Program-made: the position numbers and the translations under genes | Notes under the pieces: generated by a model | Database searches by the model: none | The model's input: only the letters and a program-made list of their open reading frames with translations | Told to the model about the DNA's origin: nothing | Shown here: positions 1-64,000 of the stretch, piece after piece | How positions within the stretch are numbered: the first letter of the stretch is position 1 | Layout of the letters: each line of letters begins with the position of its first letter | NCBI GenBank assembly: GCA_052388435.1 | Contig: JBQTIC010000059.1 | Location: 14,395-78,394 of the forward strand | Direction: 5' to 3' | Source of the DNA: Chromatiales bacterium | GTDB taxonomy: Bacteria; Pseudomonadota; Gammaproteobacteria; JAJPIJ01 | Length of the DNA: 64,000 bases

Positions 1-40
1 GGCTCGTGAATCAGCGCTTGATACCTCGTCGTCATGGATA

Positions 41-733
41 CTACGGCCGTGGCACCGATATACGCTGGATCGACTGGATGCTTCTGATCAGGTTGTCGAT
101 CGCGCGCAGGCGCATCCGTTGCGGAGGCGTAGGCGGGCTGTGGGCATCAGGTACCGTCGTCCCCCAACCGGGCTCATCAATGACCACGCTGCCGTAAGCG
201 TTCGCCACCTCGATGGCGGAAGAAGTCCCGGCCTCCTCCGGCTCGAGCAGGACGATGGTGGCGGACTCACCCACCACTTCGCCGCCCACGGTCGTGCCGC
301 GGATGCCGATCGTGGCAACGGCGCCCGCCTCCACGCGCATCGAGCTTGCTCTGGCCCTGGCGATGAGGCCGGTGGTGAATCGGAAGGCGCCGCGCACCAC
401 GCGCATGGCGATGCTGTCATCCTGTCCCTGCGCGTAGCGGAATCCGGCGATGGCGAAGCTTGAGTCAGGGCCTAGCGAGAATGTGGTGTTATCCTTGAAC
501 CGTATCGTGACCACTGAGCGGCTTCGGGTCTCGATGCGGTCGTTCAGGTGCACGGCGTCTCCTGCGGAGAGCGGATATGCGATGCCGTCGTCTGCGAAGC
601 GGGCGGCCTGCCCCTTGAGTTGAGCGACTTCGCCGACCTCGGACGTAGCGGCGACAACGGTTGAGGGATGGAGTGCGCCCAGGGACAGCAGCAGTAGCGA
701 CAGGATCCATGCGCTTGGTTTCATAGTGGCCAT
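41..733 (-). CDS. Exported FecR-domain protein (signal peptide, no cytoplasmic anti-sigma domain), paralog 1
   Basis: Start chosen at ATG 733 (MATMKPSAWILSLLLL) with GAAGGAG RBS upstream; FecR-type motifs GDAVHLNDRIET, LGPDS, RGAFRF, TIGIRGT; clearly similar to 53465..54151. Confidence 0.85.
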   Translation of the reverse strand: MATMKPSAWILSLLLLSLGALHPSTVVAATSEVGEVAQLKGQAARFADDGIAYPLSAGDAVHLNDRIETRSRSVVTIRFKDNTTFSLGPDSSFAIAGFRYAQGQDDSIAMRVVRGAFRFTTGLIARARASSMRVEAGAVATIGIRGTTVGGEVVGESATIVLLEPEEAGTSSAIEVANAYGSVVIDEPGWGTTVPDAHSPPTPPQRMRLRAIDNLIRSIQSIQRISVPRP

Positions 734-805
734 TTCTCCTTCAGTCGAAGCGTGACAGTGAGGTTCGCGAGTTGCCGAAACGCCCCACTCCCTCAGGGCG
801 GGCCG

Positions 806-1717
806 ATGCATGCCGCGGCAAGCTGCATTCTGCTCGGCGCGCTGACACTGACGGCGTGTGCCCCCCTTGCCAGTATCGCAGGCAAGGATCCGCGAGCTAA
901 AGCGCTCGCGATCGCGGCTCAAGGAGGTCTTGAGCATAACACTGTTTCGACCGGTCCGTTTCGGCTGCTGACCTTCAGTCGCGGTCTTAAGAGCGCGCCC
1001 TCGCTGGTCATCTACATAGAGGGTGACGGCCATGCCTGGCGCACGCCGCGAACCCCGTCGTCCGACCCCTCGCCGCGGGATCCCGTGGCCCTGCGACTGG
1101 CAATCCTCGATGACTCCCCGTCAGTGTTGTACCTCGCAAGACCCTGTCAGTTCCTCACCGCTGCAGAGTTGGCCCAGTGTGAGCAAAGGTACTGGACCAG
1201 CCATCGCTACTCGACGGACGTCATCCTGGCGATGAATACCGCTATCGATCGGATGCTGGCCAGCACCAGGGCGGTCGGTGTCAAGATCCCGATCGGTCTG
1301 GTGGGTTACTCCGGCGGAGGGACTGTCGCCGCCCTGATTGCGGCGATTCGAAACGACGTGGGTTGGCTGGTTACTGTGGCGGCCAACCTTGATCATGACG
1401 CGTGGACCGGGTGGCATCGTGTCACGCCGCTGAGGGAGTCGCTGAATCCGCCCGACATGACAGCAAGACTGCGCTCGACTCCTCAGGTTCATCTGGCGGG
1501 CGAGCGGGACCGGCTCGTTCCGCCGTGGATCGCGAACTCGTTCCGGCAGCGACTCGGCGAGCGCGCACCCGTCATCGTGGAGACGGTTCCAGACTTTGAC
1601 CATCAGTGCTGCTGGGAGGCAGTATGGCCGCGGATCGCCTGTCAGCAACTGGAGAGGTTGCGTGGCATCGCGTTTACGCCATGCCGCAGCCGCGCCGCTC
1701 CGCTGCAAGGGGAATAG
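806..1717 (+). CDS. Alpha/beta hydrolase lipoprotein, paralog 1
   Basis: Lipobox LTAC; YIEGDG; nucleophile elbow GYSGGG; DRLVP acid and C-terminal DH-CCW; similar to 54195..55025. Confidence 0.85.
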   Translation: MHAAASCILLGALTLTACAPLASIAGKDPRAKALAIAAQGGLEHNTVSTGPFRLLTFSRGLKSAPSLVIYIEGDGHAWRTPRTPSSDPSPRDPVALRLAILDDSPSVLYLARPCQFLTAAELAQCEQRYWTSHRYSTDVILAMNTAIDRMLASTRAVGVKIPIGLVGYSGGGTVAALIAAIRNDVGWLVTVAANLDHDAWTGWHRVTPLRESLNPPDMTARLRSTPQVHLAGERDRLVPPWIANSFRQRLGERAPVIVETVPDFDHQCCWEAVWPRIACQQLERLRGIAFTPCRSRAAPLQGE

Positions 1718-1801
1718 CTGGCGGGACTCGCTGATGGATGCGAGGGGGGTTGAGCTTCTGAATCCCGGCGCCGAGCTGGAGCCGACGGATTTGACGGCCG
1801 C

Positions 1802-2995
1802 TTACTCTTCTGATGCATGCAGGATGAAAAGCTTCAGGTACTCGGTCTCCGGGATTGAGAGGTGGACAGGGTGGTCGGGACCTTGGTGCCCTTGCTCGAG
1901 TACGCGTGCACGCCGATGTGCGCCGAGTGCGGCTTGGCGCAGCAGGTCGCGAAAGTCAGGCGCCGGCAGATGCGAGGAGCACGAAGCGCTGATCAACACG
2001 CCATCCCCGGCGAGCAGTTGCATGGCCATGGTGTTGAGCCGGCGGTAGGCCTCCGAGCCGTTATCGAAGTCCTTTTTGCGCTTGATGAACGCGGGCGGGT
2101 CGAGGATGATGACATCGAAGCTCGCTCCGGCATGGCGCAGGTTCTTCAGCGCGTCGAATGCGTCGGCCTGTCGTACCGACAACCGGTTGCTCACCGCGTT
2201 CAGTTCGCTATTCTTCTGCAGCCGCTTCGCGGCAGTGGGAGAACTCTCGACGCAGGTCACCTCTGTGGCGCCGGCCACTGCCGCTTCGATCCCCCACGCA
2301 CCGAGATAGCTGAACACATCCAACACACGCCGGTCGGCCACGTAGTGACGCATGCGTTCCCGGTTGAGACGATGATCGAAGAACCATCCGGTCTTCTGTC
2401 CGCCAAGCAGCGGCACCTCGAACCGGCAGCCATGCTCGGCGATCATGACTGTCTCCGGAACTTCCCCGCTTGCGGTCTCAATGTAGGCGGGCAGGCCTTC
2501 GAGCGCCCGTGCCGGACTGTCGTTGCGCAAGAGAATCGCCCGCGGGGATATCGCGGCGTTCAGCATGGCGAGGATGGCGTTTTTGATGGACTCCATCCCT
2601 GCCGTGTTGATCTGCACCACCAGAATGCTCCCGTAGCGATCGACAATGAGTCCCGGCAGCCCATCGCTCTCACCGTAGATCAGCCGGTAGTAAGGCTCCT
2701 CGAACAGGCGCGTGCGCACTTGCAGCGCCGCACGGATGCGCGCCTCGATAAGGCCAGGCGCAAATGGTTGTGCGGGATCGCGACTGACAAGCCGCGCGCA
2801 AATGAGCGAACGCGGATTGACATAGCCGGTACCCAGAGCCTTGCCGTTGTGGGTGAGTACGGACACGGCCTGCCCCGGCGCGAAAGCAGTGAGTGGCGTG
2901 CGCGCCGTATCGACCTCGTTGCTGAACACCCATACGTGCCCGGCACGCAGGCGGCGCTCTTCATGTTTCTTCAGTATCAGGGGCGCGTAATCCAT
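1802..2995 (-). CDS. rlmI: 23S rRNA m5C1962 methyltransferase RlmI-like (class I SAM-dependent, PUA domain)
   Basis: LKKHEERRLRAGHVWVFSNE, GESDGLPGLIVDRY, GQKTGWFFDHR, VLDVFSYLG, DPPAF. Confidence 0.9.
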   Translation of the reverse strand: MDYAPLILKKHEERRLRAGHVWVFSNEVDTARTPLTAFAPGQAVSVLTHNGKALGTGYVNPRSLICARLVSRDPAQPFAPGLIEARIRAALQVRTRLFEEPYYRLIYGESDGLPGLIVDRYGSILVVQINTAGMESIKNAILAMLNAAISPRAILLRNDSPARALEGLPAYIETASGEVPETVMIAEHGCRFEVPLLGGQKTGWFFDHRLNRERMRHYVADRRVLDVFSYLGAWGIEAAVAGATEVTCVESSPTAAKRLQKNSELNAVSNRLSVRQADAFDALKNLRHAGASFDVIILDPPAFIKRKKDFDNGSEAYRRLNTMAMQLLAGDGVLISASCSSHLPAPDFRDLLRQAALGAHRRARVLEQGHQGPDHPVHLSIPETEYLKLFILHASEE

Positions 2996-3209
2996 TGCGG
3001 TCTCGTGAGCGAGCACATAGTATAGTGGCAGCTTCCACTGCCCCTGCGCCACGCACGCTGCGGCTGTCCGGCGCGCATGAGGGTGGTTGTGCAGTCTCGC
3101 CGCCTCACTGCATAGTGCCAGGGGAGGCAGGGCGTCCGGTCGCTCGCGACTCAATGTAGATGGAATAAAGCGACGGGAGGATCACCGCGCCTCCCGGCCG
3201 AACCAATCC

Positions 3210-3713
3210 ATGCGCTATTCCACGCGACCTTTTCCTTCGTATCGCTTCGTGCCCGGCAAGGCGCCGCATCCAACGCGCGATCCGGAAGGTCATTCCTATG
3301 GCCGGGACGAGCCCCATGTGGGTGACTTTGGCGAGCACAATTGGCTGGAGACGGATGCGTATCTGTACGGCGTCGACCTGTTCAATCACGGCTACTGGTG
3401 GGAGGCCCACGAGAGCTGGGAGGCCTGCTGGGTGGCGGCGGGCCGCCGCACCGAGATCGGGTTGTTCGTTCAGGGACTGATCCAGATATCAGTGGCCTGC
3501 CTAAAGCGGCATCAGGGCTTCATCGACGTCGGGCAGCGCATGGCGTGGGACGGCCTGGAGAAGTTTCCCCGGAACGCACCCTGCTGTCTCGGTATTGTCA
3601 TTCAGGAACTCAGGGCAGCGGTCGAAGCGTGCTTTTTCGGTGATCGAAGCGAGCCCCCCGTGATCGGTCTCAACGTGAGCCAGAGCTCAAAAAGTCGGGT
3701 CGGTGACAACTGA
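3210..3713 (+). CDS. DUF309 family protein
   Basis: FNHGYWWEAHESWEACW and QGLIQISVA motifs; start moved to ATG 3210; stop codon lies inside a palindromic repeat. Confidence 0.8.
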   Translation: MRYSTRPFPSYRFVPGKAPHPTRDPEGHSYGRDEPHVGDFGEHNWLETDAYLYGVDLFNHGYWWEAHESWEACWVAAGRRTEIGLFVQGLIQISVACLKRHQGFIDVGQRMAWDGLEKFPRNAPCCLGIVIQELRAAVEACFFGDRSEPPVIGLNVSQSSKSRVGDN

Positions 3714-3739
3714 TTTCTCATTTGTCGCCGACCCCTTTT
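3689..3739. repeat. REP-like palindrome, copy 1
   Basis: Arms GGGTCGGTGACAA (3697-3709) and TTGTCGCCGACCC (3722-3734); near-identical copy at 4731-4779. Confidence 0.85.
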
Positions 3740-3771
3740 CGCGGCGTTAGTTCCAGGTCCCACATACATCG

Positions 3772-4185
3772 TCACATGTTGTCGTACATGCTGCCCGGAA
3801 ACTTTTCGAGGCCATCGTCGATGGTGTAGTAATCGCCGGCATCGGCAACGTAGATGTGACGAGTCGTGCGTAGCCCGGTAGGCGGATCGAGCGTGCCTGC
3901 GGCGATGGCGATACAGTCCCGTCCCGCGGGTTCCCAGAACACGCTTGCGCCGCATTCCGCACAGAAGCCGCGTCGTGCGCGCGACGAGGACAGGTACCAC
4001 TTCAGTCCACGGTCGCAGGTCAGTGTCAACTGCGAGTGCGCTGCCGAGGTATAGGCGCCGAAGTGGCCATGCGTGCGGCGGCACTGACTGCAGTGACAAT
4101 TCACGACGTCGCGCATGGGTCCGTGCACCACGTAGCTTACCGCGCCGCAGAGACACCCACCGTGGTGTTTGTGTTGTGACGTCAT
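3772..4185 (-). CDS. GFA/CENP-V family Zn-binding protein
   Basis: GGCLCGAVSY, CHCSQCRR, RGFCAECG motifs. Confidence 0.9.
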   Translation of the reverse strand: MTSQHKHHGGCLCGAVSYVVHGPMRDVVNCHCSQCRRTHGHFGAYTSAAHSQLTLTCDRGLKWYLSSSRARRGFCAECGASVFWEPAGRDCIAIAAGTLDPPTGLRTTRHIYVADAGDYYTIDDGLEKFPGSMYDNM

Positions 4186-4384
4186 GTCCGCTCCTTCGCA
4201 ACCGACAGTTGTTCCGCTGGATTCTAAAAACTGCCGGCTGCATGCGGCGATACCTACTTCGGCATAGCCGTGAGATGTTAGCTCTGGCTTCCCTTCATAC
4301 GCGCTGCCGTCCCTGCGGACCTTTCAAAGAAATCCGCGGTCAGGCCGCGATACCCCGAACTGGCGCTTGGCCCTAACTAAGACG

Positions 4385-4560
4385 GCTGGCGATGTCTTCG
4401 GATTGATGCGGGCACGAAACAGCGACTCGCTGGCATAGATGTCCGACGCCCATCACCAGATGGCTGTCCATGATGACGTTCTTGATCGGCCCGGCCCTGG
4501 CCGCCACACTCTCGCCGTCATACGTGAAGGCTCGCAGGGTCTGCACGGTAAACGCCTTGC
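4385..4560 (-). pseudogene. mutM: Fragment of formamidopyrimidine-DNA glycosylase (MutM/Fpg H2TH region), frameshifted
   Basis: IKNVIMDSHLVMGVG followed, after an apparent 2-bp loss at about 4441, by IYASESLFRARINPK; matches the Fpg motif MD...VVGVGNIYASESLF. Confidence 0.7.
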
Positions 4561-4730
4561 GTCCTTCATGGGGACTTAAGCAGCGATGCAATAGGTAACG
4601 GCCCCGTAACGCCTCCATCGCCGAATCGTGCTGCGCTCTGCGGTGTCAACGTAGCTATTGTCGAGGTCTCGCACCAACCGGCCGCCGTCTCAGGTGGCGG
4701 CCGACCCGCTCACTGATGCGCTTCACCAGC

Positions 4731-4779
4731 AAAAAGTCGGGTCGGTGACAAGTGATTCTCATTTGTCACCGACCCCTTT
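4731..4779. repeat. REP-like palindrome, copy 2
   Basis: Perfect 13-bp arms GGGTCGGTGACAA (4739-4751) and TTGTCACCGACCC (4763-4775). Confidence 0.85.
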
Positions 4780-4853
4780 CTCGCTGAGCCGCTCCCTGAC
4801 GCCGTAAGCTTGCGGTGCGCGAGCGGCAGCACCGGCGCATCGAAGGACAGGGG

Positions 4854-4859
4854 TATAAT
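4854..4859 (+). promoter_or_regulatory. Candidate sigma70 -10 box upstream of rsxE-nth
   Basis: Exact TATAAT about 30 bp before the rsxE ATG; no clear -35. Confidence 0.35.
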
Positions 4860-4888
4860 GTTGTGGAATCTTCCGGCACGATTGCCCG

Positions 4889-5584
4889 ATGGCCCCTTCG
4901 TTGAATGCAAGCTGCTGCGACGGCCTGTGGCGGCGGAATCCGCTGCTGGTGCGGCTGCTGGGGCTGTGCCCGCTGCTCGCGGTGAGCGACCGGCTGGTGA
5001 CCGCGCTGACGATCGGCCTCATCATGGTCATGGCGCTGACGTGCACCGAGGTGCTGACCGCCGGCACCCGGTATTTGATCCCGGCGCAGGCGCGTCCGGC
5101 CTGTCAGGCGCTTTTTGCGGCCTCGGCGGTGACGGTTATGCAGCTTCTCCTGCAGGCGCACGTGCCTGGACTGGCGCAGGCGCTCGGCATCTATGTGCCG
5201 GTCGTGGCGGGCTGCTGCCTGCTCATCGCCCGCGCCGAGGAGTTCGCCGCGAGACAGCCGGTCGCAGAGGCACTGCTCGACAGCCTGGGCCACGGATTGG
5301 GCATCCTTGCAGTGCTACTGCCTCTGGCTGCATTGCGGGAGATCATTGGCTACGGCAGCCTGTTGCGGGACGCGGATCTCCTCTGGCCGCAGGCGGGAAA
5401 CTGGCCGGGTATTGGCGTCATGGCCGAGGAGTGGGGTCTCGCCGTCGCCGCGCAGCCCGCAGGCGCTCTGCTTCTCCTCGGCACCCTGCTTGCGCTGCGC
5501 AATACGCTGGTGGGGACCCGCACGCGACCATCAGCAACGCTCCATGAACAGCACCCGGCGCGCCGCGATCTTCCAGCGGCTTGA
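4889..5584 (+). CDS. rsxE: Rnf/Rsx electron transport complex subunit E-like (divergent)
   Basis: GLWRRNPLLVRLLGLCPLLAVS, RAEEFA, LREIIGYG; directly upstream of nth as in rsx-nth operons. Confidence 0.8.
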   Translation: MAPSLNASCCDGLWRRNPLLVRLLGLCPLLAVSDRLVTALTIGLIMVMALTCTEVLTAGTRYLIPAQARPACQALFAASAVTVMQLLLQAHVPGLAQALGIYVPVVAGCCLLIARAEEFAARQPVAEALLDSLGHGLGILAVLLPLAALREIIGYGSLLRDADLLWPQAGNWPGIGVMAEEWGLAVAAQPAGALLLLGTLLALRNTLVGTRTRPSATLHEQHPARRDLPAA

Positions 5585-6290
5585 GGCGGCGAATCCGGCG
5601 CCGCGATCGGAACTCCTTTACGCGAGCCCCTTCGAGCTGCTCGTCTCCGTCATCCTGTCGGCACAGGCGACCGACGTAAGCGTCAACAAGGCGACGGACA
5701 AGCTATACAGGGTGGCCAACACCCCAATGGCCATGCTCAAGCTTGGCGAGGAGGGACTGAAGCGGCACATCAAGACTATCGGTCTGTACAACACCAAGGC
5801 GAGAAATATCATCCGTACCTGCGAGATCCTGGTGCAGGAGTACGGCGGCATAGTCCCGTGCGGGCGCGCCGCGCTGGAACGCCTGCCAGGGGTCGGGCGC
5901 AAGACCGCCAACGTCATCCTGAACGCGGCGTTTGGCGAGCCGACCATCGCTGTTGACACGCATATCTTTCGCGTCGCCAACCGAACGGGTCTCGCGCGCG
6001 GCAGGAACGTGGTGGAAGTGGAGAAAAGGCTGCTCAGACTGGTGCCGCCGGCGTACAGGCAGAATGCGCATCATTGGCTGATCCTGCATGGACGTTACGT
6101 CTGCACCGCCCGCCGGCCGCGCTGCGCGGAGTGTCTTGTCTTCGATCTCTGCGAATGGCGCGATCGGCACCGATTCGCAGCCGGGCCTGCGCGAGCTGAC
6201 GCACTGCCTGGTAACTTGGATGGCGCCCACTCATCACCTTCTCCCGGACTCTCTACCAAGCTCTCTACCATCAAGGGAGAGGGTGTCTGA
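5544..6290 (+). CDS. nth: Endonuclease III
   Basis: SPFELLVSVILSAQATDVSVNKAT, LPGVGRKTANV, VDTHIFRV, 4Fe-4S motif CTARRPRCAECLVFDLC. Confidence 0.95.
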   Translation: MNSTRRAAIFQRLEAANPAPRSELLYASPFELLVSVILSAQATDVSVNKATDKLYRVANTPMAMLKLGEEGLKRHIKTIGLYNTKARNIIRTCEILVQEYGGIVPCGRAALERLPGVGRKTANVILNAAFGEPTIAVDTHIFRVANRTGLARGRNVVEVEKRLLRLVPPAYRQNAHHWLILHGRYVCTARRPRCAECLVFDLCEWRDRHRFAAGPARADALPGNLDGAHSSPSPGLSTKLSTIKGEGV

Positions 6291-6310
6291 AGCTCGATCC
6301 GGCACGGCGA

Positions 6311-6732
6311 ATGTTCATTGGTGAGCGCGCAACGGCGAGACGCTTCTTCGCCGAGGCCCAAGCAGCTCGGGGGGCTGGCGCTGGGGCCGCTGGAATTCAT
6401 GCTCGCGGGAGTCGTGGCGGAGCACTCGGAGTATCACGCCTTGCTCACCGCCGCGGACTTCCCGCTCGAAGAGGAGTACACACCGGAGCGCGGTATCGCG
6501 AATCCCTTTCTGCATATGGGCATGCATCTTGCGAAGAACAGGTGAGCACGGATCGCCCACGGGGATCGCGGCACTCCACCGGCGACTGCTGCGTCGCCTC
6601 GGCGATACTCATGTCCTGGAACACCGCAGGATGGACTGCCTGGGTGAGGCGCTGTGGCGTGCGCAGCGCGATAACGTGTTTCCCGACGAAGGGGCTTGTC
6701 TTAACTGCCTGCGGAGACTGATGCGCGTATGA
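6311..6732 (+). pseudogene. DUF1841 family protein with three frameshifts
   Basis: Segments in successive frames: MFIGERATARRFFAEA / KQLGG...EHSEYH...YTPERGIANPFLHMGMHLA / EEQVSTDRP / TGIAALH...EHRRMDCLGEALWRAQR; shifts near 6359, 6533, 6558. Confidence 0.75.
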
Positions 6733-8012
6733 CCACAATGGTGGATGTCACGGCCGCACCATCTCCTGGAGACAGACACACGCTGGAGCGCCAGGTAAAG
6801 GTCCTGGCGGAGGCGATTCAGAGCTTCGCCGTGTCCCTCAACCTTCAGGAGACGCTGCGCCACGCCATCGCGAGCTTCGTTGAGTACCTGGACGCCGAGG
6901 CCGCTTCGATCTTTCTCCTTGAGAACAACAACAACGAACTGGTGTGCCAGCAGTGCGCCGGGCCGGTCGACATCACCGGTCTGCGCATGGACGCGAACCA
7001 GGGCATCGTCGGCAAGACGGTGCGCGAGCTGTCTTGCCAGATGGTCCGCGACGTGCAGGGCGAAGAGAGTTTCTACGCCTCCATCGACGCGGGCACCGGC
7101 TTTGCGACGCGCTCGATCCTCTGCGCGCCGCTGGTCGTGCGCGGCCAGTGCATCGGCGCCCTGGAGCTCGTCAACAAGAAGAGCAACGACGGCCGCTTCG
7201 ACGAGGATGACATGCATCTGGTTACCGCGCTCGGCTCGGCAGTGGCGCTGGCCGTACACAATGCGCGCATGGCGGCGGTCCTGGTGGAACAGGAGCGTGT
7301 GCGCAAGGAGCTGGAACTGGTGCGCGAAGTGCAGGTCAACCTGTTGCCGAAGGCCACGCCGGAGGTGGCGCCGGTGGTTGCCGTGAACATTCCGGCGCGC
7401 GAGGTGTCGGGGGATTTCTACGACTACTTCGCCCTTCCGGATGGACGCATTTACTTCAATCTCGGCGATGTTTCCGGCAAGGGCATGAACACGGCGCTTT
7501 GGATGGCCAAGACCACCGGGCTGCTGCGCTGCCTGGCGAAGAGCGCGCCGGATTTGAGCACTCTGTTAGCGCGCGTCAACGATGAGGTCTACGCCACCTC
7601 CTCGCACGGCATGTTCGTCACGCTGGTGACTGGCATGCTCGACCTCAAACGCGATGAGGTGCTCGTCGCCAATGCCGGCCACCTGCCGGCGCTCTACCGC
7701 GGGACGGATGGCGCCTACCGAGAGCTGTTCGCGGAGGGGCCGCCCCTCGGCGTGATGCCGGAGGCGGAATTCCGCTGCACGCGGCTCGCCCTTGCCGGCG
7801 GCAGTCTTTATCTGGTTACCGACGGCGTCACCGAATCGGCGGACGCCGAGAACCACGCGCTGGGCGTTACCGGGCTGCGCCGCCTTATCGACCGCGTCGC
7901 CCACCTTACGCCGCGCGCCCGGCTGGAACAGTTGGTGGCGGCTCTGCGCCTCTCAGGCCAGCGCCAGCGCGACGACATCACCCTGATGCTCCTTGAGAGG
8001 CCTCGGTTATGA
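6729..8012 (+). CDS. GAF + SpoIIE/PP2C phosphatase (RsbU-like)
   Basis: GAF (ASIFLLE...SILCAPL...IGALELVNK); PP2C motifs SGDFYDYF, GDVSGKG, ANAGH, TDGVTE, DDITL. Confidence 0.9.
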   Translation: MTTMVDVTAAPSPGDRHTLERQVKVLAEAIQSFAVSLNLQETLRHAIASFVEYLDAEAASIFLLENNNNELVCQQCAGPVDITGLRMDANQGIVGKTVRELSCQMVRDVQGEESFYASIDAGTGFATRSILCAPLVVRGQCIGALELVNKKSNDGRFDEDDMHLVTALGSAVALAVHNARMAAVLVEQERVRKELELVREVQVNLLPKATPEVAPVVAVNIPAREVSGDFYDYFALPDGRIYFNLGDVSGKGMNTALWMAKTTGLLRCLAKSAPDLSTLLARVNDEVYATSSHGMFVTLVTGMLDLKRDEVLVANAGHLPALYRGTDGAYRELFAEGPPLGVMPEAEFRCTRLALAGGSLYLVTDGVTESADAENHALGVTGLRRLIDRVAHLTPRARLEQLVAALRLSGQRQRDDITLMLLERPRL

Positions 8013-8425
8013 GGAGCAGGCGCCTGCTTAAGCTGCGCTTTCCCTCCGACCCGGCAATCCTGCGCAAGGTGCGCGACCACGTGCGCGCGGCCGCCGAGAA
8101 ATGCGGCTGCGGCGCGCAGGTGGTGGACCAGATTGTCATCGCCGTCAACGAGGCATGCACGAACATCATGCAGCACGCCTACAAGGGCGAGGGCTCAGGT
8201 GCAATTGTTTTGGAAATCTTCAATAATGGCCACGAGTTGGAGTTTCACCTCCGGGACTTCGCGGAGCCGATGGACCTGACTTCGATCGGACCGCGCAAAC
8301 TCCATGAGCTGAAGCCCGGTGGACTGGGGACTCACTTCATCCGACAGATCATGGACGAGTATGCCTACGGACACCTGCACGGAAAGTCCGGCAACTTCCT
8401 GCACATGAAGAAGAGGATAGGCTGA
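8009..8425 (+). CDS. RsbW/SpoIIAB-like Ser kinase (HATPase_c)
   Basis: AVNEACTNIMQHAY N-box, PGGLGTHFIRQIMD G-box; ATGA overlap with upstream phosphatase. Confidence 0.9.
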   Translation: MRSRRLLKLRFPSDPAILRKVRDHVRAAAEKCGCGAQVVDQIVIAVNEACTNIMQHAYKGEGSGAIVLEIFNNGHELEFHLRDFAEPMDLTSIGPRKLHELKPGGLGTHFIRQIMDEYAYGHLHGKSGNFLHMKKRIG

Positions 8426-8510
8426 CACCCGCCCGGTGGGGCAGGCATGGACACAAATTAGGGTGGCAGCGGCGGATGACGGGTGTACATCATCCATGGA
8501 GCGCCGTGAC

Positions 8511-8843
8511 ATGACTTACGCAGTGCGCAATGAGGGCGGCTATGCCATCGTCGAATTGACCGGCGACGTCGACCTGTCCCGCTCGCCGGTCGCCAGATCA
8601 ACCATCCTGTCCTGCCTGGCCGGTGCGCGCCATGTACTGGTGGATCTCTCGGAGGTCACCTATATCGACAGCTCCGGCGTGGCGAGCCTGGTGGAGGGCT
8701 ATCAAACCGCGAAGAAGAACAAACTCCGGTTCGGTCTCATTGGCGTGAGCGAGGCGGCGCTGAACGTGCTGAAGCTGGCGCGCCTGGACAAAGTCTTCCC
8801 GATCCACGCCACACTCAGCGATCGCGTCAAGGCGGATGGCTAG
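8511..8843 (+). CDS. STAS-domain protein (RsbV/SpoIIAA-like anti-anti-sigma type)
   Basis: VDLSEVTYIDSSGVASLV with the conserved phospho-acceptor Ser; LKLARLDKVFPI. Confidence 0.9.
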   Translation: MTYAVRNEGGYAIVELTGDVDLSRSPVARSTILSCLAGARHVLVDLSEVTYIDSSGVASLVEGYQTAKKNKLRFGLIGVSEAALNVLKLARLDKVFPIHATLSDRVKADG

Positions 8844-8912
8844 CCCCGGTGCCATTCATGCCTGGGGAGTAACGCCGTGCTGGCCGATCCCTTAGTCGCC
8901 TGCCCGTGTTGA

Positions 8913-9722
8913 ATGTCGACACGCACTGACGCCTTGATCGCATCCGTAGAACGTCTCGGCCGCGCGACCGTCGCGGTTGTCGAGGAGTTCGGCTACTACT
9001 TTCTGCTGCTGGTGGAGAGCCTTTACTGGCTGCTGTTCGGCTTCCTGCGCCGGCAGCCGGTGCGGGCGTCTGCCATGGCCGCCCAGATGATGGCCATCGG
9101 CATCGCCGCCGTTCCAATCGTGGTGATTCTCGCCTTCACCATCGGCGTCATGCTCGCCATCCAGGGCATACACACGCTGAAGACCTTCGGCGCCGAGGAA
9201 CAGGTCGTGGTCGGGATCGCGCTGTCCGTCACGCGCGAATTCGGTCCGCTCATCACCGCCATCGTCGTGGCCGGGCGCTCCGGTTCGGCGCTGGCCGCGC
9301 GCATCGGCACCATGCAGGTGTCGCAGGAGATCGACGCCCTGCGCGTCATGAGCATCAATCCGGTGCGCTACCTTTCCTCACCGGTGCTCGCGGCGATGCT
9401 GGTGATGGTCCCCTCGCTCACCCTGGTTGCGGACTTCGCCGGTCTGTTCGGCGGTGCCGTGTTCAGCAACATCGAGCTGGGGTTATCTTACAACGCGTAT
9501 GCGGATCGCACACTGACGGCGCTGCAGGTCGACGACGTGATGCAGGGTCTCATCAAGAGCCTGGTGTTCGCTGCCATCATCACCGTCATCGGTGTCAGCA
9601 ACGGCTTCCAGGTAACGGGCGGCGCCGAGGGGGTCGGCAGGGCGACGACACGCTCGGTGGTGCTGGCGATCTCCTATATCGTTGTCGCCGACATGCTGTT
9701 TACGTATTTCCTTAACCGCTGA
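8913..9722 (+). CDS. mlaE: MlaE-family ABC permease
   Basis: REFGPLITAIVVAGRSGSALAARIGTMQVSQEIDALRVM; GVGRATTRSVV. Confidence 0.92.
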   Translation: MSTRTDALIASVERLGRATVAVVEEFGYYFLLLVESLYWLLFGFLRRQPVRASAMAAQMMAIGIAAVPIVVILAFTIGVMLAIQGIHTLKTFGAEEQVVVGIALSVTREFGPLITAIVVAGRSGSALAARIGTMQVSQEIDALRVMSINPVRYLSSPVLAAMLVMVPSLTLVADFAGLFGGAVFSNIELGLSYNAYADRTLTALQVDDVMQGLIKSLVFAAIITVIGVSNGFQVTGGAEGVGRATTRSVVLAISYIVVADMLFTYFLNR

Positions 9723-9725
9723 CGT

Positions 9726-9956
9726 AGGAGTCTGTCGGAGCTGACACGCCATGCGCATTGCTGGCCAGACACGGCTACGGCTGCGACCCGGTGCGCGCAG
9801 CGGCGAGTGCGGAAGCGGGCCCACGCACACCGAGGTCGCCATCGTTCCGGCGCGCCGACTCGGTCCCGCACCTGCCACTGCGCGAAACCGTAGACCGGTC
9901 GGCGCATCGAAAATCGCACACCGTCGCGCACAGCAGCTTGAGTCCGACAGACTCCT
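9726..9956. mobile_element. MITE-like element with perfect 14-bp terminal inverted repeats
   Basis: AGGAGTCTGTCGGA (9726-9739) and TCCGACAGACTCCT (9943-9956); 231 bp, no credible ORF; fills the mlaE-mlaF gap; no obvious target duplication. Confidence 0.65.
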
Positions 9957-9971
9957 GGCCCGGAGGGATGC

Positions 9972-10772
9972 ATGAACGGCGTGAGCGCAGCACCGGTCAT
10001 CGAAGTCAGGGATCTCGTGGCTCATTACGGTACGCGCAAGATCCTGGATGGTGTTCACTTGGATATCCCGCCCGGCGAGATCCGCATCATCATGGGGGGC
10101 AGCGGTTCGGGCAAGAGCACGCTGCTGCGCCACCTCCTCGGCATCAACCGGCCAACGAGCGGTAGCATCCGCCTGCTTGGCATCGACGTCACTGACGCCC
10201 CGGCGGCGGAGCTGTATCAACTGCGCAAGAAGATAGGCGTTGCCTTCCAAGGCGGCGCGCTGTTCAGCTCCATGACCGTCGGTGAAAACATCAAGCTGCC
10301 GCTGCGTGAGCACGCGAAGCTCGATGAGAAGACCATGGAGATCATGGTGCGCCTGAAGCTCGAGGTCGTGAATCTGGCCGGCTTCGAGCACCTGATGCCG
10401 GCGCAGCTCTCCGGCGGGATGGTGAAGCGCGCGGCCGTGGCCCGCGCCATCGTCATGGACCCGAAGGTACTCTTTTTCGACGAGCCTTCCGCCGGTCTGG
10501 ATCCGGTTGTCTCGGCCGAACTCGACGAACTCATCCTCCGGCTGCGCCATGCGATGAACATGACCATCGTGGTGGTGACACACGAACTGGAGAGCGCGCT
10601 GAAAATCGCCGACCGCATCACGGTGCTGGACCAGGGACGCATCCTCATGACCGGGACCGTCGAGGAAGTGCAAAGCAGTGACATCGCGCGGGTGCAGGAT
10701 CTGCTCAATCGCCGACCTCGCGCCGATGAGGTTAATCCCGACGACTACCTGCGCCGGCTGACCGAAGGATGA
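9972..10772 (+). CDS. mlaF: MlaF-family ABC ATPase
   Basis: Walker A GGSGSGKST, signature LSGGMVKR, Walker B FFDEPSAGLDP, VVTHE. Confidence 0.92.
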   Translation: MNGVSAAPVIEVRDLVAHYGTRKILDGVHLDIPPGEIRIIMGGSGSGKSTLLRHLLGINRPTSGSIRLLGIDVTDAPAAELYQLRKKIGVAFQGGALFSSMTVGENIKLPLREHAKLDEKTMEIMVRLKLEVVNLAGFEHLMPAQLSGGMVKRAAVARAIVMDPKVLFFDEPSAGLDPVVSAELDELILRLRHAMNMTIVVVTHELESALKIADRITVLDQGRILMTGTVEEVQSSDIARVQDLLNRRPRADEVNPDDYLRRLTEG

Positions 10773-11828
10773 ATGTGCATGCGACGCGATCACATCAATT
10801 ACTTCATCGTCGGCCTGTTCGTGCTCAGCGTCTCGGTCGCCCTGCTCGCCCTGCTCTACCGCCTCACGGGGACTACGGGACCGACGGACCGCTATTACGC
10901 CTACTACGATAACGTTGGCGGCGTGAAGTACGGCACGGTGACATACTACAAGGGCTACCAGGTCGGTCAGGTGGAGCGCATCACGCCCGAGCAGCGCGAT
11001 CACGCGACACGCTACCGCGTCGAGTTCAGTGTCACCCGCGGCTGGCAGATCCCACGCGGCAGTGCGGCCGCCATCGTCATCCCCGCCCTGCTCGCACCGG
11101 TCGTGATAGACATCCGCGAGGGGCCGGGACCGGAGCGGCTGCCGCCCGGTTCGGAACTCGAAGGGGCGGAGCAGGCGAATCTCTTCGCCGCCCTCAACGG
11201 CGTCGCGGCTGACTTCCACGAGCTGTCGAGAGAAGGCATCCAGCCCATGCTGCGCAATCTCAACGAGCGGATCACCGCGCTCAGCAAGGAGTACGAGTCG
11301 CTCTCGCGGGACGAGGTGCGGCCACTCCTGGAGCGGCTGCAGCAGCGTCTTGACGACCCGGAGCTTTTCGCCGATCTCAAACAGGTAATCGACAAGCTGG
11401 ACGCCGGCGCAGACGCACTGCTCTCAGTGCTGAGAGAAGAAAATCAGCAGCACCTCGCCTCCATCTTGTCCAATGCCGACCGTGGATCGGCGCAACTGAA
11501 CGAAGTGCTCGTACGTATCGAGGGTACGCGCGTGCTCATGCATCACCTGCTCGAACAGATGGACCAGCTGGTCGCTGAAAATCGCAGTGGTGTGACACAG
11601 ACCGTCGGGGACGCCGCGACCGCAATGCAGGAGCTGCGGGACAGCATCCGCACGGTGGCAGACAACGTGGATAGCATCCTGCATTATCTGGAGAGCGGCA
11701 CCCGCAACATAAATGAGTTCAGCCGCGAGGTGCGCGAGAATCCCGGGATACTCTTGCGTGGCAAACCGCCGCAGGATCCGCTGCCCCCCGGTGGCAACAA
11801 CAGCAGCAGCGTGGAGGAAGAGCCTTGA
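10773..11828 (+). CDS. mlaD: MlaD/MCE-domain protein with long helical extension
   Basis: N-terminal TM (VGLFVL), MCE motif VTYYKGYQVGQVERI, heptad-rich helical tail, end ENPGILLRG. Confidence 0.85.
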   Translation: MCMRRDHINYFIVGLFVLSVSVALLALLYRLTGTTGPTDRYYAYYDNVGGVKYGTVTYYKGYQVGQVERITPEQRDHATRYRVEFSVTRGWQIPRGSAAAIVIPALLAPVVIDIREGPGPERLPPGSELEGAEQANLFAALNGVAADFHELSREGIQPMLRNLNERITALSKEYESLSRDEVRPLLERLQQRLDDPELFADLKQVIDKLDAGADALLSVLREENQQHLASILSNADRGSAQLNEVLVRIEGTRVLMHHLLEQMDQLVAENRSGVTQTVGDAATAMQELRDSIRTVADNVDSILHYLESGTRNINEFSREVRENPGILLRGKPPQDPLPPGGNNSSSVEEEP

Positions 11829-12442
11829 GACATTGGAAGATCATCGCTTGTGTGCTGATCGGGCTCACCACTGGCTGCGGGCGCAATGTGGCGGTGCCGA
11901 CCGACGTCTACTATCGTCTTGGCGCACCTCGCGTGGCACAATCGCTCGCGCGGCCGCTGACGGAGGGGGTGTTGTTCGTGGGCACTTTTCGCAGCGACGG
12001 TCTGAGCGGCGAGCGGCCGCTGGTATACAGCGATGCCCCGGACGATCTCACACTGAGGCAATATCATTACCATCATTGGGAGGACCCGCCGCCGCGGCTG
12101 CTGCGTCGACAACTGGTGCACTACCTGCGCGCCGCAAAGGCTGCCGGAACCGTCATGTCGGGTAAGGAGGCCAAATCCGATCAGGTGGTGCGCGGGCGGC
12201 TGTGGCGTTTCGAGCACGTGTTGCGCAAGAATGACACCTTTGTGCGAGTAGCGCTGGAGCTGCGACTGGAGGATCGGGAAGGCCGCGCGCTGCTGTTGAA
12301 GGATTACGAGGTGGAGAAGGTCGCCGCGCGCAGGGACGTGGCAAGCGTGGTCGCGGCAATGGACGAGGCGGTCAACGAGCTGTACGGCCAGTTCCTGGCC
12401 GATGCCGCGCGTGCCACCTCCGCTTTGAGCGCGGCGCCGTGA
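11825..12442 (+). CDS. ABC-type transport auxiliary lipoprotein (PqiC-like)
   Basis: Lipobox LTTGC; YYRL, QYHYHHWEDPPPRLL, RFEH; follows the MCE gene with TTGA overlap. Confidence 0.8.
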   Translation: MRHWKIIACVLIGLTTGCGRNVAVPTDVYYRLGAPRVAQSLARPLTEGVLFVGTFRSDGLSGERPLVYSDAPDDLTLRQYHYHHWEDPPPRLLRRQLVHYLRAAKAAGTVMSGKEAKSDQVVRGRLWRFEHVLRKNDTFVRVALELRLEDREGRALLLKDYEVEKVAARRDVASVVAAMDEAVNELYGQFLADAARATSALSAAP

Positions 12443-14691
12443 ACGCGATCCTGGTAAGGCTCCGCCGGCATTGGATCCGTATCGCCTTGGGTCTCGCGGT
12501 GCTGGTAGCCTTCCTCCTGCACGTCCGCGAGGAGGAGGGCGGTCTGTTCCGCGTGGGCCTCATCGACCAGCTGGAGAATTTGGCCTACGACACCCGGCTC
12601 GCATTCAGCATGCCGCGCACCCTCGATCCGCGCATCGTCATCGTGGACATTGACGAAAAGAGCCTTGCGGCCGAGGGCCGCTGGCCGTGGCCGCGGCACC
12701 GGCTTGCGAAGCTGCTCGAGCAGCTGTTCGGCACTTACAGGGTGGCGCTGGTCGGGTTCGACATCGTCTTTGCCGAACCCGATGAAAGCTCGGGGCTCAA
12801 GGTACTGGAGCGTCTCGCGGCCGGTGAGCTAAAGGCCGTGCCGCGGTTTGACGAGGCGCTGGAGCAGCTCCGCCCCCAGCTCGACAATGATGCCATCTTC
12901 GCGGGCGCTTTAGGCGAATATCCGGTTGTGCTCGGATACTTCTTCAATGAGCAGGCGAAGGCGCGCACCGGCGCGCTGCCGGCGCCGACCTTCATCAAGG
13001 GCAGCTTCCCCGGCAAGCGCATCGCCTTCCGCGACGCCGCCGGCTACGGCGCTAACCTCGCCCTCTTCAACGAGGCGGCCTTGGGTGCGGGTCATTTCAA
13101 TCCGTGGCTGGACGTAGACGGCGTGGTGCGCCGGGTGCCGATGGTGTTTTCCTTCGAGGGGGCTCAGTACGAGGCCCTGTCGCTGGCTGTCGCCCGCCAC
13201 TACCTGCAGGTCAAGGATGTGCGGGCCGAATTCGAGCCCGTACCCTCGCTGGCGGCGAAGAGCTACTCGGGGTTGGAGTGGCTGCGCATTGGAAAAGCGC
13301 GCATCCCGGTTGATGAGCACGTCCAGGCACTGGTGCCGTACCGGGGCCATCAGGGCAGCTTCCCGTACGTGTCCGCGACTGACGTCATCAATGGCAAGGC
13401 GGACCCGAAGCTGCTGAAGGAGGGAGCGATCGCGCTGGTGGGCACGACCTCCGCCGGCCTGCTCGACCTGCGGGCCACGCCGGTGCAAAGGGCCTACCCC
13501 GGAGTGGAGATCCACGCCAACCTGATCGCCGGGATCCTGGACGGGCGGATCATGCAGCAGCCCGCCTATACGCGCGGCGCGGAGTTCGTGCTCCTCGCTA
13601 TCTTTGGTCTCGTCTTTGCGCTGACACTGCCGATGTTGAGCCCGCTCGCAGCGACTCTGGCAGCTCTGGGCATGCTCGGTGGTTACATCGGGGTCAACCT
13701 CGCATTCTGGCACTTCGGCACACTGGTCCTGCCGATTGCCTCCGGCGTCCTGATGATGCTGGTGATGTTCCTGTTGAACATGTCCTACGGCTACTTCATC
13801 GAAACCCGCGGCAAGCGCCAGCTCACCGGACTGTTCGGACAATATGTGCCGCCCGAGCTGGTCGACGAGATGGCCAAGGACCCCGAACAGTACTCGCTCG
13901 AGGCGGAATCCCGGGAGATGACCGTGCTCTTCTCCGACGTGCGTGGCTTCACCTCCATCTCCGAGGGGCTGGAGCCCAAGGAGGTCGCCGAGCTCATGAA
14001 TCAGATGCTCACACCAATGACGACCGTGATTCACGACCATCGCGGCACGATCGACAAATACATGGGCGACGCGATCATGGCCTTCTGGGGGGCACCGGTG
14101 CCGGACCTCGAGCACGCGCGTCACGCCATCACCGCGGCCATGGAGATGATGGCGAAGCTGGAGGAGATGAACGCGCAGTTCAAAGAGCGCGGCTGGCCCG
14201 AAATCAGGGTTGGCATCGGGATCAACACCGGCGTGATGAACGTGGGCAACATGGGATCGGAATTCCGCATGGCCTACACGGTGCTTGGCGACAGCGTCAA
14301 CCTGGGATCGCGCCTGGAAGGTTTGACCAAGGGCTATGGCGTGCACATCATCGTCAGCGAGGCTAGCAAGGATGCAGTCCCGGATTACGCGTATCGGGAG
14401 CTCGACGTTGTGCGGGTCAAGGGCAAGGACAAGCCGGTCGGGATCTACGAACCGATTGCGCCGGCCACCGCTGTCGACAAGCGGCTGCAGGACGAGCTGA
14501 AACTGTACCGCCAGGCGCTCAGGTACTATCGCACCCAGCAGTGGGACATGGCCGAGTTGCAGTTCCTCAACCTCGCGAAGGCCGCGAACTCCGGCTACCT
14601 GTATAAGATGTACGCCGAGCGCGTAGCGTATTTCCGGCGCAATCCGCCCGGCAAGGACTGGGACGGCGTGTTCACCTTCACCACCAAGTAA
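12439..14691 (+). CDS. CHASE2-domain class III adenylate cyclase
   Basis: CHASE2 (IVIVDIDEKSL..GRWPWPR, DVDGVVRRVP, YPGVEIHAN), 3 TM, cyclase FSDVRGFT, DKYMGD, GINTG, YTVLGDSVNLGSRLEG (K/T residues indicating ATP specificity). Confidence 0.93.
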   Translation: MNAILVRLRRHWIRIALGLAVLVAFLLHVREEEGGLFRVGLIDQLENLAYDTRLAFSMPRTLDPRIVIVDIDEKSLAAEGRWPWPRHRLAKLLEQLFGTYRVALVGFDIVFAEPDESSGLKVLERLAAGELKAVPRFDEALEQLRPQLDNDAIFAGALGEYPVVLGYFFNEQAKARTGALPAPTFIKGSFPGKRIAFRDAAGYGANLALFNEAALGAGHFNPWLDVDGVVRRVPMVFSFEGAQYEALSLAVARHYLQVKDVRAEFEPVPSLAAKSYSGLEWLRIGKARIPVDEHVQALVPYRGHQGSFPYVSATDVINGKADPKLLKEGAIALVGTTSAGLLDLRATPVQRAYPGVEIHANLIAGILDGRIMQQPAYTRGAEFVLLAIFGLVFALTLPMLSPLAATLAALGMLGGYIGVNLAFWHFGTLVLPIASGVLMMLVMFLLNMSYGYFIETRGKRQLTGLFGQYVPPELVDEMAKDPEQYSLEAESREMTVLFSDVRGFTSISEGLEPKEVAELMNQMLTPMTTVIHDHRGTIDKYMGDAIMAFWGAPVPDLEHARHAITAAMEMMAKLEEMNAQFKERGWPEIRVGIGINTGVMNVGNMGSEFRMAYTVLGDSVNLGSRLEGLTKGYGVHIIVSEASKDAVPDYAYRELDVVRVKGKDKPVGIYEPIAPATAVDKRLQDELKLYRQALRYYRTQQWDMAELQFLNLAKAANSGYLYKMYAERVAYFRRNPPGKDWDGVFTFTTK

Positions 14692-14759
14692 GCACGCGGG
14701 TTGAACGGCCGTTGGATTGACAGAACTGATCTGCGGTGCCGCATGACTGGATTCGGGGC

Positions 14760-15200
14760 TTAGCTCCGGTCGCCCATGATGTAGTGCTGGAGCTGGTCGA
14801 TGATAAATCTCTGCTCGGAGATGATGTCCTTGACCAGATCGCCGATCGAGACGATGCCAACCAGCGTGCCGTCTTCAATGACGGGGAGGTGGCGCAGGCG
14901 GTTCTCGGTCATCAGTGCCATGCATCCCTCGTTGGTCTGGTCGGGGCGCACGTACATGACCGGGGAGGTCATGATTTCGCGCACGAATGTCTCCTTCGAC
15001 GCTCGCCCCATGAGCACGACCTTCCGGGCGTAATCGCGTTCACTGATGATACCGACGACCTCCTCGCCCTCCGTCACCACGAGCGCGCCGATGCCTTTGT
15101 CGGCCATCAGCCTGAGGGCGTCGAAGACCGACGCCGTGGGCGCGATGGTCTGCACGGTCTGATCCGGTTTGCCCTTAAGGATCTGAGCCACGGTTTTCAT
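14760..15200 (-). CDS. CBS-pair protein
   Basis: IGALVV...GIISERDYARK, RHLPV...GIVSIGDLVK. Confidence 0.9.
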   Translation of the reverse strand: MKTVAQILKGKPDQTVQTIAPTASVFDALRLMADKGIGALVVTEGEEVVGIISERDYARKVVLMGRASKETFVREIMTSPVMYVRPDQTNEGCMALMTENRLRHLPVIEDGTLVGIVSIGDLVKDIISEQRFIIDQLQHYIMGDRS

Positions 15201-15306
15201 GAGCGATTCTGCGTGGTAAAGCCTGGGGCGAAAGCGATCTGTCCGAATACTCAGGCGCGCTGCCGCCGCCCAAGGAAAGGAAATCCGGGGAGTCCGGTGC
15301 GGGGGA

Positions 15307-16041
15307 TTAGCGGCCGAGCAGGGTGAATTCCATCTTGATGCTGGCCAGCTCTACGATGTCGCCGTTTTTTAGCTCGTAGGCCTGCGGGCCTATCGCCGTG
15401 CCGTTGACCACGGGATAATGGGTTCCCCCTCCGTCGCTCTCGATATGGGTGAGGAAATAGCCCTGCGGGCGCCGGGAGATGACCGCGACCTGCACCCCGG
15501 GCTTGCCGAGCGTGATGAGCGCCTTGGTCAGTTCGAGTTCCTTCCCGGCAATCGGGCCGTTCAGAACGCGCAGCTTGCCGAGCGGCATGCCCGATACGGT
15601 CGCGGCAGCGGGTGCCGCGCTCGTGGCCATGGCCGGGGCTTGCTGAGGCGCCACGCCGGCATTGGCTGCCGCCTGCACGCTGGCGGCCGCCGCGCTGGCG
15701 GAGCCAGGACGGATGATCATTGTCTTCTCGAATTCCTCGTCGTGGGCCGTGGCGTGCTCGTTGACGTATTTCAACTCGTGCTTGCCGATACCGATAAGGT
15801 CGCCGTCGCGCAGGGCGTGCTTCTTGATGAGTTTGCCGTTGACGTAGGTGCCGTTGGTGCTGCCCAGGTCCTCCAGGAACGAGTCATCGAGGATGGTAAT
15901 GATGAGCGCGTGCTTGCCGCTCACGGCCAGGTTGTCGATCTGGACATCGTTATCCGGTTTGCGCCCAATCGTCGTGCGTTCCTTGGTGAGTGTGCATTCA
16001 CGCTGCACTGCACCATTCAAGCTAAGGATCAGTTTCGCCAT
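15307..16041 (-). CDS. FHA-domain protein (N-terminal FHA plus degenerate C-terminal FHA-like domain)
   Basis: TTIGRKPDND..VSGKHA..DLGSTNGTYVNG; Ala-rich linker; second domain ITLGKPG...LKNGDIVELA. Confidence 0.9.
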   Translation of the reverse strand: MAKLILSLNGAVQRECTLTKERTTIGRKPDNDVQIDNLAVSGKHALIITILDDSFLEDLGSTNGTYVNGKLIKKHALRDGDLIGIGKHELKYVNEHATAHDEEFEKTMIIRPGSASAAAASVQAAANAGVAPQQAPAMATSAAPAAATVSGMPLGKLRVLNGPIAGKELELTKALITLGKPGVQVAVISRRPQGYFLTHIESDGGGTHYPVVNGTAIGPQAYELKNGDIVELASIKMEFTLLGR

Positions 16042-16886
16042 AGGAACCTATCCCGTCTGTCGACCTTCTTCAACCAGCCCATTAGATTGTGCCAAGCTGA
16101 GCGCGCCGGGAAGCCACTCAAGACCCGTGCCAGAATCACAGAAATATTATCCTTACCCCCCTTGGCGTTAGCGACGCGGACCATCTCACGCCCTGCCTCT
16201 AAAAGATTAGCACTATATTTACTGAGGGTTAAGCGAATTTCTTCATCAGACATCATATCATTTAAGCCATCCGTACACAGCAGATAGATGTCCCCCGGCA
16301 GCACCCTCTCCTCAGTAATATCCACATCCACTGCATCTTCAATCCCCAAGGCCCGCGTGACAAGGTTTTTGGGGGTATTCGCGATTGCCTCCTCCTTGCT
16401 GAGGAAACCGCGGTCGACGAGTTCCTGCACCAGCGAGTGATCATTGGTCACCTGCTCGAAACTGCCACGGCGGAAGCGGTACAGGCGTGAGTCGCCGACG
16501 TGCGCTACGCAGATACGGTCATCGTAGAACAGGGTGCAGAGTACCGTCGTCCCCATGCCATGGCATTGAGGCTCGCTATTGGCCGTCTCGAAAATATGCA
16601 GGTTCGCCTTCTGGATGGCCTGTCTGAGCATCAACGCCCCCATGGTTCGGCCGCTGGCTTTGTCGATCTGGTGCGGTTCCCGTGCGGCGAGGCCGTGTCG
16701 GACCAGATCCATGACCACGCTGACGGCGATAGCGCTGGCGATCTCTCCCGCCTTATATCCGCCCATCCCGTCGGCGATCATGGCGAAACCCAGTCTCGGG
16801 TCGCTAGCGGTGCTGTCCTCATTGCGCGGGCGCTTTTGCCCAGGATCGGACAGGTTGACGACCTCCAGCGTTCCGGTGAGGTCCAT
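16029..16886 (-). CDS. Stp1/PppA-type PP2C Ser/Thr phosphatase
   Basis: NEDS, IADGMGG, GMGTT, AHVGDSRLY, DHSLVQE, LLCTDGL, GGKDNISV; TAATG coupling to the kinase stop. Confidence 0.92.
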   Translation of the reverse strand: MDLTGTLEVVNLSDPGQKRPRNEDSTASDPRLGFAMIADGMGGYKAGEIASAIAVSVVMDLVRHGLAAREPHQIDKASGRTMGALMLRQAIQKANLHIFETANSEPQCHGMGTTVLCTLFYDDRICVAHVGDSRLYRFRRGSFEQVTNDHSLVQELVDRGFLSKEEAIANTPKNLVTRALGIEDAVDVDITEERVLPGDIYLLCTDGLNDMMSDEEIRLTLSKYSANLLEAGREMVRVANAKGGKDNISVILARVLSGFPARSAWHNLMGWLKKVDRRDRFLWRN

Positions 16887-19432
16887 TACACTTGTTTTTT
16901 CTGGGCGCATGCCTGCAAGTCGCGGGCTAACTCGCCGCCGGTCTGATAGCGCCTGCCGATGTCCTTTTCGAGTGCCTTGTTGATGATCCCCTGCAGGCAA
17001 CGCTTGCCCTGGGCCAGCTCCGGTCGCGCCTCCAGGATGTCCTGGTGTGGTTCGTTCGCGATCTTGAACATCAGCGTGGCCATGGAATCACCGCGGAAGG
17101 GCAGACGACCGCTCAACAACTGGTACAGCGTGACGCCGAGTGAAAAGAGGTCGGAGCGGCCGTCGATCTTCTTGCCGGCCAGTTGCTCGGGCGACATGTA
17201 GGAAGGCGTGCCGAGAACCATGCCGGTTTTGGTCTTGCTCGAGTCGGTGATGCGCGCGATGCCGAAATCGGTGAGCTTGATGGCCTTGGCCTGCGGGTCG
17301 AACATGACGTTGGCGGGCTTGATGTCGCGGTGCACCACATTCTGCTGGTGCGCGTAATCCAGCGCCAGCGCGGCCTTATAGATGATGCCCATCACCAGCG
17401 GCACCGGCAGGAGGGCGTCCTCCTTGGTGTAGCGTGTGAGGTCGTGGCCGGTGAGGAATTCCATGGCGATGTAGGCGAGATCGTGCTCCTCGCCCGCGTC
17501 GTAGATGGTGACGATGTTGGGATGCTGGAGCCGGCCAGCGGTCTCGGCCTCCCGGAAGAACCGCTGCTTGACCTCATCGAGCTCGTCGGCCTCAAACTCC
17601 TGAGACAGCGCGAGGGTCTTGATCGCGACCACACGATTGATCTTCGGATCCCTTCCTAGGTACACGACACCCATCGCACCCTTGCCCAGCTCCTTTTCGA
17701 CCTGGTAGCGGCCCAGCATGGGCTTCTGCACCGAGCCATCGTTGAGCAGCAGCGTTCCGCCGGGGTGCGAACCCGCGCCGCCGAGCAGGACCGTGTCCTC
17801 CATCTGCTTGGCGCGCACCATGCGCGTCGCGAGATCGCGGAATTTCGGGTTGTGACCGCCAATGTACTGATACACATTGTTGGCCTTGTTGAACTGGCGC
17901 TTGCGCTCGTAGTCGAGGGCCAGGTTGTAGAGCGGATCCATGATCGAATCATCGAGCGGGCACTTGCGGAACTTCTCGAAAGCCATGTCGAGCTGGCCCT
18001 GCTGCTGGAAGGCCAGCCCGAGCATGCGGTTGCTCTCAGCCGATTCCACGTCGGCCTTCATCTTGCCACGCTCGGTGACCAGGAAGCGCTTCGTGGTGAG
18101 CAGCAGGTGGCCACAGAGCAATAGCACCGCGGCGAGCATCGTCTGCATCCAGTTGCCCGATTTCATCGAAAAGAAGCTCAACAGCAGCAGCGTGACCAGC
18201 AAACCGGCAGTGGCCGTCGCCGCCGGTCCGGCTTTGAGCTTCGGCAGCAGCCAGGCGAGATAAGCGCCCACCAGCAGGTACAGCAGCAGCTCCACCCACG
18301 GCGCCCAAGCCGGTATGACGAAGAAGTTCTCGTTCAGGATGCTGGAGACCGTGTGGGCGAGTATGAGCACGGGCGCCATCTGGCCGACCGGCGTGTGGAA
18401 AGTGTCGCCGATGCCGAAGGCAGTACCGCCAATGAGCACGGTTTTCCCGGCGTACTTCTGCGCCGGGATCTTTCCCGACAGAACATCGTAGAAGGAATCG
18501 ACCTGAAAGGCCGGTTCATTGCCGGCCTTGTTCTTGTAGAAGAAGGTGTGCATGCGCGAGATGGGATCCGTGCGGATGGACAGCTTGCCCAGCCTGACGG
18601 AATCGCCCTTCACCAGCTCGATGTCGCCTATGCCCAAGTTGAGGGAACGAGCAGCGATGGCCAGTGCGAGCGACGGGTAGTACCTGCTGTAGTAGTTAAT
18701 GGCCAGAAGATCGGTGCGGATGCCGCCGTCTGGATCCTGCCACTGGCTTAAGTGACCGACAAGCGCAGCCGTGCTGCCGAGAGCGGGGATCGGGGCGAAG
18801 AGCTGCCTGGCGGGGAAGGGCTCCACCTCGCCCAGAGGCCCGACGCTGATCTTGCTGTCGCCCAGCGCGCTCCTCTCGACGTACTCGGGCGTGGGCTTGT
18901 CGGGATTGCCAAGCGGGGCACCCAGCTCGAAGAGGCTGGACAAGACGACGTTGCCGGCGCTGCCAATGGCCTTCTCGAGCTTCCCGTCGTTATCGAGTTC
19001 ACCCTGCGCACTTCTCAGCTTGCTGCCAAGCTCGGCCAGCGCCGCATCGTCGCTTTGGGCCAGGCCGTTGGTCTCATAGAAGCCCAGAATGTCGTTGATG
19101 TATTGCAGTCCGGGATCGACCTGCGGCTCGGTGAAAAAGATTGTGTTGGCTATGACCTTGGCGCCGGCCTGCGCCAGCCTGTCGATTATCTCCGCGTGGA
19201 CCTTTCGCGGCCACGGCCAGCGGCCAATGTTGCTGATGCTGCTGTCGTCGATGGCGATGACGGCAATCTGGGCGCCAGGGTCCCGAGTCGAGGCGCGCAC
19301 ACCGAAGTCGTAAGCGGCGCGCTCCAGCGATTCCACCCACGCCGGCCGATCGCCCTTCAGGAACAGAAGCAGAAACAGCAGCGTGAGGACCACGCCGGCG
19401 AACCAATCGGTTTTCCAGAACGTTTTGCTCAT
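16886..19432 (-). CDS. CHASE2-domain Hanks-type Ser/Thr kinase with TPR-like linker
   Basis: CHASE2 (IAIDDSSI..GRWPWPR, DPDGGIR), TM helices, GKGAMGVVY, VAIK, HRDIKPAN, DFG, GTPSYMSPE. Confidence 0.93.
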   Translation of the reverse strand: MSKTFWKTDWFAGVVLTLLFLLLFLKGDRPAWVESLERAAYDFGVRASTRDPGAQIAVIAIDDSSISNIGRWPWPRKVHAEIIDRLAQAGAKVIANTIFFTEPQVDPGLQYINDILGFYETNGLAQSDDAALAELGSKLRSAQGELDNDGKLEKAIGSAGNVVLSSLFELGAPLGNPDKPTPEYVERSALGDSKISVGPLGEVEPFPARQLFAPIPALGSTAALVGHLSQWQDPDGGIRTDLLAINYYSRYYPSLALAIAARSLNLGIGDIELVKGDSVRLGKLSIRTDPISRMHTFFYKNKAGNEPAFQVDSFYDVLSGKIPAQKYAGKTVLIGGTAFGIGDTFHTPVGQMAPVLILAHTVSSILNENFFVIPAWAPWVELLLYLLVGAYLAWLLPKLKAGPAATATAGLLVTLLLLSFFSMKSGNWMQTMLAAVLLLCGHLLLTTKRFLVTERGKMKADVESAESNRMLGLAFQQQGQLDMAFEKFRKCPLDDSIMDPLYNLALDYERKRQFNKANNVYQYIGGHNPKFRDLATRMVRAKQMEDTVLLGGAGSHPGGTLLLNDGSVQKPMLGRYQVEKELGKGAMGVVYLGRDPKINRVVAIKTLALSQEFEADELDEVKQRFFREAETAGRLQHPNIVTIYDAGEEHDLAYIAMEFLTGHDLTRYTKEDALLPVPLVMGIIYKAALALDYAHQQNVVHRDIKPANVMFDPQAKAIKLTDFGIARITDSSKTKTGMVLGTPSYMSPEQLAGKKIDGRSDLFSLGVTLYQLLSGRLPFRGDSMATLMFKIANEPHQDILEARPELAQGKRCLQGIINKALEKDIGRRYQTGGELARDLQACAQKKQV

Positions 19433-19593
19433 GGAGGAACGCTGGGAGGAAGCTTTCTTGGGCTCTTGCAGTCCCGCTGATAGTACCACTTATGCTAACA
19501 GTAAGAATAGCTTACGCCGACAGGACGCGAATGCAGCCGCGAGTGAGCCCGTGGATGCCCGGCCCTCAGGCCGGTGGCCCGCAGCACCTGCGA

Positions 19594-20058
19594 TCAGCCC
19601 GCCGGTTTACACCAGTGATCCACCGCTTTCTGCGCCTCGGCCTCCGCCCTGGCACGCTCCTCTTTGCTCAGCGGACGCCGCTCGCCGTCCTTGTCTTCCT
19701 CGTACAGATACGAGGCGTGCAGGTACTGATCCAGCGTTTCCTTCGCCTTGGCGCAGTTCTGCTTGCGCTGCGCTTGCTCCTCTTTGCGTCTGGCTTCTTG
19801 TTCCTGCTGCTCGGCGCGCTCGTCTGCGTACTGATCGAGCAGCTTCTTCGTCTTCTCCTCGCGCTCGCCGGTTGTGGGACCTTGCGCGGGCAGGTTGTCT
19901 TTAAACTTGATTTCCGTCGAATCGCTGGAGCCCGGCCGGTCACCATAGTGGACCTTGCCGTTTTCATCGACCCACTTGTAGACGGGCGCCGCCGTGGCGG
20001 TAATCACGAGGCCCGCGCCCAGCATGCTGGCGAGGAGCGGAAACAGGTAGTGAGACAT
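19594..20058 (-). CDS. DUF4124-domain exported protein
   Basis: Signal peptide then VYKWVDENGKVHYGDRP; coiled-coil tail ending DHWC. Confidence 0.85.
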   Translation of the reverse strand: MSHYLFPLLASMLGAGLVITATAAPVYKWVDENGKVHYGDRPGSSDSTEIKFKDNLPAQGPTTGEREEKTKKLLDQYADERAEQQEQEARRKEEQAQRKQNCAKAKETLDQYLHASYLYEEDKDGERRPLSKEERARAEAEAQKAVDHWCKPAG

Positions 20059-20286
20059 GGCGCGGAAACAGGCTGATGGTTGTTGCGCTCGTCCGTACAA
20101 GGCCGGTGCACGCAACGCCGGCTGGAGTAATCTCGTTAGCGTCGGGAAACCGGTAAAGTTTAGCGCGCCGGAAGCCGGGATGCCTGAACAGACGGCATAC
20201 GCATGCCCCTTCGTCAACAAGCAGCGGGCGCAGCGGTCTGCTGCGGGGAGGAGGCGATTACATCGATACGGCCGGGCAGGTGGAGA

Positions 20287-20610
20287 TCAGCGCTCCAGAT
20301 ACTGGAGTTTGTCCTTTACATCCTTCCACTCATCGGCGTCCGCCGGCGCGTCCTTCACCTCGTTGATGACCGGCCAGGCCTTCGACAGATCCGCGTTCAG
20401 TTGCAGGAACTGCTGTTGCTCGGGGGCGAGGTCATCCTCGGAACAGATGGCGTTGACGGGGCACTCGGGCTCGCACAAGGTGCAATCGATGCATTCATCC
20501 GGGTCAATGACGAGCATGTTCGGCCCTTCGTGGAAACAATCGACCGGGCAGACCTCCACGCAGTCGGTGTACTTGCACTTGATGCAGGATTCGGTCACTA
20601 CGAAAGTCAT
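20287..20610 (-). CDS. fdxA: 7Fe ferredoxin (FdxA type)
   Basis: [51 protein letters not shown]. Confidence 0.95.
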
Positions 20611-20856
20611 TGAATTCGTCTCACATGTACGGATTAATGAATGAAGCATTATAGCTTCGCGGATCCCCTGCGGGAAAGGCGGAAGCAATGCCGGGCCTGG
20701 GCTTGGCTGATCCACGATTCGCCTAATCGGGAAGCGATCCAAACGATAGTCGCGTTTGGCGCGTTAGGGGTGCGGGCGATCGGCCTGGACGTCGCACGCC
20801 GTCGAGACAACCACGCTCAAGACCAAGGGAAACGCCGCCCGTTTGCCGCGTTGGGG

Positions 20857-21007
20857 AACCTCTGATTAAGTCAGAGGATCCTGCTGCACAGGGATGTCCC
20901 GCCATCTTCGAAGGCGGCAAGCCGTTGAAGATGAAGCAAAGCAAAAACCACGCTTGTTGCCTTGCGTGCTCTGAGAAGTCCACGATGGACTTATTCGGAG
21001 CTCCTTA
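20857..21007. repeat. Palindrome-rich MITE/REP-like element
   Basis: CCTCTGA-TTAAG-TCAGAGG hairpin at the left end; imperfect end-to-end inverted repeat; internal TCTGAGAAGTCCACGATGGACTT (20970-20992) identical to 36165-36187. Confidence 0.55.
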
Positions 21008-22288
21008 AGTGAGCGCTGCGGGCGATCCCTTCGACTGCGGGGTGCCATGGCTCCCAAGGGCCAGGAGCCCGGCACCCACTACGAACAGCACGATGAGTGA
21101 CAAGATCGACAGGCGTGAACTGCCGGCGATGAGCGCCGTTGCGCCCATCAGGAAAGGGCCGAGAACCGACGCGAACCTGCCCATCATGTTGTAGAAGCCG
21201 AAGAACTCAGCGGGCCGATCGGCGGGTATCAGACTGCCGAAGTAAGAGCGGCTCAAGCTTTGAACGCCTCCCTGTACAAGGCCGATCGCGACGGCTATGG
21301 CGTAGAAGCTGGTCAGGTTCGGCGTGATCACGATCCAGATGGTCACGGAGACATAAGTGGCGATGCCGATTAAGATGCCGGCACGCGGGCTGATACGCTC
21401 ACCCAGCCAGCCGAATAGCAACGCCGCCGGAAATCCAACGAACTGGACTACGAGCAGGACCATGATCAGGCTTTCGGCCGGGATTCCGAGGGAGAGTCCA
21501 TAATCCGCCGCCATCTTCTGGAAGGTGTTGACCCCGTCGATGTAGCACCAGTAGGCGAGTAGAAACAGCCACAGGGGCCGGTAGCGGCGGATCTCACGGA
21601 AAGTGCCGGCGAGCTGCGCGAAACCCTCGCGAATCGCCCGGCTGGCTCCCGCATGGCGGATCTCGCTGCGTTCACGCACGAAAAGAAAAAGGGGAATAGC
21701 AAAGATCGCCCACCAGGCAGCAACCGTTACGAAGGCAACGCGCACCGCGGCGCTGGAATCTGCAAGGCCGAAGGACTCCGGATCCAGCGTCATCCATGCG
21801 TTGAGAGCAAGGAGTACACCGCCGCCCAGATACCCCAGGCTATACCCAAAGCTCGAGACGAGATCCAGGCGCTTGCGCGGCGCAACGTCGATGAGCAGCG
21901 AGTCGTAAAAGATCATCGCACCCGAAAATCCGAGTGACGCCCCTATGTAAAGCATCGCCGCCCACTGCCATGCCCCCCGTTCCACAAAATACAGGGATCC
22001 CGTCATTACGAGAGCAAGCGCCGTGAAACTGGCAAGAAAGCGCAGGCGCGCCCCACCGCGGTCGGCAATCGCACCGAGCAGGGGTGCAAGCACGGCAAGA
22101 ATGAAGCTCGCCGTGCCGTTGGCGACTCCCAATCGGAAGGTGCTGACCGTTGCCTCCGTCCCCACGCTCCAGTACTGCTTGAAAAATATTGGAAAGAAGC
22201 CGGCCATGACAGTCGTGGCAAATGCAGAGTTCGCCCAGTCGTACAGAGCCCAGGCGAAAACGGGCCGGCGGAGGAGCAGAGATTTCAA
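21005..22288 (-). CDS. MFS transporter, UMF1/ATG22-like
   Basis: WALYDWANSAFATTV, GYLGGG, GGVQSLSRSYF, EFFGFYNMMGRFASVLGP. Confidence 0.9.
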   Translation of the reverse strand: MKSLLLRRPVFAWALYDWANSAFATTVMAGFFPIFFKQYWSVGTEATVSTFRLGVANGTASFILAVLAPLLGAIADRGGARLRFLASFTALALVMTGSLYFVERGAWQWAAMLYIGASLGFSGAMIFYDSLLIDVAPRKRLDLVSSFGYSLGYLGGGVLLALNAWMTLDPESFGLADSSAAVRVAFVTVAAWWAIFAIPLFLFVRERSEIRHAGASRAIREGFAQLAGTFREIRRYRPLWLFLLAYWCYIDGVNTFQKMAADYGLSLGIPAESLIMVLLVVQFVGFPAALLFGWLGERISPRAGILIGIATYVSVTIWIVITPNLTSFYAIAVAIGLVQGGVQSLSRSYFGSLIPADRPAEFFGFYNMMGRFASVLGPFLMGATALIAGSSRLSILSLIVLFVVGAGLLALGSHGTPQSKGSPAALT

Positions 22289-22399
22289 AATCAGCGCTTA
22301 GCGCCTGGCGGTCAAAGGCTTCGGGTCGACATGAGTAAGCACGTCATGACATCGGCACCATGCAGACTTACAAGAAATTTCGTGTTCCCCCATGCACTG

Positions 22400-24259
22400 C
22401 TATTGATCCATCAGCGCATGGCGGCGGGCAACATCGGCGGACACCTCCGGTTCCTTTTCTCTTTCGGCCTCTTCCTGCTGCTGCAGCACCCACATGCGGG
22501 CGTAGGCACCATCCTGCTCGAGCAACTCGCGGTGGGTACCGCGCTCGATGATGCGCCCCGCGTCCATCACCAGGATCTGATCGGCGTCGATGACGGTCGA
22601 TAGCCGGTGGGCGATGACCAGCGTGGTGCGGTTCTCCGCGATTCTCTCAAGTTCCGCCCGGATGATTCTTTCCGTTCGGGAATCCAGCGCCGAAGTGGCT
22701 TCGTCGAAGATCAGGATCACCGGGTTCTTGAGCAGCGTGCGGGCAATCGCCACCCGCTGCTTTTCGCCGCCGGAGAGCTTCAGGCCCCGCTCGCCCACGA
22801 TAGTGTCGAACTTGTCCGGCAGACTCATCACGAAGTCGTGGATGTGCGCCGACTTGGCGGCGCGGACGATGTCCTCGCCGCTCGCCTCCGGCTGGCCATA
22901 AGCGATGTTGTACCAGATGTTGTCGTTGAACAGCACCGTGTCCTGCGGCACGATGCCTATGGCCGCGCGCAACGATGTCTGCGTCACGTCGCGAATGTCC
23001 TGCCCATCGATGAGGATGCTCCCGCCGCTCACGTCGTAGAAGCGGAACAGCAGCCGCGCCAGCGTCGACTTGCCGGCGCCGCTTGCGCCCACTACGGCGA
23101 CCTTATGTCCCGCCGGCACATCGAAGCTGATGTCGGAGAGGATCTGCCGCCTGGGCTCATAGTGGAAATCCACGTGCTCGAAGCGCACGGCCGCGCCGTT
23201 CACGACCAGCGCTCTGGCATCAGGCTTGTCGTCCACCTCGCGGTTTTCATGCAGCAGGCGGAACATCTTCTCCATGTCCACGAGCGCCTGCCTGATCTCG
23301 CGATAGATGACACCAAGGAAGTTAAGCGGAATGTAAAGCTGGATCAGCATTACGTTGACCAGCACCAGATCGCCGACGGTCATCGTCCCGGCTACCACGC
23401 CCTTGGCGGCAAGCACCATGAGCACAGTCACCGCGGCGGCGATGATGAGGCTCTGCGTGGAATTGAGCAGCCCGAGCGAGGTGCGGCTTTTCACCGCCGC
23501 CTGCTCCCAGTGCTCCAGGCTCTCGTCGTAGCGCCGCGTTTCGAAGTCTTCATTGCCGAAGTATTTCACCGTCTCGTAATTAAGCAGGCTGTCGATGGCG
23601 CGAGTGTTGGCCTTCGAGTCGAGTTCGTTCATGGCGCGGCGGAAATGCGTGCGCCACTCGGTAATGAGCACCGTGAGCACGATGTAGAGACTGATGGCAG
23701 CGAGCGTGATGAGGCCGAACCAGATGCTGTACTTGCTGATAAGGATCGCGCCGACCAGCGCCATCTCGATGAGCGTCGGCAGGATGCTGAAGACGATGTA
23801 GCTTATCAGCGTGTCGATGCCGCGCGCGCCTCGCTCCACGTCGCGGGAAACGCCACCGGTCTGCCGCTCCAGGTGAAAGCGCAGCGAGAGCGAGTGCAGA
23901 TGCCGGAAGGTTTTCAGCGCGACCTGGCGTATTGAGCGCTGCGCCACCCTGGCGAATAGGATGTCGCGCAGTTCGTTGAACAGTGTGCTCGACAGTCGCA
24001 GCAGACCGTAACCAATGACGAGAAATACCGGCACGGCGAGTATCGCGGTGTTCCTGTCCAGCGCATCGACGATATCCTTCAGCACCAGAGGCACGCCGAC
24101 ATTGGCAACCTTGGCCGTGATGAGACACCCGAGCGCGAGCACCACGCGTCCGCGAAACTGCCACAGGTACGGCAGCAGAGTCTTTAAGGTCCCCCAGTCA
24201 CCGCGACTGGCAGGCATCGGTCCCGCGTGGCGGGAAGGGGTATCGGCATGGTGACGCAT
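22400..24259 (-). CDS. atm1: ATM1/ABCB7-type ABC exporter (fused TMD-NBD)
   Basis: FRHLHSLSLRFHLERQTGG, DSLLNYETVKYF, QLYIPLNFLGVIYREI, GASGAGKST, LSGGEKQR. Confidence 0.9.
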   Translation of the reverse strand: MRHHADTPSRHAGPMPASRGDWGTLKTLLPYLWQFRGRVVLALGCLITAKVANVGVPLVLKDIVDALDRNTAILAVPVFLVIGYGLLRLSSTLFNELRDILFARVAQRSIRQVALKTFRHLHSLSLRFHLERQTGGVSRDVERGARGIDTLISYIVFSILPTLIEMALVGAILISKYSIWFGLITLAAISLYIVLTVLITEWRTHFRRAMNELDSKANTRAIDSLLNYETVKYFGNEDFETRRYDESLEHWEQAAVKSRTSLGLLNSTQSLIIAAAVTVLMVLAAKGVVAGTMTVGDLVLVNVMLIQLYIPLNFLGVIYREIRQALVDMEKMFRLLHENREVDDKPDARALVVNGAAVRFEHVDFHYEPRRQILSDISFDVPAGHKVAVVGASGAGKSTLARLLFRFYDVSGGSILIDGQDIRDVTQTSLRAAIGIVPQDTVLFNDNIWYNIAYGQPEASGEDIVRAAKSAHIHDFVMSLPDKFDTIVGERGLKLSGGEKQRVAIARTLLKNPVILIFDEATSALDSRTERIIRAELERIAENRTTLVIAHRLSTVIDADQILVMDAGRIIERGTHRELLEQDGAYARMWVLQQQEEAEREKEPEVSADVARRHALMDQ

Positions 24260-24318
24260 CGCCAGATTGTAGCCCCGCGGATGCGAAACACGGATTCCAT
24301 GTAGGTTGGGGGCACAGA

Positions 24319-24493
24319 CAGGAAGTCGAAAAGCTGCTGAGCAGGCTACCTGACAACAGCACGCTCGAAGACATCCATGTATCACCTGCATGTCCTGGAG
24401 AAAATTAGACGCGGACGCGCCGATATCGAAGCGGGACATGGGTTGTCCCACCAGGAGACCAGGCAACGGTTGCGCCGATGGCTGCAAGAATAG
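24319..24493 (+). pseudogene. Frameshifted antitoxin of the LPD..LEDI.YHLYV type (usually upstream of RelE/ParE); toxin absent
   Basis: QEVEKLLSRLPDNSTLEDI, a +1 base near 24377, then YHLHVLEKIRRGRADIEAGHGLSHQETRQRLRRWLQE*. Confidence 0.65.
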
Positions 24494-24536
24494 ATGCGAC
24501 GCTACAAGGCGATCGTGAACCTGGTCCAAGTGGCTT

Positions 24537-24572
24537 TTGCTCGGATACAGAAATCTGTATGATAATGCATCA
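24537..24572 (+). promoter_or_regulatory. vapBC promoter with operator palindrome; probably leaderless
   Basis: TTGCTC (24537-42), palindrome ATACAGA-AA-TCTGTAT (24545-60), GATAAT (24561-66), ATG at 24573 with no RBS. Confidence 0.55.
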
Positions 24573-24818
24573 ATGAAAACCACTCTCGATCTCAACGACC
24601 AACTGCTTGTCCGCGCCAAGGCGCAAGCCGCCCGCGAGAAGAAAAGTCTTACCAGGCTTATTGAAGAAGGCCTCTCGCTTCGGCTGCGCAAACCTTCAGG
24701 AGCGGCACGCGGGTCGGGGTTGCCTTTACCTGTCTATCATGGCAAAGGCGGGCTGGTCGAAGGAGTAAACCCGATTTCCAACCGTTCGATGTTCGAGGCG
24801 GCCGGCGATGACGCCTGA
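24573..24818 (+). CDS. vapB: VapB-like RHH antitoxin (DUF2191 type)
   Basis: MKTTLDLNDQLLVRAKAQAAREKKSLTRLIEEGL; overlaps the downstream PIN gene. Confidence 0.8.
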   Translation: MKTTLDLNDQLLVRAKAQAAREKKSLTRLIEEGLSLRLRKPSGAARGSGLPLPVYHGKGGLVEGVNPISNRSMFEAAGDDA

Positions 24819-25245
24819 CGTGAACGTGCTGGTGGCGGTCTCGCGTTCCGACCATCCGCATCATCGTCAGGCCCTTGCTTGGATGAACGAAGCGCTGGCT
24901 GCCTGCATTGCCGGCGCGACGCTGCATGTGCTGCCGATGATCGCGGCGAGTTTTCTGCGGCTCGTCACTCATCCAAAGGTGTTTAATCATCCCACACCGA
25001 TCAAGGACGCCGTTCGCTTCCTCGACGCACTGCTTGCAGCACCTGGCGTCGAGATGCCGGAACTTGGTCGCGAGTGGACCGCCTTTCGCCAGCTCTGCCA
25101 GCACCGAGGTCTAAGCGGCAACGCTATCCCCGACGCATGGATCGCAGCCGCCGTTAGGGCGAACGGAGAGAATCTGGTCACGTTCGACCGCGACTTTGTC
25201 ACGCTGCTCGACAAGCATGACTTGACGGTCCTCGCGATCACCTGA
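24808..25245 (+). CDS. vapC: VapC PIN-domain toxin
   Basis: PDVNVLV, HPHH, IPDAWIAA, LVTFDRDF acidic PIN residues. Confidence 0.9.
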   Translation: MTPDVNVLVAVSRSDHPHHRQALAWMNEALAACIAGATLHVLPMIAASFLRLVTHPKVFNHPTPIKDAVRFLDALLAAPGVEMPELGREWTAFRQLCQHRGLSGNAIPDAWIAAAVRANGENLVTFDRDFVTLLDKHDLTVLAIT

Positions 25246-25310
25246 TCGTGATGCCCTCACACGGAAAGTAGTGTTGCGTCACCGAACCACTCGCTATAAG
25301 GGATAAAGCG

Positions 25311-26534
25311 ATGGCAGGCTTACCCGTTAAGCTACCGATTTATAACGCAACAAAAAAGGATTCGGATTGGGAACGTCACGGACTCCGAACGGCCAAGCTT
25401 GTTCGCAGCCTTTGGAATGCAGCGCAAAATAGAGAGAGACGTGATCGAGGGTTTCTTTCTCTCTTGACTCGAATGGGCTGGTGCAACGCGAACAAGGATG
25501 GTTACTCGCACAGCACTACCCGGTGGCGCAATCGCCACTTGGGTGATTATTTGGCAGATGATCCCTATGCCGAACCAGACTCGTTGGTCAAAGCTGCGCA
25601 AAGGCGATGGCCCAGATCACGCAACATCAACTGGAAGTCGTTGTTTGCGCTGTCATACAAGACCGGAATTACACACTACTATAGGTCCCTGCGCGAGCCC
25701 GCCCTTAGGCTTATGGCAAGGCCGTCGGGTGCTATTGCCAGAGTTTTTGGGACGGTTGCAAAGGGGCAACGCGATGCGCGTCACGTGGAACAAGCCATGC
25801 GAATCGTAGACAGTATCCCCGGCTTTCGCACACCACGTGGCGGAAACGGCCATCTCGTCAATACGATCTCGCCTGCTTTGGCATGCCTCGACCCCGCCCG
25901 GCTATTTCCGATCATGAATGAGCGAACTGCAAGTCTACTTAAATCGCGAGGAGCAACCCACGATGCCGACGGAGCTCGGGCTCTTGCGGATTTGATTTTG
26001 TCGGGCGAGGTTGGTGTGGAAAACAGCTTCCAGCTCGATATCTATAGCCAAAACTACCGATTTCCGCGAGTGGCGATTCAGCGATTAGCCTCAAAGACTC
26101 GAACGAGCAGACTTGTGGGATTAAAAAACGAACAAGATTCATTCGCGCAAATAGCCCGGCAGCGGCGGCGTATCCGCAAGCGACATAACGCGTTGGTCAA
26201 CTCGTTCCAGAGATGTGTTCTTCTGAAATATGGCAGGGCGGAGGAAGAACCTTACGATCTTCTGCTAAGAAACTGGCGGAAGGGACGGCATTTGCTAATC
26301 GAAGCCAAGACATCCGCGTCCAGTACAAGTGGACGTTTCCAGATCCGTACCGCAATTGGTCAGCTATTTGATTATCGACGTACTCTGCTTCTAGACAACC
26401 CCCGGAGTCAAATAGACTTGGCCGTGCTTCTTCCTCGCAAGCCAGATACCGACATCATTGAACTCCTGGAGTCATTGGACATACGGACTCTGTGGTTTGC
26501 TAGAGGGCGGCTTGCTGGAACGATAAACATTTAG
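25311..26534 (+). CDS. Hypothetical protein with C-terminal PD-(D/E)xK nuclease domain (Mrr/NucS-like QxxxY motif)
   Basis: PYDLLL...LLIEAKTS and RTAIGQLFDY; visibly lower GC and different codon use than its neighbours. Confidence 0.65.
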   Translation: MAGLPVKLPIYNATKKDSDWERHGLRTAKLVRSLWNAAQNRERRDRGFLSLLTRMGWCNANKDGYSHSTTRWRNRHLGDYLADDPYAEPDSLVKAAQRRWPRSRNINWKSLFALSYKTGITHYYRSLREPALRLMARPSGAIARVFGTVAKGQRDARHVEQAMRIVDSIPGFRTPRGGNGHLVNTISPALACLDPARLFPIMNERTASLLKSRGATHDADGARALADLILSGEVGVENSFQLDIYSQNYRFPRVAIQRLASKTRTSRLVGLKNEQDSFAQIARQRRRIRKRHNALVNSFQRCVLLKYGRAEEEPYDLLLRNWRKGRHLLIEAKTSASSTSGRFQIRTAIGQLFDYRRTLLLDNPRSQIDLAVLLPRKPDTDIIELLESLDIRTLWFARGRLAGTINI

Positions 26535-26579
26535 CGCTTGTTGATAACCAAAAAAAGTGAAGCCGGTGTCGACCTCGAT

Positions 26580-29225
26580 TCACTTGTTTAGCATCTGGCG
26601 GAGGCGGTAGAGGAGTTCCAGCGCGTCACGTGGGGAGAGTGTGTCCGGATTGATGCCGGCGAGTGCGTCAATGACGCGCGCGTGCGGCTCGAAGAGATTC
26701 ATTTGCGGAGTCGGGCTGGGACCCGGTCGCGGGGCTGATTCCAAGTGCTCAAGATAGTCCTTTGCGCGCGCGACCACCTCGGGCGGAACGCCGGCGAGCA
26801 GCGCCACCTGCAGACCGTAGCTGCGGTCGGCGGGACCGTCCTTGACGCGGCGGAGAAACACGATCTGGTCGTGATGCTCCACCGCATCGAGGTGGACGTT
26901 GGCGACGCCCTCGATCTCCTCAGCGAGCGAGGTCAGCTCGAAGTAGTGGGTCGCGAACAAGGTGTAAGCGCGGATATCTCTGGCCAGGCACTCGGCGGCG
27001 GCCCAGGCGAGAGAGAGACCGTCGAAGGTGCTGGTGCCGCGGCCGATCTCGTCCACCAGCACAAGACTCCGCGAGGTGGCGTAGCGCAGGATGTTGGCCG
27101 TCTCGGTCATCTCCACCATGAACGTCGATCGCCCGGACGCCAGGTCGTCGGCGGCGCCGATGCGGGTGAAGATGCGGTCGATGGGCCCGATGCGGGCCGT
27201 CTCTGCAGGCACGTAGCTGCCGGCGTGGGCGAGCAAAACAATCAACGCGGTCTGGCGCATGTAAGTAGACTTGCCGCCCATGTTCGGACCGGTGATGACG
27301 AGCATGCGTCGATCAGGGCTGAGCGTTAGCTCGTTCGGGATGAACGGCTCCTCGCCGCGCAGCTCGACCACCGGATGTCGGCCCCCCGTGATCTCGATGC
27401 CGGGCGTCTCGGTCAACTGCGGGCAGCAGTAGCCGAGCATCTCGGCCCGTTCCGCGAAGCATCCCAGCACGTCCAGCTCGGCGATAGCGGCGGCGCTGTC
27501 CTGCAGGAGCGTGAGATGCTGCTGCAAGGTATCGAGCAGCTCTTCATACAGCCGTTTTTCGCGTGCCAGCGCCCGTTCACCGGCGCTCAGCACCTTGTCT
27601 TCGTGCGCTTTCAACTCGACGGTGATGTAGCGCTCTGCGCCCTTGAGCGTCTGCCGCCGCTGATAGTGCGCCGGCACGCGCTCGCTCTGGGCACGACTTA
27701 CTTCGATGTAGAAGCCGTGCACCCTGTTGTACCCGACCTTCAGATTGGGGATGCCGGTTGCCTCGCGTTCGCGCCGCTCGAGCGTCACAAGAAACTCACC
27801 GGCGTTGCTCGACAGTTGCCGCAGTTCGTCCAGTTCCACGTCGTAGCCGGCCGCGATCACGCCGCCGTCGCGGATCCAGAGTGGTGGGGACTCGACAATC
27901 GCCCGCGCGAGCAACTGCTGCAACTCGCCGAAATCATGTAGCCGCTGTCCCAGAGCACTGAGGCCGGGATCATCGTAGCCGAGTGCGTTCTCGCGCAGTG
28001 CAGGCAGCGCCATCAACGAGTCCCGCAACTGAGCCAGGTCGCGTGGGCGTGCCGATTGCAATGCGATGCGGGCGAGGATCCGCTCCATGTCGCCCACATG
28101 CCGCAGCGACTCGCGCAGCGTCGTCAGCCGGCCGTCCTGGATCAGTGCGCCGACTGCCTGATGGCGGCCGCGCAGGATCTGTACGTCTCGAAGCGGCCGC
28201 GCGATCCAGCGCCGGAGCAGGCGGCTTCCCATCGCCGTCACAGCGGTATCCATGACAGCCACCAGCGTGTTCTCATTGCGGCCGGCGAGACTCGATTCGA
28301 TCTCCAGGTTGCGCCGGCTGGCGGCGTCCAGAACGATGGCGTCGGTGGCCTGCTCGACGCGCGGCGGCTTCAGGTGAGGCAGTTTCGACTGCTGCGTATC
28401 GGCGGCGTACTGAAGCACGGCGCCTGCCGCCGCCAATGCAAGCGGGAGGTGCTCGCAGCCGAAACCTGACAGGTCCTTAACCTTGAACTGCTGCTGCAGG
28501 GCGCGCCGTCCGGAATCCGCGTCAAAGGACCACGGCGGCCGCACGGTAATACCTCGCCGGTCGGCCACTGCATCGAGCAGCGGCGATGACTCGGCGACCA
28601 GGACTTCGGCGGGCTGCAGGCGCTCCAGTTCATCCATGAGATCTGTCTGGCTGCCCAGTTCCGACACGGTAAGGCGGCCGCTGCTCAAGTCGAGCACCGC
28701 CAGGCCTATGAGCTGGCCCCGCTTGTGGGCGGCGAGGATGAGGTTGTCACGCTGCGCCTCCAGCAGCGCATCGTCGGTCACCGTGCCGGGCGTTACGATC
28801 CGCGTAATGCGGCGCTCGACCGGCCCGCGGCTGGTGGCAGGGTCGCCGACCTGCTCGCAGATCACGACCGACTCGCCGAGCCGTACCAGCCTGGCAAGAT
28901 ACTGGTCGACCGCGTGCGCCGGCACACCGGCCATGGGAATAGGGTCGCCAGCCGACTGGCCGCGGGTTGTGAGCGCGATGTTCAGCAGCGCGGCGGCCTT
29001 GCGCGCATCCTCGTAGAAAAGCTCGTAGAAGTCCCCCATGCGGTAAAAGAGCAGGGTGTGAGGGTGCTGGGCCTTGAAACCCAGGTACTGGCGCATGACA
29101 GGGGTGTGGTCGGCATGGGCCGATGGCCCGGCACGGTCTGCGCGCGCGCCCTGAGGTGGTGAAGGGCGCGATGGTGGGGAACCCTGCGAGGCAAGACCGG
29201 AGGAAGGCTTGAAATTCGCGGACAT
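26580..29225 (-). CDS. mutS: DNA mismatch repair protein MutS
   Basis: [60 protein letters not shown]. Confidence 0.97.
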
Positions 29226-29279
29226 TGCCCGCAACTATACGCATTCGTGACCAGTAGAAAAGAGGGAGCACCACCAGTC

Positions 29280-31157
29280 ATGACCGTCGATGTGAATAAG
29301 CAGACACTGGGTTTCCAGGCCGAGATCAAGCAGTTACTCGATCTGATGGTGCATTCGCTGTACAGCAATCCCGACATCTTCCTGCGCGAACTGATATCGA
29401 ATGCCTCCGATGCGGCGGAAAAGCTGCGCTTCGAGGCGCTCGGCAAGGACGAGCTTTACGAGGGCGACACCGGCCTCGGTATCACTGTCGAGTACAGCGA
29501 ATCGCAGAAGACAATAACGGTGCGCGACAGCGGCATAGGCATGTCGCGCGAGGAGGTCATCGCCAACCTGGGCTCTATCGCCAGGTCCGGCACTCGCGAG
29601 TTTTTCCAGAAACTGACCGGCGATCGGCAGCACGATTCACAGCTCATAGGCGAGTTCGGCGTGGGCTTCTATTCATCCTTCATCGTCGCCGACCGGGTGA
29701 CCGTCACGACGCGCCGGGCGGGTCTTCCGGAGCAGGAGGGCGTCCGCTGGGAGTCAAACGGCGAGGGCGACTACACGGTGCAGACCGTGAAGCGCAAGAA
29801 GCGCGGAACGGAGGTCGTCCTGCACCTGCGCGATGAACACAAGGACTATCTCAACGGCTGGAAGCTGCGCGAAATCATCCGTAAGTACTCCGATCACATC
29901 ACGCTGCCGATACGGATGCCGAAGGAAGGCGAGAAGGAGAAGGGCCACGAGACGGTCAATTCGGCGACGGCCCTGTGGGCGCGCAACAAGAAAGACATCA
30001 AGGACGAGGAGTACAACGAGTTCTACAAGCACATCGCCCACGATTTCGAGACGCCGCTGGCGCGCGTGCACACGCGCACGGAGGGCAAGATCGAGTACAC
30101 GACGCTCTTTTTCCTTCCCGCGCGGGCGCCCTTCGAACTGTGGGATCGGGAAGCAAAGCACGGCGGTGTCAAGCTTTACGTACGGCGCGTATTCATCATG
30201 GATGACGCCGAGCAACTATTGCCGAAGTATCTGCGTTTCGTGCGGGGCGTCGTCGACACGAGTGACCTGCCGCTGAACATCTCGCGCGAGATCCTGCAGC
30301 GCAATAAGGTCATCGACACCATCCGCGCCGCATCGGTGAAGAAGCTACTCGGCCTCATGGAGGGCTTGAGCGCGGAGGATTATCAGAAGCTCTGGAAGGA
30401 GTTCGGACGGGTGCTGAAGGAAGGCGTCGTCGAGGATCCCGACAATCGCACCCTCATCGCCAGGCTGCTGCGCTACCCGAGCACCCGCGCCGACAGCGAG
30501 GATACTCTCGTGTCGCTCGCCGATTACGTCGGAGGCATGTCGGCGGGGCAGGAGGCCATCTACTACCTGACGGGAGAGAGCTTCACCACGGCGAAGAACA
30601 GCCCGCACCTGGAGGTCTTCCGCAAGAAGGGGATCGAGGTGCTGCTCATGTGCGACCCCATCGATGAGTGGGTCGCGACTTATCTCACGGAGTTCGAGGG
30701 CAAGCCGCTTAAGTCTGTAGCCAAAGGCGCGCTTGATCTGGGCAAGCTCGGTGACAAGGAGGAGGACAAGAAGGAAAGCCGCGAGGTCAAGGACCTGCTC
30801 GGCCGCCTGCGCAAGGCACTGGAAAATCAGGTCAAGGACGTTCGCGCCACGAATCGGTTGACAGACTCACCGGCCTGTCTGGTCGCCGACGACCACAGTA
30901 TGAGCGGAAATCTGGAACGCCTGCTCAAGGCCGTCGGCCAGAAGATCGACGGAACAAAACCGATACTGGAGATCAACGCCGAACATTTCCTGCTGAAGCG
31001 GCTTGCCGGGGAGCAGAACGAAGCACATTTCGGCGACTGGGCACGGATCATCTTCGATCAGGCGCTGCTGGCCGAGGGAGGGCACCTCGAGGACCCGGCC
31101 GGTTTTGTGCGTCGCCTCAATGCGCTGATAGGCGAATTGAACGGCGCGCAGGTGTAG
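29280..31157 (+). CDS. htpG: Chaperone HtpG (Hsp90)
   Basis: [50 protein letters not shown]; GGGAG RBS. Confidence 0.97.
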
Positions 31158-31185
31158 GGCGGAAGCCCGCAGGGCGTTCCGCCTG

Positions 31186-32178
31186 TTAGCGTACGCGCGA
31201 ATAGATGACCTGGTTGCCGGGGTCGTTATCCTGGATGGTTCGGAAGCCGTCGCTCTCGCGACGCACCGTGTAGTGCACGCCGTCCACCACCAGCTTGTCA
31301 TCCTGATACTGGCCGCTGATGCGCCCGCCTCGCAGGTGACCCGCCACCGCGCCGTCGGCCGTGATCTCAAGCTGCACGCCCGCGTCGTACAGCGGGTTGT
31401 AGCCGCGAAAGGTACCGATCAGCCAGCTCGGGACAGCGGCACTGCCGGAGCGGGGGCTGCCGTAGGCGAAGGTCGCGCGGCAACCTCCCTGAACCCAGAT
31501 GCCCTTCTTTTCATAACCCCACGTTTGCCCCAGGACGCAGGCGGCCTTCGAGTGCTGCTGGCTGACACGCACATTGCTCTGCGTATCGGCCGGGCAATAA
31601 TTGTACTGGCCGCGCGCGCTTTCACATATCAGCGTTGCCTGGGTGCTGGTGCCTGAAGGAGTGGTTCGTGGCGGCGCAGTGGCGCCATAGGCGAACTCCG
31701 CGCGGCAGTTGTCGCTGACCCAGATCCCGTTTACGTCGTAACCCCAATTCTTGCCCTCCACGCAGGCGGTGGGCGACAGTTGCCGTTTGATGGCGACTGC
31801 ACCCTGCGTGGACGCCGGGCAATAGCGGTACTGTCGATATTCGCTCTCGCACACCACGATCTTCTCCCCCACCGCTGCGGATTGTGCTGGCGCTGCAGTC
31901 GTGCTGCGCCCGAAGGCAAATTCGGCGTGGCAGCCCCCATCAACCCAGATCCCTCTGACGTCGTAGCCCCAGTTCTCGCCCTGGACGCACGCAGCGTTGG
32001 AGATCTGGCGCAGAAATCGTACCTCTCCCTGCGTGTCGACATTGCAGCGACGAAACTCGCTGCCAGCGCTCCCGCAGATGATCGTGCCGTAGCCCTGCGC
32101 CAGTGTACCCGAAGGGCTCGCGAGGAGCAGGGTGGCGAGCAGGTATACGGGAAATTGCGGCCGGCATCCGATTGTCAT
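31186..32178 (-). CDS. Exported protein with three DUF3011-type Cys-rich repeats and an unassigned C-terminal domain
   Basis: Three units C-S...C...RQ.S..ACV.G..WGY...GIWV..GC.A.F; signal peptide ending TLAQ. Confidence 0.8.
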   Translation of the reverse strand: MTIGCRPQFPVYLLATLLLASPSGTLAQGYGTIICGSAGSEFRRCNVDTQGEVRFLRQISNAACVQGENWGYDVRGIWVDGGCHAEFAFGRSTTAAPAQSAAVGEKIVVCESEYRQYRYCPASTQGAVAIKRQLSPTACVEGKNWGYDVNGIWVSDNCRAEFAYGATAPPRTTPSGTSTQATLICESARGQYNYCPADTQSNVRVSQQHSKAACVLGQTWGYEKKGIWVQGGCRATFAYGSPRSGSAAVPSWLIGTFRGYNPLYDAGVQLEITADGAVAGHLRGGRISGQYQDDKLVVDGVHYTVRRESDGFRTIQDNDPGNQVIYSRVR

Positions 32179-32363
32179 GCCTCTCCCCCTCATGGCGATC
32201 CACTCCGCGCGGTACAACTTCATGATAGCAGCCGTTAACGCGGTATGGTCCTCTACAGCCACAAGGTGACCGGTCCGCTTGTCGATAAAGGCCGGCCTCG
32301 GTTGGCTGTCGCCTCAGCGAGCATCCAAAAGCCTCTCAGGCGATCGGGCATAATGTCGCGGCC

Positions 32364-33260
32364 ATGAAACAGGCTGCGACAACTGCCCGCAGACTCATCC
32401 GCCGCGCCGCAAGCCGATTCAGGGCCGCGGATCTGTTCTATGGTCACGGCACATGTGAGCCCCTGGATGAGGCCGTGTACCTGGTCCTCTGCGGGCTGGG
32501 GATTCCCTTCGGATGCCCGGACGAAGACCTTGATCGGCCGCTCACAGCAGAGGCTGTGCGACGTATCGAGGCGCTGGTGCAAACGCGCGTGCAGACGCGC
32601 ACGCCGGCGGCGTATCTGCTCGGCGAGGCTTACTTCGCGGGACTGGCCTTCCACGTCGATGAGCGCGTGCTGATCCCGCGCTCACCGATCGCCGAGCTCA
32701 TCGAACAGGGCTTTGCGCCGTGGGTGCATGAGGAGAAGGTAAGCGCGATCCTCGACCTGTGTACCGGCAGCGGGTGCATCGCCGTCGCCTGCGCGCTCGC
32801 GTTCCCCAACGCAGTGGTGGATGCAACGGACATCTCGGCGGATGCGCTGGAGGTGGCTTGCGTCAACGTCGCGCGACATCGCGTGGACGATCGCGTGCGG
32901 CTCATCCAGTGCGATCTGTTCGCGGCACTGGGCGCTCGCCGCTACGATATCATCGTGAGCAACCCCCCTTACGTGCCGGCCGATGAGATCGCCGAGCTGC
33001 CGGCCGAATACGGGCATGAACCGAAGCGGGCACTGGCGGCCGGGGAGGACGGGCTTGCGATCGTCAAGCGTCTGCTGCAGGAGGCGGGGCGTTTCCTTAC
33101 TGATCACGGGATACTGGTCGTCGAAGTCGGCGACCGCGAGCAGATCTTGTCGAAGTGCTTCCCCAACGTGCCGTTCACCTGGCTTGAGTTCGAGCGCGGC
33201 AGCGGCGCGGACGGCGTGTTCCTGCTCCATGCCCACCAGGTCCGGCGGTTCTTCCCATAG
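32364..33260 (+). CDS. prmB: 50S ribosomal protein L3 N5-glutamine methyltransferase
   Basis: [47 protein letters not shown]. Confidence 0.95.
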
Positions 33261-33453
33261 GGTGTGCAATGCACGCGGAATGTGGTTTCGCATCTGCTCG
33301 GGGCCTTATGGCAGTGAGCACACCGAAGTTAATTGCGCGATGCATATCGGTTCGGGACAGGCCCCGTGACGGCGAACCGGTGACACGTCCGCATCGGGAG
33401 CAAGCGCCAAGTAAAGTAAAATAGTGCGGCCCGCCCGGGGTGTAGGGGGATCG

Positions 33454-34050
33454 GTGAGCTGGATAACTGTCGTTTGGTCCATGGTGGCATCGGCGTGCCT
33501 GACGCTGGCGCTGATGCACCTCCTTGTCTGGTTCAAGCAGCCGCGGCAATGGGCGCATCTGTCATTCTCGGTAGTTGCCGTCGCGGTCGCCGTCATTACA
33601 GTCATGGAACTCATGGGCATGAGGGCCGTGACCGCCGAACAGATGGGGACGCTCATGCGCTGGGTCCACGTACCCGTCCTCATTCTCTTCGTGGCAGTTG
33701 TCTGGTTTGTGCGCTCATATTTCGACGCCGGCCGACCGTGGCTGGGCTGGACCGTGATCGGTGCGCGGGCGTTGGTGACCCTGGTTGAACTTCACCACGG
33801 GCCAGAGCGTGTTCTTCCGCGAAATCACCGGATTGAGGCACGTGTCGCTTCCCGGCGGAGAGGCAATCGCACTTGCTGAAGGGCCGCTTAATTTGTCATA
33901 CGTAATCGAAATAATTTCCGTACTGATGCTCGTCGCGTTCGTGGTAGGCGCCTCGCTTGCCGTGTGGGCTCGTGGACCGGGTACGGATCGGCGCCGCGCC
34001 GTAGCTTTCGCTGCCAGCATTGCATTTTTCCTGCTGACGGTAGTCGCTCG
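33454..34050 (+). pseudogene. Truncated, frameshifted N-terminal multi-TM input region of a sensor protein
   Basis: (V)SWITVVWSMVASACLTLALMHLLVW...AGRPWL, shift near 33784 to LNFTTGQSVFFREITGLRH...; resemblance ends near 34050 with no PAS or kinase domain. Confidence 0.6.
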
Positions 34051-34119
34051 TTCCGGACAGCTGTCGACTACTAGCCGTCGCTCGGGTGGAACGAGCGGAA
34101 AGCTCAACTCGTTGCTTTG

Positions 34120-34530
34120 TCACACGGCGTTCACGGCTTCCTTGAGTCGCTCGTCGGCAGTAAGCAATTCGAGACCTTCGATGCGCCGCCGCGCTATGAG
34201 AAAGGTCGCCAGATGCAGTGCGTCGAGTGTGCGAACGGCTTTGCCCGGCGCCACATGCGAGGCCAGATCGCAGACCGCTGGAGTCAGCTCCCACAGATCG
34301 CAGCGGCTCCAAAGCGCGTCGAGGTCACGTCGCGTGTCGGCAAGCCGGCTCTCCGCAGCAGCGCCTTGTTGCCTGACCCTAAGCAGCGCGCGGGCCGATT
34401 CGACGAGGGACAGGCGCGAGGTTACAAGCACGGGCGCCGCGGCGATAAGCGCTTCGATTTCGGGCGTTGTTCCTCGCTCGAGCGTAGCGCGTAGGGCCAC
34501 GGATGTGTCGAGGTATAGGGCAGAAGCCAC
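34120..34530 (-). CDS. vapC: VapC PIN-domain toxin
   Basis: LYLDTSV, SLVE, RTLDALHLAT, LLTADERL. Confidence 0.9.
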   Translation of the reverse strand: MASALYLDTSVALRATLERGTTPEIEALIAAAPVLVTSRLSLVESARALLRVRQQGAAAESRLADTRRDLDALWSRCDLWELTPAVCDLASHVAPGKAVRTLDALHLATFLIARRRIEGLELLTADERLKEAVNAV

Positions 34531-34537
34531 CGGGCAG

Positions 34538-34840
34538 TTAAGGCCGATCCTGCCTCAGCTCCTCGATCAGAGCTTGAGCCGTTCCGGGCGGAAGGCCCAG
34601 ACCGCGGCTGCGCCACGTCCAGTCGCCCTTCGGTTGCGCCGCCCGGGTGACATCTCCGGCGGCGGCCAATCCCTCGAGGATCTCGTCGAGGCGGTGGGCA
34701 TGCGGTGCTTGGCGCCGCGCTGGGCGCAGTTCCGCCACCACCTCGTCCCGCTCCGTCACCAACACTGTTTCACCCGTCTTTGCCAGGCGAATATACTCCG
34801 ACAGTCTCGCCTTGAGTTGCTTGATTCCCACGACCTTCAT
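34538..34840 (-). CDS. Phd/YefM-family antitoxin
   Basis: MKVVGIKQLKARLSEYIRLAKTGETVLVTERDEVVAEL. Confidence 0.9.
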   Translation of the reverse strand: MKVVGIKQLKARLSEYIRLAKTGETVLVTERDEVVAELRPARRQAPHAHRLDEILEGLAAAGDVTRAAQPKGDWTWRSRGLGLPPGTAQALIEELRQDRP

Positions 34841-34888
34841 GTAGGTATGGTAGTCACCAGTGGTTACATCGTCAAGACTGGTGACCAC
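34841..34888 (-). promoter_or_regulatory. Phd-VapC promoter with inverted-repeat operator; probably leaderless
   Basis: Minus strand TTGACG (34875-70), 17-bp spacer, TACCAT (34852-47), ATG at 34840; 12-bp arms GTAGTCACCAGT (34850-61) and ACTGGTGACCAC (34877-88). Confidence 0.7.
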
Positions 34889-34902
34889 GCTCGACCGTAC
34901 CC

Positions 34903-35393
34903 CTAGGACATTTCCAGGTCGGCTCAACGCTGCAGCGGAAGTGTCGTACTAGCTTGACCGGGAAGGACAGTTGTCCCGCAAGATCTCTCGCTACGCCCGA
35001 GATAACAACGCAAGCAGAGCGTGCCTTATCTGCAAAAGGCCCAATGCCGTCATGCCCGCGAAGGCGGGCATCCAGTAGAAGATGGATTCAACCGGGTTCC
35101 CGATTTTGCGGGAACGACGACCGCGCGGTGGACGCACTCTAGGAACCTTTGCAAGACTCCGTTCGTGACGAGCCTTTCGACGCCGCTCACATTCAAAAGC
35201 TCGCAAGAGTCCGTTCGTGGTGATTTGGTCGAACCACGATATACCAAATACGTCGATGCACAGTAGGGTCGGCAGTTCATCCCGCTTTAGGAGTCCGACC
35301 TTAGAGGGCGAGTCCCACGGACGGGACGAGTAAACACGAACGTCGCACGATCGATGTTAGGTCGTTCACACCTTCGACAGGCTGAGGGCAAAC
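34903..35393. repeat. Cluster of degenerate REP-like palindromes (at least two families)
   Basis: GTCATGCCCGCGAAGGCGGGCATCCAG (35049-75) with inverted degenerate partner (35092-118); GCAAGA.TCCGTTCGTG twice (35151, 35203) with inverted CCTTCGACAGGCTGAGGGCAAAC (35371-93); small IR flanked by CTAG (34903-52). Confidence 0.65.
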
Positions 35394-35467
35394 AGATATT
35401 ATCCAATGAATCCTTGGCTCGTAAACCACGTGCGAGATGTGGGGCACGCCACGCGCACAAGCAGGTT

Positions 35468-36037
35468 TCACGTCCGGCCACGGCTCTGGCCGGTGGCAAT
35501 CGCGCCGGCGATCAGATGCGCGGTGCGCAGCGGCTCCGGGATCCGGCCATGCACCGCCAGTCGGCTGATCACCTGCTCTGCCTCCTTCAGGGTGAGTCCT
35601 ATGCACTGAGCGTACACGCCCGCAACCGGAACTGCTGGCCCTAGTCGCTCGATAATCCTCCACTTGCGTCTGCCACCGGGAACGTTAGTAAGCAGCGCGT
35701 CCCGGATGAGATGCATGCGTGGCCGGCGCCGGGTCACCGCCATCACCGGCAGCTTTGTGATCTGGTGCAGCGCCTCAACGTCGATGACATTGAAGCCGGC
35801 CATGGCAATCCCTTGCAGAAGGATCAATTGCAGCTGTGCGTAGAATTTCGATCCGACGATCAATGCGGCGAGCTTCCTCGTGGAGTCGGCGCCATCGCGA
35901 CGGACGCGGCCGTACAACACACCATCCAGTTGCAGCCCGGAATACACGGCACCCACAACCGGCACGTTGCCGCGGTGCTGTGGGGGGAATGGCGAGTCGT
36001 CAAACCCCACTACATGCGAATACCTGCGCGTTCGCAT
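35468..36037 (-). CDS. DUF99 family protein (endonuclease V/endonuclease dU-like)
   Basis: VVGFDDSPF, RVRRDGADST, LQGIAMAGFNVID, IPEPLRTAHLIA. Confidence 0.85.
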   Translation of the reverse strand: MRTRRYSHVVGFDDSPFPPQHRGNVPVVGAVYSGLQLDGVLYGRVRRDGADSTRKLAALIVGSKFYAQLQLILLQGIAMAGFNVIDVEALHQITKLPVMAVTRRRPRMHLIRDALLTNVPGGRRKWRIIERLGPAVPVAGVYAQCIGLTLKEAEQVISRLAVHGRIPEPLRTAHLIAGAIATGQSRGRT

Positions 36038-36132
36038 CCCGTGGTCCCCAGGGAATCTATGCCTCTCGCAGAGATTGCGCGGCACAGGAATGTGCCGCCA
36101 TTTTCGATGGCCGTAGGCCATTGAAAATGAGG

Positions 36133-36198
36133 GCAAGCGAACCTGTGTTTTTCGCTTGCTCTGTTCTGAGAAGTCCACGATGGACTTGTCATGAAGTC
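36133..36198. repeat. Hairpin cluster containing a second copy of the 23-bp palindromic core
   Basis: TCTGAGAAGTCCACGATGGACTT (36165-87); adjacent GCAAGCGAA/TTCGCTTGC and GGACTT/AAGTCC stems. Confidence 0.55.
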
Positions 36199-36315
36199 CC
36201 CTCGTCTTGTCCGGGCCGATTCCCTTCTGGCTGGGGCTACCGCGCGCCTGTGGCGTAAGGGGCGCTCGCACGGCTTGTTTTGAGACGTCCGGAACAAACG
36301 GCGGCAAGCCGGACC

Positions 36316-37398
36316 TCAGACTGAGGGCACGCTATTCCGCGGCGCTCCAGAGCCTCCGGCAGCAGGTCGCTTCGGCCGCTTCAGGGTGGCAACCGACTCG
36401 TGCACGAAGGCGAGCTTGGCTGCGATCCGCTCGGAAAGGACGAACGGGTAGGCGTCGTATTGACCGACGCTGCGATTGAGCTCGTTGAGCATGATGGTCA
36501 GGGTGGACCATTCAGCGAGACATGCCTGGAAATCATCCTGGTCCAGCTTGACGTGCGCCATACCAAAGACCTGCGCGGTCTCCAGGGCGTCAAAGATGTG
36601 CAGGTAATGGGCCCATGTTTCCGCCCAGTCCTCCCAGGGGTGTGATCGCGCGTAGGCGCTGATGTAATCGGCGTGCCCGCTTGTTTGCCCTCTCTGCGCA
36701 TAATGGCTGTGCAGCGCCTGCTGATAGTCCGCCCGCTCATCGCCGAAGACAGTGCGAAACGTCTCCAGTCTGCCGGTGTCCTTTACCACCCGCTCCCAGT
36801 AGTAGTGACCGCTCTCGTGCCGGAAGTGGCCGAGCAGCGTGCGGTACGGCTCGTTCATCTCCAGGCGAGTGGATTCACGCGCAGCGTCGTCCGCCTCCAT
36901 CATGTTGACCGTGATGAGCCCGTTGCTGTGTCCGGTGGTCACGAAGTCGTGCACGGCGTTGGGGTTGTGCCGCTTGTCCTGGAGGAAGGCGAAGGCGAGC
37001 CCCGTCTCCGGGTTTTCAAGCTTGCTGACGATGGGTAGTTCCAGCGCCAGCAAAGTGTAGAGCAACCGCCTTTTCGCGGCCTCCATCTGTGCCCACCATA
37101 ACTGGTGCTGCGGCTCCTCGAGGTTCGGCATCTGCTGGTTGAGGTTGCAGGCCAGACAGTACTGGCGCGGGTCCTGTGCGCGCACCAGCCAGTTGCAGAC
37201 GCAGCGAACCTGATAATTGCGGCACAGGCGGTAGGTACGGCGCGGCAGCTCGGCGTCGCTGAAGGTCGGTCCCTCCGCGGGATCGAGGGCGACCATGGTA
37301 GTGCGCGCGGGGTCGAAGCCCAGCAAACGCTTGCAGCGCAGGCACTCCGTGTTCTCGAAGAACACCCGCCAGCCGCATTCGCAGAAGAACGCCTTCAC
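36316..37398 (-). CDS. Zinc-ribbon + putative zinc-binding metallopeptidase (Peptidase_Mx type)
   Basis: CECG..VFFENTEC..C, EAAKRRLLY, EPYRTLLGHFRHESGHYYW, YARSHPWEDWAETWAHYLHI. Confidence 0.85.
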   Translation of the reverse strand: MKAFFCECGWRVFFENTECLRCKRLLGFDPARTTMVALDPAEGPTFSDAELPRRTYRLCRNYQVRCVCNWLVRAQDPRQYCLACNLNQQMPNLEEPQHQLWWAQMEAAKRRLLYTLLALELPIVSKLENPETGLAFAFLQDKRHNPNAVHDFVTTGHSNGLITVNMMEADDAARESTRLEMNEPYRTLLGHFRHESGHYYWERVVKDTGRLETFRTVFGDERADYQQALHSHYAQRGQTSGHADYISAYARSHPWEDWAETWAHYLHIFDALETAQVFGMAHVKLDQDDFQACLAEWSTLTIMLNELNRSVGQYDAYPFVLSERIAAKLAFVHESVATLKRPKRPAAGGSGAPRNSVPSV

Positions 37399-37666
37399 GT
37401 TCCGCTTGCCTCTTCAACAGCCCCGCATCCGAGGGCGCCTATCAGTTATGACGTATCGGTTTTGCATTCTTGCACTGTAGACCTGTTTTTCGGCCAGCAG
37501 GAGATCCAGGACCGAGCATCGCGCCCGATTTCGATTCCCGCCCGCGCCACAATGGTGCACAGGAATCGTGACCGAGGGAAGCGCAATCGCTGGGTCAGCA
37601 GGGGCGAGGCTACCTGCTCGGAGGCACAAACCGGACCGATCTTGGCCCGGAAAAGGACTCGGACTA

Positions 37667-38431
37667 TCAGGCCGACGCTGGCGGCGCAGCGGCAGGGCGA
37701 TACAGCGCCAGAGCGTTTTCGCACAGCGCACGTCGTGCGAGATCCGGTTCCAGCGTCTCCTCGATCAGCCAAAGGTCCTGTTCCTCAAATGGCCTTCGCG
37801 CGCGCGTCGACGGCAGGTCGGTGCCAAACAGCAGTGCATTCGGGTTGATGCCTGCGATCTGACGGATTACGGGCGCAGGATCGAAGTCGAGCCGTCCGAG
37901 GCCGGTTGCCTTCACGCACGCGCCATGGTCGACAAGGTCGAGCAGCGCAGGCAGGCCTGCCTTGGTGAGACCGAGATGATCGATGACCACTTTCGGCAGG
38001 CTCCGCAGCGTGCTTAGAAGCGCGGGCAGCTTCGCGCCATCCACATAGAGTTCGACGTGCCAACCAGCGAGCTCGTGTACCCGTCTCGCAAACGTGGGAA
38101 GGTCAGAAACCTCCGCCGATCCGCCACGCTTGAGGTTGAATCGCACCGCCCGCACGCCGGCTGTATCGAGCTTGAGTATCTCCTCATCGCTCACCGCAGA
38201 GGGCAGCTGCGTAACACCCACGAATGATGGACCGAGGGATTGAAGTGCTGCGAGCAGATAGCCTTGATCGAACCCCTGAAACGAACCGGAGACAATCGCC
38301 CCCCCAACAATGCCCAGTGGTTTTGCGCGCGCCTGGTAGTCGCTGCATGTAAATGGCTTGGGCAGATAGCCCTGATTCGCCGTGAGCGGAAACCGCGGGT
38401 CGACGATGTGAAGATGACTGTCGAAGATCAT
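37667..38431 (-). CDS. Amidohydrolase_2 family protein (LigI/PDC lactonase-like)
   Basis: FDSHLHIVDP, GVRAVRFN, IDHLG, VKATG, LFGTDLP. Confidence 0.85.
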   Translation of the reverse strand: MIFDSHLHIVDPRFPLTANQGYLPKPFTCSDYQARAKPLGIVGGAIVSGSFQGFDQGYLLAALQSLGPSFVGVTQLPSAVSDEEILKLDTAGVRAVRFNLKRGGSAEVSDLPTFARRVHELAGWHVELYVDGAKLPALLSTLRSLPKVVIDHLGLTKAGLPALLDLVDHGACVKATGLGRLDFDPAPVIRQIAGINPNALLFGTDLPSTRARRPFEEQDLWLIEETLEPDLARRALCENALALYRPAAAPPASA

Positions 38432-38627
38432 CAGGTTACTACCCTCGCCATTGGAGAAGTTCGACGTCGTTCCCTGGGCTGCACAAGCTACCGAGTAACA
38501 CGGGTGAATTCCAATAACCGGTCTCGGCCACCCCGGGGCGCTTGCACAGGTCCTGCGACCGCACGATGTTTAATGGGCGCCGCTTTCTTCTGCGACTGGC
38601 AACGCATGGCTGCTAGAATAGCGCGCC

Positions 38628-39727
<1,100 letters not shown>

Positions 39728-39731
<4 letters not shown>

Positions 39732-40891
39732 CCTCGCTGTCGGCGGTGCCGTACGTCCGGCTGTCAGGATTCTATTTCGCCTACTTCGCTACCGTTGGCG
39801 CGCTGGTCCCGTATTTCAATCTTTACCTGCAGGCGCTCGCGTTCACGCCGGCGCAGATCGGCCAGGCGACCGCCATGCTGGTCGCGGGTCGCATCGTGGC
39901 TCCTGCGCTCTGGGGATGGATGGCCGACCGCACCGGCCGGCGCCTGCGGGTCGTTCGCTCCACCCTCGCGCTCTCGGTGCTGGCGTTTGCGCCGGTGTTA
40001 GCCGCGCGCGACTTCGTTCCCATGGCCCTTGTGCTGCTGCTCTACGGGTTGTTCTGGAGCGCTTCGCTGCCGCAGTTCGAAGCCATCACCCTCAATCACC
40101 TCGGCGCGCGCGTGGAGGCGTACTCGAAGGTGCGCTTGTGGGGCTCGATCGGTTTCATCATCACGGCGTCCTTCCTCGGTGCGCTGCTGCAACACGTCGG
40201 TATTAACTGGTTGCCGGCGATCCTGCTCCTGCTCATCATCAGCGTGTGGGCGAGCAGCTTGTGCACGCCAGAAGGCACAACGGCGGGCGGGGGTGCGGTG
40301 CGGCCCTCGCTGCGGCGCGTGCTGCTGCAGCCGAGTGTGCTCGCTCTCTTCGGCACCTTGTTGCTCATGCAGCTCTCCTACGGGCCCTACTACGCCTTTT
40401 ACACCATCTTCCTCGAACAGCACGGCTACACACGCACGACGATAGGGCTGCTCTGGTCTCTCGGTGTCGTCGCCGAGATCGCGTTGTTCCTGGTCATGCA
40501 CCGGCTGCTGCCGGCGTGGGGGTTGCGGCGGCTGATGCTGGCGAGCCTGGCGGCCGGCGTTGTGCGCTGGATGATGATCGGCCAGGGCGTGCAGTCGATG
40601 TGGATGCTTATCCTCGCCCAGCTCCTGCACGCGGCCACCTTCGGCATGCACCACGCCGCAGCGGTGCAATACGTGCACCAGCACTTTACGGGGCCGCTCC
40701 AGGGCCGCGGCCAGGCGCTTTACAGCAGCATCGCCTATGGGCTCGGTGGCGCGCTGGGCGCCTATGCAACGGGATACCTGTGGAGCCATCTCGGGCCGGC
40801 GCGGACCTACGCGGTCGCAGCTACCCTTTGCGCTCTCGCGTGGGGCATTGCGTGGCGGGGATTGCGGGAGACAGCACGCGAGCACTCATGA
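39728..40891 (+). CDS. MFS transporter (MFS_1_like, aroC-associated)
   Basis: [42 protein letters not shown]. Confidence 0.88.
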
Positions 40892-40980
40892 GATAGGTTC
40901 TAGTGCAATGCCGCAGGCTTGACCGCGTGTATCTGGCCCCCTACGCTCCGGGCTAGGATTAACTTCAGAGTGGATGTGTC

Positions 40981-41739
40981 ATGACCTATTGTCTCGCCGT
41001 CGCTGTGGAGAAGGGATTGGTGTTCGTTTCCGACTCCCGGACCAATGCGGGTATTGATCAGATCAGCATCTACAGCAAGATGCACCGCTTCGGGCGCGAG
41101 AGGGAGCGCCAGCTCGTGCTGCTCTCAGCCGGCAACCTGGCCACGGCGCAGGGCGTGGTGGCGAAGTTGCAGCGGGACATCCGCGACAGCGCGGATCCGA
41201 ATCTGTATGCGGTCAGCGATCTTCACGAGGCTGCCGATTATGTGGGTGCGGTAAACCGTGCCCAGCAGACCAGACTCACTGGCGGCGGATCGGCCTTCGA
41301 AGCTAGCTTCATACTGGGCGGTCAGATAGGGCAGGAACCGTCCGCCATCATGCTGGTGTATCCGGAAGGCAACCACATCACGGCCACCGCCGACACACCG
41401 TATTTGCAGATCGGCGAGAGCAAGTACGGCAAGCCCATCCTCGATCGGATCATCGCTGCCACGACGACTGTCGAGCACGCCGCGCTGTGCGCGCTGGTGT
41501 CTATGGACTCCACCCTGCGCAGCAACGTGACCGTAGGGCCGCCGATTGAGCTGGTGGTCTACCACCGTGACACGCTGACGCCAGGCGATTACCTGCGGCT
41601 CGACAACGACAGCGCCTACCTGCGGGAACTCAAGCGCTCCTGGGAGGAAGGCTTACGGGACGCGTTTCACCGTCTGCCTCCCATCAGCTTGGGCCGGGCC
41701 GGCGAGCGTCATATCGAGGGCCGCAGTGTCTCCGGCTAG
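40981..41739 (+). CDS. Anbu proteasome-type protease (Ntn hydrolase)
   Basis: MTYC with catalytic Thr at position 2; DSRTNAG, AGNLAT, QIGESKYGKPILDR, SMDST..SN.TVGPP. Confidence 0.9.
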   Translation: MTYCLAVAVEKGLVFVSDSRTNAGIDQISIYSKMHRFGRERERQLVLLSAGNLATAQGVVAKLQRDIRDSADPNLYAVSDLHEAADYVGAVNRAQQTRLTGGGSAFEASFILGGQIGQEPSAIMLVYPEGNHITATADTPYLQIGESKYGKPILDRIIAATTTVEHAALCALVSMDSTLRSNVTVGPPIELVVYHRDTLTPGDYLRLDNDSAYLRELKRSWEEGLRDAFHRLPPISLGRAGERHIEGRSVSG

Positions 41740-42714
41740 CGAAGGGTGCGGGCGACAGTACTGCTCCGCCCTTGCCATGCCAAACCAGCTTGCGGCGATG
41801 TAGTCGTGGACATCGGCCAATCCAATTTGCAGGCCGTCAAGATACTCGCGCAGTCCCTGCTGCATCAGCTTCGGGACGTCGACCTTCGCCAACTCGTCGC
41901 GTAACGACCGCGCGGCCTGCAGCGGCTCGCCAGAGTGAGGCAAAAGCGAGAGACGTAATTCCACTTCGCGGAGGCAATAGGCGACTGCGCGCGGAAAGTT
42001 GACGTCGCTCAGAAGGAACCTGACCACCTCCTGGCCCTTCACGCCCATCTGCACGTGCTGGTGGTACATCTGGTACGCGCTCATGCACAGCAAGACGCTC
42101 ATCCACAGCACGCTGTCCAGCGGCGTTGCGCGATCCGATGTGCCGGTCATGTCGGCGATCTGCGTGCGTCCGGCCGCCCCAAGGTCGAGAATGCGCGTCG
42201 TCATGTCGGCGCGCTCCAGATGTCGCCCGAGCCGGATGAAGTGGTAAGCGATGCCGTGGCTCATGGTGCCGGCCACGCGGCCGTTGAGCAGTTGGCACGC
42301 GCCCACGATCGCGCTGAGAAAGGGGTGGCGGTTGTTGCGGTTGACGGCCCTGGCGGCGTGCTCCTTGGCGTACCAGTAGGTGTCGTTCACCTGTTCCCAT
42401 GCCTCAATGGGAAGGATCTCGCGGGTTGTGCCGGCGTTCTCCCGCGCAAGGCTGATTGAACTCAATATGGAGGAGGGATTGCGTTCATCGGCGAGCAGGA
42501 ACCGCACGACTGGTCTTTCCTCGCCGACACCGTAGCGCTCGGCATACAGAGCCTCCAGGCCGAGGATCTCCACCATTATCTTCCACAGCGCGGGTCCCTG
42601 CCGGGGAGCATCGAGCATCATCTCCGTTACGGCGCCGACCATGCGCGCGGTGTTCTCGGCGCGCTCCATGTAGCGGCCGGTCCAGTACATCCGCTCGGCA
42701 ACGCGTGCGAGCAT
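41653..42714 (-). CDS. Alpha-E domain protein (DUF403)
   Basis: MLARVAERMYWTGRYMERAENTAR, ARENA, RLGRHLERADMTTRILD, FPRAV; C-terminal extension overlaps the Anbu 3' end. Confidence 0.9.
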   Translation of the reverse strand: MLARVAERMYWTGRYMERAENTARMVGAVTEMMLDAPRQGPALWKIMVEILGLEALYAERYGVGEERPVVRFLLADERNPSSILSSISLARENAGTTREILPIEAWEQVNDTYWYAKEHAARAVNRNNRHPFLSAIVGACQLLNGRVAGTMSHGIAYHFIRLGRHLERADMTTRILDLGAAGRTQIADMTGTSDRATPLDSVLWMSVLLCMSAYQMYHQHVQMGVKGQEVVRFLLSDVNFPRAVAYCLREVELRLSLLPHSGEPLQAARSLRDELAKVDVPKLMQQGLREYLDGLQIGLADVHDYIAASWFGMARAEQYCRPHPSLAGDTAALDMTLAGPAQADGRQTVKRVP

Positions 42715-44183
42715 CAGGGTCGGGCGCCCGCCGCCTCCCGGGGTGTAGAGATCACCCAGGTGTCCTTGCTGCCGCCGCCCTGCGAGGAGTTGACCACATA
42801 GGAACCCTTGACCAACGCGACCCGCGTAAGGCCGCCCGCGGTGACGAAGGTGTCCTTGCCCTGGAGGATGAACGGGCGCAGATCCACATGGCGCGGTTCC
42901 AACCGGCCGTCGCAGAGGGTTGGCGCGGTGGACAGCGTGATCAGGGGCTGGGCGACGTAGTCGCGAGGGGCGGCCTGGATGCGCTTCCTGAATTCGGCGA
43001 TCTGCCGCGCCTTCGCCTGCGGGCCGATGAGCATCCCGTAACCTCCCGATTCATTGGCTGGCTTGACGACGAGGCTGGCAAGGTTCGCCAGCACATGCTC
43101 GCGCTGCTTCGCATCAACGCACAGGTAAGTCGGCACGTTGGGCAATATGGCCTCTTCTCCCAGGTAGTACTTAATCATCTTCGGCACGTACGCGTAGACC
43201 ACCTTGTCATCGGCAATACCGCAGCCAGGGGCGTTGACCAGGGCGACGTTGCCGTGATGCCACGCCCGCATCAGACCGTGAACGCCAAGCATGGACTCGG
43301 GGTTGAACGTCGCCGGATCGAGGAAGAGATCGTCGATGCGGCGGTAGATGACATCCACGCGCGAGAGACCGCCGACCGTGCGCATGTACACACAGTCATC
43401 CTCACCGACCAGCAGATCGGAGCCTTCGACCAACTCCACGCCCATCTCGCGGGCGAGGAACACATGCTCGAAGTAGGCGGCGTTGTAGATCCCGGGGGTG
43501 AGCACCACGATCTCGGGTTTGTCCAGCGGCCGTGGGCTCAATGTGGCCAGCATCTCGAACAGGCGCTCGGTGTAGTCGTCGACGGGCAGGATCTCGTGGT
43601 CAGCGAACAGCTCCGGCAGCACACGCTTGGTGATCATGCGGTTCTCGATCATGTAGGAGACGCCGGAGGGCACCCGCAGGTTGTCCTCCAGGACGTACCA
43701 GGTCCCGTCCTTATCCCGCACCAGATCGGTGCCGCATATGTGTGCCCATAGACCATGAGCCGGCTGCATTCCAACGCACTGCTGGCGGAAGTTCTTCGAG
43801 CTGGCGAGGATGTCTTCGGGTATGACGCCGGCCCGCAGGATGCGCTGACCGTTGTAGATGTCGTGGATGAAGCAATTGAGGGCAGTCAGCCGTTGCTTGA
43901 GGCCCGCCTCGGTCCTGCGCCATTCGTTTGCCGGGACAACGCGCGGGATGATGTCGAAAGGCCATTGCCGCTCAATGTTCTGGCCCTCGCTGTACACCGT
44001 GAAGGTGATCCCCATGGCCTTGATGGCCAGATCCGCCGCCGTCTTGCGCAGCTTTACCTCATCGGGCGACAGCGATCCCAGATAAGAGGTGAGCGCCCGT
44101 GACTCGGGGCGCGGCTGTCCGGACGCCGCGATGAGCTCGTCGTAGCACACACCCGGCTTGTATCTTTCCCAGTCGATTCGCAT
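42714..44183 (-). CDS. Circularly permuted type 2 ATP-grasp protein
   Basis: GITFTVY, WPFDIIPR, VLEDNLRVPSGVSY, VIYRRIDD, VVKPANESGGYG, RHVDLRP, VVNSSQGGGSKDTWV. Confidence 0.93.
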   Translation of the reverse strand: MRIDWERYKPGVCYDELIAASGQPRPESRALTSYLGSLSPDEVKLRKTAADLAIKAMGITFTVYSEGQNIERQWPFDIIPRVVPANEWRRTEAGLKQRLTALNCFIHDIYNGQRILRAGVIPEDILASSKNFRQQCVGMQPAHGLWAHICGTDLVRDKDGTWYVLEDNLRVPSGVSYMIENRMITKRVLPELFADHEILPVDDYTERLFEMLATLSPRPLDKPEIVVLTPGIYNAAYFEHVFLAREMGVELVEGSDLLVGEDDCVYMRTVGGLSRVDVIYRRIDDLFLDPATFNPESMLGVHGLMRAWHHGNVALVNAPGCGIADDKVVYAYVPKMIKYYLGEEAILPNVPTYLCVDAKQREHVLANLASLVVKPANESGGYGMLIGPQAKARQIAEFRKRIQAAPRDYVAQPLITLSTAPTLCDGRLEPRHVDLRPFILQGKDTFVTAGGLTRVALVKGSYVVNSSQGGGSKDTWVISTPREAAGARP

Positions 44184-44215
44184 AGGCGGCCTGTTAGTCA
44201 GTTTACAATAGGCAA

Positions 44216-44231
44216 GGCAAGCGGCGGTCCA
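44216..44231 (-). promoter_or_regulatory. Candidate sigma54 (-24/-12) promoter of the ATP-grasp/alpha-E operon
   Basis: Minus strand TGGACC-GCCGC-TTGC (GG-N10-GC), about 35 bp upstream of the ATG. Confidence 0.4.
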
Positions 44232-44272
44232 GGATCTTAGTCGTCGTGCTCTCTACACGATCAGGCAACGTA

Positions 44273-45340
44273 ATGAACGAGACGGAACGGGCGGAGGAGG
44301 CCTTGCGTGAAGCCGTGGTGATGGCGGCTGGCGCAGGGGAGCCGCTGCGGATTATTGGCGGTGGTAGCAAGTCGTTCTACGGTCGCGAGATCGGCGGCAG
44401 GGCGCTTTCCGTGTCGTCATTGCGGGGCGTGGTCGCTCACGAGCCGAGTGAACTGGTTTTCACCGCCCTGGCCGGCACGCCGCTGCGCGAGGTTGAGGAT
44501 GTGCTGGCTGCGGCCAATCAGGGGCTCGCCTTCGAGCCGCCGCATTTCGGAGAGGCCGCGACCCTTGGTGGCACTATTGCCTGCGGACTGTCCGGACCGC
44601 GGCGCCCCTATGCCGGGGCCGTCCGGGATTTCGTGCTGGGCGTACGCTGCATGAATGGCAAGGGTGAAATCCTGCGCTTCGGTGGGCGGGTAATGAAAAA
44701 CGTCGCTGGCTACGATGTCTCCAGGCTGATGGCCGGCTCACTCGGCACGCTGGGGATCATTCTCGAGGTATCCCTGAAGGTGCTGCCACAGCCGGAGAGC
44801 GAACGCACCTTGTGTTACGACATGCCGGTCGTCGATGCCATCGAGCGAATGAACCGGTGGGCAGGCAAACCGCTGCCGCTGTCTGCCGCCATTTACTACG
44901 CGGACGCGTTGTGGGTGCGCTTCTCGGGCGCTCCCGGCGCGGTGGATTCCGCACACAAGAGCCTGGGCGGCGCGGTGGTGGCCGACAGCGCCCGCTTATG
45001 GCGCGATCTGCGTGAACACAATCTGGAGTTCTTCCGTGACCGCCAGCCGCTGTGGCGGCTATCCGTGCCGCCCGCCTGTCCTCACCTGCCAATGGCGGGA
45101 GAATGGCTGATTGACTGGGGCGGTGCGCAGCGCTGGCTCAAGACCAACCTCGATCCGCAGGCCGTGCGTGCGCCCATCTCCGCTGCAGGCGGCCACGCCA
45201 CGCTGTTTCGCGGCGGCGATCGGCACGGTCAGGTCTTCACGCCGCTGGATCCGGTAGCCCTGCGTATTCACTGCGAACTGAAGCGCCGCTTCGATCCGAG
45301 GGGCATCTTCAACATCGGCCGCATGTACGCCGAGTTCTGA
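44273..45340 (+). CDS. glcE: Glycolate oxidase FAD-binding subunit
   Basis: HEPSELV, FEPPHF, TLGGTIACGLSGPRR, FGGRVMKNVAGYDVSRL, FDPRGIFN. Confidence 0.93.
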   Translation: MNETERAEEALREAVVMAAGAGEPLRIIGGGSKSFYGREIGGRALSVSSLRGVVAHEPSELVFTALAGTPLREVEDVLAAANQGLAFEPPHFGEAATLGGTIACGLSGPRRPYAGAVRDFVLGVRCMNGKGEILRFGGRVMKNVAGYDVSRLMAGSLGTLGIILEVSLKVLPQPESERTLCYDMPVVDAIERMNRWAGKPLPLSAAIYYADALWVRFSGAPGAVDSAHKSLGGAVVADSARLWRDLREHNLEFFRDRQPLWRLSVPPACPHLPMAGEWLIDWGGAQRWLKTNLDPQAVRAPISAAGGHATLFRGGDRHGQVFTPLDPVALRIHCELKRRFDPRGIFNIGRMYAEF

Positions 45341-45346
45341 ACCGCC

Positions 45347-46552
45347 ATGCAGACGGCGTTGCTGCCCGAGTTCTTGAAGACGCCGAACGGTGAAGAGGCG
45401 GATCGGATCCTGCGCACTTGCGTCCATTGCGGCTTCTGCACGGCGACCTGCCCGACTTACCAGTTGCTCGGCGATGAACTGGACGGACCGCGCGGTCGCA
45501 TCTATCTCATCAAGGCCATGCTCGAGGGCGGCGAGGTTACACAGGCTACGCAACTGCATCTGGATCGTTGCCTGACCTGCCGTGCCTGCGAGCCCACGTG
45601 TCCCTCCGGGGTTCAGTACGGCAGATTGCTGGATATCGGCCGGATGCACATGGAGGAACTGGTACCACGCAATGTCAGCCAGCGTCTCGTTCGTTACCTG
45701 TTGCGATGGGTGCTGCCTCATCGCTGGCGCTTTGCATGCCTGATGCGTCCCGCGCAATGGTTGCGCCCGCTGCTGCCGGCCGTGCTGAAGCGCAAGATAC
45801 CGCCGCTGACAGAGGTGCCGGCGCGACCGACGCGGTCACACGCGCGCAAGGTGCTGATGCTCGAGGGTTGCGTGCAGCCGATTCTGGCGCCGTCCATCAA
45901 CGCGCACGCCGCACAGGTACTTGACGAGCTGGAAATCCAGGCGGTGACGGTCGAACAGGCGGGATGCTGTGGCGCCCTCAGTCATCACCTTTGTGCGACC
46001 GAGGAGGCGCTCGAATGTGCGCGGCGGAACATCGACGCTTGGTGGCCGCGGCTGGAGGCGGGCGCGGAAGCGGTCGTCATCACCGCGAGCGCTTGCGCGA
46101 CCATGATCAAGGCATACGGCCACCTGCTGCGCCACGACCGGCGCTATGCGAGAAAGGCGGCGGGAGTCTCGGAAGCTGCACGCGACATAGTCGAGGTGCT
46201 GGCTCGGGAGGATCTGGCGCCATTCGTGCGGCAACGTCACGAACGCATTGCCTTTCATGCACCATGCACCCTGCAGCACGGCGAGCGGCTCGCAGGTGTT
46301 ACCGAGCAACTGCTGAGCAGCCTGGGCTACACGTTGACGCCTGTCAAAGACGCCCACCTGTGCTGCGGCTCGGCGGGGACCTACTCGATCCTTCAGCCGG
46401 CGCTGGCAAAGGCGCTGCGTGAACGCAAACTGGAGAACCTGCAGACGGACTCACCTGCCATCATCGCCACTGCCAACATCGGCTGTCTGGCATTCCTGCA
46501 GGAAAAGGCTGGAGTGCCGGTCCGGCACTGGATCGAACTGATCGCGAGATGA
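45347..46552 (+). CDS. glcF: Glycolate oxidase Fe-S subunit
   Basis: CVHCGFCTATCPTY, HLDRCLTCRACEPTCPSGV, GCCGA, CCGSAGTY, TANIGC. Confidence 0.95.
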   Translation: MQTALLPEFLKTPNGEEADRILRTCVHCGFCTATCPTYQLLGDELDGPRGRIYLIKAMLEGGEVTQATQLHLDRCLTCRACEPTCPSGVQYGRLLDIGRMHMEELVPRNVSQRLVRYLLRWVLPHRWRFACLMRPAQWLRPLLPAVLKRKIPPLTEVPARPTRSHARKVLMLEGCVQPILAPSINAHAAQVLDELEIQAVTVEQAGCCGALSHHLCATEEALECARRNIDAWWPRLEAGAEAVVITASACATMIKAYGHLLRHDRRYARKAAGVSEAARDIVEVLAREDLAPFVRQRHERIAFHAPCTLQHGERLAGVTEQLLSSLGYTLTPVKDAHLCCGSAGTYSILQPALAKALRERKLENLQTDSPAIIATANIGCLAFLQEKAGVPVRHWIELIAR

Positions 46553-46584
46553 AAAAGGCCGCTGGCCATCCGGGGCCAGCGGCC
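46552..46584 (-). terminator. Rho-independent terminator of the glycine-zipper gene
   Basis: 11-bp stem GGCCGCTGGCC/GGCCAGCGGCC, 6-nt loop, U-tract on the minus strand. Confidence 0.7.
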
Positions 46585-46616
46585 GCTGCACGACAGTGCA
46601 GAGGAGTCTTTAAACG

Positions 46617-47075
46617 CTAGTAGTCAGAGCTGACGGTCTTCCAGCTCCCGTCGTTCTGGCGGCAGGCCGTCCCGTAGACGCTTTCCCGCTGCCCGCCAAT
46701 GACCGCGTCCGTGGTGAATTCGCGACACGGCCCGCTTGCTGTTCCATACGTGCGCGTCGGCGTCACCGCGTATTGCGCGCCAGAGTCCGGATTGACCCAT
46801 GCCACGCTGTTGCCGGTGGGCGAGGTTTCCAGGACCTGATGTGCCTTGATCCGGTCCACCTCGTCCATGCTTCTGCCGACCTGCCCGCCCAGATACATGC
46901 CGAGCACAGCACCGGCCGCGGTTGCCGCCAACTGGCCGGTTCCCTCGCCGATCTGTGCGCCGAGCAAGCCGCCCAATGCGCCACCCACGGCCTGGCCTCC
47001 CAGTTCCTTGTTGGCCGTGCATCCGGCAGCGGTAAGCGCACTCACAAGTATCACAGCAGCGATACGATATTTCAT
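46617..47075 (-). CDS. Glycine-zipper lipoprotein (17-kDa surface antigen/RT0821 family)
   Basis: Lipobox AAGC, GGALGGLLGAQIG, W.NPDSG, GPCREF, GTACRQNDGSW. Confidence 0.9.
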   Translation of the reverse strand: MKYRIAAVILVSALTAAGCTANKELGGQAVGGALGGLLGAQIGEGTGQLAATAAGAVLGMYLGGQVGRSMDEVDRIKAHQVLETSPTGNSVAWVNPDSGAQYAVTPTRTYGTASGPCREFTTDAVIGGQRESVYGTACRQNDGSWKTVSSDY

Positions 47076-47248
47076 AGTGTGCTCATTGCCTCCCTCATTA
47101 AAGTACTGCCAAGTCGCAGATTAATCACATCTCGCTGAACAACAACTGAACTCCGGTGTATCACGACGCTCGGTGAGACGTCGGTGGAGTAAGACCGGGG
47201 CAGACAGGGATGGTTCCGGTGAAGCAGGATGGGCAATGCGACGACAAC

Positions 47249-47278
47249 AAAGAAAAAAGGCGGGGAACCCGCCTTCTT
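47249..47278 (-). terminator. Rho-independent terminator of vacJ
   Basis: AGGCGGG-GAA-CCCGCCT with an A-run on the plus strand (U-tract on minus). Confidence 0.75.
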
Positions 47279-47305
47279 TCCTGTTCCGCTTAATGGCGCA
47301 TGAAC

Positions 47306-48067
47306 TCAGTAAACCTTGAGGACGCCATCCTCCTCCTCGATGTACTCAAGGTCCTTGGTCGGCGGGTTGCCGTCATAGATCCTGTACTCGCGGTTCTGGC
47401 GATAGGCCTCGCGGGTGAAACTGTAGGCGTCCAGTGCCGCCTCGTCGCGGATACGCGTGGCCTCGAGCAGATTGGCGCGCTTATTGATACCGTTCACGAT
47501 GCCGAGCGGCAAGGTGACTGTGGTGCTTACATAGAACAGCGGGTTGAGCACCGTGCTCGTTGCCAGATCCGGCGCATCGCGTACCGAATTGGGCCCGAAT
47601 ATCGGCAGCACGAGGTATGCGCCTTCGCCGGCACCCCACTTGCCAAACGTCTGGCCGAGATCCTCGTCGTTTTTCGGGAGGCCCGCGCCGCTGGCGACGT
47701 CGAACAGCCCGCCGAAGCCCACGGTGCTGTTGAGCAGGAAGCGGCCGGTGTCGTTGGCGGCCTGCTGGAACTTGCCCTGCAGCACATCGTTGGCGATGAC
47801 GTTGATGTAGGAGACGTTATCGAAGAAGTTGGTGACGCCCATGCGCACGCCTTTGGGCGTGACCTTGCTGTAAGCCGTTGCCACCGGCTTGATGACCGCC
47901 TTATCTAGGCTGTCATTGATGTTGTAGATGACGCGGTTGACTCCCTGCAACGGGTCGTCGTCCTCGGCCGCGTTGCCCACGCAACCGGAGAGCAACATCA
48001 AGATGATTAGCCCCGCGAAGGCCTCTATGCGGCCCACGTTATTGTACATTTTCATATTCAGCCCCAA
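47306..48067 (-). CDS. mlaA: VacJ/MlaA lipoprotein
   Basis: Lipobox LSGC, DDPLQGVNR, RFLLNSTVGFGGLFDVA, EDLGQTFGKWG, YLVLPIFGPNSVRD. Confidence 0.93.
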   Translation of the reverse strand: MGLNMKMYNNVGRIEAFAGLIILMLLSGCVGNAAEDDDPLQGVNRVIYNINDSLDKAVIKPVATAYSKVTPKGVRMGVTNFFDNVSYINVIANDVLQGKFQQAANDTGRFLLNSTVGFGGLFDVASGAGLPKNDEDLGQTFGKWGAGEGAYLVLPIFGPNSVRDAPDLATSTVLNPLFYVSTTVTLPLGIVNGINKRANLLEATRIRDEAALDAYSFTREAYRQNREYRIYDGNPPTKDLEYIEEEDGVLKVY

Positions 48068-48120
48068 TTCCAGCGCCCCTATATATAGTGCGCTGTCCCC
48101 ACTTGCAACGCAATGTCTAG

Positions 48121-48747
48121 CTAATTGCCCGTGCTTCTGGGCGCAGACTCGTACCGCACGATCCTATCATTCAGCTTTGCGATCAGCGCAGCATAGCCTT
48201 CATTCTTTATTATCGACGTATAGTCAGCGCGCTTTAATGACAGATCACTGATGCCGTCGGCGATGACATTCAAAATGCGCCAGCGGTTATCCTTGCTCTG
48301 GCGCAGGACATAATCCAGTTTGACCGCCGAGCCGTCCGGCTTGAGTAGCTCCGTCTTCACTATCACGTTGTTTCCGCTCTGGTTTTCTTCCAAAACGTGG
48401 TGGAAGGACTCGCCGCTGAAGTTGTCAAACCGGGAGGCGTACGTGGCGATGCTTAATCGTGAAAAGGTCTCCACGAACGTGTTCTGCTCCTCGGGGCTCA
48501 GCTCCGACCAGTGGCGTCCGACGACGACCCGGGCGATGCCCGGAAAGTCAAAGCTCTGGCTGATCACGGGATCCAGCGTCTGGTAGCGTCCCGTGTAGCC
48601 GAGTTCTGCGGATCGCTTCATGACATCGAGCAACGCCTCGTGCAGCTTGTCGACTGTCTTGCCCGCATCCGTCTGGCCGGCGGCGCCGGCAGTAAGCGAC
48701 GACCCGCTCAGAGCGAGTACGATCAGCACCGCGCGCAGATAGAGCAT
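48121..48747 (-). CDS. hpnM: MlaC/Ttg2D-family periplasmic lipid carrier; HpnM-like by context
   Basis: FDFPGIARVVVGRHW, YASRFDNFSGE, LDYVL, WRILNVIADGISDL. Confidence 0.8.
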   Translation of the reverse strand: MLYLRAVLIVLALSGSSLTAGAAGQTDAGKTVDKLHEALLDVMKRSAELGYTGRYQTLDPVISQSFDFPGIARVVVGRHWSELSPEEQNTFVETFSRLSIATYASRFDNFSGESFHHVLEENQSGNNVIVKTELLKPDGSAVKLDYVLRQSKDNRWRILNVIADGISDLSLKRADYTSIIKNEGYAALIAKLNDRIVRYESAPRSTGN

Positions 48748-48882
48748 GCTTATGCCTCCTCAGGCAGATATACGGCTACTGTGACGGAACCGGAGGCGGG
48801 AAAGTTCACGGCGGCTGTGAAAAAGCAGCCGCCACCAACACACACTCGAGAGCTGTCTGCTGCATAGACAAGATCTTGCGGC

Positions 48883-50004
48883 TCAGGATAGCCGTTGGTA
48901 GCGGCGTCCCTTCCAGCTCGAGCGTTCACCGTGGTAGTAACGCAGCGCGGAGCTCCAGGTCATGGCAAGGAAGAGCAGCGCAGTTGCCGGCAACAGCGCT
49001 GCCCACAGCGGCGAGAGATCGTAGTAGCGCAGCGTCGGCACGTATGGCAGCGCAAGGAGCAGGTAGCCGCAGGCCCCAATCAGGGAGGCGGGGTGTTCGC
49101 TGAGCAGCAGTGCAACCGGGGGGACGGAGTAGTACAGCGTCATCAGCGCGGTGCAAGCAAGCAGGAGCACCGGCGAGTAACGCAGCTGCGTGTACGCGCT
49201 GCGCACTACCATCTGCCAGAGCCCAGCGAGTGTATAGCGACGCTGGCTCTGCGCGGAACGGGTGAGGCCGATCCAGGTGCGCCCTCCGGCGCTCTTTATT
49301 TTTGCCGCAAGCGCGCAGTCGTCGATCAATGCTTCTTTCAGCGCCGCAAATCCGCCGATGCCCGCCAGCGCGCTGGTGTCGAGGAGCGTGCATCCCCCCG
49401 CCGCTGCGGCAACCGCAGAGCGCGGCGAGTTGGAAAGAGCGAAGGGGTAGATGAGCTTGAAGTAGTAGACGAACGCGGGCAACAGCAGGCGCTCCCAGAA
49501 ACTCTTCATGCCCAAGTGCGCCATCAGCGACACCAGCTGCAATCCCTGCTGGCGCAGCTTCGCGCGCAGTTCAGCCAGCAGACCTGGCGCGAGCAAGATG
49601 TCGGCGTCAATGAGCGCCGTCAGCGGTGTTTGCACGCGCGATCGCCCCTGCTCCAGCGCCCACAGCTTCCCGGTCCAGCCCGCAGGCAGGGGCTGCCCCC
49701 CGATGATCTCCAGCGCTGCAATCCCGGTCGCTTCGGCGAGGGCGGCCGTGCCGTCACTCGATTCATCGTCGATGACTATGATACGCAAGCCGGCACCCTG
49801 CGCGGCAAGGGCGGTGAGTGTCTTGCCAATCATCTGACGCTCGTTGCGTGCGGGTACCAGTACCGTGATGTCGGAGAGATCCGGCGCATCAGGTGTCCGC
49901 GCGTCGAGTGATTCCGCGGTCGACCAGGGTCGCCAGGGCAACAGCAGCAGGGCCACGCCGATAACAAGGCCGACCACTGCGAGGGCGTTCATCGCAGTTG
50001 CCAA
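48883..50004 (-). CDS. hpnB: Hopene-associated glycosyltransferase HpnB
   Basis: VPARNE, GWTGKLWAL, DADI, AAAAGGC, ALIDDCALA, VVRSAYTQLRYS. Confidence 0.85.
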   Translation of the reverse strand: MATAMNALAVVGLVIGVALLLLPWRPWSTAESLDARTPDAPDLSDITVLVPARNERQMIGKTLTALAAQGAGLRIIVIDDESSDGTAALAEATGIAALEIIGGQPLPAGWTGKLWALEQGRSRVQTPLTALIDADILLAPGLLAELRAKLRQQGLQLVSLMAHLGMKSFWERLLLPAFVYYFKLIYPFALSNSPRSAVAAAAGGCTLLDTSALAGIGGFAALKEALIDDCALAAKIKSAGGRTWIGLTRSAQSQRRYTLAGLWQMVVRSAYTQLRYSPVLLLACTALMTLYYSVPPVALLLSEHPASLIGACGYLLLALPYVPTLRYYDLSPLWAALLPATALLFLAMTWSSALRYYHGERSSWKGRRYQRLS

Positions 50005-50071
50005 CCCGTCTTAAGCGTAGGGGGGGCTCCGGTGAGAGCGGAGCGACAATCAGGCGCTGCGATGATCGTCT

Positions 50072-51211
50072 CTACTGCTGCGCGACGCGCTGTGTGTGGG
50101 TGCCGCACGAACGCGCCGGCTCGCTCTTGACCACGAGTTTGAGCTTCGGTCGCGCCTCCTGCTCGTAGAGGATAGGCAGTTCGGGAGCCATCGGGCCACT
50201 GGTCCTGGGACCGCAAAAGGCGACCTTCAACGCCTTGAGAGGACGGCGGAAGATGTCGTTGACTGCCGTGGCCTCGTAGCCGCTGTGCACCATGCAGTTG
50301 GCGCATTTCGGGTTCCTGCTGGTGCCGTAATGGTCCCAGTCAGTCTCCTCCATCAGCGCCTTGAAGGTGGGTGCGTAGCCTTCGCCGACCAGCAAGTAGC
50401 ACGGCCTCTGCCAGCCGAACACGTTACGCGTTGGGTTGCCCCACGGGGTGCAGTGATAGGTCTCGTTGCCGGCGAGGAAGTTGAGATAGAGAGAAGACTG
50501 GTTGAAGCGCCAGCGCCGGCCGTTGCCCAGTTTGAAGATGTCGCGGAAGAGCTGCTTGCTCTGCTGGCGCTTCAGGAAGACATCCTGGCGCGGAGCGCGC
50601 TCGTAGCTGTACCCGGGAGAGATCGTCACGCCTTCGATGCCCAGCTCCATCATGGTGTCCATGAACTCGGCCACTTCCCCTGCCGCTTCGCCCTGGAACA
50701 GCGTGCAATTGGCGGTAACGCGGAAGCCGCGTGCGCGCGCCTGCCGGACTACCTCGATGCATTTCTCGTAGACGCCATCGCGGCACACCGAGGCGTCATG
50801 CCGATCCCGGTTGCCATCCAGATGGATGGAGAAGGTGAGGTAGGGCGAGGGGGTATACTCATCCATCTTGCGCTCGAGCAGCAACGCGTTGGTGCAGAGA
50901 TAGACGAACTTCTTCCTGGCCATGAAGCCGCGGACGATGCGCGCCATGTCCTTGTGAATGAGCGGCTCGCCGCCAGCGATCGACACAACGGGCGCGCCGC
51001 ATTCGTCGATGGCCGCCATGCACTCCTCGTAGCTCAGGCGCTTGTCGAGGATCTCGTCCGGATAGTCGATCTTGCCGCAGCCGGCGCAGGCGAGGTTGCA
51101 GCGGAAAAGCGGCTCGAGCATCAGCACCAGAGGATAGCTGTGGTTTCCTCTGATCTTCTGCTCAATGATGTAACGCGCGACACGGTATTTTTGAATTAAT
51201 GGCACGCCCAT
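50072..51211 (-). CDS. hpnH: Adenosylhopane synthase, radical SAM
   Basis: YPLVLMLEPLFRCNLACAGCGKI, IAGGEPL, CTPWGNPTRN, CANCMVHSGYE. Confidence 0.95.
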   Translation of the reverse strand: MGVPLIQKYRVARYIIEQKIRGNHSYPLVLMLEPLFRCNLACAGCGKIDYPDEILDKRLSYEECMAAIDECGAPVVSIAGGEPLIHKDMARIVRGFMARKKFVYLCTNALLLERKMDEYTPSPYLTFSIHLDGNRDRHDASVCRDGVYEKCIEVVRQARARGFRVTANCTLFQGEAAGEVAEFMDTMMELGIEGVTISPGYSYERAPRQDVFLKRQQSKQLFRDIFKLGNGRRWRFNQSSLYLNFLAGNETYHCTPWGNPTRNVFGWQRPCYLLVGEGYAPTFKALMEETDWDHYGTSRNPKCANCMVHSGYEATAVNDIFRRPLKALKVAFCGPRTSGPMAPELPILYEQEARPKLKLVVKSEPARSCGTHTQRVAQQ

Positions 51212-51424
51212 GCATGGATAACCCTGGATTCGCTGTTAGAAAAGCGCTCGGAGTACAACCGATTGGATCTGCCCCCCTGGACCGCGGTTTACGATACTGT
51301 AATCGCCATCTAAAGTACAGGGGACAGCGCCCGAGCGAACCTCGGTGTCCGAGTCAGGGCAAGTTGCATCGCCCCACTCCTCTCTACATAATGAGACACC
51401 CTTTTTTGTCCACACAGAACAAAG

Positions 51425-53320
51425 ATGTCCCCCAACGGTGCTTACCCGCTTCTGAGTCGCATCAGCTCACCGGCCGATCTGCGGCGGATGCCGGAATCGC
51501 AACTGGGGTCCCTCGCGACAGAGTTGCGCAATTTCCTGGTCGAATCGGTGAGCCAGAGCACCGGTCATTTCGCAGCAGGTTTGGGGACTATCGAACTGAC
51601 CATCGCGCTGCACTACATCTACAACACTCCCGGGGATCGGCTGGTGTGGGACGTCGGTCATCAGGCCTATCCGCACAAGATTCTGACCGGCCGCCGTGAC
51701 CGCATCCTGACCATCCGCAAATGGGGCGGTCTGGCGCCTTTCCCCAAGCGCGACGAGAGCAATTACGACACCTTCGGGGTTGGTCACTCGAGCACCTCCA
51801 TCGGAGCCGCACTGGGCATGGCCATCGCTGCCCAGAAATCCGGTAGCCGGCGTAGGGCGGTGGCCATCATCGGCGATGGCGGACTGACCGCGGGCATGGC
51901 CTTCGAGGCACTCAACCATGCCGGCGACCTCGGCGCCGATCTGCTGGTCGTCCTCAACGACAACAACATGTCAATCTCGCCCAACGTCGGCGCGCTCTCT
52001 AGCCGCTTCGCGCAGATCCTCTCCGGCAAGCTGTACACGACCATCCGCGAGGGCAGCAAGAAGGTGCTGGCACACATGCCGCCGGTGCGGGAGTTGGCAC
52101 GCCGGGCCGAGGAGCACATGAAAGGACTTATCGTCCCAGGCACGCTGTTCGAGGAGTTCGGCTTCAACTACATCGGGCCCATTGATGGGCACGACCTGCA
52201 CGCGCTGATTCAGACCTTGCGCAACATCCACGAGCTGCGGGGCCCGCAGCTTCTGCACATCATCACCAGGAAGGGGAAGGGTTATGCGCCCGCGGAGGAA
52301 GATCCGGTCAAGTACCACGGCATCTCCTCGCCTTTCGATCCGGAACTGGGTGTGCAGCCCTCGGGCAAGCCATCGCGACCCACCTACAGCGACGTCTTCG
52401 GCGAGTGGGCGTGCGACATGGCGGAGGCGGATGCGCGCCTGGTCGCCATCACGCCGGCAATGCGCGAGGGGTCCGGCCTGGTCAAGTTCCACAAGCAGTT
52501 CCCGGATCGCTACTTCGATGTCGCCATTGCCGAGCAGCACGCGGTGACGCTCGCCGCCGGCATGGCCTGCGACGGACTGAAACCGGTCGTCGCGATCTAC
52601 TCCACCTTCCTGCAGCGCGCCTACGATCAGCTCATCCACGATGTGTGCCTGCAGAACCTGCCGGTGTTGTTTGGCATTGATCGAGCCGGCCCGGTCGGCA
52701 ATGACGGCCCGACACATAACGGTTCCTACGACGTGAGCTTCATGCGCTGCTTGCCCAACATTGTGCTGATGGCACCCGCCGACGAAGACGAATGCCGGCA
52801 GATGCTGTACACAGGATTCACGCTGGATCAGCCCGCCGCAGTGCGCTACCCTCGTGGCAGCGGTCCTGGGGTGGTGGTCCAGAAGGCCATGACTGCGCTG
52901 CCCGTCGGCACAGCCGAAGTGCGCCGGCGGGGCAGGGGTGTGGCCATACTGTCCTTCGGCACGCCCCTATCGATCGCGCTGCCGGTGGCCGAGGAACTGG
53001 ACGCGACGGTGGTCAACATGCGCTTCATCAAGCCGCTTGACGCCGACATCATCCTGGAGATGGCGGAATCGCACCAACTCCTCGTGACGCTGGAGGAGAA
53101 TGTCGTCGAGGGCGGCTGCGGTAGCGCCGTCAACGAGGCGCTCGCGGCGCGGGGGGTTGTCGTCCCGGTGCTCAACTACGGACTGCCCGATCGTCTCATC
53201 CAGCACGGTTCGCAGGACGACATGCGCAGGGACGCGCGGTTGACCAGGGACGATCTGCTGCGCGCAATCCAGTCCCGGCAGCAGTCACAGCCGAGGCTCC
53301 GCCCCGCGCACCGCGCGTAG
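51425..53320 (+). CDS. dxs: 1-deoxy-D-xylulose-5-phosphate synthase
   Basis: [56 protein letters not shown]. Confidence 0.97.
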
Positions 53321-53464
53321 GCCGCCAGCCCGCTCCCGACACTCCCCGTTTTCCCTGACGGGGAACTTGAGTCACTTGAACCCGATACCTTGTTGCCAGG
53401 CATTTGACCGCCTCGGTCAATCTGCTAGTGTTTTCCCAGGCATGGCTTTCCTGGAGCGTCGGGC

Positions 53465-54151
53465 ATGAAATCATCGATCGTAAGGTGGTTGTGGGTCATG
53501 GTGCTCTGGGCGGCCACCCATGCGGCGACGGCCGCAGAGGTCGCAGGTGAAGTGACCGCGGTGAGCGGCGAGGTGTACGGCCAGCTCTCAGGCGAGCCGC
53601 AGCGCAGGCTTGCGCAAGGGGCAAAGGTTTACGCCGGCGATGAGATCAGAACCGCGGCGAACTCCAGCGTCGAGCTACTGTTCGGCGATCAGACGCGCTT
53701 CGTCCTCGGCCCGCAGTCGCAGATGAGCGTCACCCAGTACCGCTACCAGCCGGGCGACGCTGGGAGCCTCTTCGACACCAGAATCTTACAAGGCGTATTC
53801 CGTTTCTTCAGCGGGCTCATCGCCAAGCAACGGCCACAGGCGGTGAGGATAAGCATGCCTGTCGCCACCATCGGCATACGCGGCACGCACGTGCTCGGAG
53901 AGGTGACCGCGACCTCGGCCATCGTGGCCCTGCTGGAGCCCGAAGAGGCCGGTGAGCCGACAGCGATCGAAGTGTCGAATCAATATGGAAGCGTGGTTCT
54001 CGATCAGCCCAACTACGAAACCGTGATCCCGGACGCCAACAGTCCGCCCTCGCCGCCGCGTCGGGTACAGACTCAACGCATCGACAATCTGCTTCGCTCC
54101 ATACACACCATCCGCCGTATCAATATTCCGCGCCCGGGCTACCATCGCTAA
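53465..54151 (+). CDS. Exported FecR-domain protein, paralog 2
   Basis: Signal peptide ending ATA-AEV, GDEIRT, LGPQS, QGVFRF, TIGIRGT; shares LLEPEEAG and IDNL.RSI..I.RI..PRP with paralog 1. Confidence 0.85.
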   Translation: MKSSIVRWLWVMVLWAATHAATAAEVAGEVTAVSGEVYGQLSGEPQRRLAQGAKVYAGDEIRTAANSSVELLFGDQTRFVLGPQSQMSVTQYRYQPGDAGSLFDTRILQGVFRFFSGLIAKQRPQAVRISMPVATIGIRGTHVLGEVTATSAIVALLEPEEAGEPTAIEVSNQYGSVVLDQPNYETVIPDANSPPSPPRRVQTQRIDNLLRSIHTIRRINIPRPGYHR

Positions 54152-54194
54152 CTAATCATTCGGTCGGACAGGGGCGTTTGTCGGGGTTGGCGCG

Positions 54195-55025
54195 TTGAAT
54201 CAGGCGTCGCTCATCGGGGCCATGTGCATGGCGCTGATAGTCGCGGCGTGCGCGACGACGCCGTCCCACCGATACGACACCGAGGCGCAGCACTTGGGCT
54301 TTCAGCGGGAAGTCGTGCCGGGGACGGCGTTCTCGCACGTCGTCTATATGCGTCCGTCACAATCGAGGCGCGAGCCCTTGCACGTCTACCTCGAAAGCGA
54401 CGGCTCACCCTGGATCGGCAGTACACGCATTGCCGCCGATCCGACGCCCACCGAGCCGGTCGCGCTGCGCCTGATGCGCCTGGATCCTTTACCCGCCGCA
54501 CTCGTCGGCCGGCCCTGCTACAACGGAATGCATTCCTCGCCCCCCTGCCGTCCGGCATTGTGGACACACGGCAGATACTCCGAGGCGGTCGTGGCAAGCA
54601 TGGCCGTCGTCATCAGACACCTGATGCAACAACACGGCACTGCCGCGATAGTGCTTATTGGCTACAGCGGCGGCGGAACGCTGGCGATGCTGCTGGCGGA
54701 GCGGTTGCCTGACGTCGCCGCCGTCGTCACGCTGGCTGGCAATCTGGATACCGATCGATGGACGGAGTTCCACGACTACTCGCCGCTCACCGGATCACTC
54801 AATCCGGCGTCGCGCCCGCCGTTGCCGTCGCGGATTGTGCAATGGCATGTGGCGGGCGGCAGAGACAGGAATGTGCCGCTCGCACTGATTAACGATGAAG
54901 TGAAACGGCAGCCGAACGCACGGCTCAGGGTGCTTCCGAAAGCGGACCACGCCTGCTGCTGGGAGCAGGCGTGGCCGCAGATCCTGGAAGAAATCGAGGT
55001 GCTGTCCAGCGCCCGCGCACCCTGA
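54195..55025 (+). CDS. Alpha/beta hydrolase lipoprotein, paralog 2
   Basis: Lipobox VAAC; YLESDG; GYSGGG; DRNVP; DHACCW. Confidence 0.85.
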   Translation: MNQASLIGAMCMALIVAACATTPSHRYDTEAQHLGFQREVVPGTAFSHVVYMRPSQSRREPLHVYLESDGSPWIGSTRIAADPTPTEPVALRLMRLDPLPAALVGRPCYNGMHSSPPCRPALWTHGRYSEAVVASMAVVIRHLMQQHGTAAIVLIGYSGGGTLAMLLAERLPDVAAVVTLAGNLDTDRWTEFHDYSPLTGSLNPASRPPLPSRIVQWHVAGGRDRNVPLALINDEVKRQPNARLRVLPKADHACCWEQAWPQILEEIEVLSSARAP

Positions 55026-55056
55026 GCGGGTGCATCGACTGTACACTCACGCTGGG

Positions 55057-56457
55057 CTAAAACTGTAGTCGCGCGCCGACTTCAAAGGCGTGCACGGCCA
55101 GATCTTCGTAGCCGATCAAACCCTGGTACAGGAAGTGGCCGTACCAGCCGTTGCGGAAATCCGTGGTCAGCCCGGCGCTCACACTGCCATAGTTCCTGTC
55201 GGGCTCATCGGTCGGGAGCAGGAACGTCGAGCCGCTCGTGTCCTGCACCAGCCGTCCAGTGGTGTCCTCGTTGTCGTTGTCGAATTCATGTACGTACTCG
55301 ACGCCGACTTGCGGAAACACATCGAAGGACTTTGCACTGATCGCTGTCAGCACGCGGCCGCCTATCGCCGTCGTAACAGAGGTGAAGGCCTGATCGTCGA
55401 TCTGGAGGGCGAAATCGGAGTTTACCGTACCCGGCGCGGGCGGACCCAGGATCTCCGTGAAGCCATCGATCTCGGTATGCGCGACATCGAGGCGCGCGTA
55501 CGGCGTCATGGTCCACCGGCCACGGTAGAAGTCGTAACCCGCCTCGAGACTTCCGGCGATCTCGTCGCTGTCGGTGTCGGAGAAGGCGGTTTGATTGACG
55601 ATCGACGCCGTGCCCGCGATGGTGTAGATGATGTTGCGCTCCTGGTCATGATCGGTGGCGGAGTAACTGGCGATGGCATTGATGTACGACTGCGGAGATG
55701 GGTAGTAACTGCCATACAGCGATCCGGAGATGCCATCCGTGTCCAGGCTGCCGCTGTTGCTGTCGAGATCCACATCCTGTGTGGTGTAGCCCACCGCCAG
55801 ACCGACGAGGGACTGATCGCTAAGCCGGTAGTCCACTCCGCCCGTCACGCCGTAACTGTTGAGATCAAAGCCGGTCTCACGCAAGGTGGTGTCCTTGTCG
55901 CCTAAGCCGAAGTTGCCGTTGAGGAATACGCCCAACCGTCCGCTGCCCAAATTGTCCGCACTGGCGCCCCCGCCGCGAGGGCTGCCTAAGATTTCCGAGG
56001 CAGTCAGCCGCTTGCCGTCGATGGTAATGTTGATGGCTGTTTCCTCTTCCTCATCCTCTTCTTTGCGCCGCTGCTCCAGCCGTTCGCGCAGCTCGTCAGT
56101 CTGGGGCGGTGAACCCTCAACCTCGATCGTTTGTACTGCGGAGTTTTCTTCCGGCGCCATGGCCTGCAGGCCGGCGAGCGCGCCGCTGATGTCGCCGCCA
56201 CTAAGGATTGCTCCGGCAATATCGTTACAACGATCCTGAAGATCGGAACTCAGGATAGAAGGGCTTGCTGGACAGATAAACCCGACCAGTTCGCCTGTGA
56301 CCTGCTGCGGAGGCGTCTGCCCTGCTGATCTCAATATGGGTCCTCCGCCACCGTTCGCTCCGGGCCCTGGTATGACCGACTGAGCGCAGATATCGGTAGC
56401 GATGGCCAGCGAGATGCAGGCAGATAAAGCAGTGCGTCGCAGGGTGCAGCTTCGCAT
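55057..56457 (-). CDS. Autotransporter-type outer-membrane beta-barrel protein with a very short N-terminal domain
   Basis: Signal peptide, about 130-aa region with two Cys, barrel motifs GVTGGVDY, ISGSLYGSY, DGFTE, EYVHEF, terminal Phe (GARLQF). Confidence 0.82.
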   Translation of the reverse strand: MRSCTLRRTALSACISLAIATDICAQSVIPGPGANGGGGPILRSAGQTPPQQVTGELVGFICPASPSILSSDLQDRCNDIAGAILSGGDISGALAGLQAMAPEENSAVQTIEVEGSPPQTDELRERLEQRRKEEDEEEETAINITIDGKRLTASEILGSPRGGGASADNLGSGRLGVFLNGNFGLGDKDTTLRETGFDLNSYGVTGGVDYRLSDQSLVGLAVGYTTQDVDLDSNSGSLDTDGISGSLYGSYYPSPQSYINAIASYSATDHDQERNIIYTIAGTASIVNQTAFSDTDSDEIAGSLEAGYDFYRGRWTMTPYARLDVAHTEIDGFTEILGPPAPGTVNSDFALQIDDQAFTSVTTAIGGRVLTAISAKSFDVFPQVGVEYVHEFDNDNEDTTGRLVQDTSGSTFLLPTDEPDRNYGSVSAGLTTDFRNGWYGHFLYQGLIGYEDLAVHAFEVGARLQF

Positions 56458-56674
56458 CGGTTCCCCCTCCCGTCTCGAAGAATGCATGGAGTTTGTTGGT
56501 CTCTAGCCTACTCCTACGAAAACTCCTTGGCAAATTAGTGCCTTCCTTTGGAAACCTGAGAAGGAGTTTAGACGGCTTTTTGAATCTGATCGATGCCGCA
56601 AGAGCCGCGCTGTGCGAGTAACGACGGTTGGCGGGAGGGCCGGGCAACGTGAGCAGGGGGCGCCGGAGCGGCGG

Positions 56675-57760
56675 CTACGGCCGCACTATGCTGTCGAAGG
56701 CGGCGAGCAGGCGTTGAATGTCGGCCGATGTGATCTCTCCCATGGTGGAGATGCGAAAGATCGACTTCGCAAGAGCGCCTTGCCCGGAGTAGATGACAAA
56801 ACCGTGTGCTTTGAGGTGATCGTGCAGCCGTTCGTAGCTCATCCCCGCGGGCAGGCGATAAGCGTGGAGGACGACCGAGGAGACGCCATCCGGCAGCAAT
56901 GGCTTCACGCCCAGCGCAACGAGGCCACTGCGCGCCTGTTGCGCAAGCGCCGTATACCGTGACTGCCGAGCACGCCATCCACCCTGCTCGGCGAACTCGA
57001 CAAGCGCTTCATCGAGCGCATAGAAGCTGTGCACCGACTGCGTAAACGGCGTGCCACCGTGGTCCTGCTCGCGGCAGTAGGTATTCAGATCGAGATAGAG
57101 CGTGCGGCGAGGTAGCGTGTCATCGTCGAGGGCATCGCGGCGGACAATCACGAAGGCCGTACCCGGCACACCGTGGAGGCACTTGTTCGCCGTTGCCGCG
57201 CATGCCGTGATGCCCCACTCCTCGAAATCGAGTTCCTCGGCGCCAAAGCTGCTCACCCCGTCGAGCAACAGGCCCACGTAACGCTCGCGGCACAGGCGGG
57301 CGATGGCTTCGATGCGGTTCAGCCGGCCCGTCGTGGTCTCGTGGTGGACAATCGCCACGTGCGAGATGTCCTGGTGCTCGTCGAGCAGCAGCCGCACGCG
57401 CTGGGTGTCGACCTCCCCGCCCCACTCAAGCGACAATGCCAGGTGGGGAATGCCATGAATGGCGGCGATCGTCCTGAGCCGTTCGCCGTAGACGCCGTTC
57501 GCGATGATGAGCAGCCTGCTGCGCGCGGGCCCGAGGCTGCTGACCATCGCCTCCATCGCTGCGGTCCCAGAGCCGGTCAGCAGCACCGCGGCATAGCGTC
57601 TTGGGTCGAGCCCGTACACCTCCAGCAGTCTGGCGCGGATCCGGTTCTGCAGTTCTGCAAACTCCGGCTCGCGATGGCAGAGATCTGGCCTCTTGAGGGC
57701 GGCGCGCACGCGCGCGCTCAAGGTCACCGGTCCGGGATTGAGCAGAACGATCGATGACAT
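56675..57760 (-). CDS. aepZ: 2-aminoethylphosphonate aminotransferase (class V PLP), biosynthetic by context
   Basis: LLNPGPV, GSGTAAME, NGVYGER, HHETTTG, DGVSSFG, ANKCLHGVPG, PFTQSV. Confidence 0.9.
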   Translation of the reverse strand: MSSIVLLNPGPVTLSARVRAALKRPDLCHREPEFAELQNRIRARLLEVYGLDPRRYAAVLLTGSGTAAMEAMVSSLGPARSRLLIIANGVYGERLRTIAAIHGIPHLALSLEWGGEVDTQRVRLLLDEHQDISHVAIVHHETTTGRLNRIEAIARLCRERYVGLLLDGVSSFGAEELDFEEWGITACAATANKCLHGVPGTAFVIVRRDALDDDTLPRRTLYLDLNTYCREQDHGGTPFTQSVHSFYALDEALVEFAEQGGWRARQSRYTALAQQARSGLVALGVKPLLPDGVSSVVLHAYRLPAGMSYERLHDHLKAHGFVIYSGQGALAKSIFRISTMGEITSADIQRLLAAFDSIVRP

Positions 57761-58914
57761 CAGAAACGGGTGCGGATGTGGTTCATCAGCCGGCGGACGA
57801 CCTCCGGCGGCGTGATCTTGGGCCGCGGGAGATCTTCGATCGTGCCAGTGGCGATCTTGACGTGCGCCAGCTTGGGCCCTCGATGCGTGGTGTCGCGCAG
57901 CAGCGTGTCGATAATGTCGGGCGTGTCGCCGCCGATGCTCAGGCCATAGCCGCACGCCTGCGCGATCTTTGCGAATGCGACACTCGCGCTGACGGTAGAC
58001 TGGCCGCCGGTTGACTCATGCGCCTCGTTGTCGAGTACGATGTGATAGAAGTTATCGCCGCCATATGCGCCGACCGTTGAGAAGTTGCCCATGCGCATGA
58101 GAGCCGCGCCGTCGCCATCGATGACGATCACCTTCAGGTCGGGCCGTGCCAGTGACAGACCCAGGCCGAGCGAGGAGGCGCAACCCATCGAGCCGACCAT
58201 GTAGAACTGGTTGCTGCGATCGGACAGGGCATAAAGCTCGCGACCGGTGTAGCCGGTGGTGGCAATAATCACGCTGTGCGTTTCCGGCGCAAGCGAGACG
58301 AGGCGCCGCAGCGCCTCGTTGCGCGACGGCCGCTCGGTGCCTGCCGCCGGGCTTGTCGATATCACCTCGCCAGGCCCGCGGACGTCGCCGGGCGAACGCC
58401 TGCGCAACTCGTGCTTTGCGACGGTGCCCCCCTGCATCAGGAACCCGTACGGCCGCTGCTCGCGCTCCATGTAGTCCTGGGCGCGAGCGAGTGCAGCGTC
58501 GATATCCTCGGCTCCAGTTGGGAATCCCTCCCAGGGCACGCGCATGATGTCGAACATCGACCCGGTGATCCGACCCATCAGTTCGTGCTGGGGCTCATCC
58601 TGTATGCCTGGTGCGCCGCGGTGGGTGCAAACCATGAGCGTGGGAATGCGGAACACATAGCTGAGAGATGTGATGGGGCTCACCGCGTTGCCTAGTCCGG
58701 AGTTTTGCAGCATGACCACCGCACGCTTGCCGCCGATTGCCGCACCGGCTGCCGTGGCCAGGGCGTCGCCCTCGTTGGCGGAGGAGATGTAACTTAACTT
58801 GTCGTCATTGATGACGTAATTGATGAAAGGAGTGAGAAAGGAGCACGGCACGCCCGTGTAGGTCTGGTAGCCGCGCGCGCGCGCCGCCTCCACAAACTGC
58901 TCCGCCTGAATCAT
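57760..58914 (-). CDS. aepY: Phosphonopyruvate decarboxylase
   Basis: GVPCSFL, NEGDA, MLQNSGLGNAVSP, EPQHELMG, FYMVGSMG, DGDGAALMRMG, HESTGGQ. Confidence 0.95.
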   Translation of the reverse strand: MIQAEQFVEAARARGYQTYTGVPCSFLTPFINYVINDDKLSYISSANEGDALATAAGAAIGGKRAVVMLQNSGLGNAVSPITSLSYVFRIPTLMVCTHRGAPGIQDEPQHELMGRITGSMFDIMRVPWEGFPTGAEDIDAALARAQDYMEREQRPYGFLMQGGTVAKHELRRRSPGDVRGPGEVISTSPAAGTERPSRNEALRRLVSLAPETHSVIIATTGYTGRELYALSDRSNQFYMVGSMGCASSLGLGLSLARPDLKVIVIDGDGAALMRMGNFSTVGAYGGDNFYHIVLDNEAHESTGGQSTVSASVAFAKIAQACGYGLSIGGDTPDIIDTLLRDTTHRGPKLAHVKIATGTIEDLPRPKITPPEVVRRLMNHIRTRF

Positions 58915-59093
58915 CGTGTTGGTTCAGCTGCGATCGAAGAACTGAGGTACAGGGGCGCCAATTTCGCCGGGAACGTTTTGTCGGGAACAAAACGTCGCGA
59001 CAGCCGCGAGGCGGTGAGTCTCAGGAATGGGGCGAGCAGGAAAATTGCGCGCCAGCCCCCTATGGGTGAGGCACAGGGGTGAGCCCGAACAGT

Positions 59094-59148
59094 GAGCGCC
59101 CCGGTGGGGCGCTCGCCGGGCGAACGGACATGCCACGGATGGCGTGGC
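59094..59148. repeat. Hairpin/REP-like palindromes in the pepM-ppd spacer
   Basis: GAGCGCCCC-GGT-GGGGCGCTC (59094-114); GCCAC..GTGGC (59132-148). Confidence 0.45.
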
Positions 59149-59296
59149 CTGGACTTGCGATGCGAAGCAGGAATGCGCAGCTTTGTAAGCGTCGAGCAAT
59201 TCCTTTGGCTGTATATCGAGTTCTTTGGACATTGCGCCCAGATCTTCAGAGGCCGGCGGGCAGAGTGAGCGCTCCTCTGGTTTGCGCAACGACGTG

Positions 59297-60952
59297 TCAC
59301 TGGGCACCACGGGTGAAGTCGCCGGCGCGATCGAGGTCTTCCAGGGAATTCACATCGAGCCAATGACCGTTGATGTAGAGCACGCGGATCGGCCGTGCCT
59401 GTTCCACGAGATAGTTGAGGACGTGTGGAAGACCGAGCACGTGATAGTCGGCACGCCGCTTCATCGCCCCGAGGGCCTCGAGCAGCCAGCCTCGTCCCGC
59501 GCCACGCACGCGCAGCATGCCGATCCAGCGCCCGGAACAGCGCTCCGCTGCCGCGCCGGTTTCCTTGCCGACACGCAGCAGGCGCACGTCGTGATCCAAC
59601 ACCGCGCGGTCATCGGGCACCGAGCACCACGCGTAGTCCGGAGAGCCGCTGGCGGGTTGGGTCGCAGTCGCGGAATCCACTACCGTCACGATCTCACCGT
59701 CGCTGTCGAGCAGGTCGCGCAGGATGTAGCTGCGGAACAGCAGGTCCCCGTAAAGGATGACTGTGTCATCGCCAACGTCGCTCTCCGCGCAGACCAGAGA
59801 GGCGAGCTCGCCGGTGGTAGCGTAATGAGGATTGACGGTCACCTTGATTCCGGGTACATCGATGGCGTCAGCGCGGTAGCCGGCGACCACGGTCGTGTCG
59901 TTGATGCCCTCCCTCTTGAATTCGTCGATCAGCCGGCGCAGCAGTGGCTTGCCGCTGATGGACAGCATGACCTTGGGCCGCGACTGCGTGAGCCGTTCCA
60001 GCTCGTCACCGCGGCTGGCAGCGAGAACGATCGCGCGGGGACGAGCCTGGCTACCTCCCGCATAACGCAGCTCCGCCTCCTTCAACTCGGCTGCGCCCTG
60101 CAGGCGGAAGATCTCGTTCACGGAGGCAATTCCGTCTTCGACGTTGAGCAGGCTCCCGGTGCGCTGGATCTCGCTGGCCACCGACTGCATCGCCGCGACC
60201 GCGGCGCGGACCATATGATTGGCCCAGATGACCAGGCTGATCCTGGCGCGCCTGTAAACCTCCACCGGTGTCGAGTAATACTTGGTCGGGACTATGATGA
60301 CGGGCGCGCGATTGCACCACTCCTTCGCGAAGGCAAGGATCTCTTCCGCGCGCGACAGTTTGCTGTGGATGAGGATGGCGTCGGCCCCGGCTTGCCGGTA
60401 TGCGTCGGCGCGGCGAATCGCTTCCGTCATGTCCCAGCCGGCGATGAGCGCTTCGACGCGCGCGACGATGCAAAAGTCGCGGTCGTTCTGACTGTCCTTG
60501 CCGGCCTTGATCTTGCCGCAGAACTCGTCGATGTCGGCGAGAGGCTGCCGCTCGCCGTCGATGAAGCTGTTGGCCTTCGGAAAGAGCTTGTCCTCAATGC
60601 AGACGCCCGCGACATTGCGTTGTTCGAGCTTGCGCACCAGCCGGCGCATGTTATTGAAATTGCCGTAGCCGGTGTCGCCGTCGAGCAGGATCGGGATGGT
60701 GGTGGCGTCAGTCATGAATTCCAGCATGTCCACCACCTGCGTCCAGCTTGCCTCGTTGTTGTCGCGCACGCCGAACTGCGCCGACACTGCCAGACCGCTC
60801 GCCCAGATGCCTTTGAAGCCGGCCTCCTCGACGATGCGCGCGGACAGACCATTGTGCGCTTCCATGATGAACTCAAGCTCAGGCGATAGCAGCAACTGCC
60901 GTAGTCGCGCGGCACGGCTCGAGCGCGCGGTGATGAGCTCTGGCTTGTTCAT
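59297..60952 (-). CDS. pepM: Phosphoenolpyruvate mutase fused to a C-terminal nucleotidyltransferase-like domain
   Basis: [24 protein letters not shown] mutase signature [18 protein letters not shown]; tail [21 protein letters not shown]. Confidence 0.96.
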
Positions 60953-61695
60953 GTGTCTGCGTTGAGTTGCGGCAGGATCTCGCGGTCGGCGCGCGCGATG
61001 TCCTCCGGGAAGTCAATCTCGACCCAGGGCAGGCCAGTCACGTCCTCGAAGCCGAAGACCCCCGGTGTCGCAAGCAGCAGGTCGCGAATGGCCTCCTCAT
61101 AGGGCTCCTGGCGCCGGCCGCCGTTAACGTAGTCCTCCGTCATCCGGGCTAGCCGCCCCGCGGTCCTCTCCTCGAAGCGGAAGAACCCCACCGATTCGCC
61201 CACGAAATCATACTCCAGATCCGCCGTGATCCGCTTGCGGAACTCCACCAGGCGGCCGTCGCGCACGCACAGTTTCACCGGCTCCTCGCCAGGCTCGAAA
61301 TCGCGGTCGAGCAGGAAGCAGTTGGGCTTGTTCGTGCTGACGAGCCGCTCGAGCAACACGGGATGGTAGAGCACATCCGCATCCATGAGGATCACGTCCC
61401 CTCCGGGGCGCAGGTAGTGGCGCATCGCCCAGAGGCTGACGACGCTGCCTTCGCGATAGTCTGGGTTGAGCACCGTGGAGATGAGCTTGGCGTGAGGGCT
61501 CGCCGCCACGGCCTCGCGCAGCATTCCCGCCTCGTGCCCCACGCATAGGGCGACATGGCCAACGCCGAGATCGGCGAGACATTCAAGATGGTGCGCGAGC
61601 AGCGTCCTGCCGCCGAAGGCGAGAAGGCTCTTCGGACCGTGATGAGCGTCGCCGAGGCGGCGGCCGACTCCGGCGGAGAGGATGATGGCTCTCAT
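60949..61695 (-). CDS. Phosphocholine cytidylyltransferase family (PntC-like)
   Basis: [39 protein letters not shown]. Confidence 0.88.
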
Positions 61696-61754
61696 TTACG
61701 CGTGACTGGTAATTCGCGCTTGCTCAGTGGTGAACAGCCCGCCACCCAAGGTTG

Positions 61755-61789
61755 TTACCAGCCACTAATTACCGATTACCAATCACCGG
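61755..61789. repeat. Five degenerate 7-bp tandem units (YYACYRR)
   Basis: TTACCAG CCACTAA TTACCGA TTACCAA TCACCGG; the last unit contains the oxygenase stop. Confidence 0.6.
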
Positions 61790-62499
61790 CTTCTGAACAC
61801 CTGGCGGAAGCCGAAGTAGGCAATAGCGTCCTTCATGTTGGAGACGAAGCGCCCAACCTTGCTTATCTCGGCGCTGGTCACGTATTCGAGCGTCAGGACG
61901 ACGCGCTCCTCATTCTCCCCGAGAGGGGTGACGCGGTGCCACAGCTTGTCGCCGTTGAAGACGACCAGCGTGCCCGGCGCGAGCGAAACGCTGTGGTGCT
62001 CGCTCGTACGGCCGGGATTGTCGCGGTGAAGTTGGAACTCCAGCTTGCAACTGGAGCGGTCGATGAGGCCGATGAGCACGGTGTAGCGCTCGCCACGATA
62101 GTAGGAGGTGTCGTAGTGCCAGCCGATGTGATCGCCAACCTCCGTGTAGTAATAAAGTGCGTAAGTGTGCGGGTCCTCGCGGGGGCAGGATTGCAGTGCC
62201 CTGTCGGTCAACGCCTTTAAAAAGCCGGCCAGCTCCAGGGATCTGTAGACCGCGGCAAACTGCGGCGCGTGGCGGTCCAGATCGAAGCGGCTGACACTGC
62301 CTCCCTTCTTGTGACCGGGCAGATAGTTGCGGTTAACGCGCGCCTTGAGCGCCGGAAGGGTCGCAAGTAGCGGGTCGAGCACGGAACGCGGCAGGAAATC
62401 CTCGATGACCAGGGCCTCATCCTGCTCATGAAACCGCTTTCGTAACTGTTGCATGTCGAGACCGGCAATGCGTTCGCGCAGCAACGACTCGAACTCCAT
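61783..62499 (-). CDS. 2OG-Fe(II) oxygenase superfamily protein
   Basis: HxD motif in GWHYD, distal His in LWHRVTP, Arg in ERVVL; start at ATG 62499. Confidence 0.85.
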   Translation of the reverse strand: MEFESLLRERIAGLDMQQLRKRFHEQDEALVIEDFLPRSVLDPLLATLPALKARVNRNYLPGHKKGGSVSRFDLDRHAPQFAAVYRSLELAGFLKALTDRALQSCPREDPHTYALYYYTEVGDHIGWHYDTSYYRGERYTVLIGLIDRSSCKLEFQLHRDNPGRTSEHHSVSLAPGTLVVFNGDKLWHRVTPLGENEERVVLTLEYVTSAEISKVGRFVSNMKDAIAYFGFRQVFRSR

Positions 62500-62509
62500 A
62501 GCAAGTCTT

Positions 62510-63157
62510 TCACAACAGAGGGTCAGGCAGAACGCTTCGAGCGATGTGGCGCCAGCGCCGATGCTCGCAGATGGTCCACGCAACGTACGCCAGCGTCCCC
62601 AGTCCGTAAGGGATGAAAAACCAGTGTACGCCGAGCAACCAGGTAATGGGGCCGATGAGGTAGATGAAATCCTCGATCTCAAAACCGGAAAAGTACGGGT
62701 GCTTCACTGACTGCTTGCCGAACCTCTCCTCCATGCGCATGCGCAGCGTCAGGATTAACGGGTTGGAGAGACCGGCGAGGAAGCCGAGCAGGAGCGCCCA
62801 GATGCCCATCGGTCCGTGCGACAGACCCACGCCGATGCCGATGAACAACATCGTGTAGTTGACGCCGCCGACAATGAAATCGTAACGATGTCCGAATGGA
62901 CTGGTCCTGCCGGACAGGCGCGCGAGTTCGCCGTCGGTGTGATCCGTGAAGACCGCCAGCATGTAGATGCCAGCCGCGAGGCCGGCCATGTCAGGACCGC
63001 CCAAGGCAAAGAGGAGTGCCGCGGTCAGGCCGAACAGCAGGCTCAGCGTGGTCAGGTGATTGGGGTGCACCGGTGTACACACGAGCGGGCGCACGACAAG
63101 ACGCGCAAGGCGCTGGTCGTAGGGGATCTCGCTGCCGGGCACGGCGGTGGTCGTCAT
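62510..63157 (-). CDS. CDP-alcohol phosphatidyltransferase family
   Basis: PNHLTTLS, DHTDGELARLSGRTSPFGHRYD signature. Confidence 0.9.
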   Translation of the reverse strand: MTTTAVPGSEIPYDQRLARLVVRPLVCTPVHPNHLTTLSLLFGLTAALLFALGGPDMAGLAAGIYMLAVFTDHTDGELARLSGRTSPFGHRYDFIVGGVNYTMLFIGIGVGLSHGPMGIWALLLGFLAGLSNPLILTLRMRMEERFGKQSVKHPYFSGFEIEDFIYLIGPITWLLGVHWFFIPYGLGTLAYVAWTICEHRRWRHIARSVLPDPLL

Positions 63158-63358
63158 AGGACCCGAGGATCGTTATCAGGGGACGCTAACGGCGTGTTTG
63201 GAGCCGGGAAGGCGGCCGCCTTTATAACCGGATAGTCTGTTGCGTTCAACTGCGGGAATCCGTAACACCCCGCTCGTCCCCGCCTTTGTTGGCGGACGGG
63301 CCGTGTGCGAGCATAGGGGAGAAGGGCGCTGAGGCCCCGGCAGAATCGAGGCAAGAGG

Positions 63359-64000
63359 ATGTCAGAGCTGAATCCGTATGCGGCGCCCGCCGCGCGCGTC
63401 GCGGATGTCCTTCCCGCCGGCGCTGTCGAGTTGGCGAGACCGGAGACGCGGCTTTGGGCCTGTCTTGTGGACGCCATTCTATACACGGCTATCGGCGCAG
63501 TCGGGACCGCCACCGGGCTGATGCTCGCGCAGATGCCTGTCGCCGAACCACTGGGCGAGCACCCCACCGTGGGTGAGTTCTTTGCCGCCGCCGCGCTTGC
63601 CGTCATCGGCGCCCTCGCGGCAGTCACGATCCTGTTCATTTATAACTGCGTGTTGCTCTATCGCAGCGGCCAGACGGTGGCCAAGCGGATGTTCCAGATC
63701 CGGATCGTGCGGCCCGATGGCCGTCGCGCCAGCTTCACGCGCATACTGCTGCTACGCAAGGTCCTGCAGTGGGTGCTGCAGTCCATACCCCTTTGGGATC
63801 GGAATCGTGTACTGGCTCATCGATTCGCTCTGCATCGTCCGCGCCGACCGCCGCTGCGTGCACGATCACGTCACAAACGCCGGCGCGGCGAAGGGCTGGA
63901 GTTTCACCAGTTGCGTGAGTACCGCGGGGGCGACAGCCTGCGGCAAATCGACTGGAAGGCGACCTCCCGCCAACGAAAGCTGGTCTCTCGAGAGTACCAG
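63359..64000 (+). pseudogene. Chimeric open frame: RDD-family N-terminus joined to an internal part of a DUF58 protein; runs off the window
   Basis: MSELNPYAAP...RLWACLVD...GQTVAKR...; the RDD C-terminus (IDSLC..RRCVHDH) is in another frame after 63791; GEGLEFHQLREY..DSLRQIDWKATSR from about 63872 is in the ATG frame. Confidence 0.7.

Follow-up and report, generated by a model that had tools for sequence, protein, structure and literature searches.

FecR domains are understood almost exclusively in the setting of iron-uptake anti-sigma factors, on which TonB-dependent receptors pull. In this classical signalling, the STN/FecR_C subdomain contacts the outer-membrane partner, and FoxR, like FecR itself, self-cleaves at a Gly-Thr site. 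In the RcsF-OmpA/C/F and TagQ/TagR-PpkA systems, outer-membrane lipoprotein sensors report to inner-membrane transducers. To our knowledge, no ligand of a CHASE2 sensor is known. Self-cleavage of Escherichia coli FecR at G181|T182 has been proven (PMC12036975), and LysM-FecR proteins, which are exported, are known to share operons with CHASE2 histidine kinases (PMC5192318). Searches of the literature on FecR with autotransporters, caspases or CHASE2 found no description of the gene set considered here.

The window (the whole 64-kb stretch of DNA analysed) very probably contains a conserved three-gene envelope cassette twice, in copies that diverged long ago; it encodes an exported FecR-domain protein, an α/β-hydrolase lipoprotein and an autotransporter-type outer-membrane β-barrel, and we have high confidence that the cassette is real. 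At locus 1, the soluble FecR-1 (41..724, minus strand) is assigned from its ORF, Pfam PF04773 and paralogy to FecR-2, and Hyd-1 (plus strand, from a GTG at 752 or an ATG at 806 to 1717) from its ORF, hydrolase alignment A1 and paralogy to Hyd-2. At locus 2, the soluble FecR-2 (53465..54151, plus strand) is assigned from PF04773, an AF2 model and Foldseek, and Hyd-2 (54195..55025, plus strand) from Pfam Abhydrolase_1 and DLH, AF2 and Foldseek. The genes of locus 1 are divergent, with a gap of about 27 to 81 nt depending on the Hyd-1 start (27 nt for the GTG at 752), and those of locus 2 are co-directional, with a 43-nt gap. FecR-1 and FecR-2 share 45% identity over 224 aa (E 1e-60), and Hyd-1 and Hyd-2 share 35% over 278 aa (E 7e-42); both similarities are far above chance and, as judged from the alignments, identify paralogues. 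The first-pass annotation had reported these two pairs, and all four ORFs, both orientations and the quoted shared motifs are as it described, most motif residues being invariant or nearly so across homologues.

FecR-1 is 227 aa long and begins MKPSAW, in agreement with gene call P0121 (227 aa); the listed ORF (41..1033) is over-extended at its upstream end and was rejected. In comparison with the syntenic orthologues of a related locus (L169), dN/dS is 0.19 for FecR-1 and 0.17 for Hyd-1, and both are therefore genes under purifying selection. The divergent intergenic region of locus 1 (725..805, unstranded, read directly from the sequence) presumably holds a shared promoter region. A consensus scan of it found no sigma-70-like promoter and no terminator, promoter and terminator scans around both loci gave nothing above shuffle expectation, and Rfam assigned no RNA family anywhere in the 64-kb window.

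Both FecRs match PF04773 above the gathering score (E 1.7e-8 for FecR-1 and 1.9e-9 for the 228-aa FecR-2). FecR-1 consists of a Sec-type signal peptide, a retention-module-like N-terminal β-sandwich, the FecR β-domain and a conserved, Pro-rich/basic C-terminal helix. The N-terminal signal segment is the only hydrophobic segment in either window FecR, with no transmembrane anchor seen after it; a signal-type segment is present in 113 of 120 homologues and any later hydrophobic segment in 4 of 120. Neither protein matches DUF4880 (PF16220) at an E value of ≤0.01, and Pfam found no FecR_C (PF16344) or LysM domain in them; E. coli FecR, used as a positive control, matches both DUF4880 (3.6e-10) and FecR_C. 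Lacking the anti-sigma domain, a transmembrane helix and FecR_C, the window FecRs cannot bind a cytoplasmic sigma factor, which bears out the earlier view that they are exported proteins without a sigma-binding region. The neighbours of the two loci encode RlmI, DUF309, GFA, RnfE, Dxs, the autotransporter barrel and phosphonate genes. As had also been claimed, no ECF sigma factor or TonB-dependent receptor adjoins either locus, and no TonB-dependent receptor is found among the six ORFs of at least 600 aa in the window. The first-pass annotation had set its reading against membrane-anchored anti-sigma factors with a cognate ECF sigma factor, and neither the domain content nor the neighbouring genes provide for such a pair.

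In the AF2 model of FecR-2 (pLDDT 91), only short helices follow residue 200. Foldseek matched this model to PupR (6ovk_R, E 7e-5), BDI_1681 (4m0h) and 5ix9, with TM values of about 0.5 for 6ovk_R and 4m0h. The IGIRGT motif lies at 293..310 in FecR-1 and at 53870..53887 (G140-T141) in FecR-2, so that both copies carry the Gly-Thr noted previously. Across FecR alignment A3 (30 sequences), G137, R139, G140 and T141 are invariant, the Gly-Thr being present in 30/30, and RGT occurs in all 95 full-length FecRs. On the Pfam FecR profile the Gly-Thr takes nearly the same position as G181|T182 of E. coli FecR. It is these co-linear profile coordinates that suggest equivalence of the sites; hmmsearch, hhalign and local pairwise alignment with a shuffle control gave nothing significant between E. 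coli FecR and this subtype. We know of no demonstration of self-cleavage in a Sec-exported FecR domain.

Conservation extends into the C-terminal tail, where S193, P194, P195, P197, R200, N208, L209, R211, R218, P222 and R223 are invariant or nearly so in A3 (n = 30). The Pro-rich SPPSPP linker of the subtype is invariant in A3, and L156 alone of the LLEPEE motif is invariant in the wider set. Among the six-frame ORFs of the loci, the tail was found only in proteins of this FecR subtype and was absent from kinases, caspases and all others. Its absence from the kinases and caspases that replace FecR at related loci thus gives no sign of a shared or swapped docking element.

The hydrolases are lipoproteins as judged by their lipobox, whose Cys is predicted to be acylated. 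Hyd-1 carries an LTAC lipobox (848..859), GYSGGG (1304..1321) and DHQCCW (1598..1615), and Hyd-2 carries a VAAC lipobox (54240..54251), GYSGGG (54660..54677) and DHACCW (54945..54962). The lipobox Cys is at least 90% conserved in A1 (26 sequences), and a lipobox-like motif occurs in 93 of 120 homologues. The predicted triad of Hyd-2 consists of the nucleophile Ser158 (GYSGGG), Asp224 and His252 (DHACCW), which the AF2 model (pLDDT 92.8) places after strands β5, β7 and β8; the family is accordingly predicted to have the α/β-hydrolase fold with its triad in canonical order. Invariant in A1 (n = 26) are R106-P107-C108, G156, S158-G159-G160-G161, D251-H252 and C254-C255-W256. The S158, D224 and H252 triad and the four Cys are all invariant in this alignment, which argues that enzyme activity is under selection. 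Hyd-2 has more than 4,800 homologues, and its model has about 1,500 PDB α/β-hydrolase matches by Foldseek, the best of which are split between esterases and S9 peptidases (TM 0.5 to 0.6 to both); PDB sequence matches are marginal. The esterase or lipid-processing label given previously is not established; the predicted fold matches both groups equally well. No PADLOC defence model matched the hydrolases, FecR or the barrel.

The third member of the cassette, left out of the first-pass annotation, is AT-2 (55057..56487, minus strand, 476 aa), an autotransporter-type 12-strand β-barrel outer-membrane protein assigned from Pfam PF03797 and synteny. The PF03797 match (E 3e-54) covers residues 187 to 454 and profile positions 1 to 254 of 255, and TIGR01414 also matches. 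AT-2 comprises a signal peptide, a short Cys-pair passenger (FICP...DRCND), a charged linker helix and the barrel, and its gene is convergent with Hyd-2 across a 31-nt gap. It is 61% identical to the equivalent gene of L001-L003, where the same FecR→Hyd→←AT order is found. In the passengers of these barrels, about 35 to 150 residues long, a Cys-x(8-30)-Cys loop and a charged helix are the sole features, and Pfam recognised no domain; the stretch ahead of the barrel is about 150 residues in AT-2 and about 60 to 70 in the AT-1 type. A weak NCBIfam match to EstP covers the barrel part only.

At locus 1, the window opens within the spacer downstream of FecR-1, the start of which (1..40, unstranded) is assigned from synteny with L174, L100 and L161-L165. 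In each of these loci a barrel gene directly follows the FecR-1 orthologue, and the order in L174 (RlmI→ ←Hyd, FecR→ AT→) is the mirror image of window positions 41..3154. The barrel gene of locus 1 is therefore expected just beyond position 1: AT-1 (about 366 to 370 aa, minus strand) should start roughly 60 to 130 nt past the FecR-1 stop, outside the window.

In a survey of 175 related loci, the commonest neighbour of both the FecR and the hydrolase families was a small β-barrel of autotransporter type whose Cys-pair passenger is tiny. Among the 95 full-length FecRs of the subtype, 50 had a barrel, 35 a hydrolase and 31 both within 7 kb. The barrel was unseen in three FecR-hydrolase loci (L090, L094 and L095), all with limited flanking sequence. 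Metagenome loci anchored on FecR and flanked by at least 3 kb had the barrel in 12/16 cases and the hydrolase in 6/16. Hydrolase-anchored genome loci had a barrel within 3 kb in 36 of 55 cases; where at least 6 kb was available on both sides, the barrel lay within 6 kb in 35 of 44 loci and was lacking in 9 (about a fifth), and 5 of the 44 showed no tracked partner of the tabulation. At loci with about 10 kb on each side (n = 39), the barrel was less than 2 kb away in 23 and never at 6 to 10 kb (Fisher p 2e-9). FecR accompanies only a minority of hydrolases (7% within 3 kb; 11/44, or 25%, within 6 kb), and the hydrolase-barrel pair is far commoner than the triad. More distant FecR-1 relatives retain the barrel and lack the hydrolase. 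The barrel accompanies FecR with or without the hydrolase, and the hydrolase with or without FecR, and is the hub of the cassette. Hydrolase-barrel modules without FecR also occur in methanotrophs and Nitrospirales.

Several lines of evidence indicate that the pairing of FecR with the hydrolase is more than a chance feature of this genome. First, 35 of the 95 FecRs have a hydrolase in proximity. Second, the association is kept in at least four gene orders: FecR→Hyd→←AT; Hyd← →FecR→AT; AT→ ←Hyd FecR→; and, in Gallionellaceae, AT→Hyd→S8-cadherin→FecR, where a 1560-aa S8-cadherin protein lies between hydrolase and FecR. Third, the FecR and hydrolase identity matrices co-vary (Mantel r 0.82, 0/2000 permutations). 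Fourth, each window pair has its own orthologous lineage, Hyd-1 orthologues of 48 to 53% identity adjoining FecR-1 orthologues. The divergent layout of locus 1 recurs in L082-L084, L086, L087, L100, L161-L165 and L174.

The first-pass annotation had taken the retained pairing as a two-gene periplasmic module, a lipid/ester enzyme plus a relay protein without a dedicated outer-membrane partner. Recurrence of the pair in several orientations, its co-variation and the three loci without a visible barrel, despite their limited flanks, fit this proposal, and the existence of a module is supported. However, the unit includes the barrel, which is found in 31 of 35 FecR+hydrolase loci, at locus 2 and in the relative's locus that is syntenic with locus 1; moreover, FecR-AT pairs exist without the hydrolase, and most hydrolases have no FecR nearby. 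The two-gene module is already largely contradicted, and we consider it very unlikely.

Related Gamma- and Betaproteobacteria contributed many of the loci, and shared ancestry therefore inflates the counts. It might then be argued that the genes are uncoupled and merely inherited together or, given their FecR Pfam domain, that the FecRs are classical anti-sigma factors with a sigma factor and receptor encoded at other sites. Against inherited synteny, the association has outlasted an ancient duplication and rearrangement into at least four gene orders, and the barrel clusters within 2 kb, with none at 6 to 10 kb. The classical reading is refuted by the domain content set out above. We therefore attach hardly any credence to this pair of alternatives. 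In the window lineage the cassette stands in place of rnfCDG beside rlmI and in this behaves as a unit. Its hosts are many environmental Gamma- and Betaproteobacteria, iron and sulfur oxidisers among them.

The N-terminal domain of the FecRs raises a further possibility. Residues from about 28 to 108 superimpose on 5ix9, the "cell surface anchoring domain" of MpIBP, with an rmsd of 1.0 Å over 62 columns at 29% identity, and the N-terminal 80 residues match 5ix9 by sequence (E 2.4e-8) as well as by fold; at the domain level, alignment and model indicate that the likeness is real. The cassette could thus serve regulated surface anchoring and release of the LapA/LapG kind, the FecR N-terminal domain and C-terminal helix engaging the barrel and the hydrolase (or a caspase or S8 protease in variants) cleaving to free or activate a surface element. 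Such a role would suit the S8-cadherin gene of Gallionellaceae, the invariant SPPSPP linker and the S9 prolyl peptidases among the hydrolase fold matches. Matches to NCBIfam retention_LapA (NF033682) point the same way but score only 29.4 and 37.8 bits for the window FecRs against a cut-off of 50. No RTX adhesin, LapE-type TolC channel, LapD or LapG accompanies the cassette, and the barrel's own passenger is tiny. We also know of no 12-strand autotransporter barrel that holds a protein supplied in trans, and judge anchoring and release to be improbable.

The hydrolase is partnered more often by a lipoprotein Sel1-caspase and a membrane Ser/Thr kinase than by FecR, and most hydrolases sit with these two; neither was ever seen with FecR in hydrolase loci. 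Among the 44 loci, FecR and caspase occurred together in none, FecR only in 11 and caspase only in 26 (p 4e-6); the two are mutually exclusive partners of Hyd-AT. The sister module built on the same hydrolase and barrel contains the lipoprotein caspase and a bitopic Ser/Thr kinase, joined in some cases by an FHA-lytic-transglycosylase protein.

Alternatively, the cassette could be an envelope-maintenance enzyme complex that does not signal, in which the hydrolase does the work (e.g., as a lipase, deacylase or peptidase whose targets are lipoproteins, the barrel passenger or lipids of the outer membrane), the barrel docks it and FecR is an inhibitor, chaperone or substrate adaptor. The invariant triad and four Cys, the predominance of the hydrolase-barrel pair over the triad, and the recurrence of other periplasmic hydrolases (caspase lipoprotein, S8 subtilase and SLT lytic transglycosylase) are all in keeping with such a complex. 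Locus 2 is also surrounded by genes for outer-membrane lipids (MlaA, MlaC, HpnB, HpnH and a phosphonate cluster), but this neighbourhood is not kept in other loci. Maintenance accounts less well for the recurrence of Ser/Thr kinases, FHA proteins and CHASE2 cyclases with the module, for a FecR domain otherwise known from signal relay, and for FecR-AT pairs that persist without the hydrolase. We regard it as unlikely.

A connection to CHASE2 is seen in a few relatives. In L086 the order is Hyd-1-type← →FecR→CHASE2 cyclase→AT, and the cyclase is 56% identical over its full length to the CHASE2 adenylate/guanylate cyclase of the window (12439..14691, plus strand; Pfam CHASE2 plus Guanylate_cyc). 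A CHASE2 cyclase 53% identical to the same gene directly follows FecR in L088, and in L092 one lies 4.5 kb away; CHASE2 adjoins the tail-bearing FecR subtype in only 3/80 loci. The nearest CHASE2 gene of the window is 10.7 kb from Hyd-1 and not adjacent; the cyclase at 12439..14691 is a candidate inner-membrane receiver acting in trans, outside the cassette in this genome. A super-locus of locus 1 and two CHASE2 operons (10 to 18 kb away) was considered and rejected because the proximity is lost in relatives, the CHASE2 region being retained in L172 and L173 with rnfCDG occupying the cassette site. Of the co-occurrence with CHASE2, barrel and TpsB genes envisaged by the first-pass annotation, the barrel is thus the most constant element and CHASE2 an occasional neighbour, and no TpsB/POTRA gene was found in any locus examined.

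With low-to-moderate confidence, our best guess is that the cassette works as a sensor or relay at the outer membrane and feeds transducers of the CHASE2 type. The barrel and lipoprotein hydrolase would together make up a complex in the outer membrane for sensing or processing a substrate of the envelope or surface. The FecR-like protein would be a periplasmic adaptor, probably self-cleaving at Gly-Thr with its halves staying associated as in E. coli FecR, and would report on this complex to a transducer of the inner membrane that bears a periplasmic sensor domain. A CHASE2 cyclase or kinase is the most plausible receiver, in preference to an ECF sigma factor. At hydrolase loci without FecR, the lipoprotein caspase and bitopic Ser/Thr kinase might fill the corresponding role. 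This relay is a tentative proposal. Taken as a whole, the explanation that combines the cassette with the inferred relay seems the best available, though its chances fall somewhat short of even. A more specific version, in which a mini-autotransporter and hydrolase sensor signals independently of TonB through a self-cleaved FecR carrier, via its conserved C-terminal helix, to the periplasmic CHASE2 domain of a cyclase or Ser/Thr kinase, is unlikely.

What can be said of the function of the cassette comes from comparative genomics and structure prediction. The cassette sets a free exported FecR domain beside an unlike outer-membrane protein and a lipoprotein hydrolase with an intact triad. If the three proteins work together, they would form a new coupling of the outer membrane to inner-membrane cyclases or kinases and could supply the missing input for CHASE2 sensors. 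If TonB-independent signalling were true, CHASE2 would gain a protein ligand, and the FecR domain would be a general envelope relay rather than an anti-sigma accessory. The sister caspase/kinase module points to a wider, undescribed family of envelope devices.

With the FecR/FoxR/PupR regulators, the window FecRs share the periplasmic PF04773 domain, a PupR-type predicted fold, an invariant Gly-Thr at about the self-cleavage position of the profile and a gene paired with that of an outer-membrane β-barrel. Unlike those regulators, they have no DUF4880, transmembrane helix or C-terminal STN/FecR_C, carry a Sec-type signal peptide instead of a Tat-inserted anchor, and have no ECF sigma gene nearby. 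Their partner is a 12-strand autotransporter barrel rather than a 22-strand TonB-dependent transducer, and TonB-driven pulling is therefore not expected; in the absence of STN/FecR_C, any contact between FecR and barrel would need an interface other than that of classical signalling.

The LysM-FecR proteins (COG4254; PA4035-like; Burkholderia "BiofilmReg" operon, PMC5192318) are likewise exported without an anti-sigma part and linked to CHASE2, as is the window subtype where it stands directly beside a CHASE2 cyclase (L086 and L088). The window FecRs differ in having no LysM and a distinctive C-terminal Pro-rich/basic helix, and their usual neighbours are the barrel and lipoprotein hydrolase, CHASE2 adjacency being exceptional. 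The LapA/MpIBP retention module (5ix9; NF033682) resembles the FecR β-sandwich by sequence and fold, but the cassette has no adhesin repeats, type I secretion signal or LapE, LapG or LapD genes.

EstA/EstP type Va autotransporters also combine an autotransporter β-domain with a serine hydrolase at the outer membrane, and AT-2 has the type Va C-terminal 12-strand β-domain (PF03797) and signal peptide. In the cassette, however, the hydrolase is a separate α/β-fold lipoprotein rather than a fused GDSL passenger, and the barrel's passenger is tiny, with one Cys pair, rather than a substantial functional domain. With RcsF and TagQ/TagR-PpkA there is no sequence relationship, and the comparison is one of working logic only: an outer-membrane lipoprotein associated with an anchor or barrel signals by way of a periplasmic relay to a transducer in the inner membrane, which in the commoner hydrolase variant is a Ser/Thr kinase with an FHA protein. 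The cassette departs from both in that its lipoprotein is a hydrolase with an intact triad and its barrel a dedicated, autotransporter-type protein.

The FecR-hydrolase pairing reported in the first-pass annotation is real but was mis-framed: what the window carries in duplicate is a three-gene envelope cassette, made up of an exported FecR-domain protein (FecR), an α/β-hydrolase lipoprotein (Hyd) and, at its centre, a small autotransporter-type outer-membrane β-barrel (AT). All four ORFs of the two pairs were recovered, namely, FecR-1 (41..724, minus strand; 227 aa, start MKPSAW) and Hyd-1 (plus strand, GTG 752 or ATG 806 to 1717) at locus 1 and FecR-2 (53465..54151, plus strand) and Hyd-2 (54195..55025, plus strand) at locus 2. 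The public gene call for FecR-1 (P0121) likewise gives 227 aa, in comparison with which a listed ORF reaching 1033 is over-extended upstream. The FecRs (45% identity, E 1e-60) and hydrolases (35%, E 7e-42) are paralogues. FecR-1 and FecR-2 match the Pfam FecR family (PF04773) above threshold and Hyd-2 matches general α/β-hydrolase families; Hyd-1 has no match anywhere in Pfam. The motifs quoted for these proteins are all present in the window. Most residues of the hydrolase motifs RPC, G-x-S-G-G-G and D-H-x-C-C-W and the lipobox Cys are invariant or near-invariant in an alignment of 26 sequences, as are G-x-R-G-T and most of the tail SPP-P...R...NL-R...R...PR in 30 FecRs, a wider set in which only the first Leu of LLEPEE is invariant. 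Both FecR-1 and Hyd-1 are under purifying selection, since dN/dS against their syntenic orthologues in the related locus L169 is 0.19 and 0.17, respectively. The public call for Hyd-2 (P0001, 265 aa, start MALIVAAC) begins too late to include most of the signal peptide, and with TTG 54195 or ATG 54222 as the start, the lipoprotein signal is normal (54195..54260); calls for the Hyd-1 orthologues in L169 (262 aa) and L174 (249 aa) also appear N-terminally truncated.

The third gene at locus 2, AT-2 (55057..56487, minus strand, 476 aa), lies directly after Hyd-2 and convergent with it across a 31-nt gap and encodes a complete autotransporter β-domain (PF03797, E 3e-54). Only ∼150 residues precede the barrel, made up of the signal peptide, a loop with a Cys pair and a helix rich in charged residues, and the order of N-terminal Cys-x(8-30)-Cys loop, charged helix and barrel defines a recognisable subfamily. 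The three families were sought by HMM in all six frames of 80 hydrolase-anchored loci (one genome per species) and 80 loci anchored on the FecR subtype (metagenomes). A barrel lay within 3 kb of the hydrolase in 36/55 loci with at least 3 kb of flank, and a FecR in 4/55; within 6 kb, the counts were 35/44 and 11/44 where at least 6 kb was available. Among 39 loci with ∼10 kb on both sides, 23 had a barrel within 2 kb and none at 6 to 10 kb (p 2e-9). FecR-anchored loci with at least 3 kb of flank contained a barrel in 12 of 16 cases and a hydrolase in 6, and of 95 full-length FecRs of the subtype, 50 had a barrel, 35 a hydrolase and 31 both within 7 kb. The pairing of FecR and hydrolase therefore stands, but as part of a cassette centred on the barrel and not as a self-contained pair, and the three genes very probably form a functional unit.

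Locus 1 should be a triad as well. Relatives of FecR-1 (61 to 75% identity) are followed by a co-directional barrel gene (366 to 368 aa), and the divergent gene beside them is a Hyd-1 orthologue (48 to 53% identity). One related locus, L174, in which RlmI, a convergent hydrolase, FecR and barrel follow each other, is the exact mirror image of 41..3154, with 74% identity to FecR-1 and 73% identity between its RlmI and that at 1802..3154. Because of this mirror image and the FecR-barrel order among the relatives, the barrel gene of locus 1 (AT-1) should start ∼60 to 130 nt past the FecR-1 stop, just beyond position 1 of the window. Remoter relatives (55 to 59% identity) keep FecR and barrel and lack the hydrolase. 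In the related loci L172 (1..3900) and L173 (1..3400), rnfC-D-G abuts rlmI, separating rnfE-nth from the rnf operon; in the window (1..4900), L169 and L174, the Hyd-1/FecR-1/(AT) cassette stands next to rlmI in place of rnfC-D-G. Judged from gene order, the cassette behaves as an insertable unit and looks to have entered this site en bloc.

At least four gene orders were seen. FecR and Hyd are co-directional and face a convergent AT at locus 2, L001 to L003 and L081; Hyd is divergent from FecR-AT in the locus 1 type; and AT is convergent with a Hyd that is divergent from FecR in L082, L083 and L146. In Gallionellaceae and Nitrosomonadales, AT, Hyd, a subtilase (S8) with cadherin repeats (1560 aa) and FecR are co-directional; including related metagenome-assembled genomes, 10 loci bear a protein of this type (∼1560 aa) between Hyd and FecR. 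Pairwise identities of FecR and hydrolase co-vary (Mantel r 0.82, 0/2000 permutations). The closest relatives of FecR-1 accompany Hyd-1-type hydrolases and those of FecR-2 accompany Hyd-2-type hydrolases, and the two cassettes therefore represent ancient paralogous lineages, each handed down as a whole. By these comparisons, the association appears to be maintained rather than merely inherited. In one lineage of the FecR subtype from soil (15 loci), a 537-aa protein containing a spermidine synthase-like domain occupies the usual place of the hydrolase, diverging from FecR and converging on the barrel.

FecR-1 and FecR-2 lack DUF4880, FecR_C and any later hydrophobic segment, and E. coli FecR returned DUF4880 and FecR_C in the same domain test. 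This places both proteins outside classical cell surface signalling, as had been proposed, and their domain content rules out an identity as anti-sigma factors. In the FecR-2 model (AF2, pLDDT 91), an all-β body (residues 26 to 188) lies between a signal peptide and short C-terminal helices. Its Foldseek matches include BDI_1681, an anti-sigma factor of Parabacteroides, and the periplasmic domain of the sigma regulator PupR (6ovk_R, E 7e-5). E. coli FecR cuts itself between G181 and T182; in FoxR, self-cleavage proceeds via an N-O acyl shift (PMC12036975). PF04773 covers residues 110 to 202 of E. coli FecR (profile positions 2 to 96) and residues 59 to 155 of FecR-2 (positions 1 to 90), so that G140-T141 of FecR-2 and the E. 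coli Gly-Thr both fall at about profile position 74 to 77; RGT occurs in 95/95 members of the subtype. The FecR-2-type Gly-Thr is thus the probable equivalent of the E. coli cleavage site, falling short of proof because direct alignments of the subtype with E. coli FecR were not significant.

In FecR-2, residues 28 to 108 match the retention (“cell surface anchoring”) domain of MpIBP, an adhesin (5ix9), in both sequence (E 2.4e-8) and fold (rmsd 1.0 Å), and the NCBIfam model retention_LapA scores on FecR proteins, below its cut-off. In both FecR-1 and FecR-2, the N-terminal third shares homology with the retention domain that giant RTX adhesins carry. This suggests a common origin of the adhesin module and the β-sandwich associated with FecR. 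A retention/release device is a serious alternative role for the cassette, though an improbable one.

The Hyd-2 model (AF2, pLDDT 92.8) shows a canonical α/β hydrolase in which Ser158, Asp224 and His252 occupy the standard positions. Its matches in the PDB reach a TM of only ∼0.5 to 0.6 and include esterases and S9 peptidases alike, and the earlier label of esterase is therefore a guess and not established. Four invariant Cys residues suggest disulfides, which would fit a periplasmic location. In E. coli, the residue after the lipobox Cys informs lipoprotein targeting (the Lol sorting rule); it is Ala in both Hyd-1 and Hyd-2, which by analogy suggests outer-membrane targeting. An enzyme complex without a signalling role is a serious alternative for the cassette, though a somewhat less likely one than a signalling relay (see below).

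The hydrolase family comprises >4,800 clusters, most members of which have no FecR nearby. Of the 44 hydrolase loci with good flanks, 26 have instead a caspase with Sel1 repeats and a lipobox (∼800 aa). It is usually accompanied by a bitopic Ser/Thr kinase, whose single transmembrane helix comes after the kinase domain, and an FHA-transmembrane-SLT lytic transglycosylase occurs in ∼11 loci with this caspase module. FecR (11 loci) and caspase (26 loci) were never found together (0/44, p 4e-6), which makes the hydrolase-barrel pair look like a shared core wired to either FecR or the caspase/kinase set. This sister module, with the same hydrolase and barrel subfamily, is present in L004 to L007, in 13 further loci between L010 and L045 and in others, and five loci have a gene for IcmF/TssM (type VI secretion) ∼5 kb away. 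No published description of this module was found. Among cultivable bacteria, Methylomicrobium or Marinobacterium have the caspase/kinase form, and Gallionellaceae or Sideroxyarcus-type isolates have the FecR form.

Genes of envelope lipid metabolism lie upstream of locus 2, namely, MlaA (47306..48067), MlaC (48121..48747) and the hopanoid genes HpnB (48883..50004) and HpnH (50072..51211), followed by dxs (51425..53320); glycolate oxidase GlcE/GlcF is at 44246..46552. Other cassette loci do not conserve this neighbourhood except for dxs, which L060, L061 and L074 have at a distance of ∼4 kb. Beyond AT-2, a cluster of the 2-aminoethylphosphonate type (56675..63157, minus strand) encodes a class V aminotransferase, a TPP-dependent decarboxylase, a PEP mutase-nucleotidyltransferase fusion, a second nucleotidyltransferase, a 2OG-Fe(II) oxygenase and a CDP-alcohol phosphatidyltransferase, which suggests phosphonolipid or phosphonoglycan synthesis.

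The proposal of a relay outside classical signalling gains some support from CHASE2 proteins. In L086, a Hyd-1-type hydrolase is divergent from FecR, a CHASE2 adenylate/guanylate cyclase and a barrel, and this cyclase shares 56% full-length identity with that at 12439..14691. Another (53%) directly follows FecR in L088, one lies 4.5 kb away in L092, and the more divergent tail-less FecRs of L155 and L158 are also CHASE2 adjacent. The window itself has two cassettes and two CHASE2 transducers, the cyclase and a Ser/Thr kinase (16886..19489) accompanied by PP2C and FHA. Linkage in cis is rare, however, and the CHASE2 region is conserved in relatives without a cassette at that site. A relay from the outer membrane to CHASE2 or another transducer is the favoured role of the cassette, put forward only tentatively. 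The CHASE2 region belongs to a conserved super-locus (6729..20220) shared with L169, L172 and L173. A partner-switching set (GAF-SpoIIE phosphatase, RsbW-like kinase and STAS protein) comes first, then genes for MlaE, an ABC ATPase, MlaD and an accessory lipoprotein, which a 4-nt overlap couples translationally to the cyclase. DUF4124, the CHASE2 kinase, PP2C and FHA are encoded by a convergent operon. The relatives retain this order, and their cyclases are 64 to 85% identical.

No description of a FecR-hydrolase-barrel cassette was found in the papers searched or in PADLOC. Every component comes from a known family, and exported LysM-FecR proteins are known operon partners of CHASE2 histidine kinases (PMC5192318).

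Follow-up and report, generated by a model that had tools for sequence, protein, structure and literature searches.

A sigma-free partner-switching module linked to an MCE lipid transporter in proteobacteria: a predicted phosphorylation switch with a candidate cyclic-nucleotide input

Structures of the E. coli MlaFEDB transporter have been solved with its STAS subunit MlaB (PDB 6XGY, 6XBD; Kolich et al. 2020, PMC7367683). That MlaB might be phosphoregulated was already suggested in the same work, in which the MlaB T52E mutant was found to weaken MlaF binding (PMC7367683). Transporters of a Mla-Pqi chimeric kind are represented by MpcEFD with its lipoprotein in Brucella abortus (PMC12436622) and by PA3211-PA3214 in P. 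aeruginosa (PMC13631591). These combine MlaE-type and MlaF-type proteins with a PqiC-like lipoprotein and a single MCE protein of ∼320-350 aa that has a helical extension, and in Brucella MpcE a STAS domain is fused N-terminally to the permease (PMC12436622).

Partner switching in B. subtilis (RsbU/RsbV/RsbW-sigmaB and SpoIIE/SpoIIAA/SpoIIAB-sigmaF) employs a phosphatase of the SpoIIE-family PPM type, a GHKL Ser kinase and a STAS protein in which an Asp precedes the phosphorylatable Ser, encoded by translationally coupled genes. Non-sigma outputs are served by HptB-HsbR-HsbA of P. aeruginosa (FlgM, HsbD), SypE-SypA of V. fischeri, BtrU/V/W of Bordetella and HmpU/V/W of Nostoc; in these modules the STAS protein is the effector and its phosphorylation state sets its partner, bifunctional kinase-phosphatase fusions occur, and the outputs are envelope or surface processes. 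Regulation of a glycosyltransferase by the Anabaena HenR module is a further case (PMC13555669). A link of such non-sigma modules to an ABC/MCE transporter or to a cNMP-type GAF domain was not found in the searchable literature.

The window, a 64-kb stretch of a Chromatiales genome, contains the same three families ahead of a transporter of the Mla-Pqi chimeric type. All eight co-directional genes that a preliminary description had placed at 6729-14691 were recovered as open reading frames on the plus strand with the domains assigned to them:

6291-6729, plus strand: frameshifted DUF1841 remnant (tblastn matches in two frames)
6729-8012, plus strand: GAF+SpoIIE/PP2C phosphatase gene (Pfam SpoIIE 7e-40, GAF 7e-15)
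8009-8425, plus strand: RsbW-like GHKL Ser kinase gene, 138 aa (Pfam HATPase_c_2 1.6e-25)
8511-8843, plus strand: STAS gene, 110 aa, within the open reading frame 8436-8843 (Pfam STAS 1.5e-16)
8913-9722, plus strand: MlaE-family ABC permease gene (Pfam MlaE 7.7e-71; TIGR00056 226 bits, cutoff 212)
9723-9971, no strand: mlaE-mlaF spacer with a ∼231-bp insert and 14-bp inverted repeats
9972-10772, plus strand: MlaF-like ABC ATPase gene (PDB MlaF matches 6e-58 to 2e-52)
10773-11828, plus strand: single-MCE protein gene, 351 aa (Pfam MlaD at residues 38-116)
11825-12442, plus strand: PqiC-like outer-membrane lipoprotein gene (Pfam ABC_trans_aux 7e-09)
12439-14691, plus strand: CHASE2+Guanylate_cyc adenylate cyclase gene (Pfam CHASE2 2e-58, Guanylate_cyc 2e-23)

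The 4-bp start/stop overlaps reported earlier are present (ATGA at 8009, TTGA at 11825 and GTGA at 12439), and at 10770-10775 (TGAATG) the mlaF stop codon abuts the start of the MCE gene. The eight genes are not uniformly tightly coupled, because an insert-bearing spacer of 249 bp parts mlaE from mlaF.

The STAS protein is almost certainly translated from the ATG at 8511, to judge from a GGAG 8 nt upstream and from more than 120 homologues of 110 aa, although the reading frame opens earlier, at 8436. The protein has more than 3200 homologues; identity is 67-85 % for the best 120, almost all of them with a length of 110 aa. The DSSG phospho-acceptor motif noted previously was located at D53-S54-S55-G56 and is invariant in 18 orthologues; S54 aligns with T52 of E. 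coli MlaB. By sequence and modelled fold (AF2, pLDDT 87.8) the protein is of the RsbV (anti-sigma-antagonist) type and no MlaB orthologue: RsbV and SpoIIAA are its closest structural matches, with TM scores of 0.82-0.85 to RsbV/SpoIIAA-like proteins and 0.62-0.72 to MlaB, and the NF033618 MlaB profile scored 25 bits, its cutoff being 90.

The kinase matches B. subtilis RsbW (6m36, 3.7e-10) and is predicted to act on Ser54 of the STAS protein. Its N-box (E..N), D83 and GGLG box are kept across 77 orthologues, with an atypical G1 box (D-F-A in place of D-x-G), and its gene lies 5′ of the STAS gene in 77 of 77 loci. The GAF-PP2C protein, a predicted sensor and phosphatase for the phospho-STAS protein, matched PDE2A GAF-B (3e-17), CyaB2 (1e-14) and the PP2C domain of P. 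aeruginosa RssB (2.5e-14) in the PDB.

The transporter genes encode an MCE-type, trans-envelope lipid transporter that belongs with the Mla-Pqi chimeras. The ATPase matches MlaF of A. baumannii, P. aeruginosa and E. coli (6e-58 to 2e-52), has an LSGGM signature and ends in a C-terminal extension D-Y259-L-R-R-L263-T. In some 65 linked MlaF proteins LSGGM recurs together with a near-invariant tail, LLNR-x8-D-x-(D/E)-(Y/H)-L-x-R-L, whose Y-L-x-R-L part aligns with the E. coli D-Y261-x3-L265 helix docked at the MlaF/MlaB interface. The MCE protein (TIGR00996 over residues 15-306, E 4e-22, under the curated cutoff) has a long C-terminal extension that places it in the length class of MpcD (331 aa) and an Azoarcus homologue (320 aa). 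The lipoprotein has a lipobox-type N-terminus (MRHWKIIACVLIGLTTG-C).

As in E. coli MlaFEDB, an MlaE permease, an LSGGM-type MlaF with a C-terminal Tyr/Leu helix and an MCE protein are accompanied by a single-domain, operon-encoded STAS protein of ∼100 aa with an equivalent Ser/Thr (S54 and T52, respectively). Differences from E. coli are that the STAS protein is RsbV-like and encoded first instead of last, that a long MCE protein and a PqiC-like lipoprotein replace the MlaC/MlaA shuttle, and that the system has its own kinase and phosphatase, which are not known from any described Mla system. The chimeric systems likewise have STAS immediately N-terminal to MlaE, as one polypeptide in MpcE and the Azoarcus plasmid homologue, whereas here kinase and GAF-PP2C genes come before that of a separate, unrelated-looking RsbV-type STAS protein with DSSG; MlaF of the fused type lacks the Y-L-x-R-L tail.

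Conservation of the linkage was surveyed in both directions. The forward search, over species-representative genomes, gave hits to the STAS family in at least 587 GTDB species, and 80 loci were kept. The expected recurrence was borne out: mlaE and/or mlaF lie directly 3′ of the STAS gene in 70 of 79 informative loci (89 %) of Alpha-, Beta- and Gammaproteobacteria, a PP2C gene lies upstream in 66 of 72, and in the opposite direction STAS lies upstream of each of the 26 metagenomic MlaE orthologues that share ≥57 % identity and come with upstream sequence. About 52 loci carry the E-F-longMCE-PqiC architecture (Mpc/PA3211-14-like), the PqiC-like gene lying 3′ of the MCE gene in the great majority of cases where the downstream sequence suffices; 12-13 loci carry the canonical F-E-D-MlaA-MlaC or E-D-MlaA-MlaC arrangement, and locus L056 retains STAS-MlaF alone. 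In the Azoarcus plasmid locus L121, with the same four-gene transporter type, STAS is fused to the N-terminus of MlaE. Among 32 complete loci, the STAS protein is better conserved than kinase and phosphatase in all 32 and tracks MlaE (medians: STAS 55, kinase 43, phosphatase 46 and MlaE 57 %).

A sigma-70-family reading frame was not detected in the 64-kb window by phmmer with RpoE, SigB, SigF and FliA and two HMMs built from them, a search that a very divergent ECF could escape; the earlier remark that the window holds no sigma factor is upheld at this level. Four sigma genes were found across 83 loci, none adjacent to the module, and this was counted against a sigma-factor role together with the 29 of 83 loci in which kinase and PP2C share one reading frame. 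Such fusions resemble HsbR and SypE, whose STAS targets have outputs other than sigma factors. We therefore regard it as very improbable that the module is an ordinary anti-sigma system whose sigma factor is encoded elsewhere and whose Mla adjacency is mechanistically meaningless, even though NCBIfam and database names read anti-sigma factor and anti-sigma antagonist and the analysis covered 64 kb here and ∼20 kb per genome elsewhere; chance does not explain a linkage that recurs in three classes of proteobacteria whichever way the survey is run. Compared with the B. subtilis systems, the module has no sigma factor, a kinase-phosphatase fusion in a third of loci, an ABC lipid transporter as its conserved neighbour and a cNMP-type GAF domain as its sensor.

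The linkage, the lack of an adjacent sigma gene, the two transporter architectures and the MlaE fusion together favour viewing the STAS protein as an MlaB-like subunit that is associated with the transporter and controlled by the kinase and phosphatase; it is the predicted phospho-switch and MlaF partner. The proposal of a phosphorylation-switched MlaB-like subunit is supported in part. The MlaB analogy rests on gene context because similarity to the fused STAS of L121 was not detectable beyond the D-S/T-x-G core. Hundreds of proteobacterial species in which kinase, phosphatase and STAS genes head a sigma-free envelope lipid-transporter operon suggest that lipid transport is switched by reversible phosphorylation.

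The best PDB matches of the phosphatase GAF domain are cNMP-binding GAFs (PDE2A GAF-B 1MC0, Anabaena CyaB2 1YKD, PDE5 and PDE10; 3e-17 to 8e-12). The NK..F..D motif is shared, and the window keeps the PDE2A GAF-B contact residues S424, I458, Y481, D485, T488, T492 and E512; of these, D, T, T and E are retained in 50-59 of 61 orthologues, and HDOD replaces GAF in some phosphatases of related loci. Unlike in the known cNMP GAFs, the output domain is a PP2C phosphatase instead of a phosphodiesterase or cyclase, and the guanine-selecting F438/D439 pair is C/A, ligand binding being a prediction. The domain nevertheless looks like a cyclic-nucleotide receptor, and this apparent pocket is the element new to the preliminary description. 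The cyclase has the specificity pair K (IDKYMGD) and T (YTVLG), as Spirulina CyaC (1wc1) and unlike the E/G of Cya2 (2w01), which assigns it by sequence to the adenylate type. Since the phosphatase GAF resembles a cyclic-nucleotide receptor, the cyclase more likely acts upstream of the switch, as the probable source of the nucleotide read by GAF-PP2C. The idea that cAMP is an output of the operon probably has the direction reversed; cAMP is more likely an input, and it probably drives the phospho-switch on lipid transport.

Cyclase linkage is confined to some lineages: the gene adjoins the module in only ∼16 of 83 loci, in three different arrangements, and is always downstream in the clade of the window. 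Nine related loci have the module without Mla genes; in six the STAS gene is followed directly by a CHASE2 cyclase gene, and three have neither. By analogy with P. aeruginosa HsbA, an activator of the diguanylate cyclase HsbD, the kinase/STAS output could be the CHASE2 cyclase or another non-Mla protein, the Mla genes being merely co-expressed under the same envelope signal. The six PP2C-kinase-STAS-cyclase loci, the constant downstream position of the cyclase in this clade, and loci L024 and L030, in which PP2C is missing and only kinase-STAS-cyclase is left, all speak for this, as does the STAS protein of the nine Mla-less loci, which is intact and no more diverged than in Mla-linked loci (its conservation in the cyclase-only loci equals theirs). 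The same STAS subfamily also occurs fused to MFS/TLC-like transporters, so that partners extend beyond MlaF. We still consider this explanation unlikely, given that a cyclase is missing near the module in ∼80 % of loci, that the Mla linkage is so frequent in both surveys, that the module is joined to two Mla architectures and takes the place of MlaB in the canonical one, and that the GAF pocket suggests a cyclase acting upstream of the phosphatase. The Mla-less loci, moreover, look like deletion derivatives; in L025, 91 residues from the C-terminus of the cyclase survive immediately 3′ of the STAS gene. In such genomes the transporter may be encoded elsewhere, or the STAS protein may have another target, MlaF then not being its sole one.

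The reading that we favour, by a little over even chances, is that of an MCE transporter whose cytoplasmic STAS subunit came under a dedicated phosphorylation switch. The unphosphorylated STAS protein would bind MlaF as MlaB does in E. coli, aided by the Y-L-x-R-L tail of the neighbouring MlaF, and would thereby stabilise or activate the transporter. Ser54 corresponds to MlaB Thr52, which is central to the contact surface with MlaF. Its phosphorylation by the RsbW-like kinase would free the STAS protein and lower transport; GAF-PP2C would strip the phosphate once its GAF domain binds a cyclic nucleotide, in this clade putatively cAMP from the CHASE2 cyclase at the operon end, which would sense an extracytoplasmic signal. 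The switching partner would be the STAS protein and not the kinase, and no sigma factor would be involved.

The roles could instead be distributed as in canonical partner switching, in which the kinase holds the output factor: the kinase would bind and inhibit MlaF or MlaE as an "anti-transporter", and the unphosphorylated STAS protein would sequester the kinase and never touch the transporter. The parts and order of the module are canonical and its STAS protein is far closer to RsbV/SpoIIAA than to MlaB, as this explanation would have it; we judge it distinctly improbable, as STAS domains contact Mla transporters in the solved MlaFB/MlaFEDB structures and in fused STAS-MlaE permeases, the conserved MlaF tail matches the MlaB-clamping helix, and, among the cytoplasmic components, conservation is lowest in the kinase, which is joined to the phosphatase in many loci. 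Full canonical operons (F, E, D, MlaA, MlaC) among the related loci have this STAS protein as their only one, no second STAS gene having been found downstream of mlaC in the 8 loci tested, and so offer no other candidate for MlaB.

The insert in the mlaE-mlaF spacer is bounded by perfect inverted repeats (9726-9739 and 9943-9956, blastn self-match), has a predicted fold of -119.6 kcal/mol and no match in Rfam, and is absent from relatives, of which 49 of 51 have an mlaE-mlaF spacing of 0-93 nt; in this genome it may uncouple expression of mlaF to the cyclase gene from that of the module. Upstream of the phosphatase gene, tblastn with the DUF1841 protein of L081 matched 6372-6533 and 6556-6723 in two frames, and the stop codon of this remnant overlaps the PP2C start at 6729 as ATGA. 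A DUF1841 gene lies 5′ of PP2C in 16 related loci, intact and start/stop-coupled to GAF-PP2C in close relatives, and is a possible upstream operon member in this clade only.

Eight co-directional open reading frames (ORFs) were found in the locus, with the same strand and the same domains (Pfam, NCBIfam) as in the preliminary description:

6729-14691 (+), eight ORFs in the following order
First: GAF and SpoIIE (PP2C) domains, phosphatase
Second: HATPase_c_2 domain, RsbW-like kinase
Third: STAS protein
Fourth: MlaE permease
Fifth: MlaF-like ABC ATPase
Sixth: MCE/MlaD protein, 351 aa
Seventh: ABC_trans_aux (PqiC-like) lipoprotein
Eighth: CHASE2 and class III cyclase domains

The 4-bp start/stop overlaps described earlier were recovered as ATGA (8009), TTGA (11825) and GTGA (12439), and the stop codon of mlaF directly adjoins the start codon of the MCE gene (TGAATG). 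The start of the STAS gene was corrected to ATG 8511, on account of a GGAG motif 8 nt 5′ of it and of the resulting length of 110 aa, which is shared by nearly all of the 120 best homologues. Between mlaE and mlaF lie 249 bp (9723-9971), owing to an insert of ∼231 bp whose ends form perfect inverted repeats of 14 bp (9726-9739 and 9943-9956); the insert is present as a single copy in the window and folds into a long hairpin (-119.6 kcal/mol). The insert is absent in relatives, where the mlaE-mlaF spacer measures 0-93 nt in 49 of 51 cases; it may be a MITE-like element and could affect the expression of mlaF and the genes downstream. An Rfam scan of 6000-15500, insert included, gave no match. 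Scanning for promoter and terminator consensus sequences returned counts near the shuffle expectation and was therefore uninformative on transcript structure.

A DUF1841 gene (6291-6729) is situated between nth and the GAF-PP2C gene. It carries at least one frameshift in the window, where its stop still overlaps the ATG of the PP2C gene, and is intact and start/stop-coupled to that gene in 16 related loci; the broken copy is either a pseudogene or an assembly error. In one relative locus (L083, on a 5.3-Mb contig and otherwise syntenic) mlaE and the CHASE2 cyclase gene are each split into two called genes (10482-11138 and 13573-15720), probably by frameshift errors of long-read assembly, which bears on the judgement of the frameshifted DUF1841 gene.

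Recurrence of the phosphatase-kinase-STAS module was surveyed by using one genome per GTDB species, which gave at least 587 loci; 80 were kept, from Gamma-, Beta- and Alphaproteobacteria, with STAS identities from 84% down to 47%. In these loci the kinase gene was located immediately upstream of the STAS gene in 77 of 77 and a PP2C gene was present in 66 of 72, and mlaE and/or mlaF directly followed the STAS gene in 70 of the 79 informative loci.

Table. Gene arrangements in the surveyed loci.
STAS-MlaE-MlaF-longMCE-PqiC: ∼52 loci
STAS and canonical Mla operon: 12-13 loci (MlaF-MlaE-MlaD(short)-MlaA-MlaC, or MlaE-MlaD-MlaA-MlaC and, close by on the opposite strand, mlaF)
STAS-MlaE: 4 Lysobacterales loci
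STAS-MlaF only: 1 locus (L056, 10001-11227; MlaF 69% identical; genes for MlaE, the MCE protein and the lipoprotein absent)
STAS-CHASE2 cyclase without Mla genes: 6 loci (L006, L007, L009, L018, L024, L030)
Neither Mla nor cyclase after STAS: 3 loci (L013, L025, L034)

Locus L056 is a minimal STAS-MlaF pairing. In the reverse survey, in which the window MlaE was searched against metagenome contigs, a STAS gene was found upstream in all 26 orthologues having upstream sequence (at least 57% identity); among four distant matches (38-48% identity) it was upstream in one (L120) and absent upstream in three. The coupling of the module to Mla genes, first noticed in the window, recurs in both survey directions; it is real, widespread and, as a functional linkage of module and transporter, well supported.

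No sigma-70-family ORF was detected in the 64-kb window, in agreement with the first reading of the sequence, and the four sigma-like ORFs seen in 83 loci are none of them adjacent to the module. The kinase is RsbW-like (HATPase_c_2, 1.6e-25; sole PDB match B. subtilis RsbW 6m36, 3.7e-10), and it is possible that a cognate sigma factor is encoded elsewhere in the genome. The N-box E/N and the GGLG box of the kinase are conserved in 77 sequences, and its G1 box is a family-specific D-F-A variant. The phosphatase matches SpoIIE over the full profile (7e-40) and contains the motifs GDVSGKG, TDG and DDIT. Phosphatase and kinase share one reading frame in 29 of 83 loci, and in one of the relatives (L081) a 557-aa GAF-SpoIIE-HATPase_c_2 protein is called; this arrangement is similar to that of HsbR and SypE, the targets of which are STAS proteins whose output is not a sigma factor. 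The RbaV/W/Y system of R. capsulatus has no Mla context. In five loci (L010, L013, L020, L022, L023) the phosphatase carries HDOD in place of GAF, a swap of the sensor domain within the module, and L013 encodes an HDOD-PP2C-kinase fusion; HATPase_c_2-STAS fusions also occur, as in protein P0194.

The STAS protein keeps the DSSG phospho-acceptor ascribed to it earlier: D53-S54-S55-G56 is invariant in 18 orthologues, with the Ser directly after the conserved Asp (DS[ST]G). Identity within the best 120 STAS clusters is 67-85%, and helices 1-3 are for the most part invariant. By sequence the protein is of the anti-sigma-antagonist type (69 bits for TIGR00377, whose cutoff is 53; TM1442, 8e-11). 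The AF2 model (pLDDT 87.8) superimposes on RsbV, SpoIIAA, RsfB and TM1442 with TM 0.82-0.85. The protein falls outside the MlaB family, as judged from its score against NF033618 (25 bits, cutoff 90), from the weak matches to PDB MlaB chains (E 0.14-0.96) and from the low Foldseek ranks of E. coli MlaB (41st and 49th, TM 0.62-0.72). The view of it as an MlaB-like subunit therefore stands in part: its place in an operon with mlaE and mlaF, and S54 at the position of T52 of E. coli MlaB (phmmer, MAFFT), speak for it, whereas sequence and fold are those of an RsbV-type protein. An RsbV-type STAS may have been recruited to the place of MlaB and work like it. In each of the 32 complete loci the STAS protein was better conserved than the kinase and the phosphatase that accompany it (medians: STAS 55, kinase 43, phosphatase 46 and MlaE 57%), and its conservation tracks that of MlaE, a pattern that is expected of a hub protein with several partners. 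A tblastn search of the STAS against PLSDB plasmids gave no match.

The window encodes an MlaE-family permease and an MlaF-family ATPase with LSGGM. In the 351-aa MCE protein the MCE domain spans residues 38-116 and the TIGR00996 match reaches residue 306; its length is like that of MpcD (331 aa) and of an Azoarcus homologue (320 aa). The lipoprotein matches ABC_trans_aux (PF03886, 7e-09), and its N-terminus ends in L-T-T-G-C. In the great majority of the loci of this gene order that have enough downstream sequence, the next gene after the MCE gene is PqiC-like. As judged from its sequence, the E-F-longMCE-PqiC cassette is of the Mla-Pqi chimeric transporter type, which has been described for Brucella abortus under the name Mpc (PMC12436622) and for P. 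aeruginosa as PA3211-PA3214 (PMC13631591).

The Brucella permease MpcE is a fusion protein with an N-terminal STAS domain, which is described as "homologous to MlaB" (PMC12436622). A comparable 378-aa STAS_2-MlaE fusion permease was found on plasmid pAZKH of Azoarcus sp. KH32C (L121, 5461-9104), with D-T-A-G at the phospho-site position of the STAS and, downstream, MlaF, the 320-aa protein of the MlaD family and a lipoprotein (ABC_trans_aux); this locus lacks both kinase and phosphatase. In the window, a separate STAS gene occupies precisely the place of the fused domain of L121. Profile comparison of the window STAS family with this fused STAS revealed no significant similarity beyond the D-S/T-x-G core, and the window STAS as a split version of the fused domain was for this reason ruled out. 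An apparent STAS-MlaE fusion among the homologues (P0186, STAS 59% identical) was rejected as a frameshift artefact, since the C-terminus of its STAS is replaced by out-of-frame sequence. In P0148 a STAS is joined to a PqiC-like C-terminal part, which looks like the result of a deletion of mlaE, mlaF and the MCE gene or of a chimeric contig.

In E. coli the helical face of MlaB, with T52 at its centre, binds the helical subdomain of MlaF, T52E weakens binding, and the C-terminal helix of the neighbouring MlaF (Y261, L265, L266) docks at the MlaB interface (PMC7367683). The STAS-linked MlaF proteins contain LSGGM and a near-invariant tail, LLNR-x8-D-x-(D/E)-(Y/H)-L-x-R-L, which is kept in either transporter architecture and in three classes of proteobacteria; in the window, D258-Y259...L263 aligns with D260-Y261...L265 of E. 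coli (MAFFT). MlaF of the Azoarcus fused-STAS system is without the Y-L-x-R-L tail. Binding of the STAS protein to MlaF is predicted, indirectly, from this tail and from the alignment of S54 with T52. Eight canonical-type loci were tested for a second STAS gene downstream of mlaC and none was found, so that the module STAS is the sole candidate MlaB there.

In nine loci in or near the clade of the window, Mla genes are missing although kinase and STAS are intact and conserved to the usual degree; the PP2C gene is missing as well in L024 and L030. In L025 a 91-residue remnant of the cyclase C-terminus directly follows the STAS gene, and this locus is thus read as a deletion derivative. No Mla remnants were found in the Mla-less loci, and a cyclase remnant was found in L025 only; no relocated orphan MlaEFD cassette was found among close MlaE orthologues in metagenomes. 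Three homologous proteins (P0135, P0190, P0210) are membrane proteins of ∼830-844 aa with MFS/TLC (ATP/ADP-transporter-like) matches and a C-terminal STAS that is 45-57% identical to the window STAS, so the subfamily is also attached to another class of transporter. The Mla-less loci, the missing relocated cassette and these STAS-ended proteins speak against an exclusive link to MlaF; the STAS protein may have other partners too, one of which could be the cyclase.

The best PDB matches of the phosphatase GAF domain all bind cyclic nucleotides (PDE2A GAF-B, 3e-17; CyaB2, 1e-14; then PDE5 and PDE10), and GAF domains of other kinds score 1e-4 or worse, save 4mcw, a GAF of unknown ligand. Seven of nine contacts are kept in the alignment with 1mc0 (S424, I458, Y481, D485, T488, T492, E512), and the guanine-selecting F438/D439 are replaced by C/A. 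The contact numbering of PDE2A GAF-B, which we take to be that of Martinez et al. (2002), fits the residue identities in this alignment at each of the nine contacts. Among 61 orthologues, 50-59 retain the D, T, T and E contacts; of the NK..F..D motif, N, F and D do not vary, and K is present in 56 of the 61. The cyclase has a CHASE2 domain (2e-58), the metal-binding Asp residues in FSDVRGF and GDAIMA, and K (IDKYMGD) and T (YTVLG), the pair of the adenylate cyclase CyaC (1wc1) and not the E/G of Cya2. Class III cyclase genes adjoin the module in three arrangements: following the lipoprotein gene, immediately downstream of the STAS gene and immediately upstream of the PP2C gene. With the GAF pocket, the K/T cyclase and these arrangements taken together, we infer that cAMP is an input of the phosphatase; the earlier assignment of cAMP as an output of the operon is less likely, given the resemblance of the GAF domain to cyclic-nucleotide receptors and the retained contact residues. 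The input reading is weakened, however, by the presence of a cyclase near the module in only ∼16 of 83 loci and by the HDOD phosphatases.

Genes for CBS, FHA, PP2C phosphatase and CHASE2-Ser/Thr kinase proteins (14760-19489, -) converge on the CHASE2 cyclase gene. The FHA-PP2C-CHASE2 kinase trio is kept beside the cyclase or the module in the clade of the window, even without Mla genes, and together with the cyclase it places two CHASE2 sensors side by side.

In the proposed circuit, the CHASE2 adenylate cyclase would sense an extracytoplasmic signal and produce cAMP, the GAF-PP2C phosphatase would read cAMP and alter the phosphorylation state of the RsbV-type STAS, and the latter would act as an MlaB-like subunit of the MCE lipid transporter. 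A phospho-switched MlaB-like subunit gated by cAMP is a plausible hypothesis for the mechanism; the complete chain, as a widespread proteobacterial circuit that leads from signal through cyclase, cAMP, GAF-PP2C and STAS to a trans-envelope lipid transporter, is put forward tentatively, with rather more doubt than confidence.

To our knowledge, post-translational regulation of lipid traffic between bacterial membranes is essentially unknown. Non-sigma partner switching and STAS subunits of Mla transporters are already known, and a phosphoregulated MlaB exists as a proposal in the study of the E. coli MlaFB structure, which did not settle whether MlaB is so regulated or by what means (PMC7367683). 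A kinase/phosphatase module on Mla/MCE transporters is not described in the full-text literature searched, which lies largely outside the subscription journals. The circuit, if true, would for the first time place an Mla/MCE transporter under the control of Ser phosphorylation and inter-membrane lipid transport under that of a directly acting second messenger, would answer how MlaB activity is regulated, and would extend the few known non-sigma outputs of partner switching by a transporter. The locus family offers natural systems in which a putative STAS subunit of Mla-type transporters has its own kinase, phosphatase and probable cAMP input, which makes MlaB phosphoregulation directly testable with a handful of purified proteins, and it would hint that cAMP signalling and envelope homeostasis may be connected. 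Database names of the STAS homologues are "anti-sigma B factor antagonist" or "STAS domain-containing protein", and a systematic error in the annotation of thousands of proteins labelled with the former would be corrected.

Genes of the MlaA and MlaC families are also present at 47306-51211 (-), beside a family-2 glycosyltransferase gene and a radical-SAM/DUF3463 gene; we read this as a hopanoid-cluster-like context, apart from the transporter studied here.

Follow-up and report, generated by a model that had tools for sequence, protein, structure and literature searches.

Does a locus that encodes a secreted FecR-fold protein, a lipoprotein hydrolase and an autotransporter-type barrel carry signals across the cell envelope, and, if so, do these signals reach the two CHASE2 receptors encoded in the same region? 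The locus lies in a 64,000-nucleotide stretch of contig JBQTIC010000059.1 (C59) from a Chromatiales bacterium, hereafter the window. An earlier note on this DNA proposed that the barrel, the soluble FecR protein and a CHASE2 cyclase or kinase form a chain independent of TonB and sigma factors, in which the hydrolase makes or removes the ligand. As described below, a signalling role for the locus is plausible, and nothing links it in particular to the pair of CHASE2 enzymes encoded in the window.

Two copies of a three-gene cassette

All three genes that had been reported between 53465 and 56457 were found there (Table 1), with dxs, Hyd2 and AT2 as the neighbours of FecR2. The 'first pair' of FecR and hydrolase genes implied by the earlier note was also found in the window as FecR1 and Hyd1, and its own barrel gene, AT1, lies just outside. 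FecR1 and FecR2 are ~46% identical and Hyd1 and Hyd2 35% identical; AT1, like AT2, matches Pfam Autotransporter (9.5e-24), and these two are the sole autotransporter barrels found in a genome that is 99.5% complete (phmmer E<=1e-5 with AT1 and AT2 as queries). Within the overall explanation that is favoured below with modest confidence, cassettes 1 and 2 are probably old paralogous copies of one three-gene outer-envelope cassette.

Table 1. Features discussed in the text (window coordinates unless a contig is given)
Feature	Position	Strand	Description
FecR2	53465-54151	+	228 aa; secreted, soluble FecR-fold protein
Hyd2	54195-55025	+	276 aa; alpha/beta-hydrolase lipoprotein
AT2	55057-56457	-	466 aa; type Va autotransporter barrel, convergent to FecR2-Hyd2
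FecR1	41-727	-	FecR2 paralogue, cassette 1; from tblastn and ORF map
Hyd1	about 806-1717	+	Lipoprotein, Hyd2 paralogue; divergent from FecR1
AT1	C59:13178-14278, just upstream of window	-	Barrel of cassette 1, 3' of FecR1
CHASE2 adenylate/guanylate cyclase	12439-14691	+	Pfam CHASE2 2e-58 and Guanylate_cyc; last gene of MCE/Mla-type operon
CHASE2 Ser/Thr kinase	16886-19489	-	Pfam CHASE2 9e-53 and Pkinase
PP2C	16029-17000		Follows CHASE2 kinase
FHA	15307-16041		Follows CHASE2 kinase and PP2C

FecR2 begins with a signal peptide (cleavage between THAATA and AEV) and matches the Pfam FecR domain (PF04773) at residues 59-155 with a value of 1.9e-9, above the curated cut-off. This periplasmic domain is common to FecR2 and to the cell-surface signalling regulators FecR, PupR and FoxR, in which it docks on an outer-membrane barrel protein. 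Unlike these regulators, FecR2 is made with a signal peptide that can be cleaved off, it contains neither a transmembrane helix nor a cytoplasmic anti-sigma domain, its gene adjoins no gene for an ECF sigma factor or a TonB-dependent transducer of the FecA type, and its barrel partner is an autotransporter. As a candidate FecR-type anti-sigma regulator FecR2 was rejected, the FecR domain being present and the anti-sigma part, ECF sigma and TonB-dependent transducer absent. In alignments, the FecR1/2-type orthologues form a separate group marked by a conserved C-terminal extension (…EPEE.G..TAIEVSN..GSV.ID…SPPSPPR…LRSIQ..RR…PR), and FecR2 orthologues in other genomes adjoin Hyd and/or AT barrel genes. 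The N-terminal half of FecR2 shows weak similarity to the retention module of LapA/MpIBP (NF033682, 2e-9, below the cut-off of that family; PDB 5IX9, 4.8e-4).

Hyd2 matches Pfam Abhydrolase_1 and DLH and carries a lipobox (VAAC) with Cys19 as the lipid-bearing residue. Its Ser158 (GYSGGG), Asp224 and His252 (DHxCCW) are invariant across 26-30 homologues and coincide in alignment with the region of cinnamoyl esterase that holds its triad, and four further residues, C108, C118, C254 and C255, are conserved cysteines. With a GxSxG elbow, Asp and His in canonical order and an alpha/beta fold in the AF2 model (pLDDT 92.1), Hyd2 is predicted to be a serine alpha/beta hydrolase. Foldseek searches with this model returned only generic esterases and lipases (TM ~0.6), including the membrane phospholipase PlaF, and no informative structural relative.

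AT2 has an N-terminal signal peptide and a Pfam Autotransporter domain (PF03797, 3e-54, residues 187-454). Its AF2 model (mean pLDDT 81.8) comprises an N-domain of ~100 aa with six short helices (residues 39-137), a disordered linker (135-171) that contains KEEDEEEET, and 12 long strands that form the barrel (175-465); the last helix (119-137) is followed by 35 disordered residues before strand 1. The top structural matches are EstA (3KVN), AaaA, NalP and EspP, with Foldseek values of 1e-18 to 1e-10 against EstA, NalP, EspP and BrkA, and EstA is the best match to the barrel (Foldseek 2.7e-18; NCBIfam EstP 4e-12). In the stretch that separates the linker from the signal peptide, neither Pfam nor NCBIfam matches a passenger domain such as an adhesin, protease or esterase. 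The model and both databases thus agree with the earlier description of a short N-domain with two cysteines, an acidic linker and no recognisable passenger: AT2 has the PF03797-type 12-strand C-terminal barrel of type Va autotransporters, but their functional passenger is missing. The AT2 family as a whole retains the two cysteines (C62 and C77) together with the motif GLQAMAPEE, homologues of 440-475 aa have the same short N-domain, and the acidic linker is confined to close relatives.

The AEP-transaminase gene of a phosphonate operon lies ~220 bp upstream of AT2 on the same strand, and the same gene order is found at two other loci (L001 and L146). In three genomes AT2 comes after this operon and may be co-transcribed with it.

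EstA/EstP and the AT2-Hyd2 pair alike combine a barrel with a serine hydrolase. In EstA, however, a GDSL esterase is the passenger on the same chain, whereas the alpha/beta-fold lipoprotein Hyd2 is encoded apart from the AT2 barrel, which carries only its helical N-domain. The closeness of the AT2 barrel to EstA/EstP in both sequence and structure suggests a reading without signalling, in which the trio remodels the outer membrane or serves as a surface-enzyme unit: a lipoprotein esterase or lipase, partnered with an EstA-like barrel or displayed through it (a 'split' esterase autotransporter), would act on the hopanoids or phosphonolipids made by the flanking genes. FecR2 would then be a periplasmic chaperone or a plug; its N-terminal half resembles the retention module with which LapA-type adhesins plug an outer-membrane channel. 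The appearance of PlaF among the fold matches of Hyd2, the three genomes in which AT2 comes after the phosphonate operon, and its place in L146, where, just as in the window, hpnH/MlaC/MlaA lie on the other side of AT2 from that operon, are all consistent with such a unit. It is nonetheless unlikely: neither GDSL nor lipase-specific features turned up, no lipid genes lie beside cassette 1, such genes are also absent in another genus of the family (g3) and at nearly all of 80 Hyd loci from species genomes, and the conserved neighbours of Hyd-AT pairs are instead kinase, PP2C, FHA and caspase genes.

A FecR-bearing variant of a widespread module

The layout of cassette 2 is kept in four genomes of the same taxonomic family (G001, G002, G004 and G006) and that of cassette 1 in three of them (G002, G004 and G006). 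The trio recurs in other families and in metagenomes: FecR-Hyd-AT trios are present in G277, G217, G003, L148 and L149, FecR with an AT barrel in G005, G018, G105 and L146, and divergent Hyd1-FecR1 pairs in five other families. Of 13 genomes with FecR1/2-type genes, 12 also encode Hyd (odds ratio 93, p 4e-10). The trio is therefore a real, conserved cell-envelope cassette and a functional unit, as had been supposed.

The core of this cassette, hydrolase plus barrel, is present in >500 species, namely hundreds of proteobacterial species plus a few others, and 502 Hyd relatives were found in species genomes. Neighbours within 10 kb were counted at 80 Hyd loci from such genomes (L046-L125), on maps built from our own ORF calls and single-sequence phmmer searches, by which one CHASE2 domain was missed until a profile was built. 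An AT barrel is near Hyd at 56/80 loci and adjacent at 35, a Ser/Thr kinase is near at 47/80 and adjacent at 27, a caspase domain (in an exported Sel1-caspase protein) is near at 46/80, and a FecR1/2-type gene at 14/80; cyclases lie beside hydrolase-barrel relatives at a few loci. Signalling enzymes thus accompany hydrolase-barrel relatives far too often for chance.

These counts also bear on whether AT2 might be a chance neighbour of the FecR-hydrolase pair that functionally belongs to the phosphonate operon. The shared strand and short gap would fit, as would the order AEP transaminase-AT2 in L146 and in L001/L002, where the closest AT2 homologue (76% identity) has no Hyd or FecR neighbour. 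Homologues with 42-44% identity in L003 and L005 likewise lack these neighbours, so the barrel can exist alone. This reading is nevertheless very improbable, because the convergent FecR2-Hyd2-AT2 arrangement occurs without phosphonate genes in all four family members that keep cassette 2, as do the trios of G277, L148 and L149, because barrels lie near or next to Hyd at so many of the 80 loci, and because the other AT barrel of the source genome is also beside its other FecR-Hyd pair.

The loci with and without FecR differ in their signalling partners. A caspase gene is present at 0/14 FecR loci vs 46/66 other loci (p 9e-7) and a kinase gene at 3/14 vs 44/66 (p 0.003), while all 14 FecR loci have an AT barrel, so that FecR is confined to loci that lack the caspase, most of which lack the kinase too. 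The window follows this pattern: Hyd2, a lipoprotein hydrolase of this family with an intact triad, stands next to an autotransporter barrel, and neither a Sel1-Peptidase_C14 caspase nor a Hanks kinase is encoded beside cassette 1 or cassette 2. The trio can thus be described as a FecR-bearing variant of the widespread hydrolase-barrel module. This module is apparently undescribed, as no paper was found that reports a hydrolase-barrel-caspase-kinase module of the envelope.

The hydrolase-linked kinases combine a kinase domain with a single transmembrane helix and a short periplasmic tail, 20 of the 47 contain the motif GRLxxPxGxNAxxAYxxVL, and PP2C and FHA genes often accompany them. The gene order at one locus (L075) is FHA, PP2C, kinase, Sel1-C14, Hyd, cyclase-FHA and AT, and at another (L066) Sel1-C14, kinase, Hyd, FHA-SLT, VipA/B-like, AT and TagF-PP2C. 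Such neighbourhoods recall the threonine-phosphorylation pathway of the P. aeruginosa H1-T6SS (TagQRST, PpkA, PppA, Fha1 and TagF). There, a lipoprotein of the outer membrane and a protein of the periplasm pass a signal to a Hanks kinase that spans the membrane once and has PP2C and FHA partners. Cassette relatives likewise lie beside kinase, PP2C, FHA and TagF_N-PP2C genes and sometimes a VipA/B-like gene. The likeness is one of gene neighbourhoods, and the window cassette, unlike the H1-T6SS pathway, has neither a kinase gene nor T6SS genes beside it.

Are the CHASE2 enzymes the receivers?

The two CHASE2 receptors reported for the window, a cyclase and a kinase, were confirmed by Pfam (Table 1). 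The precedent that had been offered for connecting them to the trio is correct as literature: in S. meliloti the outer-membrane barrel protein NsrA, whose barrel portion spans residues 600-1200 (PMC7529298), acts upstream of the CHASE2 adenylate cyclases CyaK, CyaD1 and CyaD2 (Garnerone 2018; PMC7529298; PMC13001267). It does not carry over to an autotransporter, however. The pSymB gene that adjoins the CHASE2 cyclase gene cyaK encodes a protein of 1190 aa in which a FecR domain and TPR repeats are joined to a C-terminal half that has no Pfam match and would hold the barrel, and its size, replicon and neighbour make this protein very probably NsrA. AT2 has none of the features of such a FecR-TPR-barrel protein. 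What the NsrA pathway and the cassette have in common is an outer-membrane beta-barrel with a FecR-fold periplasmic part, the lack of TonB and sigma factor, and a genome that also encodes CHASE2 cyclase and kinase receptors; yet NsrA, as identified here, is a single chain, whereas AT2 is a 12-strand type Va barrel with a separate FecR protein and hydrolase.

A homologue of the pSymB protein is encoded elsewhere in the source genome (C112:1511-6229; 29% identity over 1221 aa, 1e-97), with FecR and TPR domains and a long C-terminal part in which Pfam names a barrel (Pom), and contig C38 carries a cluster of a TPR-barrel gene and three FecR genes. The input to the CHASE2 enzymes comes more probably from this NsrA-like protein and the C38 cluster than from the cassette.

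The wider class of FecR-like secreted proteins does track CHASE2. Genomes that encode such a protein have CHASE2 in 82/85 cases (odds ratio 45), vs 82/216 of those that do not, and 38/136 of the FecR-like genes lie <6 kb from a CHASE2 gene. Published clusters agree with this association, as LysM-FecR genes adjoin genes for CHASE2 histidine kinases (PMC5192318) and in Campylobacterota FecR and TPR proteins share a cluster with a CHASE2 cyclase (PMC9239204). The small secreted FecR proteins linked to CHASE2 (COG4254 LysM-FecR/PA4035, SMc02177 and that of the Campylobacterota cluster) share the domain, export signal and approximate size of FecR2, and some match it over nearly its full length at ~30% identity (G009:C8 and G216:C1). 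Unlike them, FecR1/2-type genes neighbour Hyd and AT genes and, in other genomes, never CHASE2: 0/14 lie <=10 kb from a CHASE2 gene in a class-wide sample, vs 40/136 of other FecR-like genes. In co-occurrence profiling of the kind suggested by the earlier note, Hyd is present in 11 genomes that lack CHASE2.

Against this background it is possible, if doubtful, that the barrel, soluble FecR2 (with FecR1) and the hydrolase feed the CHASE2 cyclase and/or kinase of the window, FecR having rewired the sensor away from its own kinase and caspase. Expressed as an evolutionary step, and equally tentative, a FecR1/2-type adaptor would, in some lineages, have replaced the caspase and dedicated Hanks kinase of an ancestral hydrolase-autotransporter sensor, plugging it into CHASE2 receptors. 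The class-wide and published associations with CHASE2 would fit, as would the probable NsrA gene abutting cyaK and the lack of an own kinase at all but three of the 14 FecR-variant loci. CHASE2 is found in 20/23 FecR-variant genomes, with two of the three exceptions being MAGs that are 64-75% complete, but the resulting rate (87%, vs 72% or 39/54 of other Hyd genomes and 54% of the class sample) does not differ significantly from that of other Hyd genomes once lineages are counted, and the comparison is confounded by phylogeny. A CHASE2 cyclase gene abuts two Hyd-AT loci (L027 and L147), though both lack FecR, and no CHASE2 gene was found within 10 kb of Hyd at any of the 80 loci, the 14 FecR-bearing ones included. 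In genus g3, neither cassette shares a contig with the CHASE2 pair; many genomes that lack the cassette have the CHASE2 kinase-cyclase pair; and most FecR proteins encoded next to CHASE2 resemble the paralogues of C38 and C59:122 rather than FecR1/2. Moreover SMc02177, the FecR-domain protein whose gene adjoins cyaD1, is dispensable for signal perception (PMC5498481). Of the chain that had been proposed, what stands is a conserved cassette whose core lies beside signalling enzymes; the step from FecR to CHASE2 is not supported by the neighbourhoods of FecR1/2-type genes in other genomes.

A second potential receiver is encoded on contig C121 of the source genome (G000). The C121 kinase groups within one of the clades of hydrolase-linked kinases, whereas the kinase domain of the window CHASE2 kinase lies outside these clades. 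The neighbouring cyclase-FHA protein matches that of L075 at 1e-76, and the C121 set of cyclase-FHA, PP2C and kinase has its orthologues in the Marinobacterium genes that flank the hydrolase. The C121 kinase has only ~18 residues past its membrane helix and no obvious sensor part.

A model for the cassette and its implications

The explanation that we favour, with a confidence somewhat above even, is that the cassette is a FecR variant of the hydrolase-barrel module that relays the state of barrel and hydrolase to an inner-membrane signalling protein encoded elsewhere. By analogy with type Va passengers, AT2 would insert in the outer membrane with its helical, disulfide-bonded N-domain at the cell surface; with this topology, which is inferred from the family, periplasmic FecR2 could not touch the N-domain. 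Hyd2 would be lipid-anchored on the periplasmic face of the outer membrane, where it may hydrolyse an ester or amide bond of the envelope, of an incoming compound or of the AT2 N-domain. Soluble, periplasmic FecR2 would act as the adaptor that conveys the state of barrel and hydrolase to the inner-membrane protein, the candidates for this receiver being the C121 set and the two CHASE2 enzymes of the window.

If, as in the more tentative reading above, FecR plugs the sensor into CHASE2 receptors, the cassette would provide a relay from the outer membrane to the cytoplasm independent of both TonB and sigma factors, and CHASE2 domains would gain a defined protein input.

Properties of the cassette proteins

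The cassette that comprises FecR2, the α/β-hydrolase lipoprotein Hyd2 and the autotransporter barrel AT2 is real and conserved. Gene calls and Pfam matches bear out the three genes proposed in the earlier note, in an assembly of 2.93 Mb that is 99.5% complete and in which the window spans C59:14395-78394. Hyd2 starts 44 nt past FecR2, while Hyd2 and AT2 are convergent with stop codons 31 nt apart, and a promoter and terminator scan of positions 53250-56750 gave no signal above chance.

Coordinates and properties of the genes discussed (window positions, or contig positions in the source genome where a C number is given)
Feature	Coordinates	Strand	Properties
FecR1	41-727	-	FecR2 paralogue, 46% identity
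Hyd1	about 806-1717	+	Hyd2 paralogue, 35% identity
CHASE2 cyclase	12439-14691		Confirmed
CHASE2 Ser/Thr kinase	16886-19489		Confirmed; followed by PP2C and FHA genes
FecR2	53465-54151	+	228 aa, signal peptide, Pfam FecR domain (1.9e-9)
Hyd2	54195-55025	+	276 aa, lipobox (Cys19), α/β-hydrolase matches
AT2	55057-56457	-	466 aa, Pfam Autotransporter β-domain (3e-54)
NsrA-like gene	C112:1511-6229 (L150:1511-6229)		1572 aa: FecR, TPR, long stretch without Pfam match, C-terminal Pom-type barrel
FecR cluster	C38:14457-20125 (L151:5458-11126)		TPR and OMP-barrel protein (470 aa), then three tandem secreted FecR-domain proteins (558, 496 and 263 aa)
Signalling genes	C121:3496-6847 (L152)		Cyclase-FHA 299 aa, PP2C 250 aa, Hanks kinase 483 aa
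Soluble kinase	C84:4524-6059		Orthologue of the kinase near cassette 2 in genus g3

FecR2 lacks both a membrane helix and an anti-σ part, and an alignment with its orthologues revealed a conserved C-terminal extension behind the FecR domain. The retention module of LapA-type adhesins plugs an outer-membrane channel from the periplasmic side. The N-terminal half of FecR1 and FecR2 weakly matches this retention module of RTX adhesins (NF033682, 2e-9, under the cut-off), as well as the N-terminal part of MpIBP, an ice-binding adhesin from Marinomonas (PDB 5IX9, 4.8e-4).

Hyd2 is most probably an active serine hydrolase, as Ser158 (GYSGGG), Asp224 and His252 (DHxCCW) are invariant in homologue alignments, in which four cysteines are also conserved. 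Structure searches with the Hyd2 model (pLDDT 92.1) did not reveal its function, returning only generic esterases, lipases and peptidases (TM about 0.6).

The AlphaFold2 model of AT2 (pLDDT 81.8) contains six short helices (local pLDDT about 90) at residues 39-137, an acidic, disordered linker at residues 135-171 and a 12-strand barrel, so that the very short passenger proposed earlier is upheld by this model and by an alignment of 43 homologues. In these homologues the N-terminal domain retains two cysteines (C62 and C77) and the motifs TPPQ…ICP…RC…GLQAMAPEE…RL..LR. The acidic linker KEEDEEEET was ruled out as a family trait, being private to close relatives in the family alignment. By structure comparison, the AT2 barrel is nearest that of the esterase autotransporter EstA, followed by AaaA, NalP and EspP.

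Duplication and recurrence of the cassette

A second cassette lies at the start of the window, where FecR1 and Hyd1 are accompanied by AT1, a 366-aa autotransporter barrel that is next after FecR1 and lies immediately outside the window, on its upstream side. Searches of the source genome with AT1 and AT2 as queries found no other barrels of their kind. Both cassette types recur with unchanged layouts in another genus of the same family (genus g3), so the duplication is old. In genus g3 (L046-L048), a gene 3-4.5 kb from cassette 2 encodes a soluble Ser/Thr kinase of 428-431 aa that contains a cyclic-nucleotide-binding domain; the orthologue of this kinase in the source genome is on a different contig (C84).

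Across a class sample of 301 genomes, Hyd relatives were found in 45, and full-length FecR1/2-type proteins (those resembling the FecR proteins of the two cassettes) in 13, 12 of which also contain Hyd (odds ratio 93, p 4e-10). Several families show trios or pairs among the fetched loci. Loci collected from the AT2 side include trios (L148 and L149), a barrel without the other two genes (L001, L003 and L005), and one locus, L146, that resembles the window: AT2 and FecR2 have a phosphonate operon on one side and hpnH on the other, and the block also adjoins genes for a glycosyltransferase, MlaC and MlaA.

In the window (55057-61695), AT2 is directly 3′ of genes for PEP mutase, phosphonopyruvate decarboxylase and AEP transaminase on the same strand, an order kept in two other uncultured γ-proteobacteria (loci L001, L002 and L146).

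Two alternative readings rank lower. The EstA-like barrel and the nearby hopanoid and phosphonate genes could be taken to indicate a role outside signalling, in the remodelling of lipids or of the surface, and AT2 could be next to the FecR-Hyd pair by chance. Neither of these local contexts is kept across relatives.

A wider hydrolase-barrel module

A Hyd2-type alignment searched against species genomes identified 502 relatives, and the best 80 loci were examined with 10-kb flanks; this set is biased to the Hyd2 type, as the query alignment was narrower than a 26-sequence one. Within these flanks, 56 of the 80 loci have an AT barrel, which directly adjoins Hyd in 35 of them, and 47 have a Ser/Thr kinase, which is next to Hyd in 27. 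Sel1-repeat proteins with a caspase domain are encoded at 46 loci, FecR1/2-type proteins at 14 and cyclases at three. In the neighbouring kinases a single membrane helix joins the kinase domain to a periplasmic tail, and 20 of the 47 have the motif GRLxxPxGxNAxxAYxxVL in common. The gene order is FHA, PP2C, kinase, Sel1-caspase, Hyd, cyclase-FHA and AT in Marinobacterium rhizophilum, and Sel1-caspase, kinase, Hyd, FHA-SLT, VipA/B-like, AT and TagF-PP2C in Methylomicrobium lacus. In the latter chromosome (L066, 5969-17318) the module is interleaved with FHA-SLT, fused VipA/VipB sheath-like and TagF_N-PP2C proteins, and further T6SS genes were not found in the 20 kb examined.

FecR and caspase are mutually exclusive across the 80 loci (caspase at 0 of 14 FecR-bearing loci versus 46 of the other 66; p 9e-7), FecR and kinase are seldom together (3/14 versus 44/66; p 0.003), and a barrel is present at all 14 FecR-bearing loci. 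Therefore, the window's trio represents the FecR variant of a module of hydrolase and barrel that in most cases comes with a kinase and a protease of its own. Genomes of Gallionellaceae and Nitrosomonadales type (L053, L076, L077, L079, L092, L098, L102, L112 and L118) have a co-directional operon for AT, Hyd, a secreted protein of about 1560-1850 aa and a FecR1/2-type protein. In L053, the one scanned, the large protein has Peptidase_S8 and cadherin domains. A subtilase seems to stand at the place of the caspase found elsewhere; these genomes have 3-8 CHASE2 genes apiece. A limited literature search found no paper describing either the module or its FecR variant.

By association, the cassette is part of a system for signalling and proteolysis in the envelope. 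In the most probable mechanism, the surface-facing mini-autotransporter and the outer-membrane-anchored serine hydrolase would act as a sensing or processing pair, and the periplasmic FecR-fold protein would serve as an adaptor to an inner-membrane partner encoded outside the cassette.

CHASE2 receptors as candidate partners

The earlier note proposed that this partner is CHASE2, in a relay from barrel to FecR to the CHASE2 cyclase and kinase, with the hydrolase making or removing the ligand. Both receptors are confirmed in the window. Pairs like that at window 12439-19489, with genes for a CHASE2 cyclase (about 750-790 aa) and a CHASE2 kinase (about 850-1020 aa) 4-5 kb apart on opposite strands, are kept across many families of the class whether or not the cassette is present (G003, G005, G039, G250, G217 and many others).

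At the family level the tie between the FecR fold and CHASE2 is strong. Of 85 genomes with a FecR-like secreted protein, 82 also have CHASE2 (odds ratio 45), and 38 of 136 genes for such proteins have a CHASE2 gene no more than 6 kb away. CHASE2 itself is common, being present in 164 of the 301 genomes sampled. Published clusters agree with this tie (PMC5192318, PMC9239204). Across this genome survey, FecR-fold proteins and CHASE2 receptors go together in a nearly obligate way. The proposed chain gains from this association, and from the FecR variant having no kinase of its own, but not from its orthologues, as none of the 14 FecR1/2-type genes has a CHASE2 gene within 10 kb. The source genome is the only one in which the two are even within 35 kb, and genus g3 has its CHASE2 cyclase and kinase genes on contigs other than those of both cassettes. 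CHASE2-adjacent FecR proteins are mostly like other paralogues of the source genome (C38 and C59:122) and less like FecR1/2.

The excess of CHASE2 in FecR-variant genomes (20/23, two of the three exceptions being MAGs of 64-75% completeness, versus 39/54 other Hyd genomes) favours the proposed relay in direction but falls short of significance when counted by lineage, and 11 Hyd-positive genomes have no CHASE2. A 23-sequence profile found no CHASE2 domain in the 80 Hyd loci with 10-kb flanks. This profile recovers two Hyd-AT loci without FecR that abut a CHASE2 cyclase (L147 and L027); phmmer with the two CHASE2 domains of the source genome likewise found none in the 80 loci, but a search of this type misses the L147 cyclase. 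In a kinase-domain tree, the CHASE2 kinase groups with other kinases of the source genome, outside the hydrolase-linked clades, so it was rejected as an orthologue of the hydrolase-linked kinases.

One such clade does contain a kinase of the source genome, on contig C121, which extends about 18 residues past its membrane helix and has almost no periplasmic part. PP2C and cyclase-FHA genes precede it; the cyclase-FHA protein matches its Marinobacterium counterpart at 1e-76, and the C121 genes are orthologues of the signalling genes flanking the Marinobacterium hydrolase-barrel pair.

NsrA and better-matched CHASE2 inputs

NsrA is the one studied outer-membrane input to CHASE2 cyclases (PMC7529298, PMC13001267), and its barrel portion was placed at residues 600-1200 (PMC7529298). 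The C112 protein is 29% identical over 1221 residues (1e-97) to a 1190-aa FecR-TPR protein of Sinorhizobium meliloti pSymB, and the gene directly after that for the 1190-aa protein codes for CHASE2 and cyclase domains. CyaK (SMb20776) is the sole CHASE2 cyclase with a pSymB tag, those of CyaD1 and CyaD2 being chromosomal (PMC5498481, PMC13001267). Because the next gene is a CHASE2 cyclase and CyaK alone has a pSymB tag, the 1190-aa protein is very probably NsrA. In strain R14 (L154, CP130053.1, 8600-10540) the CHASE2 and cyclase domains are in different reading frames with no CDS annotated, reflecting either a cyaK frameshift (pseudogene) or a sequencing error.

NsrA was cited earlier as an outer-membrane barrel upstream of CHASE2 cyclases. 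This parallel does not extend to AT2, as NsrA is very probably a FecR-domain protein itself and no autotransporter, and the source genome has an NsrA-like gene of its own on C112. Full-length relatives of the C112 protein are rare in the 301 genomes, and the same-family genomes G003 and G005 yielded none, in a search that scored two candidates per genome, nearly all of which match the C-terminal Pom-like barrel alone. The C38 cluster looks like a split NsrA, and FecR proteins adjoining CHASE2 genes in other genomes are most like its paralogues. With better-matched inputs elsewhere in the genome and no orthologue-level neighbourhood support, we consider it unlikely that the CHASE2 enzymes are the inner-membrane partner of the cassette.

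Outlook

The components and general logic of the module, an outer-membrane protein and a periplasmic adaptor acting on a membrane kinase or cyclase, are already known, with TagQRST-PpkA and NsrA-CyaK as examples. The pairing of FecR with CHASE2, together with the very probable FecR domain of NsrA, makes CHASE2 sensing a question that can be tested as a protein-protein contact, and the places to look for a CHASE2 input in the source genome are contigs C112 and C38, plus the cassette.

At least 500 species genomes contain the core of Hyd and a small autotransporter, those of cultivable methanotrophs and of Marinobacterium among them, and this core is almost always found with signalling or proteolytic partners. 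The FecR variant is a natural experiment in which one small FecR-fold protein takes the place of a caspase and a kinase, and this swap hints at the role of each part of the module.
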